Virus record (IMG/VR): IMGVR_UViG_3300010413_000016
Location: 10,770-74,769 of that record
Origin: a virus
Direction: 5' to 3' (one strand)
DNA: 64,000 nucleotides
Shown: positions 1 to 64,000 of the stretch, piece after piece
Position numbering within the stretch: the stretch's first letter is position 1
Layout of the letters: each line of letters begins with the position of its first letter
Notes under the pieces: model-generated
What the model saw: only the letters and a program-made list of their open reading frames with translations
Told to the model about the DNA's origin: nothing
The model's database searches: none
Program-made: the position numbers and the translations under genes

Positions 1-2
1 TG

Positions 3-269
3 GCGGATGATTCGAACGTGGATGTGTCTGAAGTATTTGAAACTATCACACCGAATCAGCTAATTCAGCTAATTCGTCAGCGCAAAATATCTCCTTGGAT
101 ACTTCTTAACAGCTCGAAATTTAAAGAATTTTTTGTATCCAAGACAACTTCCGAAGAGAAAATCATTCTCGAATCGATCATTCGTCCACCTTATTGGAAA
201 GAAAAGTTCCAGACCAAAACTAAGGAATTGACAGCAATACGAAAGTATATCACAGAATTGCGGCTGTAA
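3..269 (+). CDS. hypothetical phage protein, 5'-truncated by window edge
   Basis: Frame is open from the window start to TAA at 267-269. Confidence 0.6.
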   Translation, partial: ADDSNVDVSEVFETITPNQLIQLIRQRKISPWILLNSSKFKEFFVSKTTSEEKIILESIIRPPYWKEKFQTKTKELTAIRKYITELRL

Positions 270-285
270 GTGTAGGGCAATCGAC

Positions 286-292
286 ATAAATA
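286..292 (+). promoter_or_regulatory. T4-like late promoter motif ATAAATA
   Basis: The same heptamer precedes genes at 324, 3315, 10609, 11599, 30250 and 36177. Confidence 0.55.
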
Positions 293-323
293 GCTCATAG
301 AATAGTACTACTATGGGTGAACT

Positions 324-992
324 ATGTCCAAAACATTCATTATTAAACCAACATCAGGATCATCTGGTGCATTTACGATCAAACCAGGAGCCTTGGATGG
401 TCCTGGTGGCCTCGAACGTCACACTGACTTACGTTTGTATGGATTAGGCATACATGAGTGGGGTGATGGTGTAGGTGAAGATTTGTACCGCCTCCTTGAA
501 AATTTTTCATGTCCTCAAAAAGAGAGTGGGGATTATTATGCGCCTCGAGCTGCATATGATTATAATCCCAGCACAGATCCTGTCCAACCAAAATCCGAAC
601 ATGATATAGCTCCAGGATACGGTATAACCACACCTGTTTTAGGCCAAAAGTGGTTCAATACCAGTCAAGACCGTACGTTTGTATACACCTCAACTGGATG
701 GCTTCCTGAATCGGGAATCCACATGTCTATATCATTCGATAACACTGGCGCAGTTCTAAAAACTACAGGTGGTGGTTCCGTTACTAGAAACGGAACTGGC
801 GATTTTACTATTTCCTTTCCAAACGCTGGTACCACTTTATATTCAATCTCAGGTTCAGGTAGTAGCAGTTCTTCGGATACTACAGTGACACCTGTAGATG
901 GTACATTTGCCACCACTAGTGTTCGTGTACTGTTTAAAGCGGCTGGCATCGCATATGATCCACAGCAGGCGAGTGTGATTATCACTTTGTAA
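324..992 (+). CDS. baseplate/tail-fibre-associated structural protein
   Basis: N-terminal G-x-G...GE...LLENF module shared with the ORFs at 1007, 3315 and 5517; G/T/S-rich beta C-terminus. Confidence 0.7.
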   Translation: MSKTFIIKPTSGSSGAFTIKPGALDGPGGLERHTDLRLYGLGIHEWGDGVGEDLYRLLENFSCPQKESGDYYAPRAAYDYNPSTDPVQPKSEHDIAPGYGITTPVLGQKWFNTSQDRTFVYTSTGWLPESGIHMSISFDNTGAVLKTTGGGSVTRNGTGDFTISFPNAGTTLYSISGSGSSSSSDTTVTPVDGTFATTSVRVLFKAAGIAYDPQQASVIITL

Positions 993-1006
993 GGTAAGAA
1001 TTAACA

Positions 1007-2698
1007 ATGTCGAAAAAAATATTTACCGTCAATTTTGTTGACCCTTCAAAAACTACAGTCGACTTAAGTCCATCAGCATTATCGGGTCCATCGGGTACCG
1101 CATCGCGCCGGTCTGATTTGGATTTGATGGGAATGGGGCACTCATTGTGGGGAGAGTACATTCTAAATGACATACTGCACTTACTAGAAAACTTCGCCTG
1201 TAGTGAAGATTTGCATAGTATCATTGCTGTAAGTACGGGCGCAGGAACACTGACATTCAGTGGTGATGTTACAAAAAGTTTCGTATCTGGCGAAACGTTT
1301 GAAATTATCAATTCTGACACAAACAATGGAACGTGGACAGTTGCTAGTTTAAGTAGCTATAATGATGTAAGTGATGAGACGACAGTTACAGTTGTTGAAG
1401 CATTGAATGCAACATCAACTTATGGACAAGCGGGACAAGTTGGAATACCAAATAGATCTCTCTTTTATGGTCCTACTACTCCAACTGAAGGGCAAATTTG
1501 GTACAACCAAACTCGTCAGCAAGCATTTGTGTATAGAACTACAACAGGATCACCTATAACTGGATCATGGGATCGCATTAATGGACTAACAGTAGGTTCT
1601 ACTCAACCAACAACCCCCTCACAAGGTGATCTGTGGTGGGACACGACAACTTATGCTGCAACTGCCAATGAGTATGGTCGTAATCTTAAAATATATGTGT
1701 CTGGAGCCTGGGTTCGTGTAGTTGAAAATTATCTTCCACTTGATGGCAGCAAGACCGTACAAGGTAATATCAACATGGGTGGATTCCTAATTGAGAATGT
1801 TGGAAATCCGAACACCAGTGATGATGCTCTAAATCTAGGTTATGCTGATGGTAGATATGTCAACGTAACAGGCGACACGATGACAGGCATTCTCAATATG
1901 GGTGCAAACCGAATTGAGAATGTTGGAAATCCGAACACCAATGATGATGCTCTAAATCTAGGTTATGCTGATGGTAGATACGTCAACGTAACAGGCGATA
2001 TAATGACAGGCATTCTCAATATGGGTGCAAACCGAATTGAGAATCTAGCATCTCCTAATTCGAGTGATGATGCTCTAAATCTAGGTTATGCTGATGGTAG
2101 ATATGTCAACGTAACAGGCGACACGATGACAGGATACCTAACTCTCAACGCTAATCCAACTGCAAATCTTCATTCTGCTACAAAACAGTATGTTGATACA
2201 GAAGTCAGCTCTGGCGTCGCTGGTGTAACTGATCCCGTTCGAACACCAGGGTACAACGTTGAGGCTATTGCTTATAGTACTGGAAACTGGAACAGTGGCG
2301 ATGAGGTGTTGTGGACAATTGCAACATTTACGAGTGCAGCAACAGGCGATTTCATAGTCAGAGTTCGCTGTGCGGGATTTGCAGACAACCAATGGTTGTT
2401 ATATAAGAACGCAACTCAGATAGCGTCAGTATTTAATACACATAGTGGAACATGGACTTATGACCGATACCTGTCAGACAAAATTGTGTCTCTCGTTCCA
2501 GGTGACGTTCTAACTCTAAAGTTCAGAACCAAGTGGTCAGGATCATATGCAACTGGTGGATGGATTCATGTAATGTCTGACTACCTACCGTTGTCATCGA
2601 TGTCCCATACGGGTACACAAAACATTGAAACGATGGGTGGAAGGCTAGATGTTACACCACTTTCACCAGCTAATGAAAACAACACATTAACGTGGTAA
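1007..2698 (+). CDS. tail fibre protein
   Basis: LLENF module, GQIWYN and GDLWWD motifs, 41-aa fibre repeats, ATKQYVD motif; a chaperone-like gene follows. Confidence 0.85.
   Translation: MSKKIFTVNFVDPSKTTVDLSPSALSGPSGTASRRSDLDLMGMGHSLWGEYILNDILHLLENFACSEDLHSIIAVSTGAGTLTFSGDVTKSFVSGETFEIINSDTNNGTWTVASLSSYNDVSDETTVTVVEALNATSTYGQAGQVGIPNRSLFYGPTTPTEGQIWYNQTRQQAFVYRTTTGSPITGSWDRINGLTVGSTQPTTPSQGDLWWDTTTYAATANEYGRNLKIYVSGAWVRVVENYLPLDGSKTVQGNINMGGFLIENVGNPNTSDDALNLGYADGRYVNVTGDTMTGILNMGANRIENVGNPNTNDDALNLGYADGRYVNVTGDIMTGILNMGANRIENLASPNSSDDALNLGYADGRYVNVTGDTMTGYLTLNANPTANLHSATKQYVDTEVSSGVAGVTDPVRTPGYNVEAIAYSTGNWNSGDEVLWTIATFTSAATGDFIVRVRCAGFADNQWLLYKNATQIASVFNTHSGTWTYDRYLSDKIVSLVPGDVLTLKFRTKWSGSYATGGWIHVMSDYLPLSSMSHTGTQNIETMGGRLDVTPLSPANENNTLTW
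1790..2133 (+). repeat. about 3 tandem copies of a 123-bp (41-aa) fibre repeat
   Basis: attgagaat units start at 1790, 1913 and 2036 and are near-identical. Confidence 0.95.
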
Positions 2699-2709
2699 AA
2701 GGTAACAAC

Positions 2710-3285
2710 ATGACATATTACATTCTTTTGACACCCAGAAACCAAGTGGTCGACGTAGTAGAAACGTCAAACGGTAACTTGCCACCTGACGCAGTTGAAA
2801 TATCTCAGGAGCAGTTTGAACTCTTGAATAGTGAACCAACAGTACAATATGAATACGTGTCTGGTGAAGTACAAAAAAGCATATATGCTGATGTTGCTCA
2901 AAAGGTAAATGCTGCAATTTCGGACGCATCAGAAACATGCAAACACCAAATTATCAACAACTTTACTTCGTCCGTATTGGGGTCTGAACATCAATACAAG
3001 AATACACTTGAAGATCAAGTAAATCTGATGGACTTAAATTCAAATGGTATTGGAGCAGATATTAAGTGCGTTGATATTGAAGCGAAAACTGATTTTGCTT
3101 TTAAGCGCCATACGGCAGAACAGGTATCTCAGCTATATGTTGAGATGACACAACACAAATTTACATGCCTCAAAAATTTTAGCGACATCAAAGAACGACT
3201 AATTAGTATCCAAGATGAGTATCACTCTTCGGTGGAGGACGCTGAGATTTTAATAGACGAGACGTTGGCTACACAAAGACGATAA
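2710..3285 (+). CDS. tail fibre assembly chaperone-like protein (DUF4376-like)
   Basis: Follows the fibre gene; FTSSVLG-H-Y...DQVNL...HTAEQV pattern; start reassigned to ATG 2710. Confidence 0.6.
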   Translation: MTYYILLTPRNQVVDVVETSNGNLPPDAVEISQEQFELLNSEPTVQYEYVSGEVQKSIYADVAQKVNAAISDASETCKHQIINNFTSSVLGSEHQYKNTLEDQVNLMDLNSNGIGADIKCVDIEAKTDFAFKRHTAEQVSQLYVEMTQHKFTCLKNFSDIKERLISIQDEYHSSVEDAEILIDETLATQRR

Positions 3286-3288
3286 ATA
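3282..3288 (+). promoter_or_regulatory. late promoter motif ATAAATA
   Basis: Upstream of the structural gene at 3315. Confidence 0.55.
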
Positions 3289-3314
3289 AAAGAATACACT
3301 AACCGGAAAAACGA

Positions 3315-5498
3315 ATGGCTGCTTTACAATATACTATCAAGTTTACAGATACTGCAAAGAATGAGTTTGTAGTAACACCTTATGGTGCTGATGGACCAAG
3401 AAGTCCTACAAATCCGTTGCTTATCGATCATGCTGTCCGTGCAAGTACGACACTTAAGTTATATGGTAAGGGCACGCCCAACTATGGTGAAGGTTTCGAG
3501 CAGAATATGGTATACATGCTTGAGAACTTTGCTGGTGGATCCGCACCCGTATACCCTATAGAGGGCCAACTTTGGTATAACAACGGTAGCAGCGGAAGCC
3601 CTCTGTTGCCAGCGGAAATGTTCGTTTATAATGGAGGGAGTAGTTGGGATGCGGTGATGCTATCAACTGGTACATCTCCAATGACAGGCCCTTTGACACT
3701 ATCTGGTAATCCAACAAGTAATTTGCATGCAGCTCCGAAACAATACGTTGATTTAGTAGGAACCTCTCTTTCTGCCCACATATCAGATACAACAGTTCAC
3801 TTGACAAGTGACCAAAATGTTCTTCTTGATGGTTTAAATTTACCAGCATTATCAGCAGCAAACATTAACACTCTAGTAGGGGTAAGTACTGCACAGCCAC
3901 TACAAACGCAAATTGATAGTAAAATAGGTCGCGCTGGGGACACGATGGATTTAAACGCTGACTTAACATTTAATGGTGGTGAGCCTAGAGGACTTCCATT
4001 TACCCCAACAGCTGGTGATGCTGCTGCTTCAAAAAATTATGTCGATAATCAACTTGGTAGTGGAGCAGGTGGTGACGGTGTGCTTACATCAACAGCATGG
4101 GTAGCTGGACAAGGAACAGTTGGTAGCGTAAATGATAACATCCTCCAACTAACTGTCACATATCCACATGGCTCTCCTAACTATACAGTTTTTCAAATAG
4201 ATGGGATATCACGTTATGGCCACGGTCATACTGCTAGTGAAATAACATTCGATAATTCCGTTCTAACTTTATACCCAGCAGACATGCAAGGTGTTGTGGA
4301 GTATGTTGATACAGTATTAGATACAAAAGCACCAACAAATAGCCCTACATTTAATGGTGGTGTCACAATCAATGGTATCTTAACACTTAGTCAAAATCCA
4401 TCAACGGATTATGAAGCAGCTACAAAACAATATGTCGATAGTGTTGTTGGTGGCATTACGCAACCAAACGCTGTTGTTGATATTTCTCGAGAACTGCAAT
4501 TCACTCCAGGTGGGTCACCACTAAGTAACATATACCAGGTTCCACAATTTGTTGCAGACTCTAATTCTCTCTTTGTTTACATTAACGGTATCAAACAATA
4601 TTGTAACACATACGGAGGTTACCAAGAAGCAACATTCGACTCAAATATCATATACGTTGATAGTTTATCCGTAACGAGTATGGATAATTCCATTCCATAT
4701 CATTTTAATCTTACTGTTGATGGTGTTGGTCCTACATTAGTTACAATTCCTGCGTTGTCCTCTATTTCAACGTTTGGTAGTTTTGTGAGCACACTTACGA
4801 CTAGAATACAAGCAGCTGGATTTAATGCTGGTGCTGAGATTATTAATACATCAACAATAGCAATTCGCTCATACAACTCAGGTAGTACAGCAGCAATCTC
4901 AATTACAGATCCAAATACAGGGTCTCCGTTATTGTATAACTATTTGTTCAACATTCCATCACCTGTTTCTATTGTACGGCCTGAATTTGTTGGTGATTTC
5001 TCAAATCCTGATTCAGCATTCTGGACACCAGACCATATAGTTATATCTGGAAACGTTACAGCTGATTTTCCTGTCGGTAAACAATTTACCATCAGAAACT
5101 CTAGCACTGATTATGGTTCATATGATGGAATTTATACTGTGTATACATCAGGTGCTACATATAGTAGTGGACCAAACGAAACAACTATTCCAGTTGCTAT
5201 TGCTGATAATTCAGCAATACCTTCGCAACTCCTTACAACATATAGTCCATGGCTTGGATCGCCAGTACCACCTGCACCAGTCGTATCAAATGCTGGAGTT
5301 GTTTATTTGACTTACATTGGAGGATTAACTAGTTTGGGAACTCCTTCAGTTGGTATAGATGGAGATTACAGAGAAATTGTGTACGTTGGATCTCCAAGTG
5401 TACCTGCACAGGCTGCACCTGGAACATCTTCAACGTGGATCGAATTCAATTATGACATTCCTGCCAATTCGAGAATGGAAGTCAATGTTTTTAACTAA
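3315..5498 (+). CDS. tail fibre / baseplate structural protein
   Basis: MLENFA module, GQLWYN, repeated AxxKxYVD fibre motifs. Confidence 0.8.
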   Translation: MAALQYTIKFTDTAKNEFVVTPYGADGPRSPTNPLLIDHAVRASTTLKLYGKGTPNYGEGFEQNMVYMLENFAGGSAPVYPIEGQLWYNNGSSGSPLLPAEMFVYNGGSSWDAVMLSTGTSPMTGPLTLSGNPTSNLHAAPKQYVDLVGTSLSAHISDTTVHLTSDQNVLLDGLNLPALSAANINTLVGVSTAQPLQTQIDSKIGRAGDTMDLNADLTFNGGEPRGLPFTPTAGDAAASKNYVDNQLGSGAGGDGVLTSTAWVAGQGTVGSVNDNILQLTVTYPHGSPNYTVFQIDGISRYGHGHTASEITFDNSVLTLYPADMQGVVEYVDTVLDTKAPTNSPTFNGGVTINGILTLSQNPSTDYEAATKQYVDSVVGGITQPNAVVDISRELQFTPGGSPLSNIYQVPQFVADSNSLFVYINGIKQYCNTYGGYQEATFDSNIIYVDSLSVTSMDNSIPYHFNLTVDGVGPTLVTIPALSSISTFGSFVSTLTTRIQAAGFNAGAEIINTSTIAIRSYNSGSTAAISITDPNTGSPLLYNYLFNIPSPVSIVRPEFVGDFSNPDSAFWTPDHIVISGNVTADFPVGKQFTIRNSSTDYGSYDGIYTVYTSGATYSSGPNETTIPVAIADNSAIPSQLLTTYSPWLGSPVPPAPVVSNAGVVYLTYIGGLTSLGTPSVGIDGDYREIVYVGSPSVPAQAAPGTSSTWIEFNYDIPANSRMEVNVFN

Positions 5499-5516
5499 TT
5501 TATAAGAGATTGCTAA

Positions 5517-7463
5517 ATGGCTAACAAATACACAATTATATTATCTGATGGTGCGACGCAGTTTAATGTATATGACCACGAACAAAACGGCCCCGGAAAC
5601 ATATCTACTGGACGCTTCATTGGGGTTGTTAATTTAACTGGCGGTGCCGGATCAAACTATTTTGAACTTGAAGATGATTTAACTTATCGCTTCGTTGCTG
5701 GATTCACTTTTACAGTTTCAGGATCAGGAACTCCATCAGTCAACAATGACGGAACGTATACGGTTGCCCCAGCTGGATCAACTTATAATGCGGTGACAAG
5801 AAGAACTTCGATCCCTGTGGTTGAAGCAATTACAACAGCCGGTCTGCCTTATGGTCAAATAACATATTCGATCCCAACAACCGAAGAAGCCACATCTCTG
5901 TTAATTCCTGGTCGTGGAACTTTAAATTATGGCGAAAATCACATTAGTAACTTGGTGCATATATTAGAGAATTTCTCTAACACATCAGCTCCAACAAACC
6001 CTATAGAAGGTCAACATTGGTTTAATCCTATAGATCGATCGACTAGCACATATAAAGAAATTCCAAATTCCCCAGGAAATTATGAGTGGATACCTGATAA
6101 TCTAGTATCTCAAGTTACTCACGAACCTACTGGTTTTCCTAACCGCACCGACTCCATTTTTTCTTTTGTGGACGGTACTGGTGTATTCTCTATTCATCCA
6201 ACAGGCACAAGTTACGATTACTACATTGCAGGCGTAAAATATACTGAAACGGGTACCAAAAACATATCAATATCCGATGTTGAAGGATTGCATTTTGTTT
6301 ACTTCGATAGCACTCAAACGCTGCAAGAAATAGTATCTTTTGATGTTAACACATTGTTTAGAAATGGTGCTTTTATTGCAGTAATTTACTGGGACGCAAC
6401 AAATAAACGAGCTGTTTATCTTGGTGAAGAACGTCACAGTATCATCATGGATGGCGATACTCACTATCACCTTCACACAACCTTGGGCACGCAGTACATG
6501 TCAGGGTTGGGAATATCAAACATCAATACCGCTGGAACGGGTGCTAATAACACAGATGTTCAATTTGGAGTAGATAATGGCGTTATTCGTGATGAGGACA
6601 TCATTCTTGATATTGCAACAGGTACCCCTCAAGTACTAACTCCTTATGCTTATATTCCAGTCTTCTATCGTTCTGGAGCAAATGGTGTTTGGAGACTCAA
6701 AGATGCAGACGCTTATCCATTAATCTACAATGGAACAGCAGGCTGGGGTGGTGGTAGTCCACAAGCACGTCCACCTTACAACGCATTGGTTGGATCACCA
6801 GCGGTATGGAGTTTGGTTGAAGTACCCGAAGGTGATTATCTGTTGATGCATTATCTTGCTACCAACGATGTTAATCATCCAATAATCGGTATTCAAGGTC
6901 AGAATTCATATGTTGATATCACGAGCGCTAGAGATGGTGCAAATAACGAATTAAATACACTAACGGGATTACCTTTCCAAGAATTTACGCCAATCGCTTC
7001 CATCATATTTCAATGTAGTTCATTCTATACTAATGTACCACACGCAAGAATTCAACCTGCTGCTGGTGGTGATTATGTTGACTGGAGATCAGTAGAAAAC
7101 TTTGTTGTTGGAGCTGTTCCAACTCAACACGGGAACTTAGGCGGACTATTAAAAGATGATCACCCTCAGTATCTCAACACCACTAGAGGTGATGCTAGGT
7201 ACTACACACAATCACAAGTTGATCAAGCTATAATTCCTGACTACGATCTTCAAGCAGGAACTGGTACCGCAAGTTATACAACGTCATTTACCTTTAGCTC
7301 TCCAACATTGGGAACTGCAACATTGCAGGTTTTTGTTAATGGTGTTAAACAAGTGGAAGGTGGTGCCAAGGCATATGTTTCGACTGCACCAAATACAGTT
7401 ACATTTAATGCTGGTGCAATTCCAGTGGCAGGTGATGATGTTGAATTCTACGGATTCGGCTAA
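5517..7463 (+). CDS. tail fibre-like structural protein
   Basis: ILENFS module; central domain and VEFYG C-terminus paralogous to the ORF at 7489. Confidence 0.75.
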   Translation: MANKYTIILSDGATQFNVYDHEQNGPGNISTGRFIGVVNLTGGAGSNYFELEDDLTYRFVAGFTFTVSGSGTPSVNNDGTYTVAPAGSTYNAVTRRTSIPVVEAITTAGLPYGQITYSIPTTEEATSLLIPGRGTLNYGENHISNLVHILENFSNTSAPTNPIEGQHWFNPIDRSTSTYKEIPNSPGNYEWIPDNLVSQVTHEPTGFPNRTDSIFSFVDGTGVFSIHPTGTSYDYYIAGVKYTETGTKNISISDVEGLHFVYFDSTQTLQEIVSFDVNTLFRNGAFIAVIYWDATNKRAVYLGEERHSIIMDGDTHYHLHTTLGTQYMSGLGISNINTAGTGANNTDVQFGVDNGVIRDEDIILDIATGTPQVLTPYAYIPVFYRSGANGVWRLKDADAYPLIYNGTAGWGGGSPQARPPYNALVGSPAVWSLVEVPEGDYLLMHYLATNDVNHPIIGIQGQNSYVDITSARDGANNELNTLTGLPFQEFTPIASIIFQCSSFYTNVPHARIQPAAGGDYVDWRSVENFVVGAVPTQHGNLGGLLKDDHPQYLNTTRGDARYYTQSQVDQAIIPDYDLQAGTGTASYTTSFTFSSPTLGTATLQVFVNGVKQVEGGAKAYVSTAPNTVTFNAGAIPVAGDDVEFYGFG

Positions 7464-7488
7464 TTGATATATTAAGGACATTATAAGA

Positions 7489-9972
7489 ATGGTTAAAAAG
7501 ACGTACCCAATTAAATCCGACCAATTAGACGTCGGTACATCTCAAGGTCAAATTCCTGTACTGGGAGCAGGTGGGTCACTACCAGCTGGCATTCCTGTGG
7601 ATTCATCTAGTGTTACTTACAACAATACAACATCGAAACTAAATGCAACTCAACTGCAGGCACTCGGTGATGAGATGGCTAAACTACACGATAATACGCT
7701 TGATCCTACTGGCATCATCACACGTGGTGACAATACGTTAACGTTCGATGATGTTACTCGCACGGTCACGTTGGCTCCAACTGGAACCAGTTTCAGTTAT
7801 TACATCCACGGCATTGAGTATGTTGTTACTAGTCCTCTCACGCTCGTTATTCCTGACGTCGAAGGAATGTACTTTGTATACATTGACGTTGATGGGGCAC
7901 TCCATTCAACGTCAATTTTCTCAGTAGACATCATATTAAATTTTGCGTATGTATCTGCAATATATTGGGATGCGACAAACAAAACTGGGGTATATGTGGC
8001 TGATGAACGCCATGGGATAACGATGGACGGACAAACTCACATGCACCTTCACTTATCCCTTGGAACACAATACATTTCAGGGTTCGGGTTGAGCAATTTT
8101 GTCATTGATGGTAATGGGACACTTGCAACGCAAGCACAATTTGGGGCTGATAACGGTATCATCCGTGACGAAGATCTGCAACACACAATAACAAGTGGAA
8201 GTCCACAAACACTATACCCTATAGCGCAAGTTCCAATCATGTGGCGTTCTGGTGCAAATGGTAATTGGAGAATTAAGGCAGCTGACTCATATCCAATTAT
8301 CTACAGTGGAGATAGCTCTGGGTATGTTGGAGCAAGTGGTCTATTACCATACAACCAGTGGACTGGTACTACGTGGCAACTGACACAATTAGCTGATGCG
8401 GATCATGTATTGGTTCACTACTTTGCGACAAACGATATTAACCATCCGTTTGTCGGTATCCATGGTATCAATAAATACGCTACCATAACACTTGCAAGAG
8501 CTGGTGCAAATGAAGAATTATCGTCGCTATCAGGCCTACCTTTCCAGGAATTTGTACCAATCGGTACCGTAATATTCCAAACAGATCTAGCGTTCACAAA
8601 CACCCCTAAAGCTGCAGTAAGATCGACCGATCTTGGCACATCGTACGTGGATTGGAGAAATAGTGCACAATTTTCTTCTGTTGGGATTTTCACTGATCAT
8701 GGAAATTTGAGTGGTCTTTCTGACGACGATCATATTCAATACCACAACGATGCTCGCGGTGACGCTCGTTACTATACGCAAAGTCAATTAAACACAAGAA
8801 TCAATCACCCATCAACAGGTGTGTTTTCTGGTGGTAACGTAACGTTGGGGACTGGAACTGGTTCTCCGGTTACAACAAACAAATTTTCAATAGCTGCAGG
8901 GGTTGGTTTGATAGTCGATAACGTTACCAATCCTCAAAATCCAACATATCAAGTTGTAAGTTGGCCTGCTTATAATGACGTTACGGTTACAAATATTGCT
9001 ACCACCGATAAAACTGTCGTAGGTATTACTAGTGCAGGGACTGTATTCCAACAATCAACGAGTGCTTCACCACAAGATCATAGAACGAAAATAGTTTTAG
9101 GAACGTTAGCTCACTTTAATCACACAAGCATCGAAGGGATAAGAAGCGACGGTCATCCTGTGTATGATATCAACGCTCGATTTAATGATTTTGGACATTC
9201 GGTGGGTGCATTTAACATATCTGGAAACGTGTATGGAGCTGATGGAGCATCACTATCTATAACAAAATCTGCAGGCACGAGTTATCAGGTTGGTTCAAAC
9301 TTTATAGTTGATGCATACTCTCCAGATATTACAACAGATCCTGCTGCGTCCCCTGTTAATTTCAGATACAGTTATCGAAATGGGTCAGGTGGGTATACGG
9401 AAACAACATCTACAACATTGATCGATCCAGGCCATTATGACAATGGGACTGGCACACTCGCAACTGTGTCCACAAACTCATGGACCGCTCAAATAATATC
9501 ATATTTCCCTGGGGCAGACCAACACCGTATACAATATGGACAAAAAGTCTTTGCGTCTTCATCAGATGCTTTAGCTGCCGTACCATACATATCGCATCAA
9601 CACAATCCAATATTATATGAAGAAGGCATTATTAGAGGGTATTTGATTGTACGTGGGAATGCCACGAATCTGACGTTGACAACAGATGCTGTCTTCGTCG
9701 AAGCTGCAAAGTTCTCGGGCGCTGGCGGAACGATACCACCACTGACAGGTCACGCGTATGACTTACAAACGGCTGGTGCAAGCCAATCTATATTCACAAC
9801 TGCATTCACATTTGCTCCAACTGCAAACGGTCGAACCTATTTGTCAGTGTACGTCAATCGAACAAAGCAGATAGAAGGAGGTAGTTACGACTATACAGTG
9901 ACAGGAACAAACCAAATAACGTTTGTCACCCCTCTGACCGGTGGAGAAGTTGTCGAATTTTATGGGTTGTGA
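7489..9972 (+). CDS. tail fibre-like structural protein
   Basis: Paralog of 5517 (YWDATNK, GLPFQEF, DDHxQY motifs); G/T-rich. Confidence 0.75.
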   Translation: MVKKTYPIKSDQLDVGTSQGQIPVLGAGGSLPAGIPVDSSSVTYNNTTSKLNATQLQALGDEMAKLHDNTLDPTGIITRGDNTLTFDDVTRTVTLAPTGTSFSYYIHGIEYVVTSPLTLVIPDVEGMYFVYIDVDGALHSTSIFSVDIILNFAYVSAIYWDATNKTGVYVADERHGITMDGQTHMHLHLSLGTQYISGFGLSNFVIDGNGTLATQAQFGADNGIIRDEDLQHTITSGSPQTLYPIAQVPIMWRSGANGNWRIKAADSYPIIYSGDSSGYVGASGLLPYNQWTGTTWQLTQLADADHVLVHYFATNDINHPFVGIHGINKYATITLARAGANEELSSLSGLPFQEFVPIGTVIFQTDLAFTNTPKAAVRSTDLGTSYVDWRNSAQFSSVGIFTDHGNLSGLSDDDHIQYHNDARGDARYYTQSQLNTRINHPSTGVFSGGNVTLGTGTGSPVTTNKFSIAAGVGLIVDNVTNPQNPTYQVVSWPAYNDVTVTNIATTDKTVVGITSAGTVFQQSTSASPQDHRTKIVLGTLAHFNHTSIEGIRSDGHPVYDINARFNDFGHSVGAFNISGNVYGADGASLSITKSAGTSYQVGSNFIVDAYSPDITTDPAASPVNFRYSYRNGSGGYTETTSTTLIDPGHYDNGTGTLATVSTNSWTAQIISYFPGADQHRIQYGQKVFASSSDALAAVPYISHQHNPILYEEGIIRGYLIVRGNATNLTLTTDAVFVEAAKFSGAGGTIPPLTGHAYDLQTAGASQSIFTTAFTFAPTANGRTYLSVYVNRTKQIEGGSYDYTVTGTNQITFVTPLTGGEVVEFYGL

Positions 9973-10013
9973 TATAATGGAGATATAACAACCCCCTACG
10001 TGGCTCATACCTT

Positions 10014-10604
10014 ATGGATATTGATATTGATTTGCCAACAACGTTTGATCCAATCAATCACTTTAACAACATTGTAAATGCGTCGATGGTTAAAGATGGC
10101 GATTTAAAGAAACATCCTGTTGGCGTATATTTCCAAACAATGCCAACAGATGCAAAAACTGGTTTAGCAGCAATTCCTTATGACAAAGCAGAGGAATTAG
10201 GATTCTTTAAGATTGATTTTCTGCATTTATCGTTGTTGGATTATTTTGAAAGCAAAAATGAAATTCGGACATTAATTAAAGTTGAACCTGATTGGCTATT
10301 GTTACAAAGTGCATCTGTCGTTCAGCATTTGTTTCAAATTCATCGTCATTATGAAGTTGTAGCTCGTGTTAGGCCAACTTCTATACAAGAGTTAGCTGAT
10401 TGCATAGCTCTAATAAGACCAGCCAAGCGCAGTCTTATGGAGGCATATTTGAAAGATCGTAAAAACACGAGACCTCATCTATATGCCAAACCAGCCGACG
10501 GCAAATATTACTTTAAGAAGGGACACGCAATCGCATATGCCCTCAACATTGTATTGCAACTTCACTTAATTAAAAGTGGAATAATTGACATAGAACATAA
10601 ATAA
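10014..10604 (+). CDS. minimal DNA polymerase III alpha (DnaE, family C)-like catalytic protein
   Basis: DIDID, HPxG, KIDFL, ALIRP and YxFKKxHAxAYA motifs in DnaE order within only 196 aa. Confidence 0.8.
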   Translation: MDIDIDLPTTFDPINHFNNIVNASMVKDGDLKKHPVGVYFQTMPTDAKTGLAAIPYDKAEELGFFKIDFLHLSLLDYFESKNEIRTLIKVEPDWLLLQSASVVQHLFQIHRHYEVVARVRPTSIQELADCIALIRPAKRSLMEAYLKDRKNTRPHLYAKPADGKYYFKKGHAIAYALNIVLQLHLIKSGIIDIEHK

Positions 10605-10608
10605 TAGC

Positions 10609-11055
10609 ATGTCATCAATAATCGAAAAAGAGATTCTCACCACAGTGCATCTTTCTGATGCTCAACGTATAGTATTGACCAAAATATTATCATCCCCAAC
10701 GCCCCAAGTTGCTTATGAATCAATTTCAGCTACCCGTAATTTGGTTGCAGCAAGGAATTTGATGGCAAAATTGGGATTGATATTGGTGACAGATAATACA
10801 GCAGCTATAACTCAGCCAGGCCGTGAAGTTGCAAAGGATGAAGCTCTAATCGATGATACGGGGAAATTAACGGATGAGGGTGAACGTTATGCCCAAGCAG
10901 ATCGCCTATCTGACTTGAAGCCTGAAACAGATAATGAACCTACATCAACTGATGGCAACTTAGCAGCTCCACCAATGGAATCTACTAAGTTGATACAGGG
11001 AATAAACGCTGAGTTGAAATACTTAAGAGAAGTGATTAAAAAAGTCACACCTTAA
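10609..11055 (+). CDS. hypothetical protein, probably late
   Basis: ATAAATA at 10597-10603 immediately upstream. Confidence 0.6.
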   Translation: MSSIIEKEILTTVHLSDAQRIVLTKILSSPTPQVAYESISATRNLVAARNLMAKLGLILVTDNTAAITQPGREVAKDEALIDDTGKLTDEGERYAQADRLSDLKPETDNEPTSTDGNLAAPPMESTKLIQGINAELKYLREVIKKVTP

Positions 11056-11497
11056 GTTTGTTGTATTTGATATCGACGCCAACAGGAACTGGTTTTCTCT
11101 TCCGACGTTTAACACTCTGAACACTGTCCATTTCAAATCTTGGTAAAGGTCCAATGATTCGAGTTATGAATTCTGTGCTAAACGTCTTATAAATTGCAGA
11201 CACGTCATTCGATAGTCCCAGACGAGAAAACTCAAACGATAAAGGATATACAGATCGTTTTTCATCGAACCAGTTTAATGCAACACGAATGACCAACTCT
11301 TCGTCTACTTGTGTCGGACCACATAAATCAAGTACGTATGCTCGAACAGTTTTATCATTAGCATTATCAATGATTGCTAATATTGGATTTTCTCTATACT
11401 GTATTAGCGTGATAAACGGATATCCCGAATAATCACTTGGATGTTCTTCTACAATTAGTGGAATCGGATTCCCACGAATTCTTTTCTTTTCTACCAT
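11045..11497 (-). CDS. hypothetical phage protein
   Basis: 150-aa ORF with GAGG SD; isolated on the minus strand. Confidence 0.7.
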   Translation of the reverse strand: MVEKKRIRGNPIPLIVEEHPSDYSGYPFITLIQYRENPILAIIDNANDKTVRAYVLDLCGPTQVDEELVIRVALNWFDEKRSVYPLSFEFSRLGLSNDVSAIYKTFSTEFITRIIGPLPRFEMDSVQSVKRRKRKPVPVGVDIKYNKLKV

Positions 11498-11598
11498 TAT
11501 TACCTCATTTGTGGACGCCTACAGAGAATATATATCAATATGAAATTGCAAGACCAAAGTTTAGGTAACCATAAATACCTTATCACAGAGGAAACCCT

Positions 11599-12378
11599 AT
11601 GACAAAATTACGGTTCAAACACTATATCAAGCAGTTAGATGATAAAATGTTATCAAAAACACGAAAGCGACTAAACGCAAAATCTCCAAAAAAGCGAATG
11701 TTTGGGGAAATTGAGGAAGGTCAAGGTGAACTCGACATATCCGAAGACACGCTCCAAGAGTTTTTGAGTGGGATCGTTCGTCATGGCGAAGAAGAACAAG
11801 AAACTACCACTACAGGAAACAAAATCGATCTCGCTCGACAGCTTTTCCAGACACTAATTAATAGACCTGACATGAACCGTCAGTCTATAATTCAGCACTT
11901 TGTTGATCGAGTTGGAGTGACACACTCAACTGCCGTGTCTTATTATGAAAGATTGGCAAAAGAAGCAGGTCTAACAAGAACGGACGACAAGGAAGATTTG
12001 GGACAGAGTATTGATATGACTGCTGGCACAAAAACTCCTCCTTCAACAGCACCCATTAAAGAATTGCCAGCTGATACCCACGCCGAACTGACTGATGAGA
12101 TTGGTGAGCCAAGTAACGAAGAACGCACTGGTGTAATTCGTACAGTTAAGGATGCTCATCTGATATACAAAAAAAGATCAGAGGATGGCACATTTGAAGA
12201 GTTGTGGATATACAACGTAAGTGATAATATGCGAGACGAGTTAAAGATCCGCCGCGACATTCTAGCTGGCACAGACATACCTAAGCACAAAACGAAGTCT
12301 CCAGATGGTTCTCAATCGTATAGCATCAGTACTGTTGGTAATGCTCAATACGTTCACATTAAGGGTCTTCCAAACTAG
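11599..12378 (+). CDS. late protein containing the paralogous helical domain of the early region
   Basis: KIDLARQLF...RQSIIQHFVDRVGVTHSTAVSYY matches the RKxxIxRFxxExxMTxAGASTY family; ATAAATA at 11571. Confidence 0.7.
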   Translation: MTKLRFKHYIKQLDDKMLSKTRKRLNAKSPKKRMFGEIEEGQGELDISEDTLQEFLSGIVRHGEEEQETTTTGNKIDLARQLFQTLINRPDMNRQSIIQHFVDRVGVTHSTAVSYYERLAKEAGLTRTDDKEDLGQSIDMTAGTKTPPSTAPIKELPADTHAELTDEIGEPSNEERTGVIRTVKDAHLIYKKRSEDGTFEELWIYNVSDNMRDELKIRRDILAGTDIPKHKTKSPDGSQSYSISTVGNAQYVHIKGLPN

Positions 12379-12428
12379 TTGACTTGACACACAAATTCCA
12401 GTATTATGACCACATAACGAGGTCAAAT

Positions 12429-12710
12429 ATGGAAAATAAAAATAAGAAAGATGTTAAGGGGCCGATATCAGTAACAGATGACATTACCCCAATAACACAC
12501 CAACCAGTAAATCAAATCACCGCCAATGAATGGAGCGCACTTTCTCTCACAGAACTGTGGGAACAGCGCGTTACGCTTGATAATAGGCTTAACTACGCTC
12601 TCCAACTTGGCCACTCCGAATTAATTAAGCAACTACAACGAGGGCTATCACAGCTTGATGAAATCATCAAACAGCGCTCATCAACTTCTGACGACTCAGG
12701 ATTAATATGA
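12429..12710 (+). CDS. hypothetical protein
   Basis: GAGG SD then ATG 12429; TTGACT-17-TATTAT promoter at 12379-12407. Confidence 0.6.
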   Translation: MENKNKKDVKGPISVTDDITPITHQPVNQITANEWSALSLTELWEQRVTLDNRLNYALQLGHSELIKQLQRGLSQLDEIIKQRSSTSDDSGLI

Positions 12711-12904
12711 GCACTGTATCTGACGCTATACGAGCCGAACTCATTGAAAAAATTGAACTGTCACGACAGTATAACACCAAGATTCAAGAAGCAAAGACTT
12801 CAACAAAGAAAAAATACTATTTGCAAAAACTCAAAGCGAATAATAACTTGGTCAGCGAAATGTTATTAACATTAGATAAAATTGGTAAGGGGAAGAAAGA
12901 ATGA
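12707..12904 (+). CDS. hypothetical protein
   Basis: Overlaps both neighbours, consistent with translational coupling. Confidence 0.6.
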   Translation: MSTVSDAIRAELIEKIELSRQYNTKIQEAKTSTKKKYYLQKLKANNNLVSEMLLTLDKIGKGKKE

Positions 12905-13311
12905 CTGCCTCCTTTTTAACTAAAAGTGGTGAGCTCAAAAAGAGAGCTGTGGGTAACGATACCATATCAGATATGATCATTCTTGGAGCAAGCGAAGACG
13001 AAGAAGAATGGTCGCCGATTGAAGTAGTAACATTAAAACAACACGCAAGAGACCAAGCAACCACGATTGCTTGGAATGATCTATCAGTAACACCAACCAC
13101 TGCTGATGCAAGAATAGACACAATTGCTAGGGCACAATTTCATACTCTTCAAGAATTTGTACAGGTACTCGACGACAAAATTCTTATTGGAGTAAATTGT
13201 GATACCGTAGACGACAACGCAATTGATAAGGCGATGTTGATGTTAATTGACGTTCCTGACTTTACAGCTGGAACATATTTGACTTTTGGTGATAAAATAC
13301 AAGTACTATGA
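12901..13311 (+). CDS. hypothetical protein
   Basis: Coupled ORF within the operon. Confidence 0.6.
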   Translation: MTASFLTKSGELKKRAVGNDTISDMIILGASEDEEEWSPIEVVTLKQHARDQATTIAWNDLSVTPTTADARIDTIARAQFHTLQEFVQVLDDKILIGVNCDTVDDNAIDKAMLMLIDVPDFTAGTYLTFGDKIQVL

Positions 13312-14018
13312 ATATATTGCAACCTATTAAAGAAAACTTCTCAGATGAAATTGCGCTACTAACTACAATTCAAACAAAATTTCCATCTGCTATTATTGCA
13401 GGAGGTGCGGTCCGTGATTTATTATTGAACCGACCTCGAAAAGATATTGATATTTTTGTCCACGAGAGTGATGCTGAACAAAGTTTACTTAGCGCATCAC
13501 TCTTACAAGATATGTTAAAAGATCACTTGCCAGATCAACTGCCGACTAGTGACTTAAATCCATTCATGCCAAAGTCTCAAAGCATGAATATGGCTACACA
13601 ACGGAGAGCACCAATTTTTCGCAAATGCACTTCATTCACGGATGATGATATTGCCGCAAATAGCGTAATAGTGGATGTATTTGGTGGTACAACTTCAAGA
13701 AATGTGGACTTTGACATTATTGTAACCAGTTGTTCTCCAAAAACTTACGTGCAAGAGTATTTTGATATTGGTCTTTGTAAGGTATTTTTTGATGGCAAAT
13801 CGTGGACTTGTCATAGCGATTTCGTGGATGATTACAGAAACAATACGATAACGGTATGTGGAGCTCATATGGGTGCTCAGGAAATTACACGTAGTGTGAC
13901 AGGTCATGCAAAACGCGTACAGGCAAAGTATCCAAACCTTACAATTGCTCTCTCTCCACGCAACCAGAAAATTCTTGACAATGCTAAACCACCTACAGGT
14001 CTGATTAACCCATGCTAG
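13308..14018 (+). CDS. nucleotidyltransferase (CCA-adding / poly(A) polymerase head-like)
   Basis: IIAGGAVRD...KDIDIF signature. Confidence 0.8.
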   Translation: MNILQPIKENFSDEIALLTTIQTKFPSAIIAGGAVRDLLLNRPRKDIDIFVHESDAEQSLLSASLLQDMLKDHLPDQLPTSDLNPFMPKSQSMNMATQRRAPIFRKCTSFTDDDIAANSVIVDVFGGTTSRNVDFDIIVTSCSPKTYVQEYFDIGLCKVFFDGKSWTCHSDFVDDYRNNTITVCGAHMGAQEITRSVTGHAKRVQAKYPNLTIALSPRNQKILDNAKPPTGLINPC

Positions 14019-14587
14019 TAGCAATATCAGGAAGTCAAGGAAGTGGAAAATCAACCATCCTTACGTGTATAAGTGAGATGGGATATAATACTGTAACAAG
14101 AAAAACTTCAAGATCAATTTTGGCAGATTGGGGAGTTTCGTTGCAGGAAGTGAATAACAATTCTGAATTAACGTTGCGGTTTCAAGAAGAAATAACAAAA
14201 CGCAAATATAAAGATGAAGCGCAGTACGCTAAGTCCAATGAGTTGTGGTTCACAGAACGCACTCACGCAGACTTGATGACTTACGCACTTGTTTCGTTAG
14301 GAAAGGATAACGTTCATAGTGATTGGCTTAACGAGTATTATGTTACGTGTATGAAGCACAACCAAGCGTATGACTTAGCATTTTACCTACGAGCCGGACA
14401 CTTTACTCCAGTACATGATGGTGTGCGTGGGTCAAATCATCACTATAGTCGAATGGTAGACCTAACAATGCTTGACATGACACAACAAATGGTGCATAAT
14501 AGTAAATTAACTGTCGTTGAAACGCCAGATCTGGAACAAAGAGTAAACATTATTACTCTTCAAGCAGAATCATTATTAAACAAATAA
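14012..14587 (+). CDS. P-loop (d)NMP kinase-like ATPase
   Basis: Walker A ISGSQGSGKST; FTERTHAD motif. Confidence 0.7.
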   Translation: MLVAISGSQGSGKSTILTCISEMGYNTVTRKTSRSILADWGVSLQEVNNNSELTLRFQEEITKRKYKDEAQYAKSNELWFTERTHADLMTYALVSLGKDNVHSDWLNEYYVTCMKHNQAYDLAFYLRAGHFTPVHDGVRGSNHHYSRMVDLTMLDMTQQMVHNSKLTVVETPDLEQRVNIITLQAESLLNK

Positions 14588-14601
14588 CAAGAGGAAAAAA
14601 A

Positions 14602-15693
14602 ATGTCGGGACACTGCAACTGTGACAATTGCGAAAGTACTGCCGTAACTGAAACGGGGACTGAGCACCAAGCACCAACTGGTGAATACAACTATACCGAT
14701 TACTCTGAAAAAATGACTGATCTCGTTTTTTCCTATGACAAAGATTTCTATCCATTGGATAGCGATCTTCCAGATCCACAAGTAGATCCTATTATTCCAG
14801 GAGCAAAGGTACCCCTACAGAAGGTAGGTATTGCTCCAGTAGATCTACCCATTCGTGTAAAGCGTCGAGATGGGGACGATCAAATTCTCCAAGCTCAAGC
14901 GTCTTTGTATTGTTCTCTTGATGATGAGAATGCTAAAGGATTAAACCTTAGTCGTCTTTACATTCTTATGCACAATACAATTAAGGACCACCTCACTGTA
15001 GATGGAATTAAATCAGCTCTACAGGAGATGGCTACAAAACAAGGTAGCAATAGCGCATTCTGCAAGCTGAGATTTAAGTATCCTTGGGTGCAAAAAGCGT
15101 TACGCACGCGTATGCCCTTAACACAAGAAGATACCGACTCTGGAGCATTCATAACTCTTGATGATGGTAATAAGATCAGCCTTAGGAAGATGGAAGGTCA
15201 TATTGCTTATAATGTAACTCTTGAGGGACGATATCAACGCGACTCCGTTAAACCGTATACCTTCTATCTGACAGTTGAGTACGTATACAGTTCGACCTGT
15301 CCATGTAGTTTTGAGTTGGCACACAATGCCAAAGAAAAACGTGATGCAGCAGCCAACGCTCATAGCCAGCGTAGTATTATGAAAACTACTGTCGAATTTG
15401 ATCCTAACAACGTTGTGTGGATCGAAGATCTGGTAGAACTGCACCGCGAAAAGATTCCAACGGAAGTTCAGGTCATTGTAAAGCGACGTGATGAACAAGC
15501 ATTCGCTGAGTTGAATGGTTCCAATCTGCTATTCTCTGAGGATGCTGTGAGACTGATGTTTGGTGCTTTGAATGAGTGGTACGATGATGGAAAGATCTAT
15601 GACTTCTGTGTTGTCACTAGCCACGAAGAAAGTCTACATCCTTGGAACGCAATTGCAATGGCTTGGAAACATAGCGACATTACGCCCAAGTAA
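14602..15693 (+). CDS. folE2: GTP cyclohydrolase I type 2
   Basis: KVGI, KGLNLSRL, STCPCS, AHSQRS and EESLH motifs of FolE2. Confidence 0.9.
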   Translation: MSGHCNCDNCESTAVTETGTEHQAPTGEYNYTDYSEKMTDLVFSYDKDFYPLDSDLPDPQVDPIIPGAKVPLQKVGIAPVDLPIRVKRRDGDDQILQAQASLYCSLDDENAKGLNLSRLYILMHNTIKDHLTVDGIKSALQEMATKQGSNSAFCKLRFKYPWVQKALRTRMPLTQEDTDSGAFITLDDGNKISLRKMEGHIAYNVTLEGRYQRDSVKPYTFYLTVEYVYSSTCPCSFELAHNAKEKRDAAANAHSQRSIMKTTVEFDPNNVVWIEDLVELHREKIPTEVQVIVKRRDEQAFAELNGSNLLFSEDAVRLMFGALNEWYDDGKIYDFCVVTSHEESLHPWNAIAMAWKHSDITPK

Positions 15694-15731
15694 TACTTGG
15701 GCTCATATAACACAACAAAAAGGAAAGAAAA

Positions 15732-15926
15732 ATGGCTACAATAGAACAAAGAGTGCTGACAATCGGTCCCAATAATGGGGTGCGAGTTTATAAATCAATT
15801 CGTGCAACCAGTAGAGCCCTGAGTGGGACTGGGTCCGATGATATGCGATCTACCATTTCTCGTCGGTTGAGTGAAGGTGGTGGTTATATTGGTGATGTGT
15901 TCATTACATCTGCAACCAAATATTAA
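15732..15926 (+). CDS. small NUMOD1-like DNA-binding protein
   Basis: VYKSIRATSRAL...ISRRL...GGY resembles NUMOD1; has an SD and a downstream terminator. Confidence 0.45.
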   Translation: MATIEQRVLTIGPNNGVRVYKSIRATSRALSGTGSDDMRSTISRRLSEGGGYIGDVFITSATKY

Positions 15927-15936
15927 CACAAGACAA

Positions 15937-15957
15937 AGGCCCTTCGGGGCCTTTTTT
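15937..15957 (+). terminator. intrinsic terminator
   Basis: AGGCCC-TTCG-GGGCCT followed by a T run. Confidence 0.85.
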
Positions 15958-15976
15958 CATCGTCATATATACCTAT

Positions 15977-16243
15977 ATGATGAATACCAAAAAAGAAATA
16001 TACTTTAGCATCGCTGAAAAAGAGATCATTAATTGGATGGTGAATCAAGCTGGAACCACTCAAATTGAAGCTGTTGAGCATGTCATCTCACAAAAACGAG
16101 AACTTGCGTATATTCATGGCCAAAGAGGCAATTTAGCACTTCAACGGCAACTCCTCAAAGAAATTAATGAGTGGGACGACCAGGCTGAACAAGACTATCA
16201 AAATATCGCTCAAAAAGAACAAAAAATATACGTCCCAGGTTGA
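15977..16243 (+). CDS. hypothetical protein
   Basis: 88-aa ORF filling the gap. Confidence 0.55.
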   Translation: MMNTKKEIYFSIAEKEIINWMVNQAGTTQIEAVEHVISQKRELAYIHGQRGNLALQRQLLKEINEWDDQAEQDYQNIAQKEQKIYVPG

Positions 16244-16268
16244 CTTTATTCGTGGGTTCGGGTATAGT
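16240..16268 (+). promoter_or_regulatory. sigma70 promoter
   Basis: TTGACT-17-TATAGT; inverted repeat AGTTAGTAA/TTACTAACT just downstream. Confidence 0.7.
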
Positions 16269-16310
16269 TAGTAAATACCTTAGCAAATTACTAACTTATT
16301 AGGAGGCAGT

Positions 16311-16700
16311 ATGTTTCACCCCATTGAAATCCCATTCGAATCAAAAATGTTGTTCAACGTCGTCAAGCTCAAAGAAGGCGTATCTATGGATGATGTAGAA
16401 CTTGTCCTTGGCGAGATGTGTAACACAGTAAAGAACACATATGGCAATGACGCAGGTGGCTTTATCGCAGGTCAGGTTTTCAAATATGCTGGTTTTATTT
16501 CCGACGAAGGATCTGTCAATCAACCCAGCGATGAAACCGAAAACCATATCGCGATCGTCACTTACTGGAAGTCCTTCGAACAGCATGAAGTATCTCATGC
16601 AGATGCTGTGTTCCTGGACAAGTTTTCGGCGCTGGCGGAACTGTGCGAAAATACGTACGAAATTGGGTATGACTTGTTGTGGCAAGGCGTCCCTGAATAA
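16311..16700 (+). CDS. host-derived dimeric alpha/beta-barrel (ABM-like) protein
   Basis: AGGAGG SD; GGFIAGQVF...IVTYWKSFEQHExSH pattern; codons more GC-rich than flanking genes. Confidence 0.6.
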   Translation: MFHPIEIPFESKMLFNVVKLKEGVSMDDVELVLGEMCNTVKNTYGNDAGGFIAGQVFKYAGFISDEGSVNQPSDETENHIAIVTYWKSFEQHEVSHADAVFLDKFSALAELCENTYEIGYDLLWQGVPE

Positions 16701-16996
16701 ATTACACTTTGGAGGCCCTGTGCCTCCAACCATTTTAATGTGAGGCAATTAGTGAAAACGTTAATTGGAACGGTTACAATCATAACAGTTGAAGATGAAA
16801 ACTATATAGAAGATGTGTACAGAGATCTAACAGAACTAAGACGTGAATTTATTCATCCTCATGGGGTACTATCTGAAATTAGTAAGCAAAAACAAAAAGA
16901 TCTTGTTGATGAAGGTTACCATATCCAATCAGTTTGCATTGACCCAACGGAATTAATTTGGTAAAATATTCTTCGAATAATCATTCGGAGAACAAG

Positions 16997-17344
16997 ATGT
17001 GTGAAGTCATAGAAACTGGATTCAAAATCAGACGTCGCAGTGACGGTCTCTTTTCAACTGGTGGCATGTATCCGAAGTTTAACACGAAAGGGAAACTTTG
17101 GCGACAGCGAAATTTTCTGACAAATCACCTCCATGTAGTATCATCCTTGAGCGTATACGACGATTGTGATGTTGTAATCGTTGAAGTGAGAGTACAAGAT
17201 ACTTCTCAGACTGTTGAAGAGTTCTGTGCGTCTGCCAGGCAGACCAAAAAAGATAAAGAACTCTCCGCAAAAAAGGCCATGGAGGACAAACGAAAAGAGG
17301 AACGGCGAGTCTTATACAAGACACTTCAAAAAGAATTTGGTTAA
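16997..17344 (+). CDS. hypothetical phage protein
   Basis: GGAG SD; GLFSTGG...GKLW motif common in phage ORFs. Confidence 0.6.
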   Translation: MCEVIETGFKIRRRSDGLFSTGGMYPKFNTKGKLWRQRNFLTNHLHVVSSLSVYDDCDVVIVEVRVQDTSQTVEEFCASARQTKKDKELSAKKAMEDKRKEERRVLYKTLQKEFG

Positions 17345-17423
17345 TTTGTAGTTGACCATTGACATCCAACTCCTATTGTTGTAGTATATGAATATAACTA
17401 TAACAATAGGAGTTTTTCTTTTT

Positions 17424-17798
17424 ATGGTAAAAGAAGTATTCTGCACACTTCAAATAGAAGGTACACACAACTGGCCTTCCTGCCCCTTTGACGAAGTAGC
17501 TTATCTTCGTGATCCACACAGACACGTATTTCATATTAAAGCTCATAAACCCGTATTTCATGACGATCGTGACGTTGAGTTTATTATGCTCAAACACAAG
17601 ATTCAAAAATTTTTGATTGGAAAATATTGGTCAGGCTACACACCTCGAGAAGAATTTTCAGGAACAGCTGTTTGTGAATTTGGTTCCATGTCTTGTGAGA
17701 TGATAGCACAAGAACTTATCGAAGTATTTGACCTTTCTCGTTGTGAAGTATCCGAAGATAATGAGAATGGCGCCATCGTAACGAACGTTACCGACTAG
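17424..17798 (+). CDS. QueD-paralog T-fold protein, DpdL-like (putative CDG decarboxylase)
   Basis: EGTHNWP, LxxxHRHxF (LRDPHRHVF), SCEMIA and VSEDNENG motifs; start reassigned to ATG 17424. Confidence 0.7.
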   Translation: MVKEVFCTLQIEGTHNWPSCPFDEVAYLRDPHRHVFHIKAHKPVFHDDRDVEFIMLKHKIQKFLIGKYWSGYTPREEFSGTAVCEFGSMSCEMIAQELIEVFDLSRCEVSEDNENGAIVTNVTD

Positions 17799-17807
17799 GA
17801 AAAATAT

Positions 17808-18245
17808 ATGGCCAACGAATTGCTGCTCACAGGGAAACTGCTCGAGTGTAACGTGGTTCTTCCGACAGGAAGAATGTACTCCAAAAAAGAGATGGTAGAC
17901 GTAATCCACCAATTCAAAGTCGAAATTAGCAACGCGCCTAAATTTGGTACAATTTCCAACGATGCTAGCGCTGTGGTGGGCGTGCAAAACATATCTCATC
18001 GTATAGTTGATGTGTACATGGAAGGGAATAGTGTATACTGCACAATATCTGTCCTGGATACTCCCAAAGGCAATTTCGTGTCTTCTTTATTTGATGCCAA
18101 CGTGCCAATGAAGTTGTTGCCAATGGTGTTCGGCAAAATAGAAGAGAAATCAGGAATACAAAAAGTCACACCAATGTCAATTGCAAGCATCAACGTATCG
18201 CAAACTGATGATGACAGTAACGAATTAATCAAATTAGAGAACTAG
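17808..18245 (+). CDS. degenerate T4 gp21 prohead-protease-like protein
   Basis: GRMYS, ISHRI and VLDTPKG match the gp21 fold; catalytic His/Ser motifs not visible. Confidence 0.5.
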   Translation: MANELLLTGKLLECNVVLPTGRMYSKKEMVDVIHQFKVEISNAPKFGTISNDASAVVGVQNISHRIVDVYMEGNSVYCTISVLDTPKGNFVSSLFDANVPMKLLPMVFGKIEEKSGIQKVTPMSIASINVSQTDDDSNELIKLEN

Positions 18246-18246
18246 T

Positions 18247-19119
18247 ATGACGTCTTACAAACCAACAATCCCAATGAATGAACCACAGTTTTGTTTTATT
18301 GCACCAATCGAATATCTAGATTTCGTACCACAAGAATCTCGTGCGCACCTTGTGTTGGCACATCTTGTTGATTCCAGTGAAACCTACGCCAGCTTTTATA
18401 AGAAGCGTTCGGAGGATGGTGATTACATCATGATGGACAACTCAGCGTATGAGTTAAAAGAACCATACAGTCCTGACAAACTACTGGAGTTGGCTAATAA
18501 GTGTGGAGCAGTTGCCATTGTTCTTCCTGACTATCCATTCCAACCATGTGAAGTGACTATTGAGGCAGCCGAGAAATTCATTCCACAGTTCAAGGAAGAA
18601 GGTTACGATACGTTCTTTGTTCCCCAGTCAGAGAAAGGCAATTTGGATGATTGGCTAGAAGGATACAAGTACGCATCACAACATCCAGACATTGACATCA
18701 TCGGCATGTCGATTCTTGGAATCCCAAATGCGATTCCCCATATTGATCCAGCTTTTAGTCGTGTAGTAATGACTCAAATGCTCAAAGATCGCAACATGCT
18801 ATCAAACATTAAACGTCATCATTACTTGGGACTGAATTCAGGACCAAAACTTGAGATCCCTTCACTGTTACGCATGGGAGTATTGGACACGATTGACTCG
18901 TCAGGACCAGTTTGGGCAGGAATTGTAGGTCACCAATATACCAACGAAGCAGACAGTCTTCAGATGGTATCAAAGATTAAGTTGCCGGTGAACTTTGAAT
19001 TGCCAGGCAGCAAAGATGAGATGACACACGAACGTATTAAACACAACATCAAGATGACTCAAGAATTGTTTGATCCTGAATTTTGGAACAGGGGTTCGGT
19101 TTGGTACGCGGAAGAGTGA
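18247..19119 (+). CDS. TGT/DpdA-like TIM-barrel transglycosylase
   Basis: IMMDNSAYE, VLPD, FFVPQ, HHYLG and DTIDSS correspond to TGT-fold motifs; adjacent to the DpdL-like gene. Confidence 0.7.
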   Translation: MTSYKPTIPMNEPQFCFIAPIEYLDFVPQESRAHLVLAHLVDSSETYASFYKKRSEDGDYIMMDNSAYELKEPYSPDKLLELANKCGAVAIVLPDYPFQPCEVTIEAAEKFIPQFKEEGYDTFFVPQSEKGNLDDWLEGYKYASQHPDIDIIGMSILGIPNAIPHIDPAFSRVVMTQMLKDRNMLSNIKRHHYLGLNSGPKLEIPSLLRMGVLDTIDSSGPVWAGIVGHQYTNEADSLQMVSKIKLPVNFELPGSKDEMTHERIKHNIKMTQELFDPEFWNRGSVWYAEE

Positions 19120-19418
19120 CTCTAGACTACATGGATCTGGAAAATTTTCCAGATGAACTCAGAGGAGTATTGGTGGGGCCTAATATTCCACCAACGCCTC
19201 GTGAGTGTGCCGCTTTAACACCACATTGGAAAGATTGTATCAAGTTGGACGATAGAAAAATTTTCGTGTGGCTGGAAGGAATGTATACATCACAACTAGA
19301 CAACGCTTGGTATCAGTGCGACGACAAAGAAGAAAAAGAAGAACTTCGGTTACAGATACTAGAAAAAAGACAAGAGTGGTTACAGTTCTGGCTGAAAAAC
19401 ATTTACCACGAACAATAA
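19116..19418 (+). CDS. hypothetical protein
   Basis: GTG start overlapping the upstream stop. Confidence 0.5.
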   Translation: MTLDYMDLENFPDELRGVLVGPNIPPTPRECAALTPHWKDCIKLDDRKIFVWLEGMYTSQLDNAWYQCDDKEEKEELRLQILEKRQEWLQFWLKNIYHEQ

Positions 19419-19433
19419 TAACAAAGGAAAAAA

Positions 19434-19982
19434 ATGTTTATAAATCCAAAGATAGCAATTGAGAATGGATGGATTATTCCACCTTCTGACAATTTTGATT
19501 GGGAAAAATATGTTCAACCAAATGCAATAGACTTTACGATCGATAGCTTGTTTACAATCAACGACAAAGTATCATTCATTATTAGCGAATCAGGTAAACA
19601 AATGCGCAAAGGTGAACCCGTTGTGGCAAATCAGTTTGAAGATGGTTTATCATATTGGATGTTAGAATCCAATTCTGTTTATGACTTTATGTCAAACTTT
19701 TATGTTAACTTGCCTGATGGTGTTGCTTGTGAAATGATTGTTCGTAGCACATTTAATCGCAACGGAATCTTCCTCACAAGTGGATTATACGATAGTGGAT
19801 TCAAAGGTAATATAGCTGGAGCACTGCATAACCGTAGTGGTGTTGCATATATCTCTCCAGGCACACGTGTTGGCCAAATTAAATTCATTGCATCTGATAG
19901 CGAAGGCTCATATGCAGGCCAATACAACACAGAAAATGGCCAGCACTGGTCAGATGCAATTAAAAATAAGGAAGATAAATGA
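19434..19982 (+). CDS. dCTP deaminase / trimeric dUTPase family
   Basis: QPNAIDF, RSTFNRNG, YDSGFKG and RVGQ motifs. Confidence 0.8.
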   Translation: MFINPKIAIENGWIIPPSDNFDWEKYVQPNAIDFTIDSLFTINDKVSFIISESGKQMRKGEPVVANQFEDGLSYWMLESNSVYDFMSNFYVNLPDGVACEMIVRSTFNRNGIFLTSGLYDSGFKGNIAGALHNRSGVAYISPGTRVGQIKFIASDSEGSYAGQYNTENGQHWSDAIKNKEDK

Positions 19983-20623
19983 TTTTTGAAACTATGGCGG
20001 CAGCATTCGTAATCACGAGTGGGTGGTTTTGGGTTGGTACGGTACTAACGTTTTTGATTATTTTAGCATTGTCAGAAAATGATCACAATTGGCTAGCTGG
20101 TATCTTTGCAGGTGGTTTTGTGTATGTAGTAACCACAACAAATCCAACGTTGTTTGATTGGAGTTGGTCATCGATTATTTTTGTGTCACTACTGTATGTT
20201 GTTATTGGCTGTTTATGGTCACTAGCCAAATGGTTCTTCTATGTACGTAGCTATGCAGAAGCTTTTAAGGAATATAAACTACGGTGGATTCGTAAGTATA
20301 ACAAACAGCATCCCAATTCACCTATTGCCGAAGATGCAAGTGTACGGCTTTCACAAGTTTGTGATGACAATTTATCAAACTTCCATAGCTTTATGAGAGC
20401 ACATGCGCATCAAGGTAAACTAATGACATCCAATCTGCCAAGGTGGACAAACGAAAAGGATAGAATCGTTCCGTGGATAATGTTTTGGCCAACCTCTTTT
20501 GTGTGGACAATGTTAAATGAGCCTACTGTTCGAATGGCCAAAGCAGCATACCAATCAATGGGCAAACTTTTTGATTCTATTACCAAATCTGTTAACTTGA
20601 GCGTTGGCGTTTCCGATGAATAA
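19979..20623 (+). CDS. membrane protein
   Basis: Three N-terminal hydrophobic segments; WIMFWP motif. Confidence 0.65.
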   Translation: MIFETMAAAFVITSGWFWVGTVLTFLIILALSENDHNWLAGIFAGGFVYVVTTTNPTLFDWSWSSIIFVSLLYVVIGCLWSLAKWFFYVRSYAEAFKEYKLRWIRKYNKQHPNSPIAEDASVRLSQVCDDNLSNFHSFMRAHAHQGKLMTSNLPRWTNEKDRIVPWIMFWPTSFVWTMLNEPTVRMAKAAYQSMGKLFDSITKSVNLSVGVSDE

Positions 20624-20722
20624 TATTTTTGATCGAATCAATTATGGATTTCGTCCAGGTGAGGTGGTAGTCTTTATGGCTACCACCAAACCAAAAAACA
20701 AAAATTAAAAAAGAAGGCGCGT

Positions 20723-21361
20723 ATGAGCTCACCAAAAGACAAACCAAGAGGGTACTTTAAGTACCTCTTGACAATTGATTGTGAGACCACAGGTCTCAAC
20801 TTCGAGACAGACGACCCATCTGATGGACAACAGACGGTATCGTGGGGAGTAATTGTAGCTGATGCTACTACTCTTAAACCAGTCGAAGACTTATATGTTG
20901 AAATCAAATGGAACGAAGAAAGTATTCGGAAACGAGAAGAAGATCCATCGTTTGGTAAAAAAGCTGAAAAAATTCACGGACTGACACAAGATTATCTTGA
21001 ACAAAATGGTGTAACAGAAGAAGAGGCCGTCACTCAAATTGCTAACCTAATCCTAAAATATTGGGGACCAACTGTGAGCGTCAGAACGTTAGGACATAAT
21101 GTTCACACTTTCGATATGCCATTTTTGCGATCCATGTTCCGTCGAGTTGGAATTGAATTGAAATTCGGGAATCGACACTACGATACAAACAGCCTTGGGT
21201 TTATGGTTTATGAAACGTTCAATTCTGATGATCTCTTTTCAATTATTGGCTTTGACGAACGTGGACAACATAACGCACTCGAGGATGCACACATGGCTCT
21301 TAAATCTGCTCGTGTAACTCGAAAGTTGTTCAAGGGGATGTTTGAAGGAGACACTAAATGA
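20723..21361 (+). CDS. DEDDh 3'-5' exonuclease (DnaQ-like)
   Basis: IDCETTG, GHNVHTFD and HNALEDA motifs. Confidence 0.9.
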   Translation: MSSPKDKPRGYFKYLLTIDCETTGLNFETDDPSDGQQTVSWGVIVADATTLKPVEDLYVEIKWNEESIRKREEDPSFGKKAEKIHGLTQDYLEQNGVTEEEAVTQIANLILKYWGPTVSVRTLGHNVHTFDMPFLRSMFRRVGIELKFGNRHYDTNSLGFMVYETFNSDDLFSIIGFDERGQHNALEDAHMALKSARVTRKLFKGMFEGDTK

Positions 21362-21819
21362 AACCATCAGTATACTTAGCAGGTACAATAACAGGCAGTT
21401 CTTTCACTGAAGCTACAGGTTGGCGAGAAGACGTTACCCAAATCCTCGAAGCAAGTGGGATTGCATGCTTCTCTCCACTACGTACCAAGACTTACCTTCT
21501 CGAAGAAACCTGTATTGCTGACTCATATGAAGAAAAGGTGATGTCATCGCAACGTGGCATTTACGCAAGAGATTTTTATGATTGTAGATCCAAAGATGCA
21601 GTATTTGTTAATCTTCTTGGGGCAACGAAAGTTAGTATTGGTACTGTAATGGAAATTGCTTGGGCGACAGCGTATAGCAAACCTATTGTGTTAGTAATGG
21701 AAAAGGAAGGAAATCTACATGATCACGCGATGATTCGAGAAGCCTGCCCATTTATAGTACACTCTCTCGAAGAAGGCATTCACATAATGAAATCAATTTT
21801 ACTACCGTTAGGACACTGA
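21358..21819 (+). CDS. nucleoside 2-deoxyribosyltransferase-like / nucleotide N-hydrolase
   Basis: VYLAG...D...SIGTVMEI motifs. Confidence 0.8.
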   Translation: MKPSVYLAGTITGSSFTEATGWREDVTQILEASGIACFSPLRTKTYLLEETCIADSYEEKVMSSQRGIYARDFYDCRSKDAVFVNLLGATKVSIGTVMEIAWATAYSKPIVLVMEKEGNLHDHAMIREACPFIVHSLEEGIHIMKSILLPLGH

Positions 21820-21820
21820 T

Positions 21821-23209
21821 ATGGGAACACGCAAACAGGGATACAAGCGGATTCGGAGTGTAGCAGGTGATCTTTTACTATCACCATATGAAGATTATTC
21901 AAATAATAGAACTATGTTGAGATTTAAATGTCTTGGTTGTGATCAAGTATTCGAGACAACATCCTATCTATACCAAAAAAGCGAAGACGGAAAACGTTGT
22001 GTGTCGTGTAAACGAAGAAACGTGGTCACCGACAATGATACTCGGGAGGAGTTTATATCGCGATGCGAAGAGGTTCATGGAAAGTATTATAACTATTCAC
22101 AGTTGCCACATACATTCTCTAAAACCGAAAAAGTAACTATAATTTGTCCTAAACATGGCAAGTTCACTCAAACGCCAGACGTTCATCTACGCGGAAGTGG
22201 CTGCCCAAAATGTAAGGTTGAAAAGGTAACACAAGTAACGAGATCAAACAAAACAGATTTTATTTTTAAAGCAAATAAAATACATGATTTTAAGTTCAAT
22301 TATACCAATGTAACATATGTTAATGCAATAACGCCTGTAACTATAATTTGTCCTAAACATGGCAAGTTCACTCAAACGCCAGACGTTCATCTACGCGGAA
22401 GTGGCTGCCCAAAATGCTATTCAAGCTCTCAAATAAGAACTATCCAACAAACGTTAGATAATCATAATATTTTATATGTAAGCGAAAAAACTTTTGCAGG
22501 ATGTATTGGTATTGGGGGCAAACTATTGCGTTTTGACATATACATTCCCGAATTTAACACCTGTATCGAGTACGATGGACCTCACCATTATCGGCCAACA
22601 ATATATGGTGGTTATACAATTGAGCAGGCTACTAATAATTTCAAAAAACAAAAACAAAATGATACTATTAAAAATGACTTTTGTACCAATAACCACATAG
22701 ATCTTATACGCATACCATACACACAGAATCATCCTGATGCTACAGTACTTAAATATTTAAATACAAAGCAACCTGAAAGGTTTATGTATACATGGGATGA
22801 TTTATCAGTGGATGTTAAGAAGATTATTAATTACATCATGTCATTTGACTATGAAAGATTCGCGGTGTATGGTATCAAACGTGGGGGGATACCTTTTGCT
22901 ATTCCTGTATCGTATCATTTTGAAAATCAATGTGAGCTAGGAATAGTGACGTATCAAAGATACGATAATAATGATACAAAAGTATCACATGATATCAACC
23001 ACTCAACCAAAGATATACCTATTTTTGTAATTGATGATCTAATCAGTTCTGGTGAAACTATGAGTAAAGTAGTCAAGTCGCTACAACACAAATACAAAAA
23101 AGCAAAGATACATCCTATTGTAATATTCGGAGACGAGAATGAAGAAGGTATCTTTTTTATTCGAGCTCATCCAAAGCAATGGATTGTTTTTCCTTATGAA
23201 GCGGAATAG
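21821..23209 (+). CDS. fusion: zinc-ribbon repeats + PD-(D/E)XK homing-type endonuclease + C-terminal purine phosphoribosyltransferase
   Basis: CPKHGKF...GCPKC twice; LRFDIY...IEYDGxxH; then YTWDD, GIKRGG, VIDDLISSGET and WIVFPYE. Confidence 0.8.
   Translation: MGTRKQGYKRIRSVAGDLLLSPYEDYSNNRTMLRFKCLGCDQVFETTSYLYQKSEDGKRCVSCKRRNVVTDNDTREEFISRCEEVHGKYYNYSQLPHTFSKTEKVTIICPKHGKFTQTPDVHLRGSGCPKCKVEKVTQVTRSNKTDFIFKANKIHDFKFNYTNVTYVNAITPVTIICPKHGKFTQTPDVHLRGSGCPKCYSSSQIRTIQQTLDNHNILYVSEKTFAGCIGIGGKLLRFDIYIPEFNTCIEYDGPHHYRPTIYGGYTIEQATNNFKKQKQNDTIKNDFCTNNHIDLIRIPYTQNHPDATVLKYLNTKQPERFMYTWDDLSVDVKKIINYIMSFDYERFAVYGIKRGGIPFAIPVSYHFENQCELGIVTYQRYDNNDTKVSHDINHSTKDIPIFVIDDLISSGETMSKVVKSLQHKYKKAKIHPIVIFGDENEEGIFFIRAHPKQWIVFPYEAE
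22133..22416 (+). repeat. 80-bp perfect direct repeat (22133-22212 = 22337-22416)
   Basis: Identical sequence encoding the CPKHG zinc ribbon. Confidence 0.95.
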
Positions 23210-23312
23210 GATCACAATGGAACAAATTATAAGCTATAATTGTTGACTCCTATTACCCTCTTATGATATAATTATACTATGTAAAATTTAACTTTTGAAT
23301 AGGACAACCGTT

Positions 23313-23840
23313 ATGAATAAAGCTAAAACATTAACTTGGAATGATCGAATCGCGTTGATTGAACATTATAAACCTGATGACAATACTATTTGTCAAGTGT
23401 TTGGTGTAACGCCAAATGAGTTGGTTGCTGCACGCCACATGGAAGGAAACGGTACGCTTGTGCCAACGCCCAATATCGATTATGCTTCATACAAGCATCT
23501 ATTTGTAACCGCCACGTCATCCACAAAAGATGTTCCAAAAGAATCTTCTGCCACTTCAGTGAAAGTAGAACCTGGAGGCAAACCAGAAACTGCAACGAAG
23601 AAGTCAAAAACTCCTCAGAAGCGTGGAAGAAAAGGTGATAAAATCACAAAAGCGTTTGAAGCTATTCCCGAAATCCCAGTTGATGCAGAAACGTTTGCAG
23701 AGACTCATTCTGTTTCTTTAGCTGTATTGCGTCAAAGCAAACGATTTGACAAGACCAATATCAATGGTAGTGTTAAAGTTAAAAAAGACAAAGAGTCGGG
23801 CAAGTTGATGATCTGGCGCGAAGCATTGAACGAAGAATGA
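23313..23840 (+). CDS. hypothetical basic protein, possibly DNA-binding
   Basis: KRGRKG motif; TTGACT...TATAAT promoter at 23243-23272. Confidence 0.65.
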   Translation: MNKAKTLTWNDRIALIEHYKPDDNTICQVFGVTPNELVAARHMEGNGTLVPTPNIDYASYKHLFVTATSSTKDVPKESSATSVKVEPGGKPETATKKSKTPQKRGRKGDKITKAFEAIPEIPVDAETFAETHSVSLAVLRQSKRFDKTNINGSVKVKKDKESGKLMIWREALNEE

Positions 23841-23847
23841 GGTCATA

Positions 23848-24762
23848 ATGGAACGAACCGAAAAAAAATATACCTATAGCGAAATCTTTCATTCATTTCA
23901 AGGTGAAGGAACATATACTGGCCGCAACACTGCATGGATTAGATTCTTTCTGTGCAACCTCCAGTGTTCAGGATTCGGACAGAAAGATCCAACAGATCCG
24001 TCTACCTATATCTTGCCCTATAAAGATTTGGATGTTAGTAAGTACACTAATATTGAAGACCTTCCTGTCTTTGAGTATGGCTGCGATTCGAGCTATACTT
24101 GGGCCAAGAAATATAAACACCTAGCAAAAAAAGCGTCGGCGTTTGAAATATGTGATAGGATTCAGGCCGTTTTAGCCCACGAGACTAATCCGGGCGGATT
24201 ATTTTTGCATCCTATATCAAGACAGCATACTAATTTAGCATTTACTGGCGGCGAGCCGATGTTAAATCAAGAAGCGATGGAATCGATTATCATCGAATTT
24301 GCTGAACGTCACAACTCTCCTCTCTACGTCACGGTAGAAACAAATGGAACTATTGATATTGCAAATCCTGAATTGCAGACAATCATTGAAGAGTGGTATG
24401 CTGATGAAGGAGCAGAGTGGTTTTGGTCCGTAAGTCCTAAGCTATTCTCGACGAGCGGCGAACTGGCTAAAAAAGCTATTCGTCCCGAAGTCGTCAGCAT
24501 GTATGCCAATATGAGTAATCACGGACACTTGAAGTATGTTGTAAACGGAACAAATCAAAGTTGGGATGAAGTTGAACAAGCAACTGAAGCATTTCGTAAA
24601 GAAGGTGTCGGTTGGGACGTCTACATTATGCCAGTTGGAGCAACGAAAGAGCAGCAAGAAGATGAACAAATTGCTGAAATTGCAATGGAAGCTATGAAAC
24701 GTGGATATCATGTATCTGGACGATTGCATTGCTACATTTTCGGAAATAAAATCGGCACGTAA
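23848..24762 (+). CDS. queE: 7-carboxy-7-deazaguanine synthase (radical SAM)
   Basis: SEIFHSFQGEG, CNLQC...CDS, FTGGEP, ETNG and SVSPK motifs. Confidence 0.9.
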   Translation: MERTEKKYTYSEIFHSFQGEGTYTGRNTAWIRFFLCNLQCSGFGQKDPTDPSTYILPYKDLDVSKYTNIEDLPVFEYGCDSSYTWAKKYKHLAKKASAFEICDRIQAVLAHETNPGGLFLHPISRQHTNLAFTGGEPMLNQEAMESIIIEFAERHNSPLYVTVETNGTIDIANPELQTIIEEWYADEGAEWFWSVSPKLFSTSGELAKKAIRPEVVSMYANMSNHGHLKYVVNGTNQSWDEVEQATEAFRKEGVGWDVYIMPVGATKEQQEDEQIAEIAMEAMKRGYHVSGRLHCYIFGNKIGT

Positions 24763-24768
24763 TTTGTC

Positions 24769-24797
24769 TTGACATACTACCCTTAATCCAATACAAT
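24769..24797 (+). promoter_or_regulatory. sigma70 promoter of the channel operon
   Basis: TTGACA-17-TACAAT. Confidence 0.75.
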
Positions 24798-24832
24798 ACC
24801 CTCTCTGGAAAAAATCCTTTGAGGGTATTTTT

Positions 24833-25846
24833 ATGTTACGTAAAATTATTACTGTACTGTTGTTTGTAGTTGCAACAAACGTTTTTGCATCGCCGTTGTA
24901 TACTATCGGTGTCAAAGAAGCTAAACCCTTTTCATATAAAGAGAATGGCCAATGGAAAGGAATCAGCATTAATTTGATCAGACTGCTATCCGAGGACATG
25001 GGCTTCAGATATAAATTCGTGGAAGACAAAACAGTCGATCAGTTAATTGGTGATACGGAAAACCATGCAACTGACTTTTCTATAGCTGCGGTATCGACGA
25101 CAGCTGCCCGCGAAAAGGTTGTTGATTTTTCGCATCCTTATTTCTCCACATCAATGGGAATTCTGTCTTATGGGAAACCACCTTGGTATGAAACTGTCTG
25201 GTGGATCGCAAAACGGCTACTAATAACGTTGGTGATCTTTATCGTCGGACTGTACATTGTTGGAGCCTTGGCTGACAAAATTGATGGCGATGAGAATATA
25301 CGCAATCCGCACGAAGGTGCTTGGTGGGCATTGGTAACCTTTACTACGACAGGTTATGGTGACTACGTTCCAAAGACGGGCAAAGGAAAAATATTCGCAT
25401 CTATTTGGATGGTCGCTAGTCTGATATTGTTGTCAACATTTACAGGTTATTTGGCGTCAGCGATGACGATTAAACAAATGTCCACAGCGCCTATCACTCT
25501 TGGTAACCTTTATTCGTCTTCCGTTGTTACGGTTAAAGGTACCACTAGTCAACGATTGTTAGATAATCTTGGTATTAAGTATCATTCTGTGCAAACAGCA
25601 GATGAAGCTGTCGATTTGGTAATGAAACGACGGGTGAGAGCGTTTGCATATGATAGTGCGTTGCTCCAATATTATGCGAACACCAACGGTAATTTGTCGA
25701 TGGTAACCGTTGATGCGAATAATGAAAATTATGCTATCGTTTTTCCTCAAGGGTCACAGTTGACAGAACAGTTTAATGTCGGTATACTTAGGGTCATGAC
25801 GTCACCGAAGTGGAAAGATGTACGTCACGAATATTTTGTTCAATAA
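24833..25846 (+). CDS. GluR0-like ligand-gated potassium channel
   Basis: Signal peptide, SBP_bac_3 S1 (REKVVDFSHPYF), TM, pore helix with TTTGYGD filter, TM, S2 lobe. Confidence 0.9.
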   Translation: MLRKIITVLLFVVATNVFASPLYTIGVKEAKPFSYKENGQWKGISINLIRLLSEDMGFRYKFVEDKTVDQLIGDTENHATDFSIAAVSTTAAREKVVDFSHPYFSTSMGILSYGKPPWYETVWWIAKRLLITLVIFIVGLYIVGALADKIDGDENIRNPHEGAWWALVTFTTTGYGDYVPKTGKGKIFASIWMVASLILLSTFTGYLASAMTIKQMSTAPITLGNLYSSSVVTVKGTTSQRLLDNLGIKYHSVQTADEAVDLVMKRRVRAFAYDSALLQYYANTNGNLSMVTVDANNENYAIVFPQGSQLTEQFNVGILRVMTSPKWKDVRHEYFVQ

Positions 25847-25865
25847 CCAAACAAGGAGATGACAA

Positions 25866-27551
25866 GTGTCATTTAAATCAAGTATTAAGAAAATCGCCTT
25901 ATTGGCCACTATCGTTGCAATCGCAGCACCCATGGCATATGCGCCTGTTGCAGATGCAAAGAGTTTTGGTGGAGGCCGTAGCTTTTCTTCTTCCTCGTTC
26001 AGCCGTAGCTCTTCCTATTCATCTCGATCGAGTGGAAGCTTCTGGGGGAGCAGCAAGAAGTCTTCGTCCTACTCGTCTGCAAAAACGTATACTTCCAGCA
26101 AGCCGGTCCAGAAGAAATCTACTTCCGTTAAGCCAGTTTCATCTGCCAAGAGTTCGAAGTTTGGAGCGTCCAAACCGAAGTCCTTCCAACACGTTGGAAC
26201 GGGCTACCAAACTGCGTCAGCGAAGTACTCTCTGAAAGCTCAACGAGCTAAGTTCAAGAAGCCAGCGTACACTTCAACTGCGGGGTCGAAAGTTAATCGT
26301 AGCTTTGCCTACAAGAAGACTTACAGCTCCAATCCTGTTTACGCATCGGCGAGACACAGCAACCGTAGTACCTATTTCGATCGCCGTCATCGTTACTACA
26401 GCAGCTATCATGTGCCGACCTACGTATACAATGTGTCGCCGTCCTATGGTTTGTGGGATACTATCTTCCTGTACAGCATGTTAAATAATATGTCGAACGC
26501 ATCAACTTTTGCATATAACCATCAGCATGATGCAGACTATATGGCATGGAGACGTGAAGCTGAGCGTCAAGCTCAAACCAACGCCGACCTTCGAGCTGAA
26601 CTTGCCTCTTTGGATTCGAAGATATCCAAGATGAGTGGACCTGTAAATCCTAACTACCTGCCTAAAGGTGTTGATGCTGACATCGCTCTGTCTCAGGAAG
26701 CTCTCGCTTCCCAGAAGCCCACTTTGCGAGTGTGTGTTGGAAGTAAATCTGGAGCATACTACCGCGTCACAAGTCTGCTTCAACAAGGCCAAAATTCAGT
26801 GAACGTTGATATTATCACCACTGAAGGTTCACTGGATACGATTGATGCTATTGCCGACGGCAAGTGCGATGGTGGATTTGTTCAAAGCAACAGTTACTGG
26901 AACTACGTTGAGACTAAGCAGAGTGCCAACCTTCCATTCACACGTATGTTCTCACCCTTCAAAGAGACTGTACACCTCGTATGCAATGCTCGAAGTGGCA
27001 TCAAAAATGTAGATGATCTGGACTCCGATAACCATGTGTACTTCCCACAGAAATCTGGAGCCGCATCAACCTGGGCAGATTTCGTTGCTGATGATAGTGA
27101 CTACCGTGATGTGCAAACTTCTCTGACCAATCCTGCTCTTAAGGTTGGATCTACCGAAGAAGCATTCCTAAAGGCTGGTCAGGATAAGAATGGTTGTGCA
27201 ATGTATGTTGTAGCTGCAGGAGCAACTTCTATCATGCGTAATACTGACAACGGTGCCAAAGCTAGCAATCTTGTGTTGGTTAATGTGAAGGAAGATGGTG
27301 TCACTGACACGACTGATCCGTCTGGTGCCCATGTGTATTCAACTACGGAACTGAACAAGAAAACGTATCCTAACCTTCTTCGCAAAGCTGGTTGGTTCGG
27401 TCTGTTCTCTGGTAATGTCAACACTCTGAAAGTCAACGCTGATTTTATTATCAGCGATGCTTGGAAGGACAAGAACAAAGATGCATATCCTGAAATGGCA
27501 AATGTGTTTGTAGGAATGACTCCTACCATTCACAAGACTGTTCACCAGTAA
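25866..27551 (+). CDS. exported protein: S/K-rich low-complexity N-terminus + TAXI-like solute-binding domain
   Basis: Signal peptide; FGGGRSFSSSS tract; GSKSGAYY, TEGSLD, CDGGFVQS and ETVHLV resemble a TAXI SBP. Confidence 0.65.
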   Translation: MSFKSSIKKIALLATIVAIAAPMAYAPVADAKSFGGGRSFSSSSFSRSSSYSSRSSGSFWGSSKKSSSYSSAKTYTSSKPVQKKSTSVKPVSSAKSSKFGASKPKSFQHVGTGYQTASAKYSLKAQRAKFKKPAYTSTAGSKVNRSFAYKKTYSSNPVYASARHSNRSTYFDRRHRYYSSYHVPTYVYNVSPSYGLWDTIFLYSMLNNMSNASTFAYNHQHDADYMAWRREAERQAQTNADLRAELASLDSKISKMSGPVNPNYLPKGVDADIALSQEALASQKPTLRVCVGSKSGAYYRVTSLLQQGQNSVNVDIITTEGSLDTIDAIADGKCDGGFVQSNSYWNYVETKQSANLPFTRMFSPFKETVHLVCNARSGIKNVDDLDSDNHVYFPQKSGAASTWADFVADDSDYRDVQTSLTNPALKVGSTEEAFLKAGQDKNGCAMYVVAAGATSIMRNTDNGAKASNLVLVNVKEDGVTDTTDPSGAHVYSTTELNKKTYPNLLRKAGWFGLFSGNVNTLKVNADFIISDAWKDKNKDAYPEMANVFVGMTPTIHKTVHQ

Positions 27552-27565
27552 GAGAGGCCAGTCCA

Positions 27566-28231
27566 ATGTGGAATTACATCAAACGTAAAATTGGACTGGG
27601 TGGTGCGGACAAGGATGTCCCAGCCTCCGAACAGTTCTATTCGCCTCTACGAATCGCTCTGCATAGTACAATCGGACTGGATACTGTCGATTGGATCGTT
27701 GTACAGCAGGATCTGAGCCCCAATTTCAGCGTTCCTGTCGGAAAGATGGAAGTTCTTGCAATTGGACAAACGGAACAAGGCATATACCGTTTCTACTTGC
27801 AAGATGAAAAAAGTACCGAATTCGTATTGCAAGTGTTGTGCGATAAAGATCATCGAACTGGCGATGAGAAAGTGAGCGAAATTATGTTGTTCAAGCAGGT
27901 TTCATCTCACTATCCATCTTCGGATGAAGCATGGTCAGAGTACATCAAAGACTTCGGTCTTAAGACATTCATTCTTGATGACATCACTTATGACCGAGTA
28001 TGGGGTGATGAAATGTCCGAAGTTGCTGAACCGATTAAATTTGATGAGCATATCATTGCTCCTCAAGAAGAGTACGATTATGAAGATAGTTACATGTTGT
28101 ATGTCAGAGAGATCGGTGGACAGGACATCTCGGAATTCGCTCTCATCGGAATCGAAGAAAGCAGTGACTCAGCAGAAGTGGTAACACACATTGGGCTGAC
28201 CGTTTATCCTTCAAACGTGACAGTTCAGTAG
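27566..28231 (+). CDS. DUF2491 (YjfK-like) protein
   Basis: AIG...YRFYL, YDRVW and MLYVREI motifs; adjacent to the PspA gene. Confidence 0.65.
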   Translation: MWNYIKRKIGLGGADKDVPASEQFYSPLRIALHSTIGLDTVDWIVVQQDLSPNFSVPVGKMEVLAIGQTEQGIYRFYLQDEKSTEFVLQVLCDKDHRTGDEKVSEIMLFKQVSSHYPSSDEAWSEYIKDFGLKTFILDDITYDRVWGDEMSEVAEPIKFDEHIIAPQEEYDYEDSYMLYVREIGGQDISEFALIGIEESSDSAEVVTHIGLTVYPSNVTVQ

Positions 28232-28283
28232 CCCCAAACAACTTTTTAATGTATAGTGTTATTTTCAACTTAGGAGATTAAAC

Positions 28284-29039
28284 ATGATTGGTCGTTTCTT
28301 TAAGCACTACGGCAAACAAAAAATCACTGATGGTATTAACGCGCTGAATGACGCCATCGTTTCTTTTGACCCTGTTGGTGCATCCGAGGCAGCCATTGCC
28401 GAAATGGAAGAGAACTTCGACAGTATCAACCGCGAATACTCGAAAGCGAAACAGGACTGGGCACGCGAACAGAAAGAGGCTGACGAAATCGTTGCTCTGT
28501 ACGACAAGCGCCTGGCCGCTGCTGAACACATCCAGAACCAACTCGCTACCGATCCTGACAATGGCCAGCTATCTGATGCCCTCGATCAGTTGGTATCGGC
28601 ACTGGAAGGAATGCAGGATGATGTCGAGCGCGAGAAAGAAGAAGCAGCTGATGCGAAGGAAGTGATGACGGAACTCGAAGCTACTGTCAAGATGTATGCT
28701 GACAAGCTCAAGACTGCACGCACAGACATGAAGAAGGCTGCAAACGCAATGGAAAAAGCCAAGCGTCAGGAAGAGCGTGCCAATGCTCAAGCTGATCGTG
28801 CTGCTCAACTTGCGGGGATTAAATCTCAAGCGTCTGGAATCAGTTCTGCCCTTGAGAGCATGAATCGCCAAGCTACCGAGGCTCAGGCACGTGCTGATGC
28901 TGCTAAGCGGAAAGCTGAACTTCTCGGTCCTTCCACAGTCGACGACAACGACGCAGTGGCAGCCGCAATGGCTGCTGTATCTGGAACCGCCGGCCCAGCC
29001 GCTTCTGTAACAGATCGTCTGGCGGCCCTTAAGAAATAA
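28284..29039 (+). CDS. PspA/IM30 (YjfJ-like) coiled-coil protein
   Basis: DP motif near the N-terminus, long A/E/K coiled coil, DRLAALKK C-terminus. Confidence 0.8.
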   Translation: MIGRFFKHYGKQKITDGINALNDAIVSFDPVGASEAAIAEMEENFDSINREYSKAKQDWAREQKEADEIVALYDKRLAAAEHIQNQLATDPDNGQLSDALDQLVSALEGMQDDVEREKEEAADAKEVMTELEATVKMYADKLKTARTDMKKAANAMEKAKRQEERANAQADRAAQLAGIKSQASGISSALESMNRQATEAQARADAAKRKAELLGPSTVDDNDAVAAAMAAVSGTAGPAASVTDRLAALKK

Positions 29040-29061
29040 GGATCCGTCGCTTCGTCTAAAA

Positions 29062-29086
29062 GGGACCTAATCTAGGTCCCTTTTTT
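29062..29086 (+). terminator. intrinsic terminator
   Basis: GGGACCTA/TAGGTCCC stem followed by T6. Confidence 0.85.
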
Positions 29087-29151
29087 ATTATATTTTTGTT
29101 GTGCCGTTGCACACTTTTTGATATAATAAGTAGAACTAGAGGAAGTAAGTT

Positions 29152-29583
29152 ATGACAACCAAAAAAATATACAGAGCTGGAACAATTCCTTACATTATCA
29201 ATCCTGAAACATCTCAGATTGAGATGCTGTTTATGTATCCCAGCGATCCAAAATATGGAGGACCGTATTATCAATGCTGCAAAGGTCGAGTCGAAGAAGG
29301 TGAAACGAATCTTGAGGCCGCTCTCAGAGAAGCAACTGAAGAACTAGGACTGTTTACTGGGAACATTGATGGCGATCCACACAATCTTGGAAATTTTCTC
29401 GGACGTACAATGATGTACGTTGTTAAAGTCGAAGACAAGGATATGTTTGGCGATCCACATTTCGAAACGAGAGATACTAAGTGGATGACGCCAGAAGAAT
29501 TCGAAGAAACTGGACGAAGTCTTCACAAGCCAATAGTGAAAGCAGCAGTTCGCTATATAAAAGAAAAAGAAAACATAAAATAA
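29152..29583 (+). CDS. Nudix hydrolase
   Basis: Nudix box KGRVEEGETNLEAALREATEELG. Confidence 0.9.
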   Translation: MTTKKIYRAGTIPYIINPETSQIEMLFMYPSDPKYGGPYYQCCKGRVEEGETNLEAALREATEELGLFTGNIDGDPHNLGNFLGRTMMYVVKVEDKDMFGDPHFETRDTKWMTPEEFEETGRSLHKPIVKAAVRYIKEKENIK

Positions 29584-29602
29584 TTAACATAGAGGTCAAA
29601 GA

Positions 29603-30220
29603 ATGAGTTGGGAAATTAGCAAAGAGTTTGGATTCGACTATGGTCACCGTGTATGGTCACAAAAGTTGAACAAAGAATATAGCATCGATGATGAAACGGT
29701 GTGCAGACACATTCATGGTCACCGAGGACAAGTACACATTCACTTATCTGCAGAGTGTTTGACAAACGGAATGTGTACTGATTTCAAACATCTCAACTGG
29801 GCAAAAAAGTTTCTAGATGATTACATTGATCATAAGTTTATCCTCGATACTAATGATCCATGGTTTATCAACATTATCAACGCAACCCCTGTTTTTGAAG
29901 ATGGTAAGTTTGTACGAGTAAAAACTACGTATCCATTGAACACTTCCGAAATCAATGAGCTTAACGTTAAAGAGGTGTTCGTACCAGGAACTGAACATTT
30001 TGCGGGATATATTCTGGAGGTTGATCACCTACAAGGACCAGAAAAAGAGTTTTTTGAAGGATTCTTCTTGGTTAAATTCTTACCAACGTCTGAAAATCTG
30101 TCTCAGTGGCTGTTTGAATGCGTAGATGCAAAAATGTCACTGATTGATGTCACAACTTCCAAGATTGAGTGGTGGGAAACACCAAAAAGTTGCTCTGTTT
30201 TCACTCGACCTGATAAATAA
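29603..30220 (+). CDS. queD: 6-carboxy-5,6,7,8-tetrahydropterin synthase
   Basis: FDYGHRV, CRHIHGH, DFK...DHKF, PTSENL and WETPKS motifs. Confidence 0.9.
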   Translation: MSWEISKEFGFDYGHRVWSQKLNKEYSIDDETVCRHIHGHRGQVHIHLSAECLTNGMCTDFKHLNWAKKFLDDYIDHKFILDTNDPWFINIINATPVFEDGKFVRVKTTYPLNTSEINELNVKEVFVPGTEHFAGYILEVDHLQGPEKEFFEGFFLVKFLPTSENLSQWLFECVDAKMSLIDVTTSKIEWWETPKSCSVFTRPDK

Positions 30221-30249
30221 GTGTATAAACACCAATTTAGGGGTCAAAG

Positions 30250-30444
30250 ATGTTGTTATCGCAGCTATTTGAAGCGGTTATGAGTAAAAAGAAGAAAAAG
30301 AAGCAGGACGAACTGCCACAAGTACGCAACTTCGTTGCAAAAAACGCACAACGAGCTGGCGCTGGAGCACATGCTGACAAGAAAGGAAAGCATGCAAATC
30401 GCCAACGTCAAAAGAAACAGTGGAAGAAGGAGGAAGGATTGTGA
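30250..30444 (+). CDS. small basic late protein, candidate internal head protein
   Basis: ATAAATA at 30213; MLLSQLFE N-terminus; RNFVAK...GAGAH motif. Confidence 0.6.
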   Translation: MLLSQLFEAVMSKKKKKKQDELPQVRNFVAKNAQRAGAGAHADKKGKHANRQRQKKQWKKEEGL

Positions 30445-30965
30445 GTCTCTTTAAAGAAATTGACAAAGCTATTCGTGAAAAAGATATGGTCGAAACTGCA
30501 ATCAAGGAAGTGTGTGCCAAGCACACAGAAGAGGAAGAAGAAAGTGTCGCAAGTGCGTGTAAAAAGTACATGAATCCATCCCGAGCCAACGATTTTGCAA
30601 AGGTAATCGCGCAGCTAATGGATAACGGCGCATCTTATGGGGATGCAAAAGCACAAGCATTTGACGAAACAGAAATGCCACCTTCCAATAGTCCTTGCTG
30701 CAAATTCATTCGTTCGGCAGTTGCAAAATACCGCAAGAAGTCGGTTTCAGAATCGGAAGTAATCAACGAAGCTCGTCGTAAAGTTGGCGAATACGAAAAT
30801 GCAGATACTGGTCGTAAGGCTGTGTTGTACAAAGATCCTGAGTGGGAAGAATTTCAAGTGGAATTTTTTCAAGATGGAAAGCACCAAAAGAAAGCAACAT
30901 ATCACACCGATGACAAGCAAGATGCAATTGATACTGGAAAAGGATTTATTAACAAAAAGTTCTAA
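30441..30965 (+). CDS. hypothetical late protein
   Basis: GTG start overlapping the upstream stop; internal VSE/INE motifs. Confidence 0.6.
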   Translation: MSLFKEIDKAIREKDMVETAIKEVCAKHTEEEEESVASACKKYMNPSRANDFAKVIAQLMDNGASYGDAKAQAFDETEMPPSNSPCCKFIRSAVAKYRKKSVSESEVINEARRKVGEYENADTGRKAVLYKDPEWEEFQVEFFQDGKHQKKATYHTDDKQDAIDTGKGFINKKF

Positions 30966-30984
30966 CTAGTACACAGCATACTTT

Positions 30985-31013
30985 AAAAGGGGGACTAAAT
31001 TGTCCCCTTTTTT
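30985..31013 (+). terminator. intrinsic terminator
   Basis: GGGGAC/GTCCCC stem with a T run; TTGGAT-17-TATAAT promoter follows at 31018-31046. Confidence 0.75.
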
Positions 31014-31068
31014 ATTGTTGGATTCCACTAACGCCTCTTGTATAATATTAATATCTAGGAGGCAAATT

Positions 31069-33381
31069 TTGAAACTTCACACCAAAACAAATACCATCGA
31101 ACGGGGTGGCGTGTATGCTGAAAACGCATTCACAATTAAGACAACAGCAAAAGCGTTTGATATTCTTTCAAGTGGGTTATATACCGATCCAATCGCAGCT
31201 ATAGTTAGAGAGCTGAGCTGCAATGCATCTGATGCGCATGTGGCCGCTGGAAAACCAACCGAACCTTTCATCATTCACCTTCCAAATGAACTCGAACCAT
31301 ATTTCTCAGTAATTGATAATGGTACTGGCTTATCTGATGAAAATATTCGTGGTGAATTGGTTCCTACTACAACGGTAGAAGGTGACAGAATCGTTCCTAT
31401 GTTGGACGAGGAGGGTAACCAATTGTACCACCGCGCTGGTGGTTTATATACTACGTACTTTGAGTCTACAAAAACAGATTCAAACGATTTCGTCGGCGCA
31501 CTTGGACTTGGTTCTAAGAGTCCATTCAGTTATGCTCGAGCGTTTGATGTCATTTCACGCTACAACGGAACAAAGCTGGTATATTCTGTTTTTCTTAACG
31601 AGAGCAACATTCCTTCTGTTGCCTTATTGGGGAAAAAATCAACTGACGAACCAAACGGTCTTGAAGTCAGAATTGCCATCAGATCGGAAGACTTTAGTGC
31701 ATTCGCTGAAAAAGTATCACACGAACTTCGATTTTTCGACATCAAACCTAACATCATCGGATCATGTAATTTTGAGTTTGTAGATACTCCAGAACCGATT
31801 GTATCAGGAGAAGGGTGGTCACTATTTCGTTCTAGTAGATGGGGCAGTAACCACGTGACAGCAATTCAAGGTAATGTTGCATACCATGTCAACACTGATC
31901 AATTGTACAGCCACCTCAGTGATTCAGCTCGCGCACTTATCGGAGACGTGGACATTGCTTTGTTCTTTGACATTGGTCAGTTAGAATTTGCTGCTAACCG
32001 TGAAGAAATTCGATATGACGAAGACACACTAAGCAACATTATAGATAGACTCGAACAAATGTGTTCAGATTTAACAAAATATGCGAATGATATAATCAGT
32101 CCATATTCTGACAGTCGGTGGAACGCAGCAATTGCTTTCGAATCTCTCTCCAAGGAATGGTTTTTGGGAGATCATAATCTTCGAATATTTCTGTCTCACA
32201 AAACCAAAGAACTTGAAGATGATTCTGTTCTAAAAGATCTTGTTGTCAAGGGAAACTATGTACAAATTAACAATGATATCAGAGGACACGAGATCGTTGA
32301 ATATACATACAGAGCACGAGGCAGAATTACCAGAGAAGGAAGGGTTGAAAATACGAGTGTGAATCCACGCAGCGATACGGTTGTGTTTTACAATGATATT
32401 AAAACACGTGGTATCACTCAAATTAAAGAATATCTTCGCAATTCACAGGAAATCAATACAGCGTTGGTCATTACTCCTCTAAAAATTCCTCGAGCAGTCA
32501 ATACATTCAACGAGGCATATGAAACGCCATTTACAGATTATGACGAAGAGTACGAATATATCATCGATAGTTTGGGTCATCCTGAAGTTAAAATAGCAAG
32601 CATTGACACAGAGACTGTTAAACGAAAAATCGGAAATGGAACGAAAGCACCCATCTATATTCCAAATGGATATCACTCAGTTAGACGCGGTATGTGGGAT
32701 ACGACATACACAGCAGATTGGAAAACGGCGGAACTTGGTTCGGTGTATGATAGTACAGATGAATTTTTGTGGTTCCTGCTCGAACATCGTTCAAACATAA
32801 TTGATGATGAAGGTGGTACGGTATATTGGGAATCTCGTAGCATTAGTGATAATATAGCCAATATGGTTAACATCATAAATGAGCACTTTGGTACAAATTA
32901 CGAAATGGATAATGTGTATGGTGTCTCAGTAACAGCTCAAAGAAAAATATCCAAAAAATCCAATTGGACGAATTTATTCGAATTATATTTGTCAGCACTA
33001 GAGTCATACTCTCCAACATTGGAGTATATGCAAATCAAAAATGTAACAACAGATAATGATAATTTTGGAATACTGGCCATGCTGGAAGATTCACAAGCCC
33101 GATCCAAAATTTTAGGTCTTGATCGATCGTCGCCTTTTCGCCAAGCGGTTGAGCCAGCGATAACTAGTATAGTGGAACATGAAGGCAATGTCTCAGCAGC
33201 AAGAAAAGTTCTGAGTATCTGGAATTCCCAACGTATCTTTGACACACACGTTCCAAACGATGTTGCTCCTTTCTTTGAAAAGGGGCAATTTAACAAATAT
33301 GAAATGTTGCCGGTAGTCGGAAATTATACTCGCAACATCGACAAAATTATAAACTATATCAATCTTATAGATAGGAGCTAA
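31069..33381 (+). CDS. rIIA: RIIA protein (GHKL-type N-terminus)
   Basis: AFDILSSGLY, RELSCNAxDAH, DNGTGL and GALGLGSKSPFSY motifs; TTG start after AGGAGG. Confidence 0.9.
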   Translation: MKLHTKTNTIERGGVYAENAFTIKTTAKAFDILSSGLYTDPIAAIVRELSCNASDAHVAAGKPTEPFIIHLPNELEPYFSVIDNGTGLSDENIRGELVPTTTVEGDRIVPMLDEEGNQLYHRAGGLYTTYFESTKTDSNDFVGALGLGSKSPFSYARAFDVISRYNGTKLVYSVFLNESNIPSVALLGKKSTDEPNGLEVRIAIRSEDFSAFAEKVSHELRFFDIKPNIIGSCNFEFVDTPEPIVSGEGWSLFRSSRWGSNHVTAIQGNVAYHVNTDQLYSHLSDSARALIGDVDIALFFDIGQLEFAANREEIRYDEDTLSNIIDRLEQMCSDLTKYANDIISPYSDSRWNAAIAFESLSKEWFLGDHNLRIFLSHKTKELEDDSVLKDLVVKGNYVQINNDIRGHEIVEYTYRARGRITREGRVENTSVNPRSDTVVFYNDIKTRGITQIKEYLRNSQEINTALVITPLKIPRAVNTFNEAYETPFTDYDEEYEYIIDSLGHPEVKIASIDTETVKRKIGNGTKAPIYIPNGYHSVRRGMWDTTYTADWKTAELGSVYDSTDEFLWFLLEHRSNIIDDEGGTVYWESRSISDNIANMVNIINEHFGTNYEMDNVYGVSVTAQRKISKKSNWTNLFELYLSALESYSPTLEYMQIKNVTTDNDNFGILAMLEDSQARSKILGLDRSSPFRQAVEPAITSIVEHEGNVSAARKVLSIWNSQRIFDTHVPNDVAPFFEKGQFNKYEMLPVVGNYTRNIDKIINYINLIDRS

Positions 33382-33382
33382 C

Positions 33383-34441
33383 ATGGCATCTTTTATTAAA
33401 TCTTCTACCCACATCTCGATTGTGTTCGATGATGGGGAATCGGCAACAATTTATGCTTCACAGGAAAACTACGACCCTGTATGTGCAGCCATCAAACAAG
33501 ATGATTGGAGTCTCGCCCAGCACCTAGCGTTTCCAGTTAATGAGGTCAAGGCCAACCTTGCTCCTCTTGGTGATCGGGTTTCAGTTGAGCATGGAGTTGT
33601 GTCTTTGGATGGGACAGCAATTCATAACACTCTTACCGAGCGCATGCTACAAATGCACAGTGAAGGATTTAATATTGCTCCAATGGCAAAATTCCTCGAG
33701 AATCTGATGGACAATCCATCTTATCGAGCGGTGAACGAACTGTATACATTCCTTGAACAATCAGACCTACCAATCACCGAGGATGGTCACTTCATCGCCT
33801 ATAAACGTGTCGCCAGTGACTTTACAGACATGTATTCACATACGATGGACAACTCTCCAGGCAAGGTGGTATCGATGCCTCGCAATCAAGTGAACGAAGA
33901 TAAGAACGTAACGTGCTCACGTGGACTGCACTTCTGCTCACGTTCTTACTTACCTCACTATGGTGATGTTCCGGATTCGAGAGTGGTTATGGTTAAAATT
34001 AATCCGCGTGACGTTGTGTCCATTCCCGCAGATTATAACAATGCTAAAGGTCGTTGTAGTCGGTATGAAGTTATCAGGGATCTCCAGCTCAAAGAGACTG
34101 GAAACAATTCATACCTTCCTGTTGAACGATTGGAAAAATCATATCTGCCTCCCGAGGAAGTTTCAGCACCAATTGAAGAGATTAGAACTCCCACCGAAGA
34201 TGTTGAGCAAGAAGTTCCAAAGGAAAGTCAAACCAAAGCGGTCGCTGCCTACTACTCTAAGGATAACACTGAGCCATTTGATGTGTTTGCTTCGCCACGA
34301 GATGCTCAAGAAGCGATTGGTGTCGATTCTTCTAGTATTTCTAAAGTGTGCAGAGGGCAACGTAACACAGCAGGTGGATATGTTTGGAAGTGGACAGATC
34401 TTCCACCTACAGTAACTCTACACACCTCCTCAAGCGACTGA
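33383..34441 (+). CDS. rIIB: RIIB protein with a C-terminal NUMOD1-like domain
   Basis: FLENLMDNPS, ITEDGHFIAYK, CSRGLH, PRDVVSIPADY; C-terminal SISKVCRG...AGGYVWKW. Confidence 0.9.
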   Translation: MASFIKSSTHISIVFDDGESATIYASQENYDPVCAAIKQDDWSLAQHLAFPVNEVKANLAPLGDRVSVEHGVVSLDGTAIHNTLTERMLQMHSEGFNIAPMAKFLENLMDNPSYRAVNELYTFLEQSDLPITEDGHFIAYKRVASDFTDMYSHTMDNSPGKVVSMPRNQVNEDKNVTCSRGLHFCSRSYLPHYGDVPDSRVVMVKINPRDVVSIPADYNNAKGRCSRYEVIRDLQLKETGNNSYLPVERLEKSYLPPEEVSAPIEEIRTPTEDVEQEVPKESQTKAVAAYYSKDNTEPFDVFASPRDAQEAIGVDSSSISKVCRGQRNTAGGYVWKWTDLPPTVTLHTSSSD

Positions 34442-34442
34442 C

Positions 34443-34874
34443 ATGATAACAACTATAATTGCAAGTTTGTACTTCTGGACGCTACTAGTGAGAACTCGTC
34501 TAAGAGAGCTAACCTCACTAGTAGCTGAGGGGGCAGCTACGGTACAGCAAGCGTATTATTTTTCTGATATGGAGGATGACCACGAGACGAAAGATCAAAT
34601 CGAAAACGTTGATTTTCCTAAACTTCAACGGCATAATTTGTTGGTAGGAATATCCACAACAGTAACGGCGTGGTCACTTGTTGTTAATGCAATTTCTCTG
34701 TTTGCATTAACGTATGCTGCAATGACAGGATACGTCATATCACATGTCGTTTACATGACAACGATATTAGCAGTGGCAGGTATTAATGCAGGAACTATAC
34801 TGATTCACACAAACGTGCACAAGTGGAAAGATTCCATCAGCACTATCATTGATAAGTACGCATTACAACAATAA
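34443..34874 (+). CDS. membrane protein
   Basis: Hydrophobic segments; continues the operon. Confidence 0.55.
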   Translation: MITTIIASLYFWTLLVRTRLRELTSLVAEGAATVQQAYYFSDMEDDHETKDQIENVDFPKLQRHNLLVGISTTVTAWSLVVNAISLFALTYAAMTGYVISHVVYMTTILAVAGINAGTILIHTNVHKWKDSISTIIDKYALQQ

Positions 34875-34896
34875 CATGAAAGGAGCTTAGACGCTA

Positions 34897-35859
34897 GTGA
34901 TAACTTCTTTAACGAACGCTAAAATTTTTACAGGTAACTCTAATCCAGCCCTTGCACGTAAAGTTGCTCGAGCTCTTCATCTTCCACTAGGAAAAATTGA
35001 AGTTGAACATTTTAGTGATGGGGAGGTTCGCGTTGAAATTGGAGAACCTGTCCGTGACGATACTGTTTTTATCGTTCAATCAACTTGTGCTCCAACAAAC
35101 GACAATTTGATGGAATTGATCATCATGGCTGATGCATTTCGTCGGTCAGCTGTAAAGAAAATCGTTGCCGTAATTCCATATTACGGGTATGCGCGACAAG
35201 ATAGACGACCCGACCACACTCGAACACCAATCACATCTCGTTTGGTAGCTGATATGATTCAAGTCGCTGGTGTTGATCAAGTTGTCGTTGTTGATATTCA
35301 CTCTGGACAGCAGCAAGGCTTCTTTACTATTCCAGTCATTAATGTGTCAGCTGCACCTGAGATCGTGGGAGATATTTGGAGACATCATGGCAATAACATT
35401 GACAATGTATCAATTGTGTCTCCTGACACGGGTGGCGTTGTCCGTGCTCGTTCAATCGCAAAACAGCTCAATGACGCTGATCTAGCAATTGTTGATAAGA
35501 GACGTCCAAAAGCCAATGAATCTCAAGTGATGAATGTAATTGGAGATGTCGAGGGTAAAACGTGCATCGTTGTAGATGATATGATCGACACGGCTGGAAC
35601 TCTATGCAAAGCAGCTGCTGCTTTAGTTGAACGTGGAGCAGATAAAGTTATTGCATATGCAACGCACCCAGTATTTTCTGGACCAGCATACGATAATATC
35701 GAAAACTCAGTACTATCTGAGGTCGTAGTAATGGATACGATCCCAGTATCACACGAATCTCCAAAAATTCGCACAATATCAATCGCAAATCTTATTGCAG
35801 AGACTCTCAGTCGATCCCAAAACGGCAAATCAGTTAGTGAACTGTACGTTGGCCACTAG
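34897..35859 (+). CDS. prs: ribose-phosphate pyrophosphokinase
   Basis: FSDGE, PYYGYARQDR, VSPDxGG and DDMIDTAGT motifs. Confidence 0.95.
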   Translation: MITSLTNAKIFTGNSNPALARKVARALHLPLGKIEVEHFSDGEVRVEIGEPVRDDTVFIVQSTCAPTNDNLMELIIMADAFRRSAVKKIVAVIPYYGYARQDRRPDHTRTPITSRLVADMIQVAGVDQVVVVDIHSGQQQGFFTIPVINVSAAPEIVGDIWRHHGNNIDNVSIVSPDTGGVVRARSIAKQLNDADLAIVDKRRPKANESQVMNVIGDVEGKTCIVVDDMIDTAGTLCKAAAALVERGADKVIAYATHPVFSGPAYDNIENSVLSEVVVMDTIPVSHESPKIRTISIANLIAETLSRSQNGKSVSELYVGH

Positions 35860-35867
35860 GAGGCAAA

Positions 35868-36143
35868 ATGGATAACGTAACAAAATTCCCAACAAATTCG
35901 CAGAAAGAAGGTGATATTGTAGCTGGAACCTCATTCTATCTATTGGACGAATACTGGTTTTCACCAGGAGGAAACCAATCTACTATTGGAGTAGTTCTTG
36001 TTGAAGATTCTATAATGCATGTCGTCAAATCATACATTGGAACTGGAACGGATGCGGCAGAAATAGCAAAGTGGGGCGCTAAAGTGCCAAGAGATATGGC
36101 CGAAAGTATTTTTGGCCCTCAACCTAACTGGCATATACGATAA
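35868..36143 (+). CDS. hypothetical protein
   Basis: AGGAGG SD; IGVV...YIG...IAKWGAK pattern. Confidence 0.6.
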   Translation: MDNVTKFPTNSQKEGDIVAGTSFYLLDEYWFSPGGNQSTIGVVLVEDSIMHVVKSYIGTGTDAAEIAKWGAKVPRDMAESIFGPQPNWHIR

Positions 36144-36176
36144 ATACGAAAAAACATCATTCGTATAGGACCTAAC

Positions 36177-36746
36177 ATGAAAATTCTACAACAAATTAAC
36201 GAAACAGTTAATGCTGTGAACAAGCAACACCAGATTGTCTCGACTAACATCGATATCGTTCTCGAAAAAAGCACTGATCTTACTGCAGATCAGTTAAACG
36301 AAGCAGTTACAAACTGGTTAGCTCGCCTACGTGGTGCAGCGGAAAAAGGAAACGTCGATCCTTCCAAAAAACAAGGAATCGCATACGTACTGGGAGCTCT
36401 AATGGCGCTAAGTGATCCAAATATCGCTGATGCTCTAGATGAACGCAATGATTTGGGAACAATGCTGTATGCTGTTAGCAGTGATAATAAAGAAGACAGC
36501 AAAGCAGCTCTGCAACGCTTGGTTCAAATTGGTCGTCACCCTAGCTTAAAAAGTTACGTGGCACAAGCTAGTGAAACTTTGGATAATCCTGACACGATTA
36601 ATCAAGTTGCCAATCAACTTCAAACAAAGATTGATCAAGTAATGCGCAGCAAATTGTCGAAAGAACGTCAAACGACTCAAAGTAATCAAGCTCAGCAAAC
36701 AACTCCAAAGCTGGGCCTCAAAGATGAGATGAATAAGCAGCAATAA
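36177..36746 (+). CDS. hypothetical late protein, candidate virion protein
   Basis: ATAAATA at 36140; INE/LNE motifs. Confidence 0.6.
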   Translation: MKILQQINETVNAVNKQHQIVSTNIDIVLEKSTDLTADQLNEAVTNWLARLRGAAEKGNVDPSKKQGIAYVLGALMALSDPNIADALDERNDLGTMLYAVSSDNKEDSKAALQRLVQIGRHPSLKSYVAQASETLDNPDTINQVANQLQTKIDQVMRSKLSKERQTTQSNQAQQTTPKLGLKDEMNKQQ

Positions 36747-36823
36747 CGTAATTGGGTGACAGTTGTCACATACTATTTTTTAGGGTAATATTGTCGTAAC
36801 TGGTAATTTATCGGAGATAGAAC

Positions 36824-37027
36824 ATGGGACAGCTGAATGACATCCAACGTACGTCAGTATACAAATACATCGGCCCTACAATCGATTTTGACTTTGATGG
36901 GCCTGATGATACCATCCTCAGCGATGAGGTATTTGTAACAGATCAAATGATGGATAACTTCCGTAAAAATTGCGTCCAAATGGGACTAATGGAAGAGATT
37001 TCTATCGAAGACTTGGAACGGCTCTAG
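36824..37027 (+). CDS. hypothetical protein
   Basis: GGAG SD. Confidence 0.5.
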   Translation: MGQLNDIQRTSVYKYIGPTIDFDFDGPDDTILSDEVFVTDQMMDNFRKNCVQMGLMEEISIEDLERL

Positions 37028-37138
37028 GGCCGTTTTCCTTCCTCTCAATCGTAATAATTCCCCTTCTGGTGGATTTCCCTTTTCAGAAGGGAGAAAATAT
37101 GTTTTAAACTGAAAACATATTGATTCTAGAGGAAGAAA

Positions 37139-37384
37139 ATGAGCGTATTAGAGTGTAGTCGTAATGGTTGCGAGAACATAATGTGTGACAGATATTCTCC
37201 AGCTTATGGTTATATCTGCAATGAATGTTTCGAGGAACTAGTAGAGACTGGACCAACAACTGACATCAGTGAGTTTATGAACACTCTCAAAGAGCCCCAT
37301 AAAACTTCAAGAGCTGAAGCATACGCTCGATATGATGCCGCATTCACATTATGGTATTGGGTAATTAACGAGGAAGAAAAATGA
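37139..37384 (+). CDS. small Cys-rich (zinc-finger-like) protein
   Basis: CxxxxC...C...CxxC pattern; GAGG SD. Confidence 0.6.
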   Translation: MSVLECSRNGCENIMCDRYSPAYGYICNECFEELVETGPTTDISEFMNTLKEPHKTSRAEAYARYDAAFTLWYWVINEEEK

Positions 37385-37824
37385 AAGAAGTAAAAGGTGA
37401 TCTAATCGCCCTTGCAGAACAAGGTAACTTTGATGTTATTGTGCATGGATGTAATTGTTTTAACACAATGGGCGCTGGTATCGCTGCGACTATTCGTAGC
37501 AAATATCCTCAAGTGTACCAAGTAGACTGCGAAACGGTAAAAGGTGATCGGTCAAAGCTGGGAACATATACCGCAGCGGTCACTGGGAAGTTTGTCATTA
37601 TCAATGCTTACACACAATATACGTACAATCCAAGAACGAACCCCGTAGATTATGATGCCATTCGTGAAGTCTTCAAAAAGATCAAAAAAGACTTTGCAGG
37701 TAAGCGTATTGGATATCCTCTAATTGGTGCCGGACTTGCTGGAGGTGATTGGAACAAGATTTCGACCATCATCGATGAAGAACTTGCTGGCGAAGATCAT
37801 ACTGTTGTGATCTACCAACCGTAG
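37381..37824 (+). CDS. macrodomain (ADP-ribose processing) protein
   Basis: GDL, HGCNC...MGAGIA and PLIGAGLAGGDW motifs. Confidence 0.9.
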   Translation: MKEVKGDLIALAEQGNFDVIVHGCNCFNTMGAGIAATIRSKYPQVYQVDCETVKGDRSKLGTYTAAVTGKFVIINAYTQYTYNPRTNPVDYDAIREVFKKIKKDFAGKRIGYPLIGAGLAGGDWNKISTIIDEELAGEDHTVVIYQP

Positions 37825-38050
37825 GATGAATGACGAAACGGATATCGCGCGGTCGAATGAAGCAAGGGTTTCATGATAGTATAACAAATAGTATTCTGCT
37901 GGTTGTTGGAATACTATTTGTTGTTTTGTTTATTTTAATTGTACTTGGTGGACGCTAATGATCGTAGTAGTTAACATTGTAATAGTAGGAATTGGTGTTC
38001 TTGTTGGAACGATTTTTGCTGTAACCTTTCCAATTTGTGAGTGATTGTAA

Positions 38051-38422
38051 ATGAAAAAACAATATGATTACATTGAAGGCCAGACAATCGAAGTTAAGAC
38101 AGATGTGAATGGTTCGATTTCATTTGAAATAACGACAATGCTTGGTGATACCTATCCTGTAACATTATCATCAGAAGACGCGTCAGAACTAGTTGAAGAG
38201 CTTTCTGAAGAATTGTTACCTTGGAGACCAATCGAAACAGCACCAACTGATACGAAAACAATGTTTGTCGTAATTGCGTTGGGTGTAAAACCTGTAGGAA
38301 CGTTCCCATACGATTCCGATCCATATTGTGTGTGGCACCATGATGGTGTCTTCGTAAGATGGCCACACGACTTCCCACCGACGCACTGGTTACCACTACC
38401 TCCAAAAACAAGAAAGAAATAA
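38051..38422 (+). CDS. DUF551-like phage protein
   Basis: WRPIETAP...PTHWLPLP. Confidence 0.6.
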   Translation: MKKQYDYIEGQTIEVKTDVNGSISFEITTMLGDTYPVTLSSEDASELVEELSEELLPWRPIETAPTDTKTMFVVIALGVKPVGTFPYDSDPYCVWHHDGVFVRWPHDFPPTHWLPLPPKTRKK

Positions 38423-38433
38423 GGATCAAATAT

Positions 38434-38994
38434 ATGGGCGCGTTACTGATATACATTTTGGTAGTTGCAATGTTTCCTCTATTAGGATACTTTTTCGATT
38501 ATCGTAGTATGGGCCGAAAGGAAGAGTACACTCGCAAAGTATTTAATGAATACTTCACTGTGGGACTAAAAATTGGTACAGTTATAACCATAATCTTAAT
38601 TTGTGCATTGGTTTCATTGTCTGGCAAAGTTCTTAAATTTGGACCATCTGTTGATTGTGTTAAACAATCAACCAATATTCCGATCGTTTCTGTGTTCAGA
38701 GACAAATCTTATACCAGCAGTTTCATTTTAGGTACCGGTGGTGGTACGTCTGTAACAAAATACTATACGTACATCTCGTTACCTCAAGGACTAAAACTGA
38801 TTGATTTTAGTGTCGCGACTACTTACATCGTCGAGGATGATGATGCCCCACACTTTGAACGATTCGACTACATGTGTCCAAAGACAGTGAAACATTGGTT
38901 ACTATCAACACCACTTGAAATGAGATATAACGTTGGCAAAGAAGGCAGACTGCATGTTCCACCTGGAACCATAATGCGTAGTTTCAAACTATAG
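38434..38994 (+). CDS. membrane protein
   Basis: Two TM segments; SFILGTG...LHVPPGTI; start reassigned to ATG 38434. Confidence 0.6.
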   Translation: MGALLIYILVVAMFPLLGYFFDYRSMGRKEEYTRKVFNEYFTVGLKIGTVITIILICALVSLSGKVLKFGPSVDCVKQSTNIPIVSVFRDKSYTSSFILGTGGGTSVTKYYTYISLPQGLKLIDFSVATTYIVEDDDAPHFERFDYMCPKTVKHWLLSTPLEMRYNVGKEGRLHVPPGTIMRSFKL

Positions 38995-39003
38995 GACAAC
39001 GTT

Positions 39004-39969
39004 ATGGTAGCGAAAAAAGATGCACCAAAGCTAGACTTTGCTGGTGGTAAACTGGACATACTTGGACGGCAATTAATAATGGGCCAACAAGTTGCATTCA
39101 ACCCGCCAAAATACAAAGGAATCACAATTGGCCACATTGCTGGATTTACCGAAAAGATGGTCCGTGTGAAATATCGGGATCATATGAATAGAATTAAGAT
39201 AACGGTCGTATATGCAAGGGACTGTGCAATTCTTTAGAAAGAGGTTCGAATGAAGATAATTGAAGAACTCAATGACATTGAGGAACATGACGAATATGTT
39301 TTTAGGCTCGAAAGCAAAGAGTGTGCCGTTCGAGCGATCGCAGAACTTGGACGCCATGGGATAGTTGTTGGGGTCGGAAAGACTCCATCGCCTCATGTGT
39401 CAATCTTTACTCATGGATGGACAGGAAAATATGAGGCAGTTATTGGCTACGCTCGGATGCTTCTTAAAGGTATTCCGTATTACGAAAACAACATATTGCG
39501 ATTTAAACGATGAACTGCAAAGTCCATCTCCGTAACATGACATCTGCTCGAATTTATCGCATGTCAGTCGCACACAGAAAAATTCAAGACATCATATACC
39601 GAGCTAAGCAGCACAATCAACAATCTCTAGCTGCCTTCCTTCATCTTGAGGGAGAATACATCTTGGAATATATTACATCAATGGCTAATGTACATCCTCT
39701 TGCGATTGCGATATGTGGACATGACGACGAGGCATTTCTCATGCCAGTTCAAGTGTGTGATGATTGACGAAACGCTTTGGCGCCACCGCCTTCAAGTCAA
39801 ACGAGAGATTATCGAAATATATGGTGACATAATCACTGAGCTCCGTTTTGAGCTTACTGAGTTACAACAAAAGTATGATCAACAAGTCAAACACGCGCAA
39901 GATGCTGATCAGCGTCTTTTAGAATGTGAATATGACTTAGACAAGTTATCAGAAAAACTGAAAACATAA
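39004..39969 (+). CDS. run of four small hypothetical genes (39004-39237, 39250-39513, 39510-39767, about 39757-39969)
   Basis: Tightly packed same-strand ORFs with SDs or overlaps. Confidence 0.5.
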
Positions 39970-39989
39970 TACCCACAAAGAGATTCCAC

Positions 39990-40955
39990 ATGCATTTTAC
40001 AGTTTTGGTTACTGGAGAGAATATTGGAGAGCAACTTGCTCCGTTTCAAGAGAACAACATGGGCGACTGTCCCAAACAGTACCTTGAATTCTTCAATGTA
40101 GAAGATGAGTATAGGAGCGAGTATGAGACGGGTTCATCAACAATGGTTGTTATGTCTGATGGCCGTCTTGTTTCTCAGTACGCAGTTCAGTTCTACGAAC
40201 GCGGAGAGCTTGGTACTCGTTTTCATAAAATTCCCGAAAACCTTGAGCAACGTGAAATTCCGCACACCGAACGGTATCCAACGTTTGGAGAATTTCTCGA
40301 ATCTTGTCACGGATACGAAAAGGATAAAGAGACTGGCAAGTATGGATACTGGGAAAATCCTAACGCAAAATGGGACTGGTATCAGCTTGGCGGCAGATGG
40401 TCTGGATTCCTTCAAATCAAACCAAACCCAGTCGGTGAAGTTTATCTTGGCGACAAGAGTCTAACATTTCCGAGGCGCACCGAAAAGGGGGAAGCGGACT
40501 CTGCACTTAAGAAAGATATTGACTTTCAAAAGATGCGAATGCAAGCAAAGGTGAAAGCTCACGAAGCGTATGATGAGTTTGAAGCCGCAATCGAAAAACA
40601 CAATGTTACAGACTTTGGTGTTTCTCGTGAGCAATTTGATAAGATGCATTCGGGCCTCGGCAACAAAGAGCTCCGCGAACTTTGGTTTAATATACCGTTA
40701 AATCGAGCACTATCTAACGAACGAATTTGGACAACTGATCCTGTCGAAGAATTCTTTATTTTTACAGGTGGTCGTGAAGCATTCGTTCAACATGCTATTG
40801 ATACTTCATTTGTTCTCTACGCATTTCTTCATGAAGGAAAGTGGTACGAAAAAAGCTTTGGAAAGAACGAAAAAGTATGGGACAGCAATTTCATGTTGTT
40901 GATTGATGCTCTGCCAGATGATACAAGGCTCTCTGTCGTAGACTGCCACATTTAA
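39990..40955 (+). CDS. conserved hypothetical phage protein
   Basis: MHFTVLV, NPNAKWDWYQLGGRWSG and VVDCHI motifs. Confidence 0.75.
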   Translation: MHFTVLVTGENIGEQLAPFQENNMGDCPKQYLEFFNVEDEYRSEYETGSSTMVVMSDGRLVSQYAVQFYERGELGTRFHKIPENLEQREIPHTERYPTFGEFLESCHGYEKDKETGKYGYWENPNAKWDWYQLGGRWSGFLQIKPNPVGEVYLGDKSLTFPRRTEKGEADSALKKDIDFQKMRMQAKVKAHEAYDEFEAAIEKHNVTDFGVSREQFDKMHSGLGNKELRELWFNIPLNRALSNERIWTTDPVEEFFIFTGGREAFVQHAIDTSFVLYAFLHEGKWYEKSFGKNEKVWDSNFMLLIDALPDDTRLSVVDCHI

Positions 40956-40972
40956 TATAATAGGAAAATAAC

Positions 40973-41866
40973 ATGGGAACAAGACACCTAATAGCTGTAG
41001 TAGCAGATGATGAATACAAGATTGCTCAATATGGACAATGGGATGGATATCCTTCTGGTCAGGGAGTGGATATCCTCAAATTCCTTCACGAGACGAACAT
41101 CGTCGAGTTTAAGAACACACTACGAAACGTCCGATGGATAACACAAGAAGAATGGGATGACATTATTGAAAACCACTCAGATGGTGGCAGTATTATATTT
41201 GGAAGCGACCATGCAAAATATTGGGAAACTCAGCTCAAACGGTTTAGTCGAGACACGGGATCAGATATTCTTGCAATGGTTCGTGATGGAGAAGCTACAA
41301 CACTTCGCAACAACATTAGTTTTGCTGGAGACTCTCTTTTTTGTGAGTATGCATATGTCATCGATCTCGATAATCTGACATTTGAAGTGTACGAAGGATT
41401 TAACAAAGAACCTATCACGCACGGTCGCTTCCTTTCCAGCGACGAAAGTCTCACTCACACGGATGGGTATGAACCCGTTAAACTGATCAAGACATATTCC
41501 CTCGTTGATCTTCCGTCAAAGGAACAATTCCTTGCTGACCTCGAGCCACCCGATGAAGATGGAGAGGACGAAGAAGATACGGGTGTAGAGCCTGTGAGAC
41601 ATAGTGTTTATAAAGTGACAACCGATGACTGGTATCCTTCATATAAACTTGCCAATGGGACATCGCTAGTCAAAGTCAGCTTTTTGCAACTTCTGCCTTC
41701 CAATGATCGATACAACTGGCGCGTGTGCGTATGGGGAGCAGACGATTGTGGAATGGAAAAGGACTTTGGAGACAAACATACCGCATGGAGCTGTTATCTT
41801 GAAATAATTGGCCATGATGATGTCACAAGAGATCTATTAACCAAAATTGGATTAGTATCAGCCTAA
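40973..41866 (+). CDS. conserved hypothetical phage protein, apparently two-domain
   Basis: MGTR...AQYGQWDGYPSGQG...EYAYVIDLD; acidic linker. Confidence 0.7.
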   Translation: MGTRHLIAVVADDEYKIAQYGQWDGYPSGQGVDILKFLHETNIVEFKNTLRNVRWITQEEWDDIIENHSDGGSIIFGSDHAKYWETQLKRFSRDTGSDILAMVRDGEATTLRNNISFAGDSLFCEYAYVIDLDNLTFEVYEGFNKEPITHGRFLSSDESLTHTDGYEPVKLIKTYSLVDLPSKEQFLADLEPPDEDGEDEEDTGVEPVRHSVYKVTTDDWYPSYKLANGTSLVKVSFLQLLPSNDRYNWRVCVWGADDCGMEKDFGDKHTAWSCYLEIIGHDDVTRDLLTKIGLVSA

Positions 41867-41872
41867 AAGGAA

Positions 41873-42502
41873 ATGACGATGTATTGCAATTGCCCGCTAT
41901 CTTTTCCACGAATAACAACCAACCTTACGTTGGAGCAGACAACATGTCGGACCTGCGGTCGAGAAATCCGTTCCTCTTTGCCTTCTGGTGCAGTGACGAA
42001 TGCAAGCCGTGTAATTAAAAAGATGAGCACAGAAGATGTTCTTCGTGGTGTTATTGTTGAGAAAAAGCCATGGGCCGCGAAGATGAAGACGGAAGATGTG
42101 TGGGTGCGCGAAGAAGGAATCGATTCTCTTGCCGCTGCTATCTTTCATGAGTATGAAATTGGTATAATTGATGTTGCGACGGTCAATTGGCAAGATTTTG
42201 ACTGGGATTTCTTCAATCAATATGGTGGGATTCCTGTTTCAGATGATGGAAAAGACAAATTCGAACGGTCCCCATCTTCACTCTCCTGCATGACAGAGCT
42301 ACGCGAATCTCCTTTCTATTATTGGATAGGAGACAAGCACCCTCCTGTTCCTAACGATGTTGAATTTACTGCGAAGTTAAGATGTGGCGATATCCTCGTT
42401 GGGACTGCTTCAGAATTTGACTGGGAACACAATGGTAGTAATGGTGATATTATCGCATTCCGACTAACTGGCAAAATTGTACCGAATATTGAGGAAGATT
42501 GA
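41873..42502 (+). CDS. hypothetical protein, paralog of the ORF at 42504
   Basis: Shared FFxxYGGxPV, SPFYxW and GDIIAFRLTG motifs. Confidence 0.65.
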   Translation: MTMYCNCPLSFPRITTNLTLEQTTCRTCGREIRSSLPSGAVTNASRVIKKMSTEDVLRGVIVEKKPWAAKMKTEDVWVREEGIDSLAAAIFHEYEIGIIDVATVNWQDFDWDFFNQYGGIPVSDDGKDKFERSPSSLSCMTELRESPFYYWIGDKHPPVPNDVEFTAKLRCGDILVGTASEFDWEHNGSNGDIIAFRLTGKIVPNIEED

Positions 42503-42503
42503 T

Positions 42504-43064
42504 ATGAGAACAGTTCCCGATTTGGAACCATGGGAAGTAATGAAAGCGGCAAGCGAAGGCAAGCGAATTGCATTCAAATGGCGAGAAGGGCCAGGAAACA
42601 TTCCAGCAATTCAAGAGTGTAGCTACCCTCCTGCTTTTGACTGGCACCGTTGTGAATACTTCGTCATTGTTCCACCCAATAACCATTGGGACGAATTTGA
42701 TTACGAGTTCTTCGACCTGTATGGTGGGCTACCTGTAACGTATATCAGTGGTGGTCCAACGGAAGGAATAACCGATGGACGCAATCTTCATGGGCTGGAC
42801 GATAATGCCGCTCTACGTCCCTCCCCATTCTACTTCTGGGGTGGTGGTGCATGTCCCGTTCCGGAGAATGCTGAAGTCGATGTGCGGTATCGTGGAAGAG
42901 ACACAGAGATTACTCTTGCTGGCAACTTGCAGTGGAGCCATTCCCCTTTTGACTCTCCTATGGATTCTTCGCTAAAAAGCGCACTTGGAGATATCATTGC
43001 ATTCAGACTGACTGGCAATGTTGCAAGCTATAAACAAGGAGACGTTGGTGAAAGCGCTATCTAA
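42504..43064 (+). CDS. hypothetical protein, paralog of the ORF at 41873
   Basis: Same shared motifs; ATG 42504 after GAGG. Confidence 0.65.
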   Translation: MRTVPDLEPWEVMKAASEGKRIAFKWREGPGNIPAIQECSYPPAFDWHRCEYFVIVPPNNHWDEFDYEFFDLYGGLPVTYISGGPTEGITDGRNLHGLDDNAALRPSPFYFWGGGACPVPENAEVDVRYRGRDTEITLAGNLQWSHSPFDSPMDSSLKSALGDIIAFRLTGNVASYKQGDVGESAI

Positions 43065-43659
43065 AAACTCAGAGATACTGGCACACTTACACTCACTGCA
43101 TCGGAAGATCAAAGTAATCCGTTCCTCCCTTTTGATCAAAATCACCAAGCGCAAACAGCTTGAAGCTGAGCTATCACTGATCAAAAACCCCGCCATTGCT
43201 CATGAGTTGCGAGATCGAGCATATCAGTATCGTGGCTATTACGCTCAGATCAAGAACCCTCGGTACGCGTTGCTCGATCGCATCAAGGATAAGTTCAGAT
43301 CCACACCGTCCAAACCAATGACAATACTTGATCCTGTTGACGTTCGAGCGAAGAACAGACATGATTTCAAAGTAGCGTGGGCACAGCAAAAGGAGGTCAT
43401 TAGAAATGGTGAGTCATCCTCTACGTCGAACCAATTCAACGCGTTCACGTCTTCCGATCGGTACTTCCCTAAAATTCTTAGAGGACACCTCATATACGCA
43501 TGGTCTGGAAGAATGCAATATCTTGATGAAGTGGAACATAACCTAACTCAAATCATTGAAAAGATTACGGCTCTGTTCCAAGCTGATAGTAATATCGAGA
43601 TCACGCTTTCTGATCAAGAAATCGAAGTAATACAACAAGCAAATAACATTACACCCTAG
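43048..43659 (+). CDS. hypothetical protein
   Basis: AGGAG SD then GTG 43048. Confidence 0.55.
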   Translation: MKALSKNSEILAHLHSLHRKIKVIRSSLLIKITKRKQLEAELSLIKNPAIAHELRDRAYQYRGYYAQIKNPRYALLDRIKDKFRSTPSKPMTILDPVDVRAKNRHDFKVAWAQQKEVIRNGESSSTSNQFNAFTSSDRYFPKILRGHLIYAWSGRMQYLDEVEHNLTQIIEKITALFQADSNIEITLSDQEIEVIQQANNITP

Positions 43660-43671
43660 AAGGATATAAAA

Positions 43672-44004
43672 ATGAGCGAGCAATACCTGGTAGTACAGTC
43701 CGAATTTGATTATGCAGATGAGTTTGATGTGTACGGACTCTTCATTACAACAAAATCGGACTTTGATAAGATGATGGAAGAAGCGAAGAAGTACTTCGAT
43801 GTGCATGGTGATTATGAAGGGTGGTTTGGTACGAATGAGGCTATACTCATTGAATCGTTTGAGGACTATCAGGCAGGTCTGCACGTATCAGAAATTACAG
43901 AAGAGACATACCACACATTAAACAAAGCGCTAAATCCGTATTATAAAGGTGAGAGTAAACCCTTCTCATGTGGACGTTTTTTCTTCATCGAATTGGACGA
44001 GTAA
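43672..44004 (+). CDS. hypothetical acidic protein
   Basis: DYADEFDV...FGTNE motif. Confidence 0.65.
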   Translation: MSEQYLVVQSEFDYADEFDVYGLFITTKSDFDKMMEEAKKYFDVHGDYEGWFGTNEAILIESFEDYQAGLHVSEITEETYHTLNKALNPYYKGESKPFSCGRFFFIELDE

Positions 44005-44022
44005 TCCCACACTGGAGCTGGT

Positions 44023-44520
44023 TCACTCGACATTATCGTGTATTAAGTGAACCAGCTCCACAAACTCTTTATAGCTCATATTCTGTTTCATTTTATTTAC
44101 TCTCCACTGACATAACACTACATTACCTTCAATATACCCCAAAGTGCTGTCAACGCGATCTAACGATAACGTCGTTGAGCTTTCGCCACATGTTGACATC
44201 GGTTCGCCAGTGTAAAAACACTTTCCGTCTTGAGCATCCCACATCTTTTCTATTTCTTCCAATGTTATGTTGAACTCAAGTCCTTTATATTTGGCTCGAT
44301 TCTTTGCAGAGACAAAACGATATTGAATTGGATTGTCCTTTACCCATTGGTTAAAATTCTTCTTTGCGTTAGTAATATACACTTGTTTATCTTCTTCAGA
44401 TAATTGATGATACCGAGCCCTTGATTTTTTCTTGAGACATTCTTTACACGTCGATTTGCGTACGCCATAGAATTTTGATGGATCAGTCTCGCCACACGTG
44501 TTACATAGATGATTAGCCAT
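44023..44520 (-). CDS. HNH / His-Me finger endonuclease with N-terminal zinc finger
   Basis: CxxC...CxxC; CFYTG...SLDRVDS..GY..GNVVLC...VNxMK. Confidence 0.8.
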   Translation of the reverse strand: MANHLCNTCGETDPSKFYGVRKSTCKECLKKKSRARYHQLSEEDKQVYITNAKKNFNQWVKDNPIQYRFVSAKNRAKYKGLEFNITLEEIEKMWDAQDGKCFYTGEPMSTCGESSTTLSLDRVDSTLGYIEGNVVLCQWRVNKMKQNMSYKEFVELVHLIHDNVE

Positions 44521-44880
44521 GGTTGGTTCCTTTTTGTATTATATAGGGAAACAAAAACTCATGGTTATTTTTGTGCCCTCCCATTTTCAGAACGATTTTT
44601 TTTTTTTAAAAATTTTTTCGCACCACGATTTTTCGATGGCGGGATATTTTCCGGGGGGGGGAGCAGAAACTCTAATCTAAGATCCATAATATTAACGGGA
44701 GAGATGATTGTAGAAAATGTATGGGAACGTGTGGCGGAAATTGGCGGGCGATGTTTTCAGGGTGAAAAATTTGGTATACGTTGAACCTAGCAAAGAAGGG
44801 TATAATCGCCCATCGGTGTTCTTAGGGACCTGGCCTCTCGATTTTACCAGATTCTATTTTCAAAGTCAACTGTTGACTTT
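44521..44880. other. non-coding strand-switch region with homopolymer tracts
   Basis: T12 at 44596-44607, G9 at 44653-44661, palindrome AAAGTCAAC-T-GTTGACTTT at 44862-44880. Confidence 0.7.
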
Positions 44881-45048
44881 TAGTTAGTGGGAGGAGCCGA
44901 GTCTCCTTCCACTCAGATCATAGCATTCATGTTGTCTTCTTCATCAAGATGGTGTACGACTTGCTACGTGACTTGTCTCCTCCCTATCAACTGTCGTGAT
45001 TAGATTGATTGAAAGATATATTATCTCTCACCCTAACTATGAAGTCAA

Positions 45049-45147
45049 CTAGTACCCCATACCGACTGCAGCCACAGATGCTGCCATCAAGGTGATGATG
45101 GGAGTAACGATAACAACTGCCACAATGATGATCACTTTCTGTTTCAT
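45049..45147 (-). CDS. 32-aa single-TM peptide (MKQKVIIIV...GMGY)
   Basis: Own promoter and SD; paralog at 53059-53157; below the ORF-track size cutoff. Confidence 0.7.
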   Translation of the reverse strand: MKQKVIIIVAVVIVTPIITLMAASVAAVGMGY

Positions 45148-45211
45148 CTCATCTCTCTTTTCTCTCAACTGTTGAAGCTATTATAGCTCCAACAGTTGAA
45201 GAAGTCAACTG

Positions 45212-45547
45212 TTATTTTAATTCATACTTGCTAAACATATTGACGTCAATATCAGATGACAGAATTTGTTCAACTTCTTGTTTGATCTTGTTCATTCGTT
45301 TTGTGACAATGTCAACACTCACAGAACGTGATTGATTGATATAGTAATCACTAGATTCAATATAGTTTAAATTGAATTGTTCTGTGAATTTGACGTCTGC
45401 ATCATGAAAGTCAGACACAGTTGAATCTTCGTTCATAACAAAGATAATGAAGTCGTCATCAACACTACTGATGATACAGTTGTCTATGTTTGTATCAACT
45501 TCATGTTCAATAAACAGATAATTGAACGATATGAATACTTTTTTCAT
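45212..45547 (-). CDS. early hypothetical protein
   Basis: Cassette ORF with own promoter; start corrected. Confidence 0.6.
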   Translation of the reverse strand: MKKVFISFNYLFIEHEVDTNIDNCIISSVDDDFIIFVMNEDSTVSDFHDADVKFTEQFNLNYIESSDYYINQSRSVSVDIVTKRMNKIKQEVEQILSSDIDVNMFSKYELK

Positions 45548-45649
45548 GTGATCTCTCAGTTCTCTCAACTCAGAGATACTATCTCATGATTCATGATTGA
45601 AGACAACAGATGGAGAGATTCAGATAATGAATCTCTCCATCAACTGAAC

Positions 45650-46141
45650 TTATTTGCTCAGTTTCTTTTTGATGTTGTAGTGATATGTAGATGCACCTGC
45701 TTGAGTCATGTCAAGTTCTGCCATGAAACGAGTGATAACATCTTTTCTTGCAGGATGTTGACCATCAACTATCATACTGATGTATATTTCTTCTGCAATT
45801 TGTGACTTTGATACTTTCTTTTCTTTTTGTACTTTGACCGTTTCTACTTTCGGCTTTGTATCTTTGATCTTACGAACTTTCTTCTGTTCAGTTATCTTTT
45901 CTTGTTGTGCAATAAATTCAACAATTTCCTTTTCAGTTTCAGTAACTGCATCTTCAACACTCAACATCTTACTGTCAACATGTGACATCATCCATTCTTG
46001 TTTGTATTCTTCTTTCCATTGTTTGAATGGAATATAATCTTCAGAAGGAAATGATGCGGCTGCTTTCTCTTCTTTATACAGAGTCAGAAGTGAAATGTTA
46101 TCCGGAAATTGTGATTCGATTTGATTGATTACGTGTTGCAT
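45650..46141 (-). CDS. early protein with C-terminal RKxxIxRF...AGASTY domain; paralog of 49152
   Basis: Sequence similarity within the window. Confidence 0.8.
   Translation of the reverse strand: MQHVINQIESQFPDNISLLTLYKEEKAAASFPSEDYIPFKQWKEEYKQEWMMSHVDSKMLSVEDAVTETEKEIVEFIAQQEKITEQKKVRKIKDTKPKVETVKVQKEKKVSKSQIAEEIYISMIVDGQHPARKDVITRFMAELDMTQAGASTYHYNIKKKLSK
45681..45778. repeat. 98-bp perfect repeat, identical to 50277-50374
   Basis: Identical DNA encoding SMIVDGQHPARKDVITRFMAELDMTQAGASTY. Confidence 0.95.
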
Positions 46142-46472
46142 GTTGTTTTCCTCTCTCAATTGTTGAATCTATTATCTGTCCAGTTGGTCACTTTGTCAAC
46201 ATGTTTCTGAAATTAATTTCAATCGATTCATGTTTGTGTGCCAATGAGGACACCATCTAATAAAGAGAGGCTGAGGGCAACAATTAATTTGAGCCGATAT
46301 TTGATCGGCTGATAAGGAGATGTGATTAGAGTTCCAACTTGATGGTTGGAGATGATGGGTGGATCAATTTGATCACTTCAGATCCACCCATCATATAATA
46401 GGTGGAGGCTACAAGTAGCCTCCTGAGTCGTCCGCCGGGAGAGATGAGAGAGAGGAGTGGCGGACGACTCTG

Positions 46473-46792
46473 TTAACTTGCTAACTTCACTGTTGCCATC
46501 CCAAGTCCGTAACCGAACGCGAATATTGCGATCGAGAGGCCGAGAACAGCTACCTTGGCGTTGTTACCAAGTGCCCCAAAGAATAGGACGATGAGACCTA
46601 GCACGAAGGCGACAACCCAGAGGATAACCGCCATAACTATCATCATGGTTTAGTCCTGCCGTTCCATACTTGTAGAGCAACTCCCGTGAAGAAGCCAGAC
46701 AAACAGACTAGAGTAGAGATGACATCGTTGGTGGCAATGTAGGCGCCCATTCCGATAATCACACCAAGTAATCCAAGTACAATTGCTTTCAT
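46473..46792 (-). CDS. two small membrane-protein genes (46643-46792, 46473-46643)
   Basis: Hydrophobic two-TM peptides of about 50 aa; coupled. Confidence 0.55.
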
Positions 46793-46851
46793 CCCATCAT
46801 TCCACTTTTGTCTCTCAACCGATGACAGTATCATCCCACTTTTATGTGGTG

Positions 46852-47402
46852 TCAAGCGGCCCTTTTCAGCTCAGGATGGTTAGTTGCCATCCAACGAACA
46901 AGGTCAGGAATGTTGTTGCTGAACTCTTCGAACGGAACGGTCGTGTGGCTGAAGATTAGACCACCGCTGAGGAAGTCAATGTCGATCGTATTGTTTGCGT
47001 AGTTGATACAAGCTTTGCAGATCGAGTGTGCCTTGTTACGATCAGCTACATGAATGTACGTGACCTTCGCTGCAGGATAGTTGTTCGCCAAGTAGTCGTA
47101 CATGTTGCCATTTGCTTCAACTTGCATGTTAGTGTCCTCTCAATTGTTAGAGGAATTATAGCTCAGCCACTCAAAAGAGTCAACAGCTATTTGGATATTG
47201 CCCACATCGACGTGAGCGCATACAATGACCACCCAAGCCCTTCGAAGAAGACAAACACAATCAGTGCTGATTTCAGTGGAATCAGCCACTTAACGTGATA
47301 GTCGCCATACGCTTCGATCTTGTTGTGATCTTCAAACAAAATGAATCTGGCATATTCTATCAAGATCAATATGATCAAGAACTCAAAATGGATGGCGTTC
47401 AT
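46852..47402 (-). CDS. two early hypothetical genes (46852-47127; 47187-47402, membrane)
   Basis: SD-led cassette ORFs. Confidence 0.6.
47139..47189 (-). repeat. 51-bp promoter repeat identical to 53499-53549
   Basis: ctcaattgttagaggaattatagctcagccactcaaaagagtcaacagcta. Confidence 0.9.
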
Positions 47403-47434
47403 GTTTTCTTCTCCTTATTGGAGGAGTTATTCTC

Positions 47435-47842
47435 CTACAACACACTTTCAGCATCAACAGCTGAAAGTGGAAAACTTCCGACATAACGAGCTCGATTTTT
47501 ACGGAAGACAGCTTGATATTTGCCAATGTTCACGTCTTCGTGAGCATCAATTTGGTACACTTTAACAGAAAAGTTACTTTCATCCATTGCTTGACGAACA
47601 CGTGATGATATTGTCCAGTCTTTAAGTTGTTGTTTGGAGCCAAATCCAAAGAACCAATTACGCCGATCATCATATTCGATGCTATCCCACATGAGGAAAT
47701 GGTCATCTTCTGGCACTGGGTGTTTTGGGTCGGCGATCGAAGATACATATTCAAGGTCACCAAATGATACTGACCGATTGGTGGAATTGCGGTTGTACAT
47801 TCCTGTACCCTTGGCATGTTCGACGCGTAGAACTGTAATCAT
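47435..47842 (-). CDS. early phage protein, possible ADP-ribosyltransferase-like fold
   Basis: LRVEH...HPxPxxD...FGFGS..QL..W...QAVF; start corrected. Confidence 0.5.
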   Translation of the reverse strand: MITVLRVEHAKGTGMYNRNSTNRSVSFGDLEYVSSIADPKHPVPEDDHFLMWDSIEYDDRRNWFFGFGSKQQLKDWTISSRVRQAMDESNFSVKVYQIDAHEDVNIGKYQAVFRKNRARYVGSFPLSAVDAESVL

Positions 47843-47905
47843 TTGTGATCTCCTCTCAATTGATGGGGCCATTATAGCCCCACCCTGAGTTGAAGTCAAC
47901 GGGAG

Positions 47906-48503
47906 TCACAGACGTTTCAGTTCAGACTCCAAACGATTTCGAAAATTCTTATATTGGTCGGTTTCGCTGTACTTCATGTAGAAGTCATGGTATGCCGGGC
48001 GAGGAGGTTGGGACAACAACTTCTCCCTGCCGATTGTGATGTCGAATTTCATCGTTTTCCACGAGCTTTGAAATTCATACGATACGCTACCAAACACCTC
48101 GATTCCTTTCAGAATCATAAGGGAGCCAGTGTTAGCCCAGTTGCGTTCTTGTTCGGACTCAAATCCACACTGGCTAATCAGGTCCATCAAATCTTTCAGG
48201 ATACGGGTTTGCATTGACATGGCGATCTCCTCTCATTTAATAGAGATATTATAGCTCCATCCTATGATGAAGTCAACTGATTTTGTAAATCAGCAGGTCA
48301 GATTCTTCCCCAGCCTCACAGGCAAAGATTTCATCTACTTGTCCGAAGGTTGAGTATTTGAGGTAGGCTTCTTGTTTTTCATGTGAGTCTTCAATCTCAT
48401 AAAAGATGAAGGCTGCTTGCTGATGGGTATCAGCCTCAATCACCCGGTGACTAGATTCGCGAGTGTCATAACGATCGAACCAAATTACTAAGAACTGTGC
48501 CAT
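47906..48503 (-). CDS. two early hypothetical genes (47906-48220, 48273-48503)
   Basis: Each has its own promoter and SD. Confidence 0.65.
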
Positions 48504-48572
48504 CTCTCTTCAATTCTCTCTTGTGTTAATTGATGAGACCAGCATAGCACATCCTCGTCTTAGAGTCAACGA

Positions 48573-49091
48573 TTATTTGAATTCAAACGGACCATTAAAC
48601 TTCTGCTTGTTGATAGTAACAGAAGTGATAGAAGAGATTTCGAAAGTTCGGATGATGACTTTGTTTTCCAGCCCACCCTGACTCGATTCTGGCTTACTTT
48701 CAGGAATACCTTCGATTTGATCTTTGGGAGTTACGACACCATCTACTTCGTAATGAGTAGTTCCCTTGTTGAGGAAGATGACTTCGAGGTAGTGTTTCTC
48801 TTTATATTCTACGAAAGGAATTCCTTCCAGCCGAGTTCCCCAAGTACGAGGACCAACAGTAAACGACTCAGGATCTTTACCTTCTTTACCGAGACGACGT
48901 TTCACCATCTCACCGTAGCCACTTTTCTCTTTGTTCTGAAAGACCATGACATTAGAGCCAACGGTTACCTTCCGAACGCGACCTTGCAGAAGATTATGAC
49001 GACCACCACGAAGCTTGACGTTAGTGGAAGTGTCAATGCTGATGAAAGTTGCGCCATTAACAGCATCCATGATTTTGCGGATATTGTTCAT
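48573..49091 (-). CDS. conserved early phage protein
   Basis: Promoter cassette; start corrected to MNNIRK. Confidence 0.75.
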   Translation of the reverse strand: MNNIRKIMDAVNGATFISIDTSTNVKLRGGRHNLLQGRVRKVTVGSNVMVFQNKEKSGYGEMVKRRLGKEGKDPESFTVGPRTWGTRLEGIPFVEYKEKHYLEVIFLNKGTTHYEVDGVVTPKDQIEGIPESKPESSQGGLENKVIIRTFEISSITSVTINKQKFNGPFEFK

Positions 49092-49098
49092 TCGTGAT

Positions 49099-49149
49099 CT
49101 CCTCTCAATTGATGGGGCCATTATAGCCCCATCCTGAGTTGAAGTCAAC
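49099..49149 (-). repeat. 51-bp promoter-hairpin-SD repeat, identical to 51745-51795; one mismatch to 47850-47900
   Basis: ctcctctcaattgatggggccattatagccccatcctgagttgaagtcaac. Confidence 0.95.
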
Positions 49150-49151
49150 CG

Positions 49152-49631
49152 TTAGCTGAGTTTCTTTTTGATATTGTATTGATAAGTAGAAGCACCAGCT
49201 ACTGACATGTTCAGTTCATTCATGAAACGTTGTACTACTTCCTTTCTTGCAGGATGGTTACCATTGACCATCATTTCCTGATAGACCTTCAAAGCACGTT
49301 CAGCTTTGGTTGGAACTTTCTCTTTCTTGACTTTGACCTTAGGAGTACTTTTGATCTTCCGTACAGTTACCTTTTTCTCAGGTTTTGCCTGTTGTTGCTT
49401 TTGATCGTTTTCCATTTCTTCTTCAGACAACTTGACAGCAGTCTCAGCATCAACCAATTTTGAAGTTGAGTGAGTCTCCAACCATTCTACTTTGTATGAC
49501 GCTCTCCAATCCTGAAAGGAAGGAAACGGATCTGAAGGAAAATCCATCTGCTCTTTCTCAATCTTGTATAGAGCAAGCAGGTTGATGTTGTTGGGGAATT
49601 TAGTTTCGATTGATTTGATTTGCTTCGCCAT
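49152..49631 (-). CDS. early protein with RKxxVxRF...AGASTY domain; paralog of 45650
   Basis: Sequence similarity; tandem promoters upstream. Confidence 0.8.
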   Translation of the reverse strand: MAKQIKSIETKFPNNINLLALYKIEKEQMDFPSDPFPSFQDWRASYKVEWLETHSTSKLVDAETAVKLSEEEMENDQKQQQAKPEKKVTVRKIKSTPKVKVKKEKVPTKAERALKVYQEMMVNGNHPARKEVVQRFMNELNMSVAGASTYQYNIKKKLS

Positions 49632-49789
49632 GCGAAATCCTCTCTCTCGTTTGTTAACTGTTGAAGCTATTATCTTCTAAGTTGGGTCTCATGTCGACAA
49701 ACTTTTCAATTTATTTTTCGTTGAAACACTTGCTGCATGTGATAGAGAGACTATCCAATAAGATGGGCCTGTTGTCAACAGGAACAGCG

Positions 49790-49833
49790 AAAAAAATGGG
49801 TGGCAGCAAAATGAGAGAGGAGCTGCCACCCAT
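49790..49833 (-). terminator. intrinsic terminator with CU-rich loop
   Basis: 12-bp stem, loop UCCUCUCUCAUUUU, U tail on the minus strand. Confidence 0.8.
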
Positions 49834-49924
49834 AAGGGCAAGTTATCCGCCCTCAACATGTATTAATAATGCAACCGACAAAGAGAGTCCACAGGTTATG
49901 GGTTGAAATGCTTTGTCGGTTGCC

Positions 49925-50185
49925 TTAAACTGGTTTCTTGGCGACCTGCTCCATTATATAATCGCGCAGATCGTCTTTCATTTCTTCTTCACAATCATTG
50001 AAGTCGAACTTTTCAGTTCCATCAATGTTTGCAGCAAAAACGTTTGCCACACGTTGTGAAGTTTCATCAGAGAACCATTTGACGTTCAGACCAAGCTCAT
50101 CAGCGAGTTCTTGACGTGTGTACGTTTGTTCTGCATTGCCGAACTGATCAGCAGGAACATGAAACTGCGCATTTGGATCTGACAT
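49925..50185 (-). CDS. early acidic hypothetical protein
   Basis: Own promoter and SD. Confidence 0.65.
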   Translation of the reverse strand: MSDPNAQFHVPADQFGNAEQTYTRQELADELGLNVKWFSDETSQRVANVFAANIDGTEKFDFNDCEEEMKDDLRDYIMEQVAKKPV

Positions 50186-50245
50186 CTAACTTCTCCTCTC
50201 ATTGGATGGAGCCATTATCGCTCCATCCTGAGTTGGTGTCAACAG

Positions 50246-50680
50246 TTATTCAGAACACTCTTTCTTGCAAGTATTTTGATATGTAGATGCACCTGCTTGA
50301 GTCATGTCAAGTTCTGCCATGAAACGAGTGATAACATCTTTTCTTGCAGGATGTTGACCATCAACTATCATACTTTGGTAGATGGCAACTGCTTTTTCCT
50401 TTTTACTTGTACCATCTGTTGACTTTGTATGAGGTTTACGTTTGGTAGAGGTAGAAGTTGTCACTTCTTTCTCTTTTTTAGGAAGTGCAATTCTCCATTC
50501 TTTTGGCTCAGGAATTTCTTTGAGTGTGCCATCATCATGAGGAATCTTTACAGTAGACCCATTAGGAGAAATCTCGATAATGGCATGCACTGCAGAGTAG
50601 TCAACTACTTTGCCATTATGAGTGAACTCACCATTCTCATCTTCACCCTTCCACTCAACAAACTGACCTTTCGTAAACAT
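50246..50680 (-). CDS. early protein: SH3-like N-terminus + AGASTY domain
   Basis: FTKGQFVEW...GKVV N-terminus; C-terminus identical in DNA to that of 45650. Confidence 0.75.
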   Translation of the reverse strand: MFTKGQFVEWKGEDENGEFTHNGKVVDYSAVHAIIEISPNGSTVKIPHDDGTLKEIPEPKEWRIALPKKEKEVTTSTSTKRKPHTKSTDGTSKKEKAVAIYQSMIVDGQHPARKDVITRFMAELDMTQAGASTYQNTCKKECSE

Positions 50681-50896
50681 TTTTGATTCTCCTCTCTCAA
50701 CTGATGAGTCCATTATAGATCCACCGGTTGAAGAAGTCAACACAAATCATGAAATTTTTCTGTTGTTCCCAACTTCAACTATGTTGAAGGTGTGTTGATG
50801 TGAGTGATCAGATCTCATAACTGAATACTATCTTCGTGATCAAATGTAGTGATAGAAGTGGATATATGCCACACTTCTAGCCTCTATTTTCTACCA

Positions 50897-51196
50897 TCAG
50901 TGGTGGAAATCATCATCAAAGAACGCGAACAGATACACCCCTTCTTCCTCGAGATTGTCAGAGTTAAATGCTAATCCCTTTTTGTGGTCACCTTTGTACT
51001 CAACGACAAAGTCTCCCAGCTCTGGATAGTCAACTTTGGGATGCCCAGCTTCTTGCATCAGTTCTACCAATTTGGCTGTGTCTCGTTCACTGATGCATGC
51101 ATCGCCTGTGGACAAACTGAATGCATCGATATCAATTACTTGAGTAACGATATCGAACATCTGTTGTGCCCACTCATTCAGAATCATGCCAGACAT
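50897..51196 (-). CDS. early acidic hypothetical protein
   Basis: Own promoter and SD. Confidence 0.6.
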   Translation of the reverse strand: MSGMILNEWAQQMFDIVTQVIDIDAFSLSTGDACISERDTAKLVELMQEAGHPKVDYPELGDFVVEYKGDHKKGLAFNSDNLEEEGVYLFAFFDDDFHH

Positions 51197-51289
51197 CTCA
51201 TATCTCCTTCCTCAACTGATGATGCTACTATCCCACATCATCACAAGAAGATCAACAACATCCCACTACCATCCCACTTTCGTGGAACA

Positions 51290-51435
51290 AAAAAAGAGGC
51301 CGACATGTGCCAGCCTCGAAAAGGAGGACGCTTGTGGTCCTCAGGGGGAAGAAGTGGTCGGCGGCCAAGAGAGAGGAGAGAGGGCGGCCGCCAACCGGGT
51401 AAACTTTCAAGCTACATCGTTCTCCTCAACCGATG
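51290..51435 (-). ncRNA. candidate small RNA cassette (promoter, SD-ATG-TAG, hairpins, terminator)
   Basis: TTGCAT-17-TATAGT at 51441-51469; start-stop at 51412-51417; CU-loop hairpin 51356-51396; terminator about 51290-51317. Confidence 0.6.
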
Positions 51436-51458
51436 ACTCTACTATACTTTATTCCGTG

Positions 51459-53045
51459 TTAGGATGCAACAGGCTCCACCATGAAAGTTGTCAGCCAGTC
51501 GCATACATCTTCGTGGGTGAGCAGCTCAATACCTTCCTCACCATCGCGAACGTACCAACTACATTCGTGGGCACATAGAGTGCTTGTTCCAACAATGTCA
51601 GTTACACTAAACTCGTTGGCTACCTCGATGAACTGAGGAATCGTCAGTGATGAGCCATCTGAGTCGTTGTAGGCAATATCGCCATCAAGAGTATACTTGT
51701 GTCCATTGCCGAGTGTCGCTGCTCCATAAATGTGCATTTGCTTTCTCCTCTCAATTGATGGGGCCATTATAGCCCCATCCTGAGTTGAAGTCAACGTTAC
51801 ATTGACCAATAGGTCTCTGAAGCAGGAGAGCATGAGTTAGGAGTGTTGATCGGTTCCTGATACTCTTTGCCGCTCATCAGGTTGGTGCGAGTAACCATCT
51901 TCTCGATGTTCTCAGCAAAGTCACGACTGTCAGCAATCGCGTAGTCGTCCTTCGTAGCACCATCGTGGAGCTTACCTTTGTTGTCAAGACGAGTCAGCGC
52001 CGCTTTGGCTGCACGCTCAGTCTTGTAGCTCTCAACCCAACATCCCCACGACTTGCTCGGCGCTTTGAGGATCAGGGTGGTTTCTTTGTGATAGATTACG
52101 TAGCTCATTTTGTTTCTCCTCTCTCAAGTGTTGAAGTAATTATAGCCCAACACCTGAGAGAAGTCAACGGTTAGAGTTTCAACTCTTCTTTCAGCGCATC
52201 ATAGATTGCCTGGCGAAATTCTCGAGTCTCTTCGGAGTACATGTCCTTGATATTCTCGTCGATCCAGTCGGCGATCTCTTCACCATCTTTGATGCCTCCA
52301 TCACTGGCAAGCCACTCGTACGGACTTTCGATTGGGTTCTCGTAGTGGGCCATCATCAGACAGGCAATGTGTTTGGCTGCCTTTGTCATTGTGTTCATTT
52401 ATATCTCCTCATTTGATGAGGAGCGTCGCTCCTCATCAAACTGTTGACAACGTTTACTTTTCGCTGTTTTCGAGATGCTCTTTGTAGTACTCGATGGCAG
52501 CTTCAACGCGATCGTCACCATCGATGCCGTAGATCTTGTAGTCGCCCATCGTGGTGGTGTTCTCATCATTGATATACTCGAACCCACCATAGTACTCGAG
52601 TGAGCGGATATTGTGTGCCTTGGTGATGATCAGCTCGTCATTAAGGTCAACGAACACGTGACCAGCACGTGAGTCAAGGCCGATCTTGTCAGCACGAACG
52701 TATGGAAGATCCTCAATGACGTTGCCAAGCATCTCGTTTGCTTCGTCGATTACGTTCAGTAGTTCCATTGCTTCTCTCCTTTCGTGATTGATGGGGCCAT
52801 TATAGCCCCATCCTGAATTGAAGTCAACGTTCGATGTACTCACCGTTGAGCCAAGCCTGCATTACCTCTACAGTTTGACGTACTTGATCTTCGGTCATTT
52901 GGATGGAAGCAGGAGAACGGTCTCCTGGTACGATACCTTGGTTCAGTTGAAGACAACGACCTGGTGTGATACCACGGAATGAAGTCAACATTACTTCTTG
53001 AACGTTTCCAGTTTCATCGATTGCTGATTTCAGATTGATGCTCAT
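51459..53045 (-). CDS. five early hypothetical genes (51459-51737, 51797-52108, 52171-52398, 52454-52768, 52824-53045)
   Basis: SD-led cassette ORFs; 51797 has a NLMSG...TP..CSPASETYWSM motif seen in T4-type phages. Confidence 0.7.
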
Positions 53046-53058
53046 GATGCATCCTCCC

Positions 53059-53157
53059 TTAGTACCCCATTCCAGTGGCAGTGAACAGGGCGAGTCCAGC
53101 CAGGATGGTCGGAGTGGTGACTACAACTGCTGCGATGATGATTACTTCCTCTTTCAT
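53059..53157 (-). CDS. 32-aa single-TM peptide (MKEEVIIIA...GMGY)
   Basis: Own promoter and GAGAGGAG SD; paralog of 45049. Confidence 0.7.
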   Translation of the reverse strand: MKEEVIIIAAVVVTTPTILAGLALFTATGMGY

Positions 53158-53207
53158 GATGATCTCCTCTCACTATGAGTACATTATTGCTCAACCACAC
53201 CAAGAAG

Positions 53208-55309
53208 TCAACAGTGGTTGGGATCTTGGCCTGAGAGAACACACATGGCAATTGCCGTTGTCTTATTAACGCGTTTGGCATACGATATGAGGTTCTCGAC
53301 AGGAATCGATTCCTCGATATCATCGCTAACCTGCTTGTGGCACATCCCTTCAAGGGAAAGGGAGATCGAGTTGCTGGTGTAGCCATTCTCATGGCAAACA
53401 GCTTTGTCATCACCATACGCCCACGCAACAGCAAGAACGTAGAAGGCAGCGAACATCAGAGTAATCGGTAACAGGTGCTTTTTCATTTCATCTTTCTCCT
53501 CAATTGTTAGAGGAATTATAGCTCAGCCACTCAAAAGAGTCAACAGCTAATTAATCTCAATGTCGAATTCGTGAGCTGCTGAACGGTAGAATGTGTACAC
53601 GTCGCTGGTGCCGACCCCCTCACCTTTAGGAAAGCTCTCAAGACTGCAACAGACTGAGTACATCCGAGTAGATACATCATCATTGTGGATGTCAAGACCA
53701 AGATGGGCAGCGCAGCGATGCATTACACTGAGAACCAGATCAGTCGTATTGAAAGCATTTGCGTTATACTTGCTCATTGTCTTCCCTCTCTCAGATGTCA
53801 GGGTAAGTATAGCTCATCCTTGAGCTAAAGTCAACTACACGTTGAAGTAGACTGCAGTGCGACGACCATTAATATCGACGTATGCATAATCGGCAGTTAC
53901 GTGCTCCCTTACATCTTCTTCGTTGTTCCAATCGATGTTGGCGTTGATCTTGTTGATAGCAAGCTTGACCGCACGGTCGTTGGTTGTCTCATACGCATCG
54001 TAACCAACGTCTTTGTTCGCCTGTTCGATGCCATAGTGGCTTGCAATATAGTAGTTACCTTGGCAACCACACATGCAGCCAACCTTGCCGTTGTATGACT
54101 GCTTGACGTCTTCAAATTTGATCATCTTGGTGCTCTCCTCTCAAATGGTGGCCCTATTATAGGCCACCATTCAGTTGAAGTCAACAGTTGCAAACAGATT
54201 CAGAACTTACTAAACTCATCCGAGTATCGTAAATCCTGGAACGTTGGAAGATTACTACCGTCCCGTCGTTCAAGGTATGCCGCATACTGGCCAGTCCGCT
54301 TTTCTTGGTGCCTTGCCTTGTGACTCTTATTGAGGTATCGTCCCCAGCCCCGTTTCCTGTCCGCTTCACGGACCTCACGAGTCTGTCCACATCCACAAGC
54401 ACACTTTATTGTCACCATCTTTGCCATCGTAGAGTCCTCACCCGTCAATCTCATCAATGTTCATATCGTTACCACTCCTGCTATGCGAAAGTGCCTAGCT
54501 CAACTTTCCAGTCTGTATGTGAAAATCCACTTGGGAAAATGCGTTCGATCTCTGCAGTAATCTCTTTTGCAGAACTACTAACGTTAATGTACATTCCATC
54601 TCCAGGGCGCCTTACTTCTTCTCCTCGCTGGAAGATTGGGGATTTGCGAACCTTCTCATTGCTCATCGGATTCTGACTGAACATGTATCCTGGAATAAAC
54701 ACTTTGAAGTTGGTAGCTCCTGTAGAAGTAAGAAACGATTTGCTCATCACATGTCTCTCTTTGTGTTAACTGCAATTCCACTATAATCCCATTATAGTCC
54801 CACTTTCGTTAGATGTCAACGTCACTTTACATCAGCTGGACGGAAAGAGAGGGTAGCAGACTGCTACCCTCTCTGGAAACGTGTCAATCTTTGTGTTTTA
54901 AAAAAGCCGTTAGTTGTGTCGTGTCTGTGGTTTGCGTTAAGTGTTACATGTCTACTCACCTCCTAAGAGTTATTTTATTAGGTTCGTTCGTGTGTAAACT
55001 TTGATAAGAATTCCATTCTCCATCAACGGGAGAGATGGGTCAACGTTCTCTCCTTGCGTCCTGATAACTCTGAAGAGTACGAAGACGGGAGAGTAGGGTG
55101 TTAGTAGTATTTCGGAACTGGATGCCAAGTTGTTCCATCATATGGACAGATCGCTCATAAAAGGTCAACAGGCTACGAAGCTCATCGTCGGAGATTGCGT
55201 CACCACGCAGGAAAGCTTCGTTTGCTTCTTTGTTGAGAGACGTCATAACCATCGTGGCATCCTTTGTAAGAATTAGGGATGTCTGATCGGCCCCACTCCA
55301 ATACGCCAT
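53208..55309 (-). CDS. six early hypothetical genes (53208-53486 exported, 53547-53777, 53835-54125, 54200-54427 Cys-rich, 54481-54750, 55040-55309)
   Basis: Cassette organisation; CMCGC and CACGC motifs in two of them. Confidence 0.6.
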
Positions 55310-55423
55310 CAGACTCTCTGAGCCGTTCTACTCAGCCTTACCTCTAGGGATAACTATCCCATACAACTCCTGGCAGATCAACGCAAAAGTTCCACCAATA
55401 GTGGAACTTTTGCCGGGCCAGGT

Positions 55424-55990
55424 TTACGCTTTGGCTTCGGTGGACTCAGTCTGCTCAGCTTTGGCAGCCTTCTCGGCCTCCTTGGCAGCTTTGGCTTCGG
55501 CACGTTCCTTCGCTTTCGCTTCCTTCTCGGCAGCTTTGGCAGCCTTCTCGGCCTCCTTGGCAGCCAGAGCTTCGGCCTTTTCGGTTTCGGCCTTGACCTT
55601 CGCTTCAACAGCGGCCTTTTCAGCGGCAACGATCGCTTTGGTGTCGATGGAGGAAGCTGCCTTGATCTTGCCGTTCAGACCGTCAACGTAGTTCTTGACG
55701 GCAACAGCCGGATCGGTGGCATCGTTCGGGCCAGGCTTCAGGACGTGGGAGGTAACAACGGACAACTCGTTGTCCTTGGTCTCCTTCACGGAGTAAACGG
55801 TGACCAGGTCGCCAGACTCTTTCATGGCGTTGCGGTGCTGTTGGTAGATGGTCATCGCGTAGGCGGAACCGATGTCGAACTTCTCCATCAGAGCGTTGGC
55901 GGCGTCTTTGCGGGAAACCTTACCGGCCATTTTGTCCAGTTCGGCAAAGGCTTGCTGACGTACGGATTGTTTGTCGGTGTTACGTGACAT
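55424..55990 (-). CDS. early protein: AGASTY-like N-domain + A/K/E-rich repeats
   Basis: RKDAANALMEKFDIGSAYAMTIY; AAKEAEKAAKA repeats; biased codon usage; tandem promoters. Confidence 0.8.
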   Translation of the reverse strand: MSRNTDKQSVRQQAFAELDKMAGKVSRKDAANALMEKFDIGSAYAMTIYQQHRNAMKESGDLVTVYSVKETKDNELSVVTSHVLKPGPNDATDPAVAVKNYVDGLNGKIKAASSIDTKAIVAAEKAAVEAKVKAETEKAEALAAKEAEKAAKAAEKEAKAKERAEAKAAKEAEKAAKAEQTESTEAKA

Positions 55991-56139
55991 ATTTTGTTAC
56001 TCCTGTTACAGTTTAAGTTTGGGGTTGTTTACAGGGCTTATTATGCCCGATCTTCGCTCCCAAGTCAACTCCCAATTCAATTCAACTTTGCTGGCGTTTC
56101 CTTAGGGTGAAAATACTTTAACTCAGATACTGACTGAAG

Positions 56140-56430
56140 TCAACATCTGAAATGATTTTTAATTGCCTCAGAAATCAGAGAGTTAGCGGAAGCTCCCAAT
56201 GATTCGATATAAGCGTTAACTGCCTTCGTTGAGTTGATCGGCAATACGCCCTCCATCAGGAATTCCACCGCGTGGGAACTGGTATAGTTGTGGTGGAGAT
56301 CGTCAGCCACCATTGTTGCGATGAATTTGAACGTAGCGTTCCGGACATCCTTGTAGCTGTCGCAACCTTCAACGTTGTCTGCGATCCACTGACTGATATC
56401 GTCGGCGTTGGCAAAGTTCTCATGTGACAT
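56140..56430 (-). CDS. early hypothetical protein
   Basis: Own promoter and SD; start corrected. Confidence 0.6.
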   Translation of the reverse strand: MSHENFANADDISQWIADNVEGCDSYKDVRNATFKFIATMVADDLHHNYTSSHAVEFLMEGVLPINSTKAVNAYIESLGASANSLISEAIKNHFRC

Positions 56431-56484
56431 AGTCTTCTCCTCAAATGACGTGACCACTATAGCTTACGCCATCATATGGGTCAA

Positions 56485-57273
56485 CTAGAGGCTAACGTGA
56501 AAGTTAACAGTAGCACCCTTGTCCTCGAGTGTGGGTTGGATTGTCATAAACCATTTTGACTCTGGTTCAAAGAATGTATCGTACATCACGAGTCCGATGA
56601 AATTCCCCAGCGCCGCTCCAGCAAACTGGTCACTGAAGTGGTGGAGGCCTGATTCAATTCTGCCGTATGATGAGACAGCTGCCAAGTAATATGATCCAGC
56701 AATTGTCGAGTACTTTGCAACATCATTCATGTTGCTGTACTCTAGATTTCGTCGGATGAGGGCAGCTCGAGTAAACGCTGGTGTGGAGTGTCCGGATGGG
56801 AACGCTTCATACTCAACGTGACGAATTGTTCGATCAGGCTCTCGTCGACGGATGGCAACCTTCAGCTCGTTTGTCACCCAGTTGGACGTGTCGATGATTA
56901 CAACTTCACCAAGTATGCCCTTAGCCTTCGACGATATGCTTCCATTTGTAATTAGTGTAGATGCTATCCACGCATCAGTCAGCACATTCAGAGCATTATC
57001 ACTTGTCATAGCAGCATCGTGCTTGCTGCCATACACCCAGTTGTCTCTGAGAGCCGCTTGCGTCCACTCTTCATCTTTACCGGATGCTAGTGCAACAGCT
57101 GCCCCTGCTGCTGGAATCCACGTTCCAGGATCTTTCAAAGCTCGAACAGACGCATGCTTGAACTTCTCCCACGTTGGTGTAAGGTGGATACTCCCTCCCC
57201 AGTTTGTTTTGTGAGGAGAGGAAGCACAGCCAGTTAGCAAAACAATGATACTGATCAAGATGACTCTTAGCAT
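56485..57273 (-). CDS. PAP2-family phosphatase lipoprotein
   Basis: Lipobox LLTGC; K...RREP, FPSGH and GRIxxGLHHFSD motifs. Confidence 0.85.
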   Translation of the reverse strand: MLRVILISIIVLLTGCASSPHKTNWGGSIHLTPTWEKFKHASVRALKDPGTWIPAAGAAVALASGKDEEWTQAALRDNWVYGSKHDAAMTSDNALNVLTDAWIASTLITNGSISSKAKGILGEVVIIDTSNWVTNELKVAIRRREPDRTIRHVEYEAFPSGHSTPAFTRAALIRRNLEYSNMNDVAKYSTIAGSYYLAAVSSYGRIESGLHHFSDQFAGAALGNFIGLVMYDTFFEPESKWFMTIQPTLEDKGATVNFHVSL

Positions 57274-57473
57274 ATGTACATCCCTGTCAGATGGAATTAA
57301 GCGTGTTTTGCTTGCTCAAGGAGCTCAAGTTGGCGATACAACTCATCAAGATCAAAATTAAGTTCTTCGATCTCACCTTCGTTGTTCTCACCAGCTTCAC
57401 TCCGTGCAAACGCATCCTCAAGAGCTTCCTCAGTCTGGCGAATTTTATCTCTTGTGATTTTCTCGCTGTCCAT

Positions 57474-58016
57474 TTACCACGCCCCTTTTGCAAAGTTCTT
57501 TTTACAGTTGGCAACATAAGTAGAAGCACCAGCTGGAGTCATACCAATCTCGTCAACAAAACGTTGAATGGCATCTTTGCGAGAAGGGAACTTTCCGTTG
57601 TTCTCATCGACCATCTTTTTATACAATTCGATGGCCATTTCCTTTTTGGCACCCTTCTTTTTCTTGGGATTACCAGCTGCATCCAACTTGACGGGTTTAT
57701 CCTCTCGACTTCCCAACATCCAGGGATTTTTCTTGAGGTGAGTGTTGGCCTTTTCGGTTGCCAGTTCGAAAAGCTCGTCCATGTCAACGGTACCATTTTT
57801 CAAGTTCTGACGAACAGTCTCTTGAACGAGATACAGATAGTGCCAACGGATCGTTTCGTCGGTAGCGTCAGTATCATGACCAGACAACTCTTTGATGCGA
57901 TCACGATACAGTTCAGGAAGAACTTCACCTTCCACCTCATTCAGGTACTTGACTGCAGCCGTGAAGCTGTGAGTAGGAATGTCGTAATTCTGTAGAGTTT
58001 CGATTGCCTGATTCAT
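57474..58016 (-). CDS. early protein with C-terminal AGASTY domain
   Basis: PSRKDAIQRFVDEIGMTPAGASTY; start corrected. Confidence 0.8.
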   Translation of the reverse strand: MNQAIETLQNYDIPTHSFTAAVKYLNEVEGEVLPELYRDRIKELSGHDTDATDETIRWHYLYLVQETVRQNLKNGTVDMDELFELATEKANTHLKKNPWMLGSREDKPVKLDAAGNPKKKKGAKKEMAIELYKKMVDENNGKFPSRKDAIQRFVDEIGMTPAGASTYVANCKKNFAKGAW

Positions 58017-58088
58017 GATCTGTCTCCTCTCAATTGTTGAAGCTATTATCGCTCCGTCTTGAGTTGAAGTCAACTTATTTCTCGAAAG

Positions 58089-60373
58089 TTACCGTAGTTC
58101 CTTAATCCTTGCAATCAACTTATTGAGATTGTCTGCTGTATCCTGATAGTAGACAACGCCAGTCAACTGATCGGGTGTAGTGGGATTATCGTAAAGAGCC
58201 TGACATAGCTGGAACCCAGTCTGAGACCCAACCTGAACGTGCAAATGAGACCCGAGAATTGTTATCTCGCCATCAGCCATATCATCCTCATACCCAGAGA
58301 TGACAGCAGGGATATGGTTGGTTGTCAGGATATCCAACATTTGTTGTTCGTTCATAATCTGTCTCCTCTCAACTGATGAGTCTAGTATAGCAGCATCGTT
58401 CAAAGATGTCGACAATTATTTTGTGAACACCTCAAGATCAATGTCGTCGTTGATGCTGAACTCAAACTCACCAACATGTTCACGACCCTGTTGAGTCATC
58501 ACCCACACCACCCCATTTTCACATAATATAATGTTCAGTACTGTTTCACCATTGTACTTAATATGGGCATTTTCGGCAGCATACGTGACAGAGTCCTCAT
58601 CATCATAATCTTTGACAAGGATCCCATCTTCGATCAGTTGTTGTAATTTACCCATTTTTGCCTCTCAACAGCAATCTCATTCAGTTGACGATGATACTTT
58701 GTAAGACGACTATACCCTTTATCGTCCTTCTTTGTCCACCTTTCAATCTGCCATGCAGCAAGATAGCCGTTCTTTTTCCAGAACTTGGCAGTGAGAGAAC
58801 CACTTCGAGCATCAGCTCCTGTAAAGCCGATGCCGTTGTGAACTTCAGTGGTGAGGTGGGTTTGTTCTTCGGCAGTCTGCCGTGCAAGAAGACTGGAGAG
58901 AGCACGACCAACAACAGCCTCCACGTACTTCGGATTCGGATTGTCCAGCATTTGCTGAAGTGAATCTTTGGTGACGATCTTTGCTTGTTTGGCCATGTCT
59001 CTCTCCTCTCAAGTGATGGGGCCATCATAGCCCCATCGTAAGTTAAGGTCAACTCATTCAACAGTCACATCGTAATCGAAGTCAGGATGGCGCGACAAAG
59101 AGTAGAACTTGAAATAATGCCCAAGCTCATGGCATTTGTGAAAGAGTAATCTCCAACACCATTCTCCGAGATCATCCGCCACTGGTTCTTCAATATTGAA
59201 CGAGCCGACGGTAATGAACTTCAGAGGAGGAACCGTTACAGCTGGGTCATATATCTGAACACGGCATTTCTTCGTGGTTGTTTCCATATAGCATCTCCTC
59301 TCAAATAATAGAGATATTATTGCACATCCATGTGTAAGAGTCAACTATAATTACGTCTAAATGCCCACCCTTTTCCACCCTGCCATGTACCAGCGTGAAC
59401 ACCATTCTTATAGTAGAGTGTCATTTTGACTGGAGCTCCATCACCGTACGCTTCTTCAGTATATGGGCACGCAGTGATACCTTCAGCACCAATAGATTCA
59501 ACAAGACGTTGTTCGAATGCGCCTTTAGTCATTCGTTGCGTAAATAGCAAATCTGACATAGTAGTTCTCCTCAATTGATGGGGCTATAATAGCCCCATCA
59601 AAAGAGAAAGTCAATGGAAATTACTCACCCATCGCCTGTTTCAGGAGATCGTCAATCTCCTTAGTTTTGTCGATATCAGGTCCTGTGCAGAGATACGGTT
59701 CCAGATGAGGGACAACCTTGACGATTGACTCTACCGTACGACAGGTACGGATAGTGTTGAACGTTTCATCTGCCAAACGAAATGCATCGTTGGTGATGTT
59801 GGTATCTGTTTGGTTCAACATCTTTTGGGTAGTACAGTCGGTTGGAATGTAAGCATCCAGGTCAACATGAAGGTAATCTTCCTGACCATCATCTTCACTC
59901 CAATCGCACGCAGATGTTTTATCTTCATCATCGGAGATGACGATTTGAACGAAAGGAAACGGAAGCTTGAAAGTGAAGTTGTCAACCTTCATCAGTTCGT
60001 CCCACATGCCCGCCAACTTCCGAATAACATGGGTCCTGATGTCGGTTTCGTCACCGAAGTAACCGAACTTCGGTTGAAAAAATCCAGGATCCTTCACACC
60101 TTCGACAGTTTTGAATTTTTTTGCACTCACGGTGTCATCACCGTGCCAACTCAGCTGCAAGGCCACACGGCGAATAGGACCATCAGCAGCCAAAAAAGAA
60201 TCGACCATCGCGCGACACTGATCGGAGTAGGTTTTATCAAACACCTCCCCCGCAACCTCGTTCCAATGAGAGATAACAGTTTCGTGGAGGTTGTTGAGGC
60301 GATTCTCTACCACGTCGGCAACAAAAGTGGCCACCGCATAACGCTTATCATTCATGTTAACAGTACTGGCCAT
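58089..60373 (-). CDS. six early hypothetical genes (58089-58355, 58416-58655, 58634-58996, 59054-59287, 59341-59559, 59621-60373)
   Basis: SD-led cassette ORFs, most with their own promoter. Confidence 0.65.
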
Positions 60374-60448
60374 GATATTTCTCTCCGTTGTTGTTTAAGG
60401 ACAGGTTCATTATAGTTTAGGACACAGTTGAAGACAACACCAGAAAAC

Positions 60449-60477
60449 AAAAAGCCCCTCACGAGGAGGGGCTTTTT
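60449..60477. terminator. bidirectional intrinsic terminator
   Basis: AAAAAGCCCCTC...GAGGGGCTTTTT. Confidence 0.85.
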
Positions 60478-60492
60478 GGAGTGGTTGCTGCC

Positions 60493-60744
60493 TTACTTGG
60501 AGGCAGTGGCAGGGTTGGCCTTCGGCGTGGGCATCTCCCAACCTTTCTTGCCAGAAACGATGTTCTGGTAATAGGTGGCAGCGCCGTTGCTAGTCAGACC
60601 CGTCTTCGCGACCATCTCGTCGATGATCTCTTTGCGAGTGGCCGGAGTCTTGCGACGAGTCATGCGGGCAACGATGCCGATGGCCTGCTTCTTGGCAGAG
60701 GTGGGCTTCTTGGTGCTGGTGGCCTTGGTGGTTTTGGTAGCCAT
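60493..60744 (-). CDS. small basic stand-alone AGASTY-domain protein with histone-like K/T/A N-tail
   Basis: PATRKEIIDEMVAKTGLTSNGAATYY; three stacked promoters upstream. Confidence 0.8.
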   Translation of the reverse strand: MATKTTKATSTKKPTSAKKQAIGIVARMTRRKTPATRKEIIDEMVAKTGLTSNGAATYYQNIVSGKKGWEMPTPKANPATASK

Positions 60745-60987
60745 GTTGTATCACTCCTATGTGATTGACGTTTTGTTTAACTTCAGGTTCATGTTAACCT
60801 AATTTCAAACTTCAGTCAACACGTTTTGTTAACTTTTTGTTCCAGGCTTAGGCTTGTCCTGTTACCGCTTAACTGAGACCCACTATACTAAATGTCTGCT
60901 TTGGGGTCAACACTTGTTTCAAACTTCCGTTGGCGTCTTGCTTAACCAATGACTCCACCTTATATTAAAAGGGGGATGAAGTCAACA

Positions 60988-61209
60988 CTACTCAGGATCT
61001 TTATCGTCGCGGCCGAGCAGTTCGTTGAGGCACTTGCGATAATGAGCGAGATCACCAACATCTGCCCAACTGATCGACTTGGGGGAATCCTCCAGACGAT
61101 GTTCACACAGACTAATCAACTCTGCAACATCGTTAAGTTGTTGACGGATAACGTTAAGATTCTTACGAGCGCGTTGTTGAGCGGTTTCGCGAAAAATTGT
61201 CTTAGCCAT
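60988..61209 (-). CDS. early hypothetical protein
   Basis: Last leftward cassette; start corrected. Confidence 0.65.
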   Translation of the reverse strand: MAKTIFRETAQQRARKNLNVIRQQLNDVAELISLCEHRLEDSPKSISWADVGDLAHYRKCLNELLGRDDKDPE

Positions 61210-61335
61210 GGTCGTTCTCCTCTGTAACTGAAGCACACAATAGATGAGTTGCAGCAAGAAGTCAACCACATTTTGACGTTGCCTTTTTAAATAAGATTCG
61301 CGACAATATGTTCTCCATTTGAGAGGAGATAAATC

Positions 61336-61864
61336 ATGACACCATTACGTATGTGGTTGAGTCAGAAGAACGAGGTTCGCGAGTTGTTCGAAGAGCCTGT
61401 CCTTCCGTATCCTTCCACTCCCGAAGAATATGATACGATTTTCCATGCAATCGAATGTGAGCTGTCACCCGAGAATCTGTCATGTGATGGCGAACTCCCA
61501 CGTTCGGTTGTTGAACGAAAGACTGACTTTTTGTATGCTGCCCTCCATGAGCTTGAAGTGATTTCTGGCAACTGTTACACCTAAAGAGAGGAGAAACGCT
61601 ATGTCAAAAGATACTTTCCCGATGACTCTTGTCATCATGGACGCGGATGAATTGGATGCGCTTCGTCGCGCGATCAATGTCCAATTCGAGGTGGAGAATG
61701 ATAACGTTTTAGACGACGTGATTTCGTCTGCAGTAAAGATTTGTACTTCGAATGAACAATCTGACGGTTACGTTAATGGGCAACTTCATCAGTTCCGCCA
61801 AGACGCTGCTACTCGTATCGATGCTCTGATGGCAATATCTCGTCTTCGTGAGCGTATCTCATGA
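61336..61864 (+). CDS. two rightward early genes (61336-61584, 61601-61864)
   Basis: Divergent promoter TTGCCT-17-GACAAT (61279-61307); GAGAGGAG SDs; LSPENLSCDGE motif. Confidence 0.7.
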
Positions 61865-62023
61865 ACATCCCAGTATCACCAACGTTTTTAATTCGTGACG
61901 GAGAAGCTTATTTCAAGCCTCTTTGGTCAACGGAATTCACTACGGTTATCTTCTTCCCTGGAAAAGACTTAAAGTCTTTCTGGAGATGGATCGGAGCAAT
62001 TTAATCCATATATCTTCGACTAG

Positions 62024-62052
62024 TTGACTCCGTAATCCCGTTAGGATATAAT
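62024..62052 (+). promoter_or_regulatory. strong sigma70 promoter
   Basis: TTGACT-17-TATAAT. Confidence 0.85.
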
Positions 62053-62072
62053 GGGGTCATCAGTTAGAAAAC

Positions 62073-62087
62073 GCTCTTTAACAATTT
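62073..62087 (+). promoter_or_regulatory. rrn-type boxA antitermination element
   Basis: GCTCTTTAACAATTT matches the proteobacterial rRNA-leader boxA; about 15 nt after the predicted TSS. Confidence 0.75.
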
Positions 62088-62089
62088 GT

Positions 62090-62995
62090 ATTGCTCATAA
62101 GAGGAAGCTAGGTTCACCTCCGGCCTACGACGAATGCTTCGTGGCCCCTCATCGGACCGCCACCGGACCGTGTATTCTGAGGTCAGGAACCGAACTGAAA
62201 AATCGCCAGCCGAATCTTATACCCATCTAGCAGATGTGGATGTTTAGGATAGTGACGAGACAATGAAGCCCCGGAGCCATTTGGGGTGGAGTCGCCCTTG
62301 AAATAGTCACCTGAAACATTTGTTAGTCGAGCCATTCCGTAGGTTGGGGTAGCGGTAATCGAGTTCTGTGGACAGACAACCCTTAGAGCCGGTCACACCA
62401 CGGTATGGGTGACTTAATAATGGATTGGGATGTTTGACGGAGATACGATGATAGCCGCGAAAGCGGAGTCTGAAACGACCCCTAAAGGTTAAGGCCGATC
62501 TGACACAGATCTTTTTACGGAGTGTCTCTTTTTAGTTGCGTAGCCTACACTGCGTGGTTTGTAGGGACCGAACTGACCTACCACAAAAACGTGATAGATA
62601 TTACACACATGAAAACAACGTCGTGTAATATATTTGGTGTTATGATGTTCACCAACGTCGGAAAATGATGGAAGATTACAACGGCCGGTGACCAGAAGAC
62701 TACTGGTCGGGGCTAGATGGATGTCATGGTCTTCTGAAAAGAGGGGGCACTCCGTAAAAAGATATTTAATTCTCATCATGTGAGTTTACCTGTGGGCTTA
62801 TATGATTATGCAGACATCGGTGTAGTCGGAGATATAGTGGTAACTCAAGCATGTAATGCAACGGACCGACGAATCCACCCAGTAAGACAGTCCGAGCTTG
62901 GTAGCTGCTACTGGTTAAAGAAGCTGATAAACAAGCTAGAGAGATTTGGCAACAGTGTTGCAACCGGTATTTGAGAAGTATCGAAAGAATCTCTC
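62090..62995 (+). ncRNA. large structured non-coding RNA(s), family unassigned
   Basis: No SD-led ORF; many helices including CCGC-GAAA-GCGG (62455-62466) and a long stem 62509/62763. Confidence 0.6.
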
Positions 62996-63014
62996 GGATC
63001 TAATTCAACTCTAG

Positions 63015-63043
63015 TTGATTTCACAAATCAACTAGGGTACAAT
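63015..63043 (+). promoter_or_regulatory. sigma70 promoter overlapped by an inverted repeat
   Basis: TTGATT-17-TACAAT; CTAGTTGATTT/AAATCAACTAG at 63011-63035. Confidence 0.7.
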
Positions 63044-63049
63044 AGTTTT

Positions 63050-63170
63050 GGTGTGAGGTGTTGTAGTTAACCTGGGGCACTGGGTTAGCGTAAAATGGTA
63101 CATACCCTTTTTCTATAAGGGAGTAGCGAGATGGACTGCAGCCATCGTGGTTTCGAATCCCGCCACACCA
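63050..63170 (+). ncRNA. tRNA-like RNA (121 nt, non-canonical)
   Basis: GGTGTG/CACACC acceptor-like stem, TTCGAAT T-loop, ends ACCA; no clean anticodon arm. Confidence 0.5.
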
Positions 63171-63509
63171 ATAAATTTTGTGGTGCTAACGCACTCCAAA
63201 AAGCGGATTGCATGAAAAACATTTCTAGAGATGTTGGAAGTGCAGGCGTATTGCACGGTTGATGAAGCCCTGATTGATCAAACCTTCGTCATTCCATGGG
63301 ACCAATAAATCTTGTGGGTAAAAATGATTGGTAAGTTAGGAAAGATTAGATAAGCGGTCAACTTCGACCTTAGTTGGAGCTCACTCAACTTTGGTGACGT
63401 TTAATTTGCTGTGAGACATCTAGCGGAGAAGGATTAGTTCTAGGCCCCTCATAGATGCTATAATGATGAGCCGGCAGGCACTTGCTGAAAAATTAATAGA
63501 CCGTAACGC

Positions 63510-63542
63510 CCCCACCTGTTAGTGTCGCAGGTGGGGTTTTTT
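63510..63542 (+). terminator. intrinsic terminator closing the ncRNA cluster
   Basis: CCCCACCTG/CAGGTGGGG stem followed by T6. Confidence 0.85.
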
Positions 63543-63601
63543 GTTGACCCCAATACTATATTATGTGATAATATCTCCATCGAATGCAAGGAGAGTAAGA
63601 G

Positions 63602-63772
63602 ATGATAGAAGATATTCGTAATAAAGTACTGGAAGCTGTAGACGAGGGGATGATCGATAAAGATTATCTCATCTCAGCCTGTCTGCAGTACTTGGATCCT
63701 GACGACGTCAAGGATATGCTGTATGTGAATGAAATTTCTCTGAATCCTGGACATGAAGACGAGGAAGAATAA
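63602..63772 (+). CDS. 56-aa acidic hypothetical protein
   Basis: TTGACC-17-GATAAT promoter (63544-63572); AGGAG SD. Confidence 0.65.
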   Translation: MIEDIRNKVLEAVDEGMIDKDYLISACLQYLDPDDVKDMLYVNEISLNPGHEDEEE

Positions 63773-63773
63773 A

Positions 63774-64000
63774 ATGCCTTCTCATCTTGGACGTAAGTCA
63801 CTCAACAAGTTTCAACAGAAGATCACCAAGGACAAAGCGATGACAGAGCAACGGAATCCTGAACTCAAAGGAGTAAAGGGTGGTAACTGTAACCGTGAAG
63901 CTTGTCAAAAGCCTGGTGCGGTTTGGTTCAATCACTCCACCCACGCTTACTACTGTCCTAGTTGTGCTGAGTTACTCAACAACGTCAATCGTGACTGGGC
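63774..64000 (+). CDS. Cys-rich hypothetical protein, 3'-truncated
   Basis: CNREAC...YYCPSCA; frame is open to the window end. Confidence 0.6.
   Translation, partial: MPSHLGRKSLNKFQQKITKDKAMTEQRNPELKGVKGGNCNREACQKPGAVWFNHSTHAYYCPSCAELLNNVNRDW

Follow-up and report, generated by a model that had tools for sequence, protein, structure and literature searches.

Putative PeSL-type promoter cassettes with hairpins around the -10 box in the early-gene array of a jumbo-like phage

Organization of the early-gene array

The window analyzed in this study (a stretch of 64,000 nt, positions 10,770 to 74,769 of IMG/VR record IMGVR_UViG_3300010413_000016) contains an early-gene array that probably (probability about 0.6) consists of composite regulatory cassettes of the promoter-early stem-loop (PeSL) type, with the hairpin of the cassette acting as RNA. 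The phage appears to be a large, jumbo-like one. The array runs on the minus strand from 61265 to 44841 and comprises about 41 small genes and, according to promoter-like-site counts, 40 sigma70-like promoter units. All units described below lie on this strand and are named by their higher coordinate. Promoter-like sites are enriched (67 vs 29.9 ± 4.7 in shuffles), and 40 intergenic units of the form TTGAC-17-TAnnnT were counted. The initial annotation had assigned an own promoter to nearly every early gene; about 30 of the approximately 41 genes have a unit of their own, located within 52-66 nt of the ATG.

The order within a cassette is an upstream stop codon, GTTGACT, 17 nt, TATAAT, a leader CAnCAnTTGAGAGGAG and the ATG. 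The 62-nt cassette forms 17 in-register repeats at ≥60% identity. Its geometry is tight, with the stop codon at -4 to +15 nt from the -35 box in 25 units (in six of these the stop is the TGA inside TTGAC), a -35-to-ATG distance of 54-61 nt in 26 units, and a Shine-Dalgarno sequence (SD) of the GAGAGGAG type 5-10 nt 5' of the ATG. The array genes encode products of 32-262 aa, which mostly have no PHROG match or matches of unknown function.

Hairpins around the -10 box

A hairpin that encloses the -10 box beats flank-shuffled controls in 17 of the 40 units (p<0.05; 2 expected), a count that is not fully independent since the hairpin units are paralogous copies. The remaining 23 units have no significant hairpin. 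The initial annotation had placed the -10 box of about 40 cassettes in a hairpin loop, which is thus an overcount. Stems of at least 8 bp are present in about 12-14 units, while the others have a weak stem or none. None of the 19 promoter-like sites found in the remainder of the contig has such a hairpin, and an Rfam search of positions 44000-64000 gave no match at E≤0.1. The inverted repeats quoted previously are all present at their given positions; those at 50204, 54144, 45165, 51217 and 52412 were confirmed by direct reading. The one at 52412 fails as an example of a -10 box in a loop, since its loop contains no credible -10 (hexamer GACGCT).

One stem, GATGGGGC-N7-GCCCCATC, occurs at 49111, 51757, 52790, 59015 and 59577, with a one-mismatch copy at 47862 (six matches vs none in 100 shuffles). 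These six copies represent a single family, and the number of independent stem sequences is about 8-10. The fold scan and repeat search delimit family units at 49092-49148, at 51738-51794 (with an additional outer CUCAG/UUGAG helix), at 52769-52827 (where the upstream stop is the TGA in TTGACT) and at 47843-47899 (GGTGGGGC/GCCCCATC, with a G-U pair on the sense strand). In the unit at 58997-59052, the same stem surrounds TATGAT (z -4.75). Unit 50242 (50186-50242; GGATGGAGC/GCTCCATCC around GATAAT, z -5.9) differs from the family by one compensatory G-C to A-T change. Class I units fold as helices of 10 + 5 + 2 bp.

Most stems have arms of 8-10 bp and loops of 7-14 nt, while units 45208, 59614 and 52450 have arms of 12-17 bp and 3-nt loops. 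The first of these (45148-45208) is a near-perfect palindrome of 16-17 bp, TCAACTGTTGGAGCTA/TAGCTTCAACAGTTGA, with one G-U pair and centred on TATAAT (E -24.7, z -7.6). The second (59560-59614) contains TTGATGGGGCTA/TAGCCCCATCAA around TATTAT (E -26.9, z -7.0), and the third (52399-52450) is a perfect 13-bp hairpin, TTTGATGAGGAGC/GCTCCTCATCAAA, with the loop GAC (E -21.2, z -6.5) and an anti-SD stretch in its 3' arm that adjoins the SD. Taken one by one, at least eight unrelated stems reach significance (units 54184, 45208, 52167, 52450, 51256, 50242, 58073 and 60819). Among them, unit 52167 (52109-52167) has a 16-bp stem, three of whose pairs are G-U, and a loop of 14 nt that contains TATAAT (E -23.0, z -6.95), and in its outer part TCTCTCA pairs with TGAGAGA at the SD. 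Unit 54184 (54126-54184) encodes AATGGTGGCC/GGCCACCATT around TATAAT, with the register off by 1 (E -21.4, z -5.9), unit 51256 (51197-51256) TGATGATG/CATCATCA around GATAGT (z -3.6), and unit 58073 (58017-58073) a short GGAGC/GCTTC stem with one G-U pair and an outer CTCAA/TTGAG helix (z -2.9). Unit 60819 (60745-60819) is the last of three tandem promoters before the gene at 60744-60493, and its TTAGGTT/AACCTGA stem overlaps TAACAT (z -5.1).

Weaker structures are found at 50681-50740 (an imperfect long stem with three G-T and two A-C mismatches, z -2.2), at 46793-46855 (a short GATGA/TCATC stem overlapping GATACT, z -2.5) and at 47403-47457, where a weak promoter (TTGATG..GAGAAT) with the stem AGGAG/CTCCT lies partly within the 3' end of the preceding ORF (z -2.1). 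The first promoter of the array (61210-61265), which has no upstream transcription, is without a hairpin (z +0.6), and so is the promoter right behind a canonical terminator (60374-60437; E 0.0). Two promoters follow structured non-coding gaps, one without a hairpin (46142-46199, z +1.0) and one without a significant hairpin (49632-49697, z -0.5). In the fold scan, the consensus cassettes at 53487-53543 and 47128-47183, which are near-identical twins (98%), also have no enclosing hairpin.

The stems had been described as covarying, with structure rather than sequence under selection. The several unrelated stems and one pair that clearly alternates between GC and AU bear this out in part. Covariation in a common register is modest: paired cells amount to 63.7% vs 61.1% in shuffled alignments (12/500) and the covariation score to 0.243 vs 0.208 (13/500). 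Much of the pairing comes from the conserved repeat. RNAalifold found almost no consensus structure for 14 hairpin units because their stems sit in different registers.

Relation to PeSLs

PeSLs were described in the coliphages RB49 and phi1 (Arbiol et al., 2010; PMC2839356), and their stem-loops fall into five positional subclasses, one of which overlaps the -10 box (PMC2839356). The suggestion of the initial annotation that PeSLs are the precedent is correct and gives the best classification. We found in the array the repeated promoter motif with a spacing of about 17 nt, the stem-loop overlapping the -10 box, the stop codon on the 5' side and the SD and start codon on the 3' side. On this sequence-level comparison, the array is a fresh example of PeSL cassettes, whose basic architecture is already known. 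New are the jumbo-phage-like lineage, for which no close relatives were found, and the lack of the AT-rich upstream element of PeSLs (62% AT upstream of the -35 box vs 55% for the array).

RB49 cassettes share with the array the stop codon, the sigma70 -35 and -10 boxes at 17 nt, the stem-loop, the SD and the ATG, as well as the intergenic position of the repeats between small genes of unknown function and the G-T pairs in the stems; phi1 is alike in these respects. Using the same pipeline, we found units in RB49 with the -10 box in the loop and with varied stems, e.g., ATGGGAGT/ACTCCCAT, GGGGATAT/ATATCCCC and GGGTGTAT/ATACACCC. The 3' arm ends in ..CCCATC in RB49 and the array alike. RB49 differs by its AT-rich sequence upstream of the -35 box (81% vs 60% for the genome) and by many spacer-type hairpins (GGGGATC..GATCCCC followed by TATAAT), of which the array has none. 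This is the type that was tested as a terminator: the single RB49 stem-loop examined in a reporter assay (211/210) is a spacer-type stem followed by TATACT and does not belong to the subclass with the -10 box in the loop (PMC2839356). The PeSL/PmSL elements of T4/PST and KVP40/nt-1 also combine promoter, stem-loop and SD among small variable genes, but their stem-loop lies just upstream of the promoter, whereas the -10 box of the array is in the loop, and their promoters are degenerate (TTTACW, TTGYVH), whereas those of the array are near-perfect (Comeau et al., 2014; PMC4122927).

A proposed hairpin in read-through RNA

The hairpins are strand-biased. The sense strand folds more stably than the antisense strand in 31 of the 40 units, and in the 17 hairpin units the sense-antisense energy gap is -3.8 kcal/mol vs -1.1 in shuffles (p=1.5e-5), beating the composition controls in all 17. 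G-U pairs account for 27 of 235 pairs on the sense strand vs 5 of 192 on the antisense strand; with strand-symmetric scoring, the well-supported stems contain 10 G-T and two A-C mismatches. The hairpins also follow their upstream context, being significant at 14 of the 27 promoters that abut an upstream ORF vs 3 of the 13 that come first, stand in tandem or follow a terminator (Mann-Whitney p=0.006; 0.025 with the GATGGGGC family collapsed). In unit 52450, the 13-bp hairpin persists in the absence of a credible -10 box.

Intrinsic (Rho-independent) terminators resemble the array hairpins in having a GC-rich stem right after a gene, but they have a U-rich tract, which the promoter hairpins lack (at most two T in the 8 nt past the stem). 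The terminator scan called none of the promoter hairpins terminator-like, while it called three canonical terminators in the array, including those at 60448-60478 (13-bp stem and T run) and 51296-51317 (9-bp stem and seven T). A 14-bp hairpin at 45609-45641, GATGGAGAGATTCA/TGAATCTCTCCATC, has a T-rich tail and immediately precedes promoter 45606. Intrinsic termination at the promoter hairpins is therefore doubtful. Together, the sense bias, the enrichment behind upstream ORFs, the hairpin without a -10 box and the missing U tract favor an RNA hairpin over a cruciform or an operator, and hence the second of the two options of the initial annotation, an RNA hairpin in read-through transcripts. 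A hairpin formed in single-stranded DNA of the non-template strand would account for the G-T bias as well.

Each cassette begins with the stop that ends the preceding gene (in many cases the TGA in TTGACT) and continues through a near-consensus promoter for the host sigma70 and the leader CAnCAnTTGAGAGGAG to the ATG of the next gene. Fewer than half of the cassettes have a promoter spacer complementary to the discriminator/start region, which places the -10 box in a hairpin loop. We propose that this hairpin acts as RNA, forming solely in transcripts reading through from the upstream gene, since the transcript of the own promoter is predicted to start inside the 3' arm and would thus lack the 5' arm. 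It may attenuate, process or end-protect the read-through RNA. Neighboring cassettes would thereby be insulated and each small gene expressed mainly from its own promoter. If the hairpins do insulate neighbors, dozens of tiny genes would be swappable as self-contained expression units, which would bear on the evolution of phage accessory-gene regions. The repeated cassettes likely also serve as recombination substrates that shuffle the small genes, as proposed for PeSLs.

RNase III processing hairpins of about 20 bp or more are located between the early genes of phage T7. Like the array hairpins, they are intercistronic, contain an internal loop, have no U tract and lie in a read-through early transcript; they are longer and not fused to promoters, and the array hairpins are candidate sites at most. 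A bolder scheme, which we regard as a long shot, takes the hairpin as a U-tract-less read-through RNA device in a circuit for the insulation and shut-off of early genes, its cassettes having spread or re-arisen outside T4-like phages. The device could be an attenuator linked to a pause of sigma70 at the TATAAT within it, or an RNase III-type site at which the cut would recreate the 5' end of the cassette's own start site. Three nearby small-RNA-like hairpins with anti-Shine-Dalgarno loops could be its partners and later shut off the early genes. A RegB homologue, which could cut GGAG beside the hairpins, gave no match in the fragment, an uninformative result as the control genomes gave none either.

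Alternative explanations

The hairpin might instead insulate translation, hiding the ribosome-binding site in read-through RNA so that only transcripts begun within the hairpin are translated. T4 provides an example: the late promoters of genes e, soc, 49 and I-TevI are embedded in hairpins by which read-through RNA conceals its ribosome-binding site. There, as predicted for the array, initiation falls within the hairpin, so that the own transcript is missing the 5' arm, and transcripts from upstream can fold; the T4 hairpins differ in fully sequestering SD and AUG, whereas the SD of the array is marginally less accessible, and in belonging to late promoters, those of the array being of the early sigma70 type. 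The predicted start site inside the 3' arm fits this explanation, and so does the outer helix, which pairs CUCA(G) of the spacer with U(U)GAG bordering the SD. The unpaired probability of the SD falls from 0.64 in own transcripts to 0.41 in read-through RNA, and SD accessibility in hairpin units is about 0.1-0.3 below shuffled-upstream values. However, this drop is mostly generic, because a shuffled upstream sequence already gives 0.47 (p=0.03). The GGAG core is largely unpaired, and the strongest unit, 45208, shows no occlusion (0.71 vs 0.65). Occlusion of the SD is weak as the main mechanism, and we consider this explanation unlikely.

A stronger version of the recombination proposal, to which we give the same low credence as to translational insulation, places the function of the hairpins mainly at the DNA level, with single-stranded hairpins or nuclease-cut cruciforms as hotspots of gene shuffling. 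Perfect stems would be renewed through quasi-palindrome template switching and not through RNA-level selection. Reports from RB49/phi1 include recombination of PeSLs, mini-circles and a crossover that maps to the loop (PMC2839356). In the array, the near-identical cassettes 53543 and 47183 stand before unrelated genes, two genes have a 121-nt segment in common (92% identity), and an endonuclease VII homologue (44023-44520) adjoins the array. This version leaves the G-U bias of the sense strand and the dependence on upstream context unexplained, and it could hold alongside an RNA hairpin in read-through transcripts.

The other option of the initial annotation, a cruciform extruded by negative supercoiling that would present or pre-melt the -10 box and so boost or gate initiation, fares worse and is in our view quite improbable. 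The palindromes are centred on the -10 box, both DNA strands fold (e.g., -9.5/-8.6 kcal/mol in unit 49148 and -14.0/-12.1 in unit 45208), and the long arms and 3-nt loops of units 45208, 59614 and 52450 would suit extrusion. Most stems, on the other hand, combine short arms (mostly 8 bp) with larger loops, and such arms extrude poorly by established cruciform energetics. The G-T mismatches of the sense strand are A-C on the template strand, 23 of the 40 promoters have no hairpin (among them the consensus ones 53543, 47183 and 46199), the presence of a hairpin follows the upstream context and not the promoter itself, and in unit 52450 the hairpin encloses no credible -10 box. In phage N4, the virion RNA polymerase reads early hairpin promoters that have no -35 or -10 box. 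There, too, promoter function is tied to a small DNA hairpin, whereas the array has full sigma70 consensus hexamers and many of its units have no hairpin.

An operator at which a dimeric phage repressor covers the -10 box to shut off the early promoters is very improbable: the site overlaps the -10 box and in many units the outer half-sites GATG/CATC show conservation instead of covariation, but they are replaced by the still self-complementary GTTG/CAAC in units 45208 and 52167 and changed or shifted in register in the AATGGTGGCC unit 54184, G-T asymmetry is meaningless for a duplex site, and CATC also lies past the -10 box of the hairpin-less promoters 62024 and 63544 on the other strand and thus looks like a start-site feature. 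Equally remote is a hairpin without function, a neutrally decaying passenger of one recently amplified master cassette, which would fit the stem common to six copies, the higher frequency of hairpins in the most consensus-like (possibly youngest) cassettes and the weak fixed-register covariation, but not the unrelated stems that are significant one by one, the compensatory change of unit 50242, the strand-biased mismatches or the independent occurrence of the same geometry with other stems in RB49.

Phage lineage and relatives

The fragment encodes rIIA/rIIB, UvsX, a clamp loader and endonuclease VII. Its clamp loader is closest to those of the jumbo phages RsoM2USA (50.6%), XacN1 and PA5oct (45%). 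Judged by its clamp loader, the phage appears to be jumbo-like and not a close relative of T4. Completeness of the 74.8-kb record is rated at 23%. Mobile promoter cassettes of the PeSL type, described from T4-like coliphages and vibriophages, would with this array extend to an uncultured jumbo-like lineage without close relatives in the searched collections, and the array gives sequence-level evidence that the stem around the -10 box is read as sense-strand RNA and not as a DNA cruciform.

No match to the array was found by megablast against GenBank phages, no exact cassette 20-mer in IMG/VR and no related locus by protein-seeded searches of IMG/VR, and one early protein matched itself alone among 5.8 billion proteins. 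The named phages with the closest clamp loaders contain no comparable arrays of TTGAC-N18-TATAAT (no sites in RsoM2USA, 11 dispersed sites in PA5oct). A generic scan of IMG/VR for TTGACT-17-TATAAT-(8-20)-TGAGAGGAG yielded 47 single matches, all unrelated, and a metagenome scan for TTGACTTCAACT-N11-TATAAT gave unrelated single matches among those listed. Among the metagenome matches listed, two short marine contigs (L065 and L137) alone contain a similar unit with the -10 box in the loop.

Organization of the early gene array

The early region is a genuine array of PeSL-type (promoter-early stem-loop) cassettes. It extends on the minus strand between a point of divergence near position 61300 and about 44850 and comprises 41 curated ORFs of 32 to 262 aa, with 40 sigma70-like units (TTGAC(T/A)-17-TAnnnT) in the intergenic regions. 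These promoters follow the consensus of E. coli. Of the 41 genes, about 30 are served by their own promoter unit, while the genes without one are co-transcribed with a neighbor. An independent consensus scan yielded 67 promoter-like sites versus 29.9 ± 4.7 in shuffles, with 14 sites matching 11–12 of the 12 consensus positions. The geometry of the cassettes is rigid. The 62-nt repeat unit is present in 17 in-register copies of at least 60% identity, and the 60% consensus of all 40 units reads GTTGACTTC-n11-GnGCTATAAT-n5-CAnCAnTTGAGA, followed on the 3′ side by a purine-rich SD of the GAGAGGAG type and the ATG. In 25 units, the stop codon of the upstream gene is located −4 to +15 nt from the −35 box, and the TGA within TTGAC serves as this stop codon in six units. 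The −35 box and the ATG are 54–61 nt apart in 26 units. We also observed a 243-nt leader (60745-60987, minus strand) with three tandem promoter-like sites (60985, 60910, and 60819). It precedes a gene for a lysine-rich protein of 83 aa, and behind this gene lies a canonical terminator.

Comparison with the PeSL cassettes of T4-like phages

[quoted passage not shown] The initial annotation had named these cassettes as a precedent, correctly so, since phage RB49, scanned with the same pipeline, contains the same units with the −10 hexamer enclosed by a hairpin (−10-in-loop). These RB49 units are numerous and have varied stems (159253, 119937, 114786, 57732, 42355, 39130, 36985, 3201, and 2832), and their 3′ arms likewise end in ..CCCATC. 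RB49 also has spacer-type units (e.g., TTGACA-GGGGATCggtGATCCCC-TATAAT), whereas the array contains the −10-in-loop type only. The stem-loop of PeSL211/210 lowers the expression of a downstream lacZ (PMC2839356). According to our scan of RB49, PeSL211/210 is of the spacer type, followed by TATACT, and the lacZ assay is therefore no direct functional test of the −10-in-loop subclass. In addition, the array lacks the AT-rich upstream element (62% versus 55% for the array, compared to 81% versus 60% in RB49).

The phage also belongs to another lineage than RB49. Its clamp loader is closest to those of jumbo phages, namely Ralstonia phage RsoM2USA (50.6% aa identity), followed by Xanthomonas phage XacN1 and Pseudomonas phage PA5oct (45%), with T4-like phages further off. 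Other genes in the window encode tail fibers, rIIA/rIIB, a UvsX-like recombinase, a helicase and an endonuclease VII homologue; the rIIA protein shares at most ~32% identity with GenBank phage proteins. The source record is linear, 74.8 kb long and rated 23% complete, corresponding to a genome of at least about 300 kb. No close relative was found among GenBank phages, IMG/VR and 5.8 billion proteins (metagenomes among the matches listed), and a full-text literature search for PeSLs returned papers on T4-like phages only. Among the matches listed, two short marine metagenome contigs (L065:~900-935 and L137:3297-3345) carry the element TTGACT-TCAACTGTTAT(G/A)TCCCT-TATAAT-GAGGGATATAACAG upstream of an SD. 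The element forms a 13-bp stem with the −10 box in the loop, and an A/G difference between both contigs creates a G-U pair on the sense strand. The −10-in-loop geometry is thus present in other uncultured phages.

Frequency and sequence of the −10-enclosing hairpins

For each unit, the spacer, the −10 hexamer and 20 nt were folded and compared to a control in which the two flanks were shuffled separately with the hexamer fixed in place. The hairpin was better than this control (p < 0.05) in 17 of the 40 units, with two expected (mean z −2.4). About a dozen units enclose the −10 box by 8–17 bp, specifically (minus strand, named by the higher coordinate of the cassette) 59614, 59052, 54184, 52827, 52450, 52167, 51794, 51256, 50242, 49148, 47899, and 45208. 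A significant stem is absent from the remaining 23 units, including the perfect-consensus promoters 53543, 47183, and 46199, and none of 19 promoter-like sites elsewhere in the contig has such a hairpin. The −10-enclosing hairpin is therefore a real, array-specific feature that is found in under half of the units. The inverted repeats quoted in the initial annotation are all present at their reported positions, while its number of about 40 hairpin cassettes is too high.

The stems had also been described as covarying, which the alignment bears out only modestly. In a common register, 63.7% of the cells are paired versus 61.1% in shuffles (12/500), the covariation score is 0.243 versus 0.208 (13/500), and G-C/A-U alternation is clear at one pair. 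RNAalifold found almost no consensus structure across 14 hairpin units because the stems are in different registers. Much of the pairing thus reflects conserved sequence, such as the GATGGGGC/GCCCCATC stem family with its six copies, and the original wording was too strong. About eight unrelated stems are nevertheless each significant alone (AATGGTGGCC, TCAACTGTTGGAGC, GGTGTTG, TGATGATG, TTTGATGAGGAGC, GGATGGAGC, GGAGC, and TTAGGTT).

Strand bias and relation to upstream transcription

The sense fold is more stable than the antisense fold in 31 of the 40 units. For the 17 hairpin units, the gap amounts to −3.8 kcal/mol versus −1.1 in composition-matched shuffles (all 17, p = 1.5e-5), and G-U pairs make up 27 of 235 pairs on the sense folds versus 5 of 192 on the antisense folds. 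Under a scoring scheme weighting G-T and A-C alike, well-supported stems contain 10 G-T and 2 A-C mismatches, compared to 8 and 13 in chance-level stems. Sense-strand RNA would account for this bias, as would non-template single-stranded DNA, while no such bias is expected for a duplex operator or a symmetric cruciform.

Significant hairpins are found at 14 of 27 promoters abutting an upstream ORF versus 3 of 13 promoters that open the array, stand in tandem or come after a canonical terminator or structured non-coding gap (Mann–Whitney p = 0.006; p = 0.025 after collapsing the GATGGGGC family). The stem is wholly absent at the first promoter (61265) and at 60437, directly after the terminator at 60478-60448. 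Assuming the usual spacing, a transcript initiated by the cassette itself would have its 5′ end within the 3′ arm, at the A of CATC 7 nt past the −10 box, and only read-through RNA would therefore be able to fold. Unit 52450 combines a perfect 13-bp stem and a 3-nt loop with the ‘−10’ GACGCT, so a hairpin can persist without a promoter. Taken together, selection on the stems presumably acts through the sense strand and is linked to transcription from upstream, which favors a role of the stems as RNA in read-through transcripts over the cruciform, both of which the initial annotation had offered. The DNA hairpins are stable on both strands, yet most have 8-bp arms and 7–14-nt loops and are unlikely to extrude; cruciform formation looks plausible only for 45208, 59614, and 52450.

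In read-through RNA, the hairpin may act in attenuation, processing or end protection and thereby insulate the cassettes. No U tract follows the promoter hairpins and none was called terminator-like, while the same scan called three canonical terminators in the array. The SD is unpaired with a predicted probability of 0.64 in transcripts from the cassette's own promoter and 0.41 in read-through RNA, the latter compared to 0.47 when the upstream sequence is shuffled (p = 0.03). The drop in hairpin units is about 0.1–0.3, and masking of the SD is weak. In the cassette at 52399-52450 (minus strand), the SD sequence (UGAGGAG) recurs in the 5′ arm, and an anti-SD (CUCCUCA) is part of the 3′ arm. 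This anti-SD could alternatively bind the true SD located 5 nt further downstream, and the two mutually exclusive folds could resemble a small translational switch.

Additional features of the window

The long non-coding gaps of the array contain three hairpins rich in GC (46425-46470, 49798-49831, and 51354-51396, minus strand, as read from the sequence). Their minus-strand loops contain CUCCUCUCUC-like pyrimidine runs complementary to the GAGAGGAG SD of the early genes, and promoter-like sites at 49778 and 51469 each precede one of them. These hairpins could represent small RNAs that bind or mimic early ribosome-binding sites.

Five early proteins (45650-46141, 49152-49631, 50246-50680, 57474-58016, and 60493-60744, minus strand) have unrelated N-termini but share a C-terminal module of ~45 aa, ..P(A/S)RK(D/E)(V/A)(I/V)xRF..E(L/I)xM(T/S)xAGASTY..N.KK. 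A 121-nt stretch is 92% identical in two of these genes, which together with the module suggests that domains have been shuffled among the genes of the array.

A tail fiber gene and the next ORF on the plus strand are separated by a promoter-like site (9950-9995) whose −10 box overlaps an imperfect inverted repeat of 11 bp (GGGTTGTGATAT..ATATAACAACCC). In the stretch 62024-63542 (plus strand), some 1.5 kb that lack a convincing ORF come after a consensus promoter, and Rfam gave no match there at E ≤ 0.1. An endonuclease VII/HNH-like gene (44023-44520, minus strand; PHROG 1035, E 7e-29) is located at the downstream end of the array and has weaker matches to the Srd and sigma70-decoy families.

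Follow-up and report, generated by a model that had tools for sequence, protein, structure and literature searches.

Three GC-rich hairpins in the early gene array of an uncultured giant phage from marine sediment, apparently lytic, display loops that are exactly complementary to a Shine-Dalgarno (SD) tag carried by the phage's own early genes. We tentatively interpret these hairpins (HP1, HP2 and HP3) as anti-SD regulatory RNA elements, situated at the 3' ends of multi-promoter early units, that damp early translation.

To our knowledge, temporal control in lytic phages is explained almost wholly by changes in RNA polymerase together with a few proteins that act on mRNA (RegB and RegA of T4). 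It is possible, if somewhat doubtful, that this giant lytic phage possesses a class-wide, RNA-only translational off-switch, in which 15 or more tagged early genes and mirror-loop hairpins form an RNA counterpart of T4 RegB. A full-text literature search of limited extent turned up no account of a system of this kind in lytic phages. If true, this would be a new regulatory layer, with unrelated early genes placed under one long tag and a few hairpins showing its complement, and it would offer synthetic biology a simple, portable design in which a single tag is matched by a single loop RNA. The locus lends itself to direct testing, as its leader is short and defined, its three loops are likewise defined, and one of the loop RNAs has a candidate promoter and terminator.

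Structure and placement of the hairpins

A preliminary description of the window (the whole stretch of 64,000 nucleotides analysed, to which all positions refer) had placed three hairpins with dissimilar stems on the transcribed strand. Reading the minus strand bears out their positions (Table 1), and the stems of HP1, HP2 and HP3 are indeed unrelated in sequence. Their predicted folding energies are -22.7, -23.1 and -21.8 kcal/mol, respectively, with z-scores of -6.3, -6.6 and -5.2 relative to shuffled sequences, none of which (0/200) was equally stable. In the context of the transcript, all three loops are predicted to be about 0.99 unpaired.

The same description had held that every loop carries a complement of the SD, and this is the case: the 8-mer CUCCUCUC, exactly complementary to the early SD tag GAGAGGAG, was found in HP1, HP2 and HP3, its first C serving in HP2 as the closing base of the stem. 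A 9-mer, UCCUCUCUC, is likewise common to the three loops and is absent from the rest of the minus strand of the 74.8-kb contig, and within the HP3 loop lies UCUCCUCUC, which is complementary to GAGAGGAGA over 9 nt. The placement of these motifs is not random. On the transcribed strand of the early array (44000-61300, 17.3 kb), CUCCUCUC occurs three times versus 0.25 expected (Poisson P = 2e-3), and all three copies sit in hairpin loops closed by stems of at least 11 bp, a loop class that makes up 1.2% of the array. A scan of the entire 74.8-kb contig found no GC-rich hairpin beyond HP1-HP3 whose loop consists purely of C and U.

Table 1. Positions of the hairpins, their surroundings and the SD tags (window coordinates)
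Feature	Position	Strand	Description
HP1 hairpin	46470-46425	minus	12 perfect base pairs (9 G-C), 46 nt
HP1 loop	46458-46437	minus	22-nt C/U loop ACUCCUCUCUCUCAUCUCUCCC
HP1b hairpin	46423-46404	minus	GGAGGCUA-CUUG-UAGCCUCC; same 3' region as HP1
HP1c hairpin	46394-46352	minus	14-bp stem, 15-nt loop; same 3' region as HP1
Gene after HP1	46141-45650; SD 46149-46157	minus	variant SD GAGAGAGGA
HP2 hairpin	49833-49796	minus	12 perfect base pairs (8 G-C), 38 nt
HP2 loop	49821-49808	minus	14-nt loop UCCUCUCUCAUUUU
Rest of HP2 3' UTR	49837-49923	minus	13-bp hairpin with 27-nt loop (49923-49871) and 9-bp hairpin (49855-49833 region)
Gene after HP2	49631-49152; SD 49638-49648	minus	variant SD GAGAGAGAGGA
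HP3 hairpin	51396-51356	minus	11 base pairs including one G-U, 41 nt
HP3 loop	51385-51367	minus	19-nt loop GCCCUCUCUCCUCUCUCUU
HP3 unit	51289-51469	minus	layout of gene cassette, gene absent
HP3 unit promoter	-35 TTGCAT 51469-51464; -10 TATAGT 51446-51441	minus	17-nt spacer
HP3 unit SD and ORF	SD GAGGAGA 51427-51421; ATG-TAG 51417-51412	minus	start-stop only
HP3 unit 6-bp hairpin	51342-51324	minus	3' side is UCCUCCUUUUC; between HP3 and terminator
HP3 unit terminator	51317-51296; U7 51295-51289	minus	
SD tag GAGAGGAG (n=13), proposed targets	47850, 48227, 49099, 50193, 50689, 51745, 52116	minus	plus-strand coordinates
SD tag GAGAGGAG, continued	53164, 54135, 58024, 58363, 59003, 59295 (span 47850-59302)	minus	plus-strand coordinates
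Divergent early-gene tags GAGAGGAG (two)	61321-61328, 61586-61593	plus	upstream of genes 61336-61584, 61601-61864

All three hairpins are located past stop codons, at the 3' ends of early transcripts; HP1 starts 2 nt beyond the stop codon of a 57-aa gene (46646-46473). Neither HP1 nor HP2 has a promoter of its own. The proposal that HP2 doubles as a terminator also stands, since a T run (49796-49790) directly follows its stem, a property that HP2 alone among the three possesses. HP2 is thus the intrinsic terminator of the unit that ends with an 86-aa gene (50185-49925), and its loop is unusually large for one. No U-tract directly follows the stem of HP1 or that of HP3.

Such features raise the question of whether the hairpins have a purely structural role at 3' ends, as terminators, as barriers to exonucleases or, for IG1, as part of a site where Rho loads. 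The loops would then have no function in base pairing, and the correspondence between loop and tag would arise as a by-product of low complexity; we regard this as unlikely. HP2 is a terminator and HP3 lies 40 nt upstream of one, while IG1 lacks a U-tract terminator and has a C>G bubble at 46372-46255 (C 0.29-0.32, G 0.09-0.12); Rho binds YC-rich RNA. The tag and the loops are also both of low complexity, (GA)n- and (CU)n-like, and composition-matched shuffled loops still pair fairly well with the tags, binding early sites equally well in 11/200 cases for HP1 and 17/200 for HP2. For HP3 the count was 0/200, however, and a real loop that outperforms 200/200 shuffles argues against a by-product. 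So does the occurrence of 3/3 anti-SD 8-mers in loops covering so little of the region, which chance explains poorly. Ordinary terminators of the same array have loops of 3-5 nt, which marks the large C/U loops as something additional; because large loops weaken intrinsic terminators, the 14-nt loop of HP2 calls for a reason. Rho, moreover, is not needed by HP2 or HP3.

The loops are long, unstructured, pyrimidine-only and presented by a clamp, as might befit docking sites of ribosomal protein S1 or of an RNA-binding protein, from phage or host, that prefers pyrimidine-rich loops. Many early proteins of the phage lack a known family, but no candidate was identified and an exact complement of the tag in 3/3 loops would be unnecessary for protein recognition, which makes this explanation improbable.

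Predicted pairing with the early Shine-Dalgarno tag

The tag GAGAGGAG stands upstream of 15 early genes, within a conserved cassette whose leader of about 25 nt follows the pattern AUCAAUUGAGAGGAGA-N6-AUG. The 13 minus-strand tags lie 6-9 nt ahead of an ATG in early cassettes. Only early genes carry the tag, late genes having weak SDs. The early cassettes therefore do share an SD that the loops match, as had been claimed from the sequence, the exact complementarity extending over 8-11 nt. Mean predicted duplex energies are -12.2/-9.3/-13.3 kcal/mol for early genes versus -8.4/-6.3/-8.9 kcal/mol for late genes, and in genome-wide duplex scans the start regions of early genes rank at the top of the sense-strand target lists. 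Selectivity of the loops for early over late genes is supported. The first genes of the hairpin-bearing units have SDs of the form GAGAGGA(G/C), for which the predicted duplex energies range from -12 to -17.5 kcal/mol. Predicted loop pairing amounts to -15 to -27 kcal/mol, as compared to -12.8 kcal/mol for the canonical 16S tail CACCUCCUUUCU assumed for the host.

These properties suggest how the hairpins might operate, provided that they are transcribed and accumulate; no RNA sequencing run was found to contain this DNA. The GC-rich stem (about -22 kcal/mol) would keep a C/U loop of 14-22 nt open, and this loop could pair over 8-11 nt with the private tag of early mRNAs, (UU)GAGAGGAGA or GAGAGAGGA. 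The resulting duplex would block access of the 30S subunit, lowering early protein synthesis while sparing late; exclusion of 30S from early mRNAs is expected because predicted loop pairing exceeds that of the 16S anti-SD tail. Since the hairpins lie at or adjoin terminators, the 3' fragments that bear them would probably outlast the bodies of the mRNAs and could then act in trans, and HP3 may additionally be produced as a separate RNA of about 150 nt. Against this scheme, the loops share early promoters with their targets, and each transcript has at most one loop versus one to several SDs. Shut-off in trans consequently requires an unproven difference in RNA stability, through which, as pure conjecture, a delay in timing could also arise.

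Pairing within the same molecule accounts equally for the data behind the trans reading. In that case the loop would either fold back on the SD of its own transcript, as in icaR, or serve as an insulator that silences the next gene on read-through, leaving that gene reliant on its own promoter. Each hairpin-bearing transcript has tagged SDs and the mRNAs are short; furthermore, the phage apparently uses a candidate cis anti-SD element at 52440-52402, and icaR provides a precedent (PMC3868564). Candidates for insulated genes are the first genes past HP1 and HP2, two paralogs that share 49% identity, each with a GAGAGAGGA-type SD and a promoter of its own that is built differently (TTGACA/TCGACA-17-GATAAT). 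The gene after HP1 has the SD GAGAGAGGA, which complements the loop 9-mer UCCUCUCUC exactly; the SD of the gene after HP2, GAGAGAGAGGA, matches the HP1 loop perfectly over 11 nt and the HP2 loop over 9 nt. We nonetheless consider action in cis rather unlikely. A diagonal preference is absent, since each loop pairs at least as well with the SDs of other units as with those of its own; strong terminators after HP2 and HP3 imply that read-through should be slight; the gene that follows HP3 (51196) lacks any exact match to that hairpin's loop; and the HP3 unit resembles a free-standing RNA.

That the loops chiefly hit host mRNAs with strong SDs, and so effect host shut-off, seems more improbable still. 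Their CUCC/CCUC cores could pair with any GGAG-type SD, and UCCUCCUUUUC in the HP3 unit is near the canonical 16S tail, but the match runs past the GGAG core into GAGA flanks that are phage-specific.

The HP3 cassette and its relatives

Judging from its sequence, the HP3 unit resembles an independent sRNA gene, because a standard promoter/SD cassette there holds only ATG-TAG, followed by a folded RNA and a U7 terminator. Its -35 element matches at just 3/6 positions.

In a coarse comparison with relatives from mangrove metagenomes, the HP3 block is kept with 3-5 differences per ~480 nt, and the HP2 region is kept in one such contig with 7 differences in 342 nt, the neighbouring cassettes being 5-12% different or replaced. 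The conserved block includes an adjacent 92-aa gene with the same identity of ~99%, so that recent exchange would fit the conservation of the HP3 block equally as well as selection on the RNA.

Comparison with known regulators

Rfam covariance models gave zero matches at the gathering score in the whole window, and only chance-level matches (E of 0.4 or higher) at 46100-51600. The hairpins can be compared with the Cuckoo/CcsR (alpha-r14) sRNAs of Alphaproteobacteria, a tested precedent for the design. These are hairpins of 24-50 nt in which the stems vary strongly and a C/U-rich anti-SD loop motif, CCUCCUCCC, is the sole conserved part, and which have loops of 9-27 nt, occur in multiple copies and are derived from a 3' UTR in R. 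sphaeroides (PMC4615179, PMC8034643). The phage hairpins are similar in size (46, 38 and 41 nt, with loops of 22, 14 and 19 nt) and in having unrelated stems. They differ in that their loops carry UCCUCUCUC/CUCCUCUC, with CCUCCUCCC in 0/3, and in that each phage site has one C/U-loop hairpin, the sites being 1.5 and 3.4 kb apart, whereas Cuckoo/CcsR hairpins occur as 2-4 adjacent copies. In addition, they are phage-encoded, and their motif is the mirror of a tag that only the phage's own early genes carry.

Also tested is the icaR mRNA of Staphylococcus aureus, in which a UCCCCUG motif within a long 3' UTR pairs with the mRNA's own SD, blocks initiation and creates a substrate for RNase III (PMC3868564). 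The phage likewise appears to place a pyrimidine-rich motif in the 3' UTR that is complementary to an SD of the same mRNA. In icaR the pairing takes place inside a single mRNA and affects one gene, whereas a single phage loop could serve many identically tagged genes. C-rich-loop sRNAs of Firmicutes such as S. aureus RNAIII employ UCCC hairpin loops as seeds on ribosome-binding sites (PMC4615179), but theirs is a short UCCC core, they are host-encoded regulators of virulence and metabolism, and the sequences are unrelated.

Phages themselves provide two further comparisons. The c4 antisense RNA of P1 and P7 is cut from the operon of its target and has loops complementary to the target's ribosome-binding region (PMC12197685); it acts on one operon (ant) in temperate-phage immunity, whereas here some 15 or more early genes share the tag and the phage is apparently lytic. 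The endoribonuclease RegB of T4 inactivates early mRNAs at the SD by cutting GGAG and leaves most middle mRNAs, and every late one, intact (PMC3014915). RegB is a functional analogue but a protein nuclease, while the agent proposed for the present phage is an RNA.

Cassette plan of the early-gene array

The window spans bases 10770-74769 of an IMG/VR virus contig (74.8 kb, 23% complete by CheckV) of marine-sediment origin. Mangrove metagenomes contain related sequence, and no RNA run is listed as containing this DNA. Genes for tail-fibre-like proteins, RIIA/RIIB and homing endonucleases on the plus-strand part mark the virus as a large myovirus; a search of the phage DNA found no tRNA or tmRNA. 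The minus strand from ~44000 to 61300 is a dense run of short genes, mostly of no known family, that follow a near-identical cassette plan: gTTGACT-17-TATAAT, a leader of ~25 nt, TTGAGAGGAGA, 6-9 nt, and ATG. A promoter scan returned 66 promoter-like sites versus 27 expected, and in many early promoters an inverted repeat (GATGGGGC/GCCCCATC or a variant) encloses the TATAAT -10 box in its loop. The 8-mer GAGAGGAG, a private Shine-Dalgarno (SD) sequence that we refer to as the tag, stands ahead of 13 minus-strand genes plus 2 divergent plus-strand genes (61336, 61601), and a variant SD, GAGAGAGGA, is found in 4 genes. The SDs of the plus-strand late/structural genes are short and weak and lie in A/U-rich leaders. 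Most cassettes adjoin one another with no terminator between them, and from the promoter and terminator maps we infer that the few 3' ends discussed below would each gather transcripts from several upstream promoters.

Three hairpins with long pyrimidine loops

A preliminary description had pointed to three GC-rich minus-strand hairpins, HP1, HP2 and HP3, with C/U-rich loops complementary to the tag. All three were confirmed on the sequence, none of 200 shuffles folded as well as HP1, HP2 or HP3 (0/200 each), and the loops are predicted to be ~0.99 unpaired when the surrounding transcripts are folded. A contig-wide search for GC-rich hairpins whose loops consist entirely of pyrimidines returned these three and nothing else comparable. 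The ordinary terminators of the array have loops of 3-5 nt (60478-60448, 55413-55383, 45641-45609, 51317-51296), and the long C/U loops are therefore an addition rather than the usual terminator style of the phage. On its transcribed strand, the 17.3-kb array has 3 copies of CUCCUCUC versus 0.25 expected (P = 2e-3), and 3/3 lie inside the HP1-3 loops, with the loops of hairpins having stems of at least 11 bp making up 1.2% of the array (placement chance ~2e-6). This excess and the all-in-loop placement imply that the anti-tag loop feature is real and not a product of chance.

Hairpins HP1-3 and inverted repeats around the -10 box of early promoters (the latter occur at other sites as well)
Feature	Coordinates	Strand	Stem	Loop	Energy (kcal/mol)	z
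HP1	46470-46425	-	12 bp	22 nt	-22.7	-6.3
HP2	49833-49796	-	12 bp	14 nt	-23.1	-6.6
HP3	51396-51356	-	11 bp, one G-U	19 nt	-21.8	-5.2
Promoter inverted repeat	49111-49133	-				
Promoter inverted repeat	51757-51779	-				
Promoter inverted repeat	52790-52812	-				
Promoter inverted repeat	59015-59037	-				
Promoter inverted repeat	54144-54171	-				

The three sites differ in their surroundings. The HP3 unit is laid out exactly like a gene cassette, with a -35 TTGCAT that overlaps the stop of a 92-aa gene, a 17-nt spacer, a -10 TATAGT and TTGAGGAGA, and its coding part, checked on the sequence, consists of ATG-TAG only. HP3 is followed by a 6-bp hairpin with the 3' side UCCUCCUUUUC and then by a 9-bp terminator with U7. 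This start-stop layout is the strongest sign that the unit may specify a dedicated non-coding RNA of ~150 nt. Besides the start-stop at 51417-51412, a second one occurs in the array at 54944-54964 (-), with the perfect SD AGGAGGUGA, 6 nt and AUG-UAA, in a 220-nt non-coding gap. HP2 is the terminator of a transcription unit that ends with an 86-aa gene, and is preceded by two other hairpins within a 135-nt 3' UTR. HP1 starts 2 nt past the stop of a 57-aa membrane-like ORF and is followed by four more hairpins with no U-tract. One of these, HP1c (46352-46394, -), has an outer stem in common with HP2 (AUGGGUGG/CCACCCAU) that is similar to the arms flanking the -10 box in the promoter repeats, and the two kinds of hairpin may have a common origin.

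The intergenic region after HP1 has a C-rich, G-poor stretch (46255-46372, -; C 0.29-0.32, G 0.09-0.12) with no U-tract terminator, which may be a Rho loading site. Rho loading in this region and purely structural roles of the hairpins are possible, but they leave unexplained why all three loops, and no other place, contain an exact complement of the tag. The most economical reading of the sequence is that HP1-3 would serve as anti-SD regulatory loops.

Several other readings were ruled out. The loops cannot be plus-strand SDs, as that strand has no suitably spaced start codon, and small ORFs across the hairpins (49833-49711, 51410-51252) lack a credible SD or start; for a coding HP3 cassette, the well-placed start yields only ATG-TAG. 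A plus-strand RNA with CsrA-type GGA loops is precluded by the terminators and promoters, which set the minus strand as the transcribed one. A pseudoknot between the HP1 loop and the adjacent GGAGG would have to span a 12-bp stem with a 1-nt linker, and in HP1b, a further hairpin of the same region, the GGAGG bases are already taken up. The polypyrimidine tracts are short, and H-DNA at them has no support.

Predicted pairing with early SDs in cis or in trans

Predicted duplexes between the loops and the SDs of tagged early genes have energies of -15 to -27 kcal/mol, and those for 28 large plus-strand genes fall mostly between -3 and -12. On the same early SDs the canonical 16S tail CACCUCCUUUCU, assumed here for the host, gives -12.8. 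When the entire contig was scanned, every loop had its best sense-strand partners in early translation start regions (58996, 52108, 50680, 49631, 48503, 46141). Composition-matched loop shuffles bound as well as the real loop in 0/200 cases for HP3, 11/200 for HP1 and 17/200 for HP2; thus, part of the loop affinity derives from plain C/U content, to which sequence order adds.

The preliminary description went further and cast the loops as trans-acting antisense elements that could shut off early-gene or host translation and, with the promoter array, would form an early-gene timing circuit. This proposal is supported in part: anti-SD regulation as such is consistent with the exposed loops, the complementarity to the tag and the preference for early over late genes. 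The duplex comparison does not separate cis from trans action, because each loop has no preference for its own unit and is predicted to pair no less well with the SDs of the others. A cis role is kept alive by the genes directly after HP1 and HP2 (45650-46141 and 49152-49631, -), which are paralogs of 49% identity with their own promoters of different build and with the variant SD GAGAGAGGA, the exact complement of a 9-mer common to all three loops. The HP1 and HP2 loops could then act as an "insulator" by pairing with the SD of the gene that follows. These paralogous proteins of ~160 aa belong to no Pfam or PHROG family, and their C-terminal segment is conserved. Homologs of 49-69% identity occur in other metagenome contigs (P0008-P0011), with P0009 (35 kb) and P0010 encoded on JGI contigs.

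Two further elements of the array combine SD-like and anti-SD-like sequence. At 52402-52440 (-), ahead of gene 52398-52171, which lacks a promoter, lies a three-part element made up of a copy of the SD (GAUGAGGAGC), an anti-SD sequence (GCUCCUCAUC) and the true SD itself (AUGAGGAGAU). In the minimum-energy fold the copy and the anti-SD form 14 bp (-25.9 kcal/mol, z -5.5), and a predicted alternative 8-bp hairpin would mask the true SD. In these folding models the element looks like a cis translational switch. At 54846-54874 (-), the arms of a 13-bp palindromic hairpin pair an SD-like AGAGAGGG with an anti-SD-like CCCUCUCU.

Known systems and relatives

Cuckoo/CcsR RNAs (PMC4615179, PMC8034643) resemble HP1-3 in having variable stems, a conserved anti-SD loop and a 3'-UTR origin. 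HP1-3 do not belong to that family: their loop motif differs and they do not follow its adjacent-hairpin rule. Together with an Rfam search that matched the hairpins to no known RNA family, this points to likeness in mechanism and not to homology. A MAFFT alignment did not match HP1-3 by structure, and descriptor scans were therefore used in place of a covariance model. The design also matches that of the icaR 3' UTR (PMC3868564) and of C-rich-loop sRNAs. The closest phage precedent is the c4 RNA of P1/P7 (PMC12197685), and the closest functional analogue of the proposed role is T4 RegB, which targets the SDs of early mRNAs and so inactivates these transcripts (PMC3014915).

No DNA match, near or distant, was found in the annotated phage collection, no relative in IMG/VR by two neighbouring proteins, the promoter palindrome or homolog P0009, and no match to the 92-aa protein or the cassette leader among JGI metagenome contigs. 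Contigs of four runs were placed on 45000-53000 and revealed mangrove relatives. In these relatives the block 51259-51761, comprising the 92-aa gene and the HP3 unit, has 3-5 substitutions and one 8-nt length difference, and the cassettes next to it either diverge by 5-12% or have been swapped. The length difference most likely lies outside the HP3 loop, because a contig spanning 51366-51700 does not have it. HP2 is covered by one contig (49790-50131) with 7 substitutions. At this coarse level, the HP2 and HP3 elements are kept in relatives. The 92-aa gene is equally conserved, however, and retention of the block may reflect recent exchange rather than selection on the RNA. Related-phage contigs also join cassettes in other orders or skip them whole (e.g. 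49149>50694, 50243>51798, 50680>51211), with breakpoints on cassette borders, and the early cassettes seem to be shuffled as units.

A conserved plus-strand protein identified 39 distant relatives by full-length or partial matches (26-52% identity). These lack the early-array architecture altogether, the promoter array included, show no comparable C/U-loop hairpin nearby, and are therefore uninformative for or against the loops. In two of them, L033 (8054-8087, +) and L035 (3085-3118), the marker gene is closely preceded by a GC-rich terminator hairpin of 12 bp whose loop, UCCCUCCCUG, is also anti-SD-like.

Follow-up and report, generated by a model that had tools for sequence, protein, structure and literature searches.

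Early genes of T4-type phages can be organized as PeSL (promoter-early stem-loop) cassettes, in which a sigma-70-like promoter carries a stem-loop between its boxes or over the −10 box and the SD and start codon lie at the 3′ edge of the module. These modules flank ORFans and mediate shuffling (PMC2839356, PMC4122927), and recombination in the interval from promoter to SD lets arrays of them acquire or lose ORFs (PMC4122927). The papers on PeSLs describe no cassette lacking an ORF, no start-stop and no anti-leader loop (PMC2839356, PMC4122927).

Pyrimidine tracts that act on ribosome-binding regions are known from bacteria. The 3′-UTR of Staphylococcus aureus icaR contains an anti-SD motif that pairs with the SD in cis or in trans, thereby blocking initiation and triggering decay by RNase III (PMC3868564), and in Bacillus subtilis an aSD-like 8-mer represses an RBS even when it lies hundreds of nucleotides further downstream, and genes are depleted of such words (PMC12697547). 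SD regions are also the targets of C-rich loops in small RNAs from Bacillota and actinobacteria, such as RNAIII, RsaE/RoxS and 6C (PMC2837412, PMC6486639). Start-stops, finally, were reported in bacteria by Meydan et al. in 2019 (bioRxiv 10.1101/520783) and also in Campylobacter (PMC11955535). They bind ribosomes in E. coli, and the role proposed for some of them is to limit the harm of an unwanted start site (bioRxiv 10.1101/520783).

We analysed a window of 64,000 nt from a 74.8-kb IMG/VR virus record (IMGVR_UViG_3300010413_000016). Judged by its sequence, one small unit of this window appears to combine three of these known kinds, namely a PeSL cassette, an anti-SD regulatory RNA and a start-stop, with a function that we infer from its features.

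The early-gene array and its start-stop unit

The source record, whose completeness was estimated at ~23% by CheckV, encodes rIIA, rIIB and tail-fibre-like proteins. The closest rIIA among 50,697 phage records is found in Vibrio schizo-T4 phages and is only ~31% identical, which, together with the rIIA/rIIB content, identifies the phage as a novel T4-like myovirus. It also appears to be a singleton in the collections searched. A blastn search with 1.4 kb against the 50,697 phage records gave no relative, and neither did a search of IMG/VR with the flanking proteins and rIIA, the sole locus returned being an unrelated high-GC contig. DNA patterns for the element and for the PeSL module had no match in viral contigs and metagenomes, and a pattern with the TAG position left open, which an intact-ORF version would match, had none in metagenomes. 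Both flanking proteins retrieved only themselves from 5.8 billion proteins.

The minus strand from ~44,000 to 61,300 holds an early-gene array of ~30 small units, each laid out as TTGACT-N17-TATAAT with an inverted repeat around the −10 box, followed by TTGAGAGGAG and ATG. This layout matches the published PeSL cassettes of T4-type phages, so that the "cassette format" recognized in the initial annotation corresponds to something already known. The array shares with PeSL cassettes its layout, its small ORFans and its position in the variable region of a genome with rIIA and rIIB. The start-stop unit itself is flanked by ORFans and keeps the PeSL leader, with the SD and start codon at its 3′ edge (TCATCGGTTGAGGAG-aacg-ATG). 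It differs from PeSL cassettes in having no ORF and no stem-loop at the −10 box (no stem of at least 9 bp within 51469-51430, whereas the neighbouring cassettes have one), and its promoter is weak where the array overall has strong sigma-70-like early promoters. The unit and its neighbours comprise the following features, in the order of transcription:

51459..51737, minus strand: upstream ORFan gene (92 aa) with a strong promoter of the PeSL type at 51794; transcripts of this gene would run into the start-stop unit and end there
51464..51469, minus strand: candidate −35 box, TTGCAT, overlapping the stop codon region of the upstream gene
51441..51446, minus strand: candidate −10 box, TATAGT, separated from the −35 box by a 17-nt spacer
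51422..51436, minus strand: cassette (PeSL-type) leader TCATCGGTTGAGGAG, including the SD GAGGAG (51427-51422)
51412..51417, minus strand: start-stop, ATG (51417-15) directly followed by TAG (51414-12), 21 nt 5′ of hairpin 1
51356..51396, minus strand: hairpin 1 (hairpin C), in which a 12-bp stem, 9 of its pairs G-C, carries a 17-nt all-pyrimidine loop, CCCUCUCUCCUCUCUCU (51384-51368)
51324..51342, minus strand: hairpin 2, GAGGAC / 7-nt loop / GUCCUC, with a 3′ arm that runs on as CCUCCUUUU, a second anti-SD-like tract
51289..51317, minus strand: intrinsic terminator, 9-bp stem (51317-51296; 6 G-C pairs), 4-nt loop and U7 (−14.6 kcal/mol)
50897..51196, minus strand: downstream ORFan gene (99 aa) with a weak promoter of its own (GATAGT type) near 51255

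The upstream 92-aa protein is also encoded by a 1,429-bp Logan contig.

The SD GAGGAG, the ATG-TAG, the hairpins and the U-tailed terminator had all been noted in the initial annotation, and every coordinate was confirmed by reading the minus strand. The promoter that it placed at 51441-51469 was borne out in form, as both hexamers and the 17-nt spacing are present, but not in strength. Scored with a matrix built from 24 array promoters, the candidate reached 6.2 bits, compared to 12-20 bits for real array promoters. Across the same 17 kb, five sites on the strand that is not transcribed scored at least as high, as did 45 sites in the late region, and the candidate is absent from the 60 sites listed by a generic sigma-70 scan. 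With its conserved TTG, optimal spacing and TATAGT it is a plausible but weak promoter that is indistinguishable from chance. The RNA may mainly be the 3′ end of transcripts that start at the strong promoter at 51794 and further upstream. A ~145-nt sRNA cassette had also been proposed here. The data agree with a non-coding structured RNA in cassette format, based on composition, codon score and the absence of homologues (see below), but the background score of the promoter does not sustain the further claim that the RNA is "dedicated", with a promoter of its own.

The transcribed strand of the array has 48 SD-ATG pairs, and the unit is the only one of them with a cassette-type leader, TTGAG(AG)GAG, and no ORF. 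The other leaders of this type open ORFs of 72-250 codons, apart from one trivial exception, which overlaps with the true start at 53486. Like bacterial start-stops, the unit has an SD-like sequence, a start codon and an immediate stop (GAGGAG, 4 nt, ATG-TAG). However, the known start-stops lie out of frame inside genes, whereas that of the phage, known from its sequence, is the sole "ORF" of a non-coding cassette. This makes the unit a very clean natural test case for start-stops, since ATG-TAG is the only frame and no protein product interferes with effects that the start codon may have on the stability, folding or termination of the RNA. The spacing of 4 nt between GGAG and ATG is the shortest among all cassette leaders (usually 6-9 nt), which argues weakly against a site optimised for ribosome loading.

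Folding of the 152-nt RNA outperformed all 200 dinucleotide shuffles (z = −3.1), and the terminator of the unit is one of only three good terminators on the transcribed strand in the 17 kb. Rfam gave no match in the window at gathering thresholds, the best local hit being suhB/mmgR with 14.5 bits against a threshold of 41 (E = 5.3). In the equilibrium fold the unit's own SD is predicted to be paired (P unpaired 0.05), and we considered whether its masking by the second anti-SD tract could form a specific ribosome-sensing switch. The masking is predicted by the fold but is not distinctive, as the values of real genes overlap with that of the unit and 19% of shuffled 3′ segments also mask the SD; for this reason no such switch is claimed.

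Anti-leader loops of hairpins A, B and C

Hairpin 1 has two counterparts elsewhere in the array, and we refer to it as hairpin C in their company:

46425..46470, minus strand: hairpin A, 12-bp stem and 22-nt pyrimidine loop, located 4 nt past the stop codon of a pair of small membrane-protein genes
49796..49833, minus strand: hairpin B, 12-bp stem and loop UCCUCUCUCAUUUU, followed by U6 (terminator)

The stems of hairpins A, B and C are unrelated, yet all three measure 12 bp and contain more G-C pairs than any others in the array, and their loops are at least 90% pyrimidine. No other GC-rich 12-bp hairpin with such a pyrimidine loop was found in the whole record, and each of the three lies directly behind a gene or at a terminator. 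Aligning them as a single family was impossible, and the three non-coding gaps have in common only the downstream promoter module and the stem of hairpin B.

The loop of hairpin 1 is fully unpaired in the predicted ensemble (P = 1.00) and is complementary over 9-12 nt to UUGAGAGGAGA, the leader shared by the early cassettes. Against 30 real leaders it formed predicted duplexes of −15.1 kcal/mol on average, compared to −4.3 kcal/mol against internal coding segments, and the strongest duplex, with the leader at 58996, reached −24.4 kcal/mol over 12 bp. Other large loops of the array gave only −1 to −8 kcal/mol with the leaders. None of 200 shuffled versions of the hairpin 1 loop matched the real one, although shuffled pyrimidine loops still reached about −10.7 kcal/mol against the purine-rich leaders, indicating that part of the complementarity is due to composition alone. 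Loops A and B had a modest edge over their shuffles, which equalled them in 9/200 and 20/200 cases, respectively. As in anti-SD RNAs, the loop of hairpin 1 is accessible in the predicted fold and its complementarity to the ribosome-binding regions of its putative targets exceeds chance.

The three loops also have a word in common. The 8-mer CTCCTCTC, exactly complementary to the SD core, is present in three copies on the array's transcribed strand, where 0.19 would be expected, and none of 500 dinucleotide shuffles reached three. All three copies lie within the loops of hairpins A, B and C, an arrangement that three random sites would produce with a probability of ~4e-7, and aSD-like words are otherwise absent from this strand. 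Since the match to the leader extends past the part that pairs with 16S rRNA, the loops are best described as anti-leader loops and not as plain copies of the ribosomal anti-SD.

As in icaR and in the aSD-like words of B. subtilis, a pyrimidine tract far downstream, where the message ends, is complementary to a ribosome-binding region. In contrast to both, the phage tract is exposed in the large loop of a hairpin, the leader that it matches is common to ~30 genes, its 9-12 nt of complementarity reach beyond the 16S-complementary core, and its effect is a predicted one. The small RNAs with C-rich loops provide the other close comparison, as they too combine a GC stem, topped by an unpaired loop rich in C and U, with a terminator and a putative seed against SD regions. 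The phage element differs from them in being phage-encoded and unrelated in sequence, in having a 17-nt CU repeat in place of the UCCC motif, and in bearing an SD-led start-stop at its 5′ end.

For comparison, the same scripts were applied to RB49, from which the definition of PeSLs stems. In 100 kb of this phage there was no GC-rich hairpin with a large pyrimidine loop, anti-leader 8-mers were almost absent from the transcribed strand, and SD-ATG-stop sites occurred only inside annotated genes or at their junctions. This comparison indicates that the anti-leader and start-stop features are not general to PeSL arrays.

Possible roles of the ORF-less cassette

We favour, with a probability of about 0.5, a reading in which the unit is an ORF-less cassette that forms the non-coding 3′-terminal module of an early transcription unit, its anti-leader loop lowering early translation and its TAG acting as a safety stop. 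The RNA would make up the final ~170 nt of transcripts initiated at cassettes further upstream, with the weak promoter of the unit perhaps also yielding an RNA of ~145 nt, and this hairpin-protected terminal RNA would outlast the messages. Its exposed loop would pair, in cis or in trans, with the leader/SD UUGAGAGGAGA shared by the early mRNAs and thereby lower their translation. An effect in trans would require the RNA to accumulate, since three anti-leader loops face ~30 leaders. The ATG-TAG would chiefly be a safety stop placed on a ribosome site that was inherited with the cassette leader, a role like that suggested by Meydan et al. for some start-stops (bioRxiv 10.1101/520783). This part of the reading draws on the two frames that stay open for 52-56 codons, through the hairpins and the terminator: without the TAG, a ribosome starting at the unit would melt these structures and reach the 3′ end of the RNA without meeting a stop codon. 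A safety stop fits the observations at least as well as ribosome loading does and is simpler, while a protective or gating role of a ribosome held at the start-stop is possible but unsupported.

If the loop does pair with the shared leader, a whole class of early genes would be controlled by a few short RNAs located at the ends of transcription units. This would add a new layer to PeSL shuffling and offer a natural example of the long-range anti-SD repression measured in B. subtilis. Should the loop lack this role, the unit would be an ordinary scar of cassette shuffling.

Such an origin as evolutionary debris is an unlikely but serious alternative. The ORF would have been lost by deletion or PeSL recombination, leaving the stump of a leader joined to an ordinary 3′ end, and the pyrimidine loops would have no regulatory role, mirroring the leaders only by descent from inverted duplications of leader pieces. 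PeSL arrays are known to gain and lose ORFs in this way (PMC4122927), and the array itself bears marks of rearrangement. The exact 12-mer TCATCGGTTGAG of the leader is shared only with the unit at 46855 (copy at 46825-46814), which consists of a leader, two small ORFs and hairpin A. That unit looks like an ORF-containing version of the start-stop unit, which may be its ORF-deleted paralogue. Palindromes joining leader and anti-leader sequences at 52441-52411 (perfect) and 54874-54846 show that pieces of leader are duplicated and inverted in this region, and loops such as those of hairpins A, B and C could have arisen likewise without any selected function. The stem of hairpin B recurs at 46394-46352 with a different loop, which shows that modules are reshuffled. 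Debris accounts poorly, however, for three hairpins with unrelated stems that have all kept a 12-bp GC-rich stem and an exposed loop of at least 90% pyrimidine on a strand otherwise free of aSD-like words. Because such words repress expression and are selected against (PMC12697547), exposed anti-leader copies are unlikely to be neutral.

Less probable still is the view that the unit is a dedicated sRNA gene of ~145 nt with its own promoter, in which the SD and ATG-TAG would be a selected ribosome dock that protects the 5′ end, in a manner likened to STAB-SD or to the protection by initiating ribosomes in Bacillus, or that keeps ribosomes occupied. The −35 and −10 boxes at optimal spacing and the complete cassette leader speak for it, as does the affinity of start-stops for ribosomes in E. 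coli (bioRxiv 10.1101/520783). As hairpin 1 lies 21 nt from the P-site codon, it would stay folded with a ribosome docked there. Against this, the promoter scores at background level, the SD-ATG spacing is the shortest in the array and the SD is predicted to be paired, although this last feature is not distinctive when compared to controls. A second start-stop bears on the same question:

54944..54964, minus strand: second, unrelated start-stop, AGGAGGTG, 7 nt, ATG-TAA (54949), in a different non-coding gap of the same array

SD-led start-stops are ~25 times denser in the non-coding gaps of the array than elsewhere in the record, which would be consistent with a selected dock, and the presence of a second one in another non-coding gap makes a chance origin less likely. 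The gain is only marginal, given that these gaps contain just ~7 SD-ATG sites, two of which are start-stops.

An extended form of the preferred reading, which we likewise regard as improbable, makes hairpins A, B and C a class-wide switch that shuts off early translation, with the start-stop as a ribosome-operated gate. The anti-leader RNAs would accumulate and pair with the common leader of the ~30 early cassettes, thus acting as an RNA-based counterpart of T4 RegB. As for the gate, a docked ribosome would prevent the unit's own SD from masking the anti-leader tracts and would protect the 5′ end of the RNA.

Coding potential of the stretch after TAG

A protein-coding unit, whether through a recent nonsense mutation at codon 2, a recoded TAG or a 52-aa protein translated in the +1 frame from the TTG at 51410, is very improbable and largely refuted by the codon scores, the composition and the database searches that follow, even though the frame after TAG has 56 codons free of stops, the +1 frame has 52 and the TTG lies 11 nt after the SD. 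The two open frames extend past the terminator, to 51243 and 51252, and would be stopless on a terminated RNA. TAG is an ordinary stop in this genome, where it ends 19 long ORFs in the window. Recoding of TAG by a suppressor tRNA was rejected, as it brought no coherent gain and no tRNA gene is present in the record.

Neither frame had a match in Pfam or PHROGs, and the +1 ORF, which was never predicted by gene calling, has no homologue. For the in-frame peptide, 1.84 billion representatives yielded a single match, an 871-aa repeat protein. Its score sums four copies of one weak 29-residue similarity, and the matched part of the query is a translation of hairpin 2, the terminator and the promoter that follows; being repeat-inflated and placed over non-coding elements, it was rejected.

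The stretch after TAG is non-coding and is not decayed coding sequence, as judged by its composition, its codon score and the lack of homologues. None of the 226 real in-frame windows has a codon score as low as its in-frame value (−0.217), and its +1 frame ranks among the lowest 5%. The 122 nt that follow TAG have a GC content of 0.59, compared to 0.46 in coding windows, and a purine fraction of 0.33, outside the range of the 120-nt coding windows of the array, which have a minimum of 0.417.

A second ORF-less unit and inverted repeats involving the leader

Within the array of early cassettes, the following features were found, the ORF-less unit being the second after the cassette that carries ATG-TAG:

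54944-55043, minus strand: second ORF-less unit
52118-52163, minus strand: 18-bp stem
52411-52441, minus strand: perfect palindrome of 14 bp, located where two genes join without a promoter

The second ORF-less unit has a moderate promoter, TTGACC-17-GAGAAT (11 bits), and a start-stop element in which a perfect SD, AGGAGGTG, is followed after 7 nt by ATG-TAA. Downstream of ATG-TAA lie an A/C-rich stretch and then a 13-bp palindrome (54874-54846), whose arm AGAGAGGG pairs with CCCUCUCU.

The 18-bp stem joins the spacer of the 52167 promoter to the SD-bearing leader (UUGAGAGAGG). This stem would mask the SD in read-through transcripts alone, leaving it free in those begun at the 52167 promoter. 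The same arrangement has been described for certain genes of T4.

The 5′ arm of the 14-bp palindrome resembles a cassette leader (UGAUGAGGAGC). Its 3′ arm mirrors the 5′ arm, and the real SD of the 52398 gene comes immediately after it. The palindrome has the appearance of a leader piece that was duplicated in inverted orientation.

Gaps holding hairpins A and B

Hairpins A and B, whose pyrimidine loops are complementary to the cassette leader, each occupy a gap upstream of paralogous genes with tandem GATAAT-type promoters. The stem of hairpin B (AUGGGUGG...CCACCCAU, 49796-49833) recurs in a second hairpin (46352-46394) located in the same gap as hairpin A; its loop differs from that of hairpin B and is not pyrimidine-rich. 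Between the 46855 promoter and hairpin A, we found two tandem small hydrophobic ORFs of ~49 and ~57 aa (46473-46855, minus strand), each with predicted membrane helices.

Genes and repeats elsewhere in the window

A phage gene at 24833-25846 (plus strand) codes for SBP_bac_3, Lig_chan-Glu_bd, Ion_trans_2 and Lig_chan domains, the domain set of prokaryotic ligand-gated potassium channels of the glutamate-receptor type. Such a gene is unusual cargo in a T4-like phage.

A perfect 80-nt direct repeat (22133-22212 and 22337-22416, 204 nt apart) lies within a 462-aa ORF with zinc-finger-like and phosphoribosyltransferase domains. At 1762-2170, within a tail-fibre-like gene, a 123-nt unit occurs three times in tandem, the copies sharing 79-100% identity.

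Follow-up and report, generated by a model that had tools for sequence, protein, structure and literature searches.

A boxA-led, untranslated transcription unit in an uncultivated giant phage probably yields several small stable RNAs

Introduction

The roles of boxA, of the Nus factors and of the leader–trailer helix have been described for the rRNA (rrn) operons of bacteria (PMC10250234, PMC4807359). The rrnB operon of E. coli, with its P2 promoter, boxB-boxA-boxC leader, leader–trailer stalk for RNase III and spacer tRNA, is in this respect one of the closest described relatives in organisation of the phage locus analysed here.

Phage genomes also hold large noncoding regions, among them those of GOLLD, ROOL and other ornate RNAs, sometimes beside tRNAs. 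Smaller RNAs of a different kind are found in the tRNA region of phage T4, where a tRNA-Arg(UCU) is followed by rnaD (species 2, 119 nt) and rnaC (species 1, 139 nt). The function of rnaC and rnaD is still unknown, and both are classed as late (PMC9697503). Neither is visible to Rfam, and the transcribed strand of T4 carries no boxA. A third group of comparable loci, the tRNA operons of uncultivated phages in IMG/VR, emerged from our own searches and is described below.

We analysed a locus of an uncultivated giant phage (IMGVR_UViG_3300010413_000016) that lies within the window, i.e., the whole 64-kb stretch of DNA under study, which is itself part of a 74.8-kb contig. The initial annotation of this DNA had proposed a promoter, an rrn boxA and about 1.5 kb of structured RNA, possibly of the GOLLD or ROOL kind. 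Judging from its sequence, the locus is a probable source of several small and stable RNAs, among them one with the shape of a tRNA.

Results

The locus is framed by the signals of a single transcription unit (Table 1). The promoter, annotated initially as a consensus promoter, matches 11 of the 12 consensus positions in a consensus scan and is thus near-consensus; transcription would start near 62059. About 12 early minus-strand promoters of the phage have the same -35 element, the same style of spacer and the same 'GGnnnCATCAnTT' motif behind the -10 element, and boxA stands where the early cassette has its ribosome-binding site and ATG. On this sequence comparison, the promoter is a variant of the phage's own early-promoter cassette. 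The rrn boxA reported in the annotation is identical to that of the E. coli K-12 rrnB leader at 15 of 15 positions. Its first 12 nucleotides (62073-62084) match the consensus exactly, and no other copy with up to one mismatch occurs in the 64-kb window. In contrast to the E. coli rrn leader, we found neither a boxB hairpin upstream of boxA nor a G/U-rich boxC downstream. On the nascent RNA, the element is predicted to load NusB/NusE. The annotated terminator was likewise recovered as a strong intrinsic one, with a stem and a run of six T; another promoter lies just beyond it (63544-63572), ahead of the next gene (63602). Because boxA stands directly after a strong host-type promoter and in an untranslated unit, NusB/NusE-dependent processive transcription is its natural reading. 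A need for protection against Rho is not obvious, since G outnumbers C in the transcript (26% G, 20% C), which has a single window in which C exceeds G (62150-62227), a potential Rho loading site.

Table 1. Features of the locus, numbered from the first letter of the window.
Feature	Positions	Strand	Description
Untranslated unit	62024-63542	+	~1.5 kb, from promoter to terminator
Sigma-70 promoter	62024-62052	+	-35 at 62024-62029, -10 at 62047-62052; TTGACT-17-TATAAT
rrn-type boxA	62073-62087	+	~14 nt after the predicted start, 20 nt after the -10
5' segment	62088-62508	+	~420 nt, no ORF; local hairpins at 62392-62413 (GUCAC/GUGAC) and 62455-62466 (GAAA-capped)
Stalk-closed module	62509-62763	+	25-bp duplex 62509-62533 / 62739-62763 (inverted repeat I1)
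Hairpin	62775-62806	+	14 bp, of which 5 are G.U; + strand-specific
Three-way element	62939-62995	+	9-bp closing stem, two hairpins (5 bp, 8 bp)
Hairpin	63008-63038	+	14 bp, 3-nt loop (inverted repeat I3); directly 5' of the tRNA-like unit
tRNA-like RNA	63049-63171	+	123 nt, predicted fold
Spacer repeat, copy 1	63167-63183	+	ACCA, A/U-rich run, UGUGG; begins inside the tRNA-like unit, at its 3' end
Unit 2	63172-63304	+	~130 nt between the spacer copies, ends in ACCA; putative boundaries, from direct repeat D1
Spacer repeat, copy 2	63301-63317	+	Direct repeat D1
3' segment (unit 3)	63318-63509	+	~190 nt, z +1.3 to +1.45, no excess structure
Intrinsic terminator	63510-63542	+	10-bp stem (7 G-C pairs) 63510-63536, then T6

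The absence of a credible ORF ahead of the terminator, also part of the initial annotation, was borne out by several kinds of evidence. None was found over 1.46 kb under four genetic codes (code 11, code 4, TAG=Q and TAA=Q): the longest ORF has 96 aa with code 11, and none attains ~160 aa with any of the three other codes. The codon-usage score between 61920 and 63540 is at most 0.03 per codon, against 0.1-0.24 in the adjoining genes. None of the ORFs of at least 43 aa in the locus has a match in Pfam. The 96-aa ORF is spurious; its search among 5.8 billion protein clusters returned only itself and no homologue. The surrounding phage genome is otherwise tightly packed. Together, these signals and the dearth of coding sequence support, in silico, a self-contained untranslated transcription unit.

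Structure is unevenly distributed along the transcript. The excess over shuffled sequences is confined to 62505-63172, and about 650 of the ~1480 nt (~45%; 62059-62508 and 63307-63505) are no more stable than shuffles. The first ~420 nt, initially described as rich in helices, do not exceed chance: the 5' 450 nt have a z of -0.70, and 29 of 100 shuffles fold equally well. The individual helices named in that description do occur close to where they had been placed, i.e., the two hairpins of the 5' segment listed in Table 1 and AUGUUU-AGG/CCU-C-AAACAU, the latter with a 1-nt bulge. The 5' segment also contains tandem CGGACCG motifs (GGACCG occurs 4 times, against 0.3 expected in k-mer counts) and a weak terminator-like hairpin at 62497-62511. 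We rejected the idea of a CsrA sponge because the count of GGA equals that of shuffles.

A clear structural signal comes from the stalk-closed module, whose z is -5.97 and which none of 200 shuffles equals. Its 25-bp stalk encloses 205 nt with about eight hairpins. Four of the 25 pairs are G.U, and the duplex is therefore complete only in RNA of the + strand. We regard this predicted duplex as a candidate RNase III processing stalk. Strand specificity extends downstream, with a z of -2.7 to -3.0 for 62768-63049 on the + strand versus -0.6 on the - strand, and of -5.9 versus -2.3 for 62934-63049. The three-way element was called as a weak 'tRNA-Thr' by ARAGORN in relaxed mode, a call that we did not accept as a tRNA.

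The adjoining 123-nt unit has the geometry of a tRNA in several respects. Its acceptor stem of 7 Watson-Crick pairs (63049-55 / 63164-70, discriminator A63171) is contiguous with the stem of a T arm (63147-63163), as in canonical tRNAs; the loop, UUCGAAU, fits UUCRANY, and the 5-bp T stem has one U-C mismatch. An anticodon-like arm (63105-63121) presents a 7-nt loop with U33-UCU-A37 and is followed by a 5-bp 'variable' arm (63130-63146). The unit departs from canonical tRNAs in its length, which for these is 72-95 nt, and in the place of the standard D arm, which is taken by a 10-bp hairpin (63066-63089) and ~25 extra nt. This is the sole combination of a T arm and an acceptor in the locus. 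Such a combination arises in 0.3% of 5000 shuffles, and in 0.02% together with an anticodon-like arm, by criteria that were chosen post hoc. ARAGORN with default settings finds no canonical tRNA in the 64-kb window or in the whole 74.8-kb contig, and with relaxed settings (-ps80) calls the unit a 99-nt tRNA-Arg(tct). Rfam model RF00005 has no match in the locus at E up to 10, the unit falling below listing level. No tmRNA was found by default ARAGORN or Rfam, and the permuted-tmRNA calls obtained at low threshold are artefacts. The UCU-loop RNA may serve in AGA decoding or as a decoy; in the phage, 9.1 of every 1000 codons are AGA.

The 3' end of the unit overlaps the first copy of direct repeat D1 (17 nt), whose two copies are 94% identical and lie 134 nt apart. 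Their ACCA followed by an A/U spacer is, from its sequence, a candidate signal for 3'-end formation or for RNase E processing. Unit 2, between the copies, folds into hairpins only and is of marginal stability (z -1.7 to -1.9).

Searches against Rfam with the locus gave no match at gathering score and, at E up to 10, only chance-level matches of snoRNA type. The GOLLD/ROOL-like character suggested initially thus found no backing: neither these families nor OLE or raiA have a covariance-model match in the locus, and it shows no sign of one global fold. No Rfam rRNA match (16S, 23S or 5S) appeared at E up to 10, and blastn found none in E. coli genomes, so mimicry of rRNA or of other host RNAs was discarded. 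The predicted products of the locus belong to no catalogued family.

The organisation of the locus nevertheless parallels that of E. coli rrnB. Both have a strong sigma-70 promoter, the same 15-nt boxA, a long untranslated transcript, a product within a long duplex (here of 25 bp and a putative RNase III substrate), a tRNA-shaped unit downstream and an intrinsic terminator. They differ in the leader, which in the phage has no boxB or boxC and places boxA close to the predicted start, and in the size of the enclosed product, ~205 nt in the phage and 1.5 kb in rrn operons.

The T4 tRNA region resembles the locus in another way, in that small stable non-tRNA RNAs, predicted ones in our phage, stand beside a unit with a UCU anticodon or anticodon-like loop. 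T4 rnaC is itself tRNA-like, with a T arm that has the same loop as the phage unit and an acceptor-like stem. The T4 units end in ACCA followed by AAU, much as the phage units end in ACCA and an A/U-rich spacer, and the RNAs of both escape Rfam. In contrast to the late class of the T4 RNAs, the promoter of the phage locus is of early type. We built a covariance model of rnaC from 7 Tevenvirinae genera and searched the locus with it; rnaD was compared by eye alone. The best match, which runs end to end, is the tRNA-like unit, at 11.4 bits. Members of the family score 133-165 bits and ordinary tRNAs 10-21 bits, and we hence rejected membership of the unit in the rnaC family.

The pattern TATAAT-N10-40-boxA has 45 matching sites in IMG/VR, and behind 26 of them, which form ~9 sequence families, stand tRNA arrays; in ~7 the array starts ~10-200 nt from boxA. 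The tRNA operons among these (for instance L005, L019, L022, L024, L029 and L044) share with the locus consensus -35 and -10 elements, an exact boxA 10-40 nt further on and untranslated stable-RNA genes behind the leader. They carry 3-11 canonical tRNAs, whereas default ARAGORN and Rfam find none in the locus, which has uncatalogued RNAs and the one tRNA-like unit in place of the array; sequence similarity ends at boxA. Since 26 of the 45 sites lead tRNA arrays, the locus resembles a phage tRNA or stable-RNA operon devoid of canonical tRNAs. We found no paper in the literature on a promoter+boxA leader of phage tRNA arrays. A boxA on its own is no proof of RNA genes, as it also stands ahead of protein genes in T5-like Vibrio phages. 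A further site at which boxA precedes 1.5 kb without ORFs (L030/L031) is not comparable, as it has AT-rich repeats and a terminator directly after boxA.

Searches for relatives of the locus itself returned no homologue. Near and distant blastn searches against 50,697 phage records gave only matches of the size of boxA. Neither IMG/VR, for which the queries were rIIA, a 24-mer and a pair of flanking proteins, nor the JGI metagenomes, scanned with an alignment of a flanking protein and with the promoter-boxA pattern, contained a homologue. A 20-mer scan of GTDB genomes gave four matches, all due to chance. The nearest rIIA is 39% identical. Four to five jumbo-phage records with the nearest rIIA proteins (34-38% identity) have no exact boxA and no similarity. 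An 89% identical copy (P0002) of the upstream 87-aa protein lies on a 2.7-kb Logan contig.

Discussion

We propose, with about even confidence, that the locus is an early stable-RNA operon transcribed by the host RNA polymerase, the transcript of which is processed to several small RNAs. The host polymerase would start at the early-class promoter, and the nascent boxA would recruit NusB/NusE (S10) of the host, together with the remaining factors of rrn antitermination. The antiterminated polymerase would then cross ~1.48 kb of untranslated RNA up to the terminator. Host RNases would cut the primary transcript into several small RNAs. RNase III, acting at the 25-bp stalk, would release a segment of ~205-255 nt. 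The tRNA-like unit would be freed at its ends by RNase P and 3' trimming, and the repeated ACCA + A/U spacers would be the sites of RNase E-type cuts, with one or two more RNAs of ~130-190 nt as a result. The modular parts (stalk segment, hairpins, tRNA-like unit and repeated spacer) fit a processed precursor of several RNAs better than one RNA. If its products are stable and functional, the locus may, by analogy, be the functional counterpart of phage tRNA operons and of the tRNA-Arg/rnaD/rnaC block of T4.

It is unlikely, in our view, that the locus encodes one large, intricately folded RNA of ~1.45 kb, of GOLLD/ROOL type or of a new class, that acts as a single molecule. One promoter and one terminator do bracket the unit, several of its helices are long, and the whole transcript has a minimum free energy (MFE) of -471 kcal/mol on the + strand, below the -408 kcal/mol of the - strand. 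However, the long-range pairs of the MFE structure are missing from the centroid or unsupported, and z lies between about -0.7 and +1.4 for the first 450 nt and the last 200 nt. Rfam has no match even at E up to 10, and the internal tRNA-like unit and repeated spacer argue for the excision of parts. What finds support in the initial annotation is therefore a boxA-led untranslated RNA unit, on the strength of its signals and lack of ORFs; a single GOLLD/ROOL-like RNA of ~1.5 kb finds none, given the Rfam result and the modular structure.

A decaying former tRNA array, of which the leader and one deformed tRNA-Arg(UCU) survive while the remainder drifts as functionless spacer, seems to us quite unlikely. 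This would account for a leader typical of phage tRNA arrays, for a lone and non-canonical tRNA-like element in a 74.8-kb contig without tRNAs, and for the large parts devoid of structure signal. It fits poorly with a promoter, a boxA and a terminator that are all intact (11/12 and 15/15 for the first two) in a tightly packed genome. The 25-bp stalk and the 14-bp hairpins with G.U pairs are unlike the leftovers of a decayed tRNA, and Rfam detects no tRNA fragments at E up to 10.

Very improbable is a role in encoding micro-proteins, for which there are two candidates, a 43-aa ORF (63131-63262, with GGGAG ahead) and a 14-codon ORF (62448-62492, with GGAG ahead). Their weak Shine-Dalgarno-like motifs are present in the sequence, but they are far weaker than the long GAGAGGAG-type site that is standard in the phage. 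Besides, the coding score is at background throughout, Pfam has no match, the T arm of the tRNA-like unit lies partly or wholly within the 43-aa ORF, and a translated mRNA would have no need of boxA. Some phage origins use promoter-derived primer RNA, and the locus lies near the minimum of the cumulative GC skew and ~0.7 kb from a switch in gene orientation (~61.3 kb), but an element acting at the DNA level (a site of packaging or recombination, or a replication origin that takes its primer from the promoter) is the least probable of these explanations, because the locus has no iterons, AT-rich tract or tandem repeats, has the G+C content of the genome, and carries a dedicated boxA, a terminator and G.U-dependent helices that point to RNA products.

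Within the reading that we prefer, an early stable-RNA operon, a more specific picture can be drawn, although we consider it doubtful. The locus would be a miniature rrn-style operon, in which the host antitermination/RNA-chaperone complex and the RNase III/RNase P route serve to produce new stable RNAs early, including an oversized UCU-loop RNA of tRNA shape that acts as an unconventional AGA decoder or as a decoy against tRNA-targeting defences of the host.

If transcription and processing of the locus follow this proposal, giant phages would use the rRNA-specific transcription machinery of their hosts for RNA genes of unknown function, besides tRNA arrays, beginning in the first minutes of infection. 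In IMG/VR, phage tRNA arrays repeatedly have a leader in which a consensus promoter is directly followed by an exact rrn boxA. This may be broadly useful, since the leader offers an easy sequence criterion by which to look for phage operons of stable RNAs; it also predicts that NusB, NusE and SuhB are required for the expression of phage tRNAs and noncoding RNAs. Our tRNA-like unit joins the poorly understood tRNA-shaped phage RNAs of excessive size, of which T4 rnaC has been without a function for 50 years. A miniature rrn-style operon with uncatalogued RNAs, if confirmed, would represent a new class of phage RNA genes.

A putative boxA-led transcription unit with no convincing ORF

The initial annotation described a consensus promoter and an rrn boxA, followed by no credible ORF before a terminator, and all four elements are borne out. 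The promoter reads TTGACT-17-TATAAT. The 12-mer boxA occurs as a single copy in the 64-kb window; lengthened to 15 nt, it agrees at every position with the boxA region in the rrnB leader of E. coli K-12. The terminator is a G+C-rich 10-bp hairpin followed by T6 (see table). Between promoter/boxA and terminator, the longest code 11 ORF has 96 aa, and a homologue search with it among 5.8 billion protein clusters returned no match, as did a Pfam search with the ten locus ORFs of at least 43 aa (0/10). Reading through TGA, TAG or TAA still gives no convincing ORF in the locus. The coding score (codon-usage log-odds trained on the phage's long ORFs) is at most 0.03 per codon over 61920-63540, against 0.1-0.24 in the flanking genes.

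About 12 early genes share a promoter cassette made of TTGACT, a 17-nt spacer, TATAAT, GGnnnCATCAnTT, a long GAGAGGAG-type Shine-Dalgarno site and ATG; the spacer and the bases after the -10 box are mutually complementary in many copies. The promoter of the locus matches this cassette as far as CATCAGTT, after which boxA takes the position of the ribosome-binding site. By its sequence, it is thus of the phage's own early type; most likely, host polymerase in its unmodified form would transcribe the unit early, the product being designed to stay untranslated. About 55 nt into the transcript, and 10 nt downstream of an AAGAGGAAG motif, lies the 8-mer UCACCUCC, which equals the anti-Shine-Dalgarno end of 16S rRNA; the expected chance of such an 8-mer within 1.5 kb is about 2%.

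The leader in other phages

The window covers bases 10770-74769 of the source contig (74.8 kb in IMG/VR, 23% complete according to CheckV), which is a piece of a genome of about 300 kb. The contig encodes both rIIA and rIIB; in a search of 5.8 billion protein clusters nothing exceeded 39% identity to this rIIA, and its identity to cultured Vibrio or T4-type phages is about 30%. The phages closest to it are uncultivated jumbo phages (290-520 kb), and one relative is known from a 2.7-kb Logan contig encoding a neighbour protein that is 89% identical.

A pattern scan of IMG/VR (TATAAT, gap of 10-40 nt, 15-nt boxA) yielded 45 loci. In 26 of these, tRNA arrays of 3-11 genes lie downstream of promoter and boxA; they come from about nine unrelated phage sequence families, in about seven of which the first tRNA is about 10-200 nt from boxA. 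Several of the non-tRNA loci are chance matches within genes. The motif also lies upstream of ORFs in two 104-kb contigs, which we took as T5-like. In Hades and D260, two cultured Vibrio phages, it precedes the A2-A1 pre-early protein genes. Its use is therefore not limited to RNA operons, and T5-like Vibrio phages appear to employ boxA for protein operons too. Thus, a consensus sigma-70 promoter with an exact rrn boxA is a recurrent but not exclusive leader of phage stable-RNA operons. Our literature search found no paper on such a leader of phage tRNA arrays. We found no likeness beyond boxA between these loci and the present one.

Uneven structure along the transcript

Folding-energy z-scores against shuffles reveal that structure is spread unevenly along the transcript. 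The helices listed in the initial annotation are individually present, but the 5' 450 nt as a whole do not rise above dinucleotide shuffles (z -0.70, 29/100 as good). The most pronounced structure is a 25-bp duplex enclosing a 205-nt hairpin-rich segment; it includes four G.U pairs, and therefore its full length can form only in + strand RNA. Downstream of it, a 14-bp hairpin has five G.U pairs. Duplexes as long as 25 bp are classic substrates of RNase III, and we infer cleavage there. The duplex is similar to the stalks that leader and trailer form in pre-rRNA (PMC10250234).

Exactly at the start of the 5' arm of this stalk lies a weak terminator-like hairpin (6-bp stem, then U5). As these two folds exclude each other, they could conceivably act as a switch, with termination or pausing in one state and the stalk in the other. 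The locus also has four copies of GGACCG (0.3 expected), two of them in tandem (CGGACCG-CCAC-CGGACCG), and two copies of the 14-mer AGGRACCGAACUGA; these motifs may be protein-binding sites.

Features of the locus and of compared phage loci (window coordinates unless a locus handle precedes them)
Feature	Location	Strand	Folding z-score
Early-promoter cassettes	44869-54819	-	
Promoter	62024-62052	+	
5' segment	62059-62508	+	-0.7
8-mer UCACCUCC	62113-62120	+	
GGACCG / AGGRACCGAACUGA sites	62163-62176, 62185-62198, 62563-62576, 62862-62868	+	
Terminator-like hairpin	62497-62516	+	
Stalk segment	62505-62767	+	-6.0
25-bp duplex	62509-33 with 62739-63	+	
Segment	62768-63049	+ vs -	-2.7 to -3.0 vs -0.6
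14-bp hairpin	62775-62806	+	
Segment	62934-63049	+	-5.9
Segment	63046-63176	+	-1.9
tRNA-like unit	63049-63171	+	
Segment	63176-63310	+	-1.9
Segment	63307-63505	+	about +1.3
Terminator	63510-63542	+	
T4 rnaC	L047:2909-3047		
rnaC, other genera (alignment A4)	L147-L152		
rnaC-model matches, tRNA region of another phage	L004:817-932, L004:1336-1456		
boxA-like sequence just upstream of A2-A1 (first-step-transfer) genes, Vibrio phage Hades	L048:3001-3028		
Same, Vibrio phage D260	L049:3001-3035		
Example promoter + boxA tRNA-array loci (IMG/VR)	L004, L005, L019, L022, L024, L029, L038, L044		

A tRNA-like unit and its comparison with T4 rnaC

The tRNA-like unit has an acceptor stem of seven Watson-Crick pairs directly contiguous with a T arm (T loop UUCGAAU), an anticodon-like arm (5-bp stem, 7-nt loop with U-UCU-A), a further arm of 5 bp at the variable-arm position and A as discriminator. 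With criteria chosen after the unit was seen, a T arm with perfect acceptor arises in 0.3% of 5000 locus shuffles, and in 0.02% when the anticodon-like arm is added; by the same post hoc criteria, the combination is the only one on both strands of the 64-kb window. We rejected a canonical tRNA identity: the unit is 123 nt long, a 10-bp hairpin and extra nucleotides occupy the place of the D arm, and neither default ARAGORN nor Rfam's tRNA model detects it. With relaxed settings, ARAGORN reports a 99-nt tRNA-Arg(tct) here. A search of the whole contig found no canonical tRNA gene, and the phage makes heavy use of AGA and AUA (9.1 and 13.8 per 1000 codons, respectively); a UCU decoder would be plausible given this AGA usage. 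The 3' end of the unit overlaps a 17-nt motif (ACCA, an A/U-rich run, UGUGG), whose second copy, 134 nt downstream, bounds a second, likewise ACCA-ended unit.

In T4, two stable RNAs for which no function has yet been established (PMC9697503), rnaD of 119 nt and rnaC of 139 nt, come directly after tRNA-Arg(UCU). Units in that region end in ACCA then AAU, and the tRNA-like and second units of our locus likewise end in ACCA; rnaC also shares its T loop with the tRNA-like unit and has a stem like that of an acceptor. There is no boxA on the transcribed strand of T4. rnaC is conserved in at least seven Tevenvirinae genera; in all seven of our set, it lies inside tRNA arrays and its tRNA-like fold covaries (22/44 pairs with compensatory changes); it is mostly unannotated, sometimes covered by a 'hypothetical protein' CDS and once called tRNA-Lys. 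The best match in the locus to a covariance model of this alignment is the tRNA-like unit, end to end, at 11.4 bits. Set against 133-165 bits for true members and 10-21 bits for ordinary tRNAs, this score rules out an rnaC homologue; under this model the unit is therefore as tRNA-like as real tRNAs. The model also matches 116-121 nt stretches at 15 bits in the tRNA region of another phage (L004), where more tRNA-like RNAs of unusual size may thus be present. Neither rnaC nor rnaD is represented by an Rfam family, so the lack of an Rfam match to the locus says little about such RNAs.

A putative precursor of several small RNAs

From the sequence, we infer transcription, Nus dependence, processing and function of the locus. 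We give about an even chance to a polycistronic stable-RNA precursor, which would be transcribed early as one molecule under Nus-factor control and then be cut into several small RNAs. The reading of the initial annotation, one large ornate RNA spanning about 1.5 kb, is unlikely: the layout is modular, the spacer is repeated and about 45% of the length carries no structure signal. A decaying tRNA array is about as unlikely and fits poorly with the intact signals and the presence of long G.U-bearing helices. We leave a small share to explanations other than those listed here. Micro-proteins encoded by the locus have little support and are very improbable, and a DNA-level element, also with little support, is slightly more so.

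The transcript is G-rich, with a single window of C>G, and because of this we speculate that boxA may here be as important for co-transcriptional folding and processing, a chaperone function considered in PMC10250234, as for blocking Rho.
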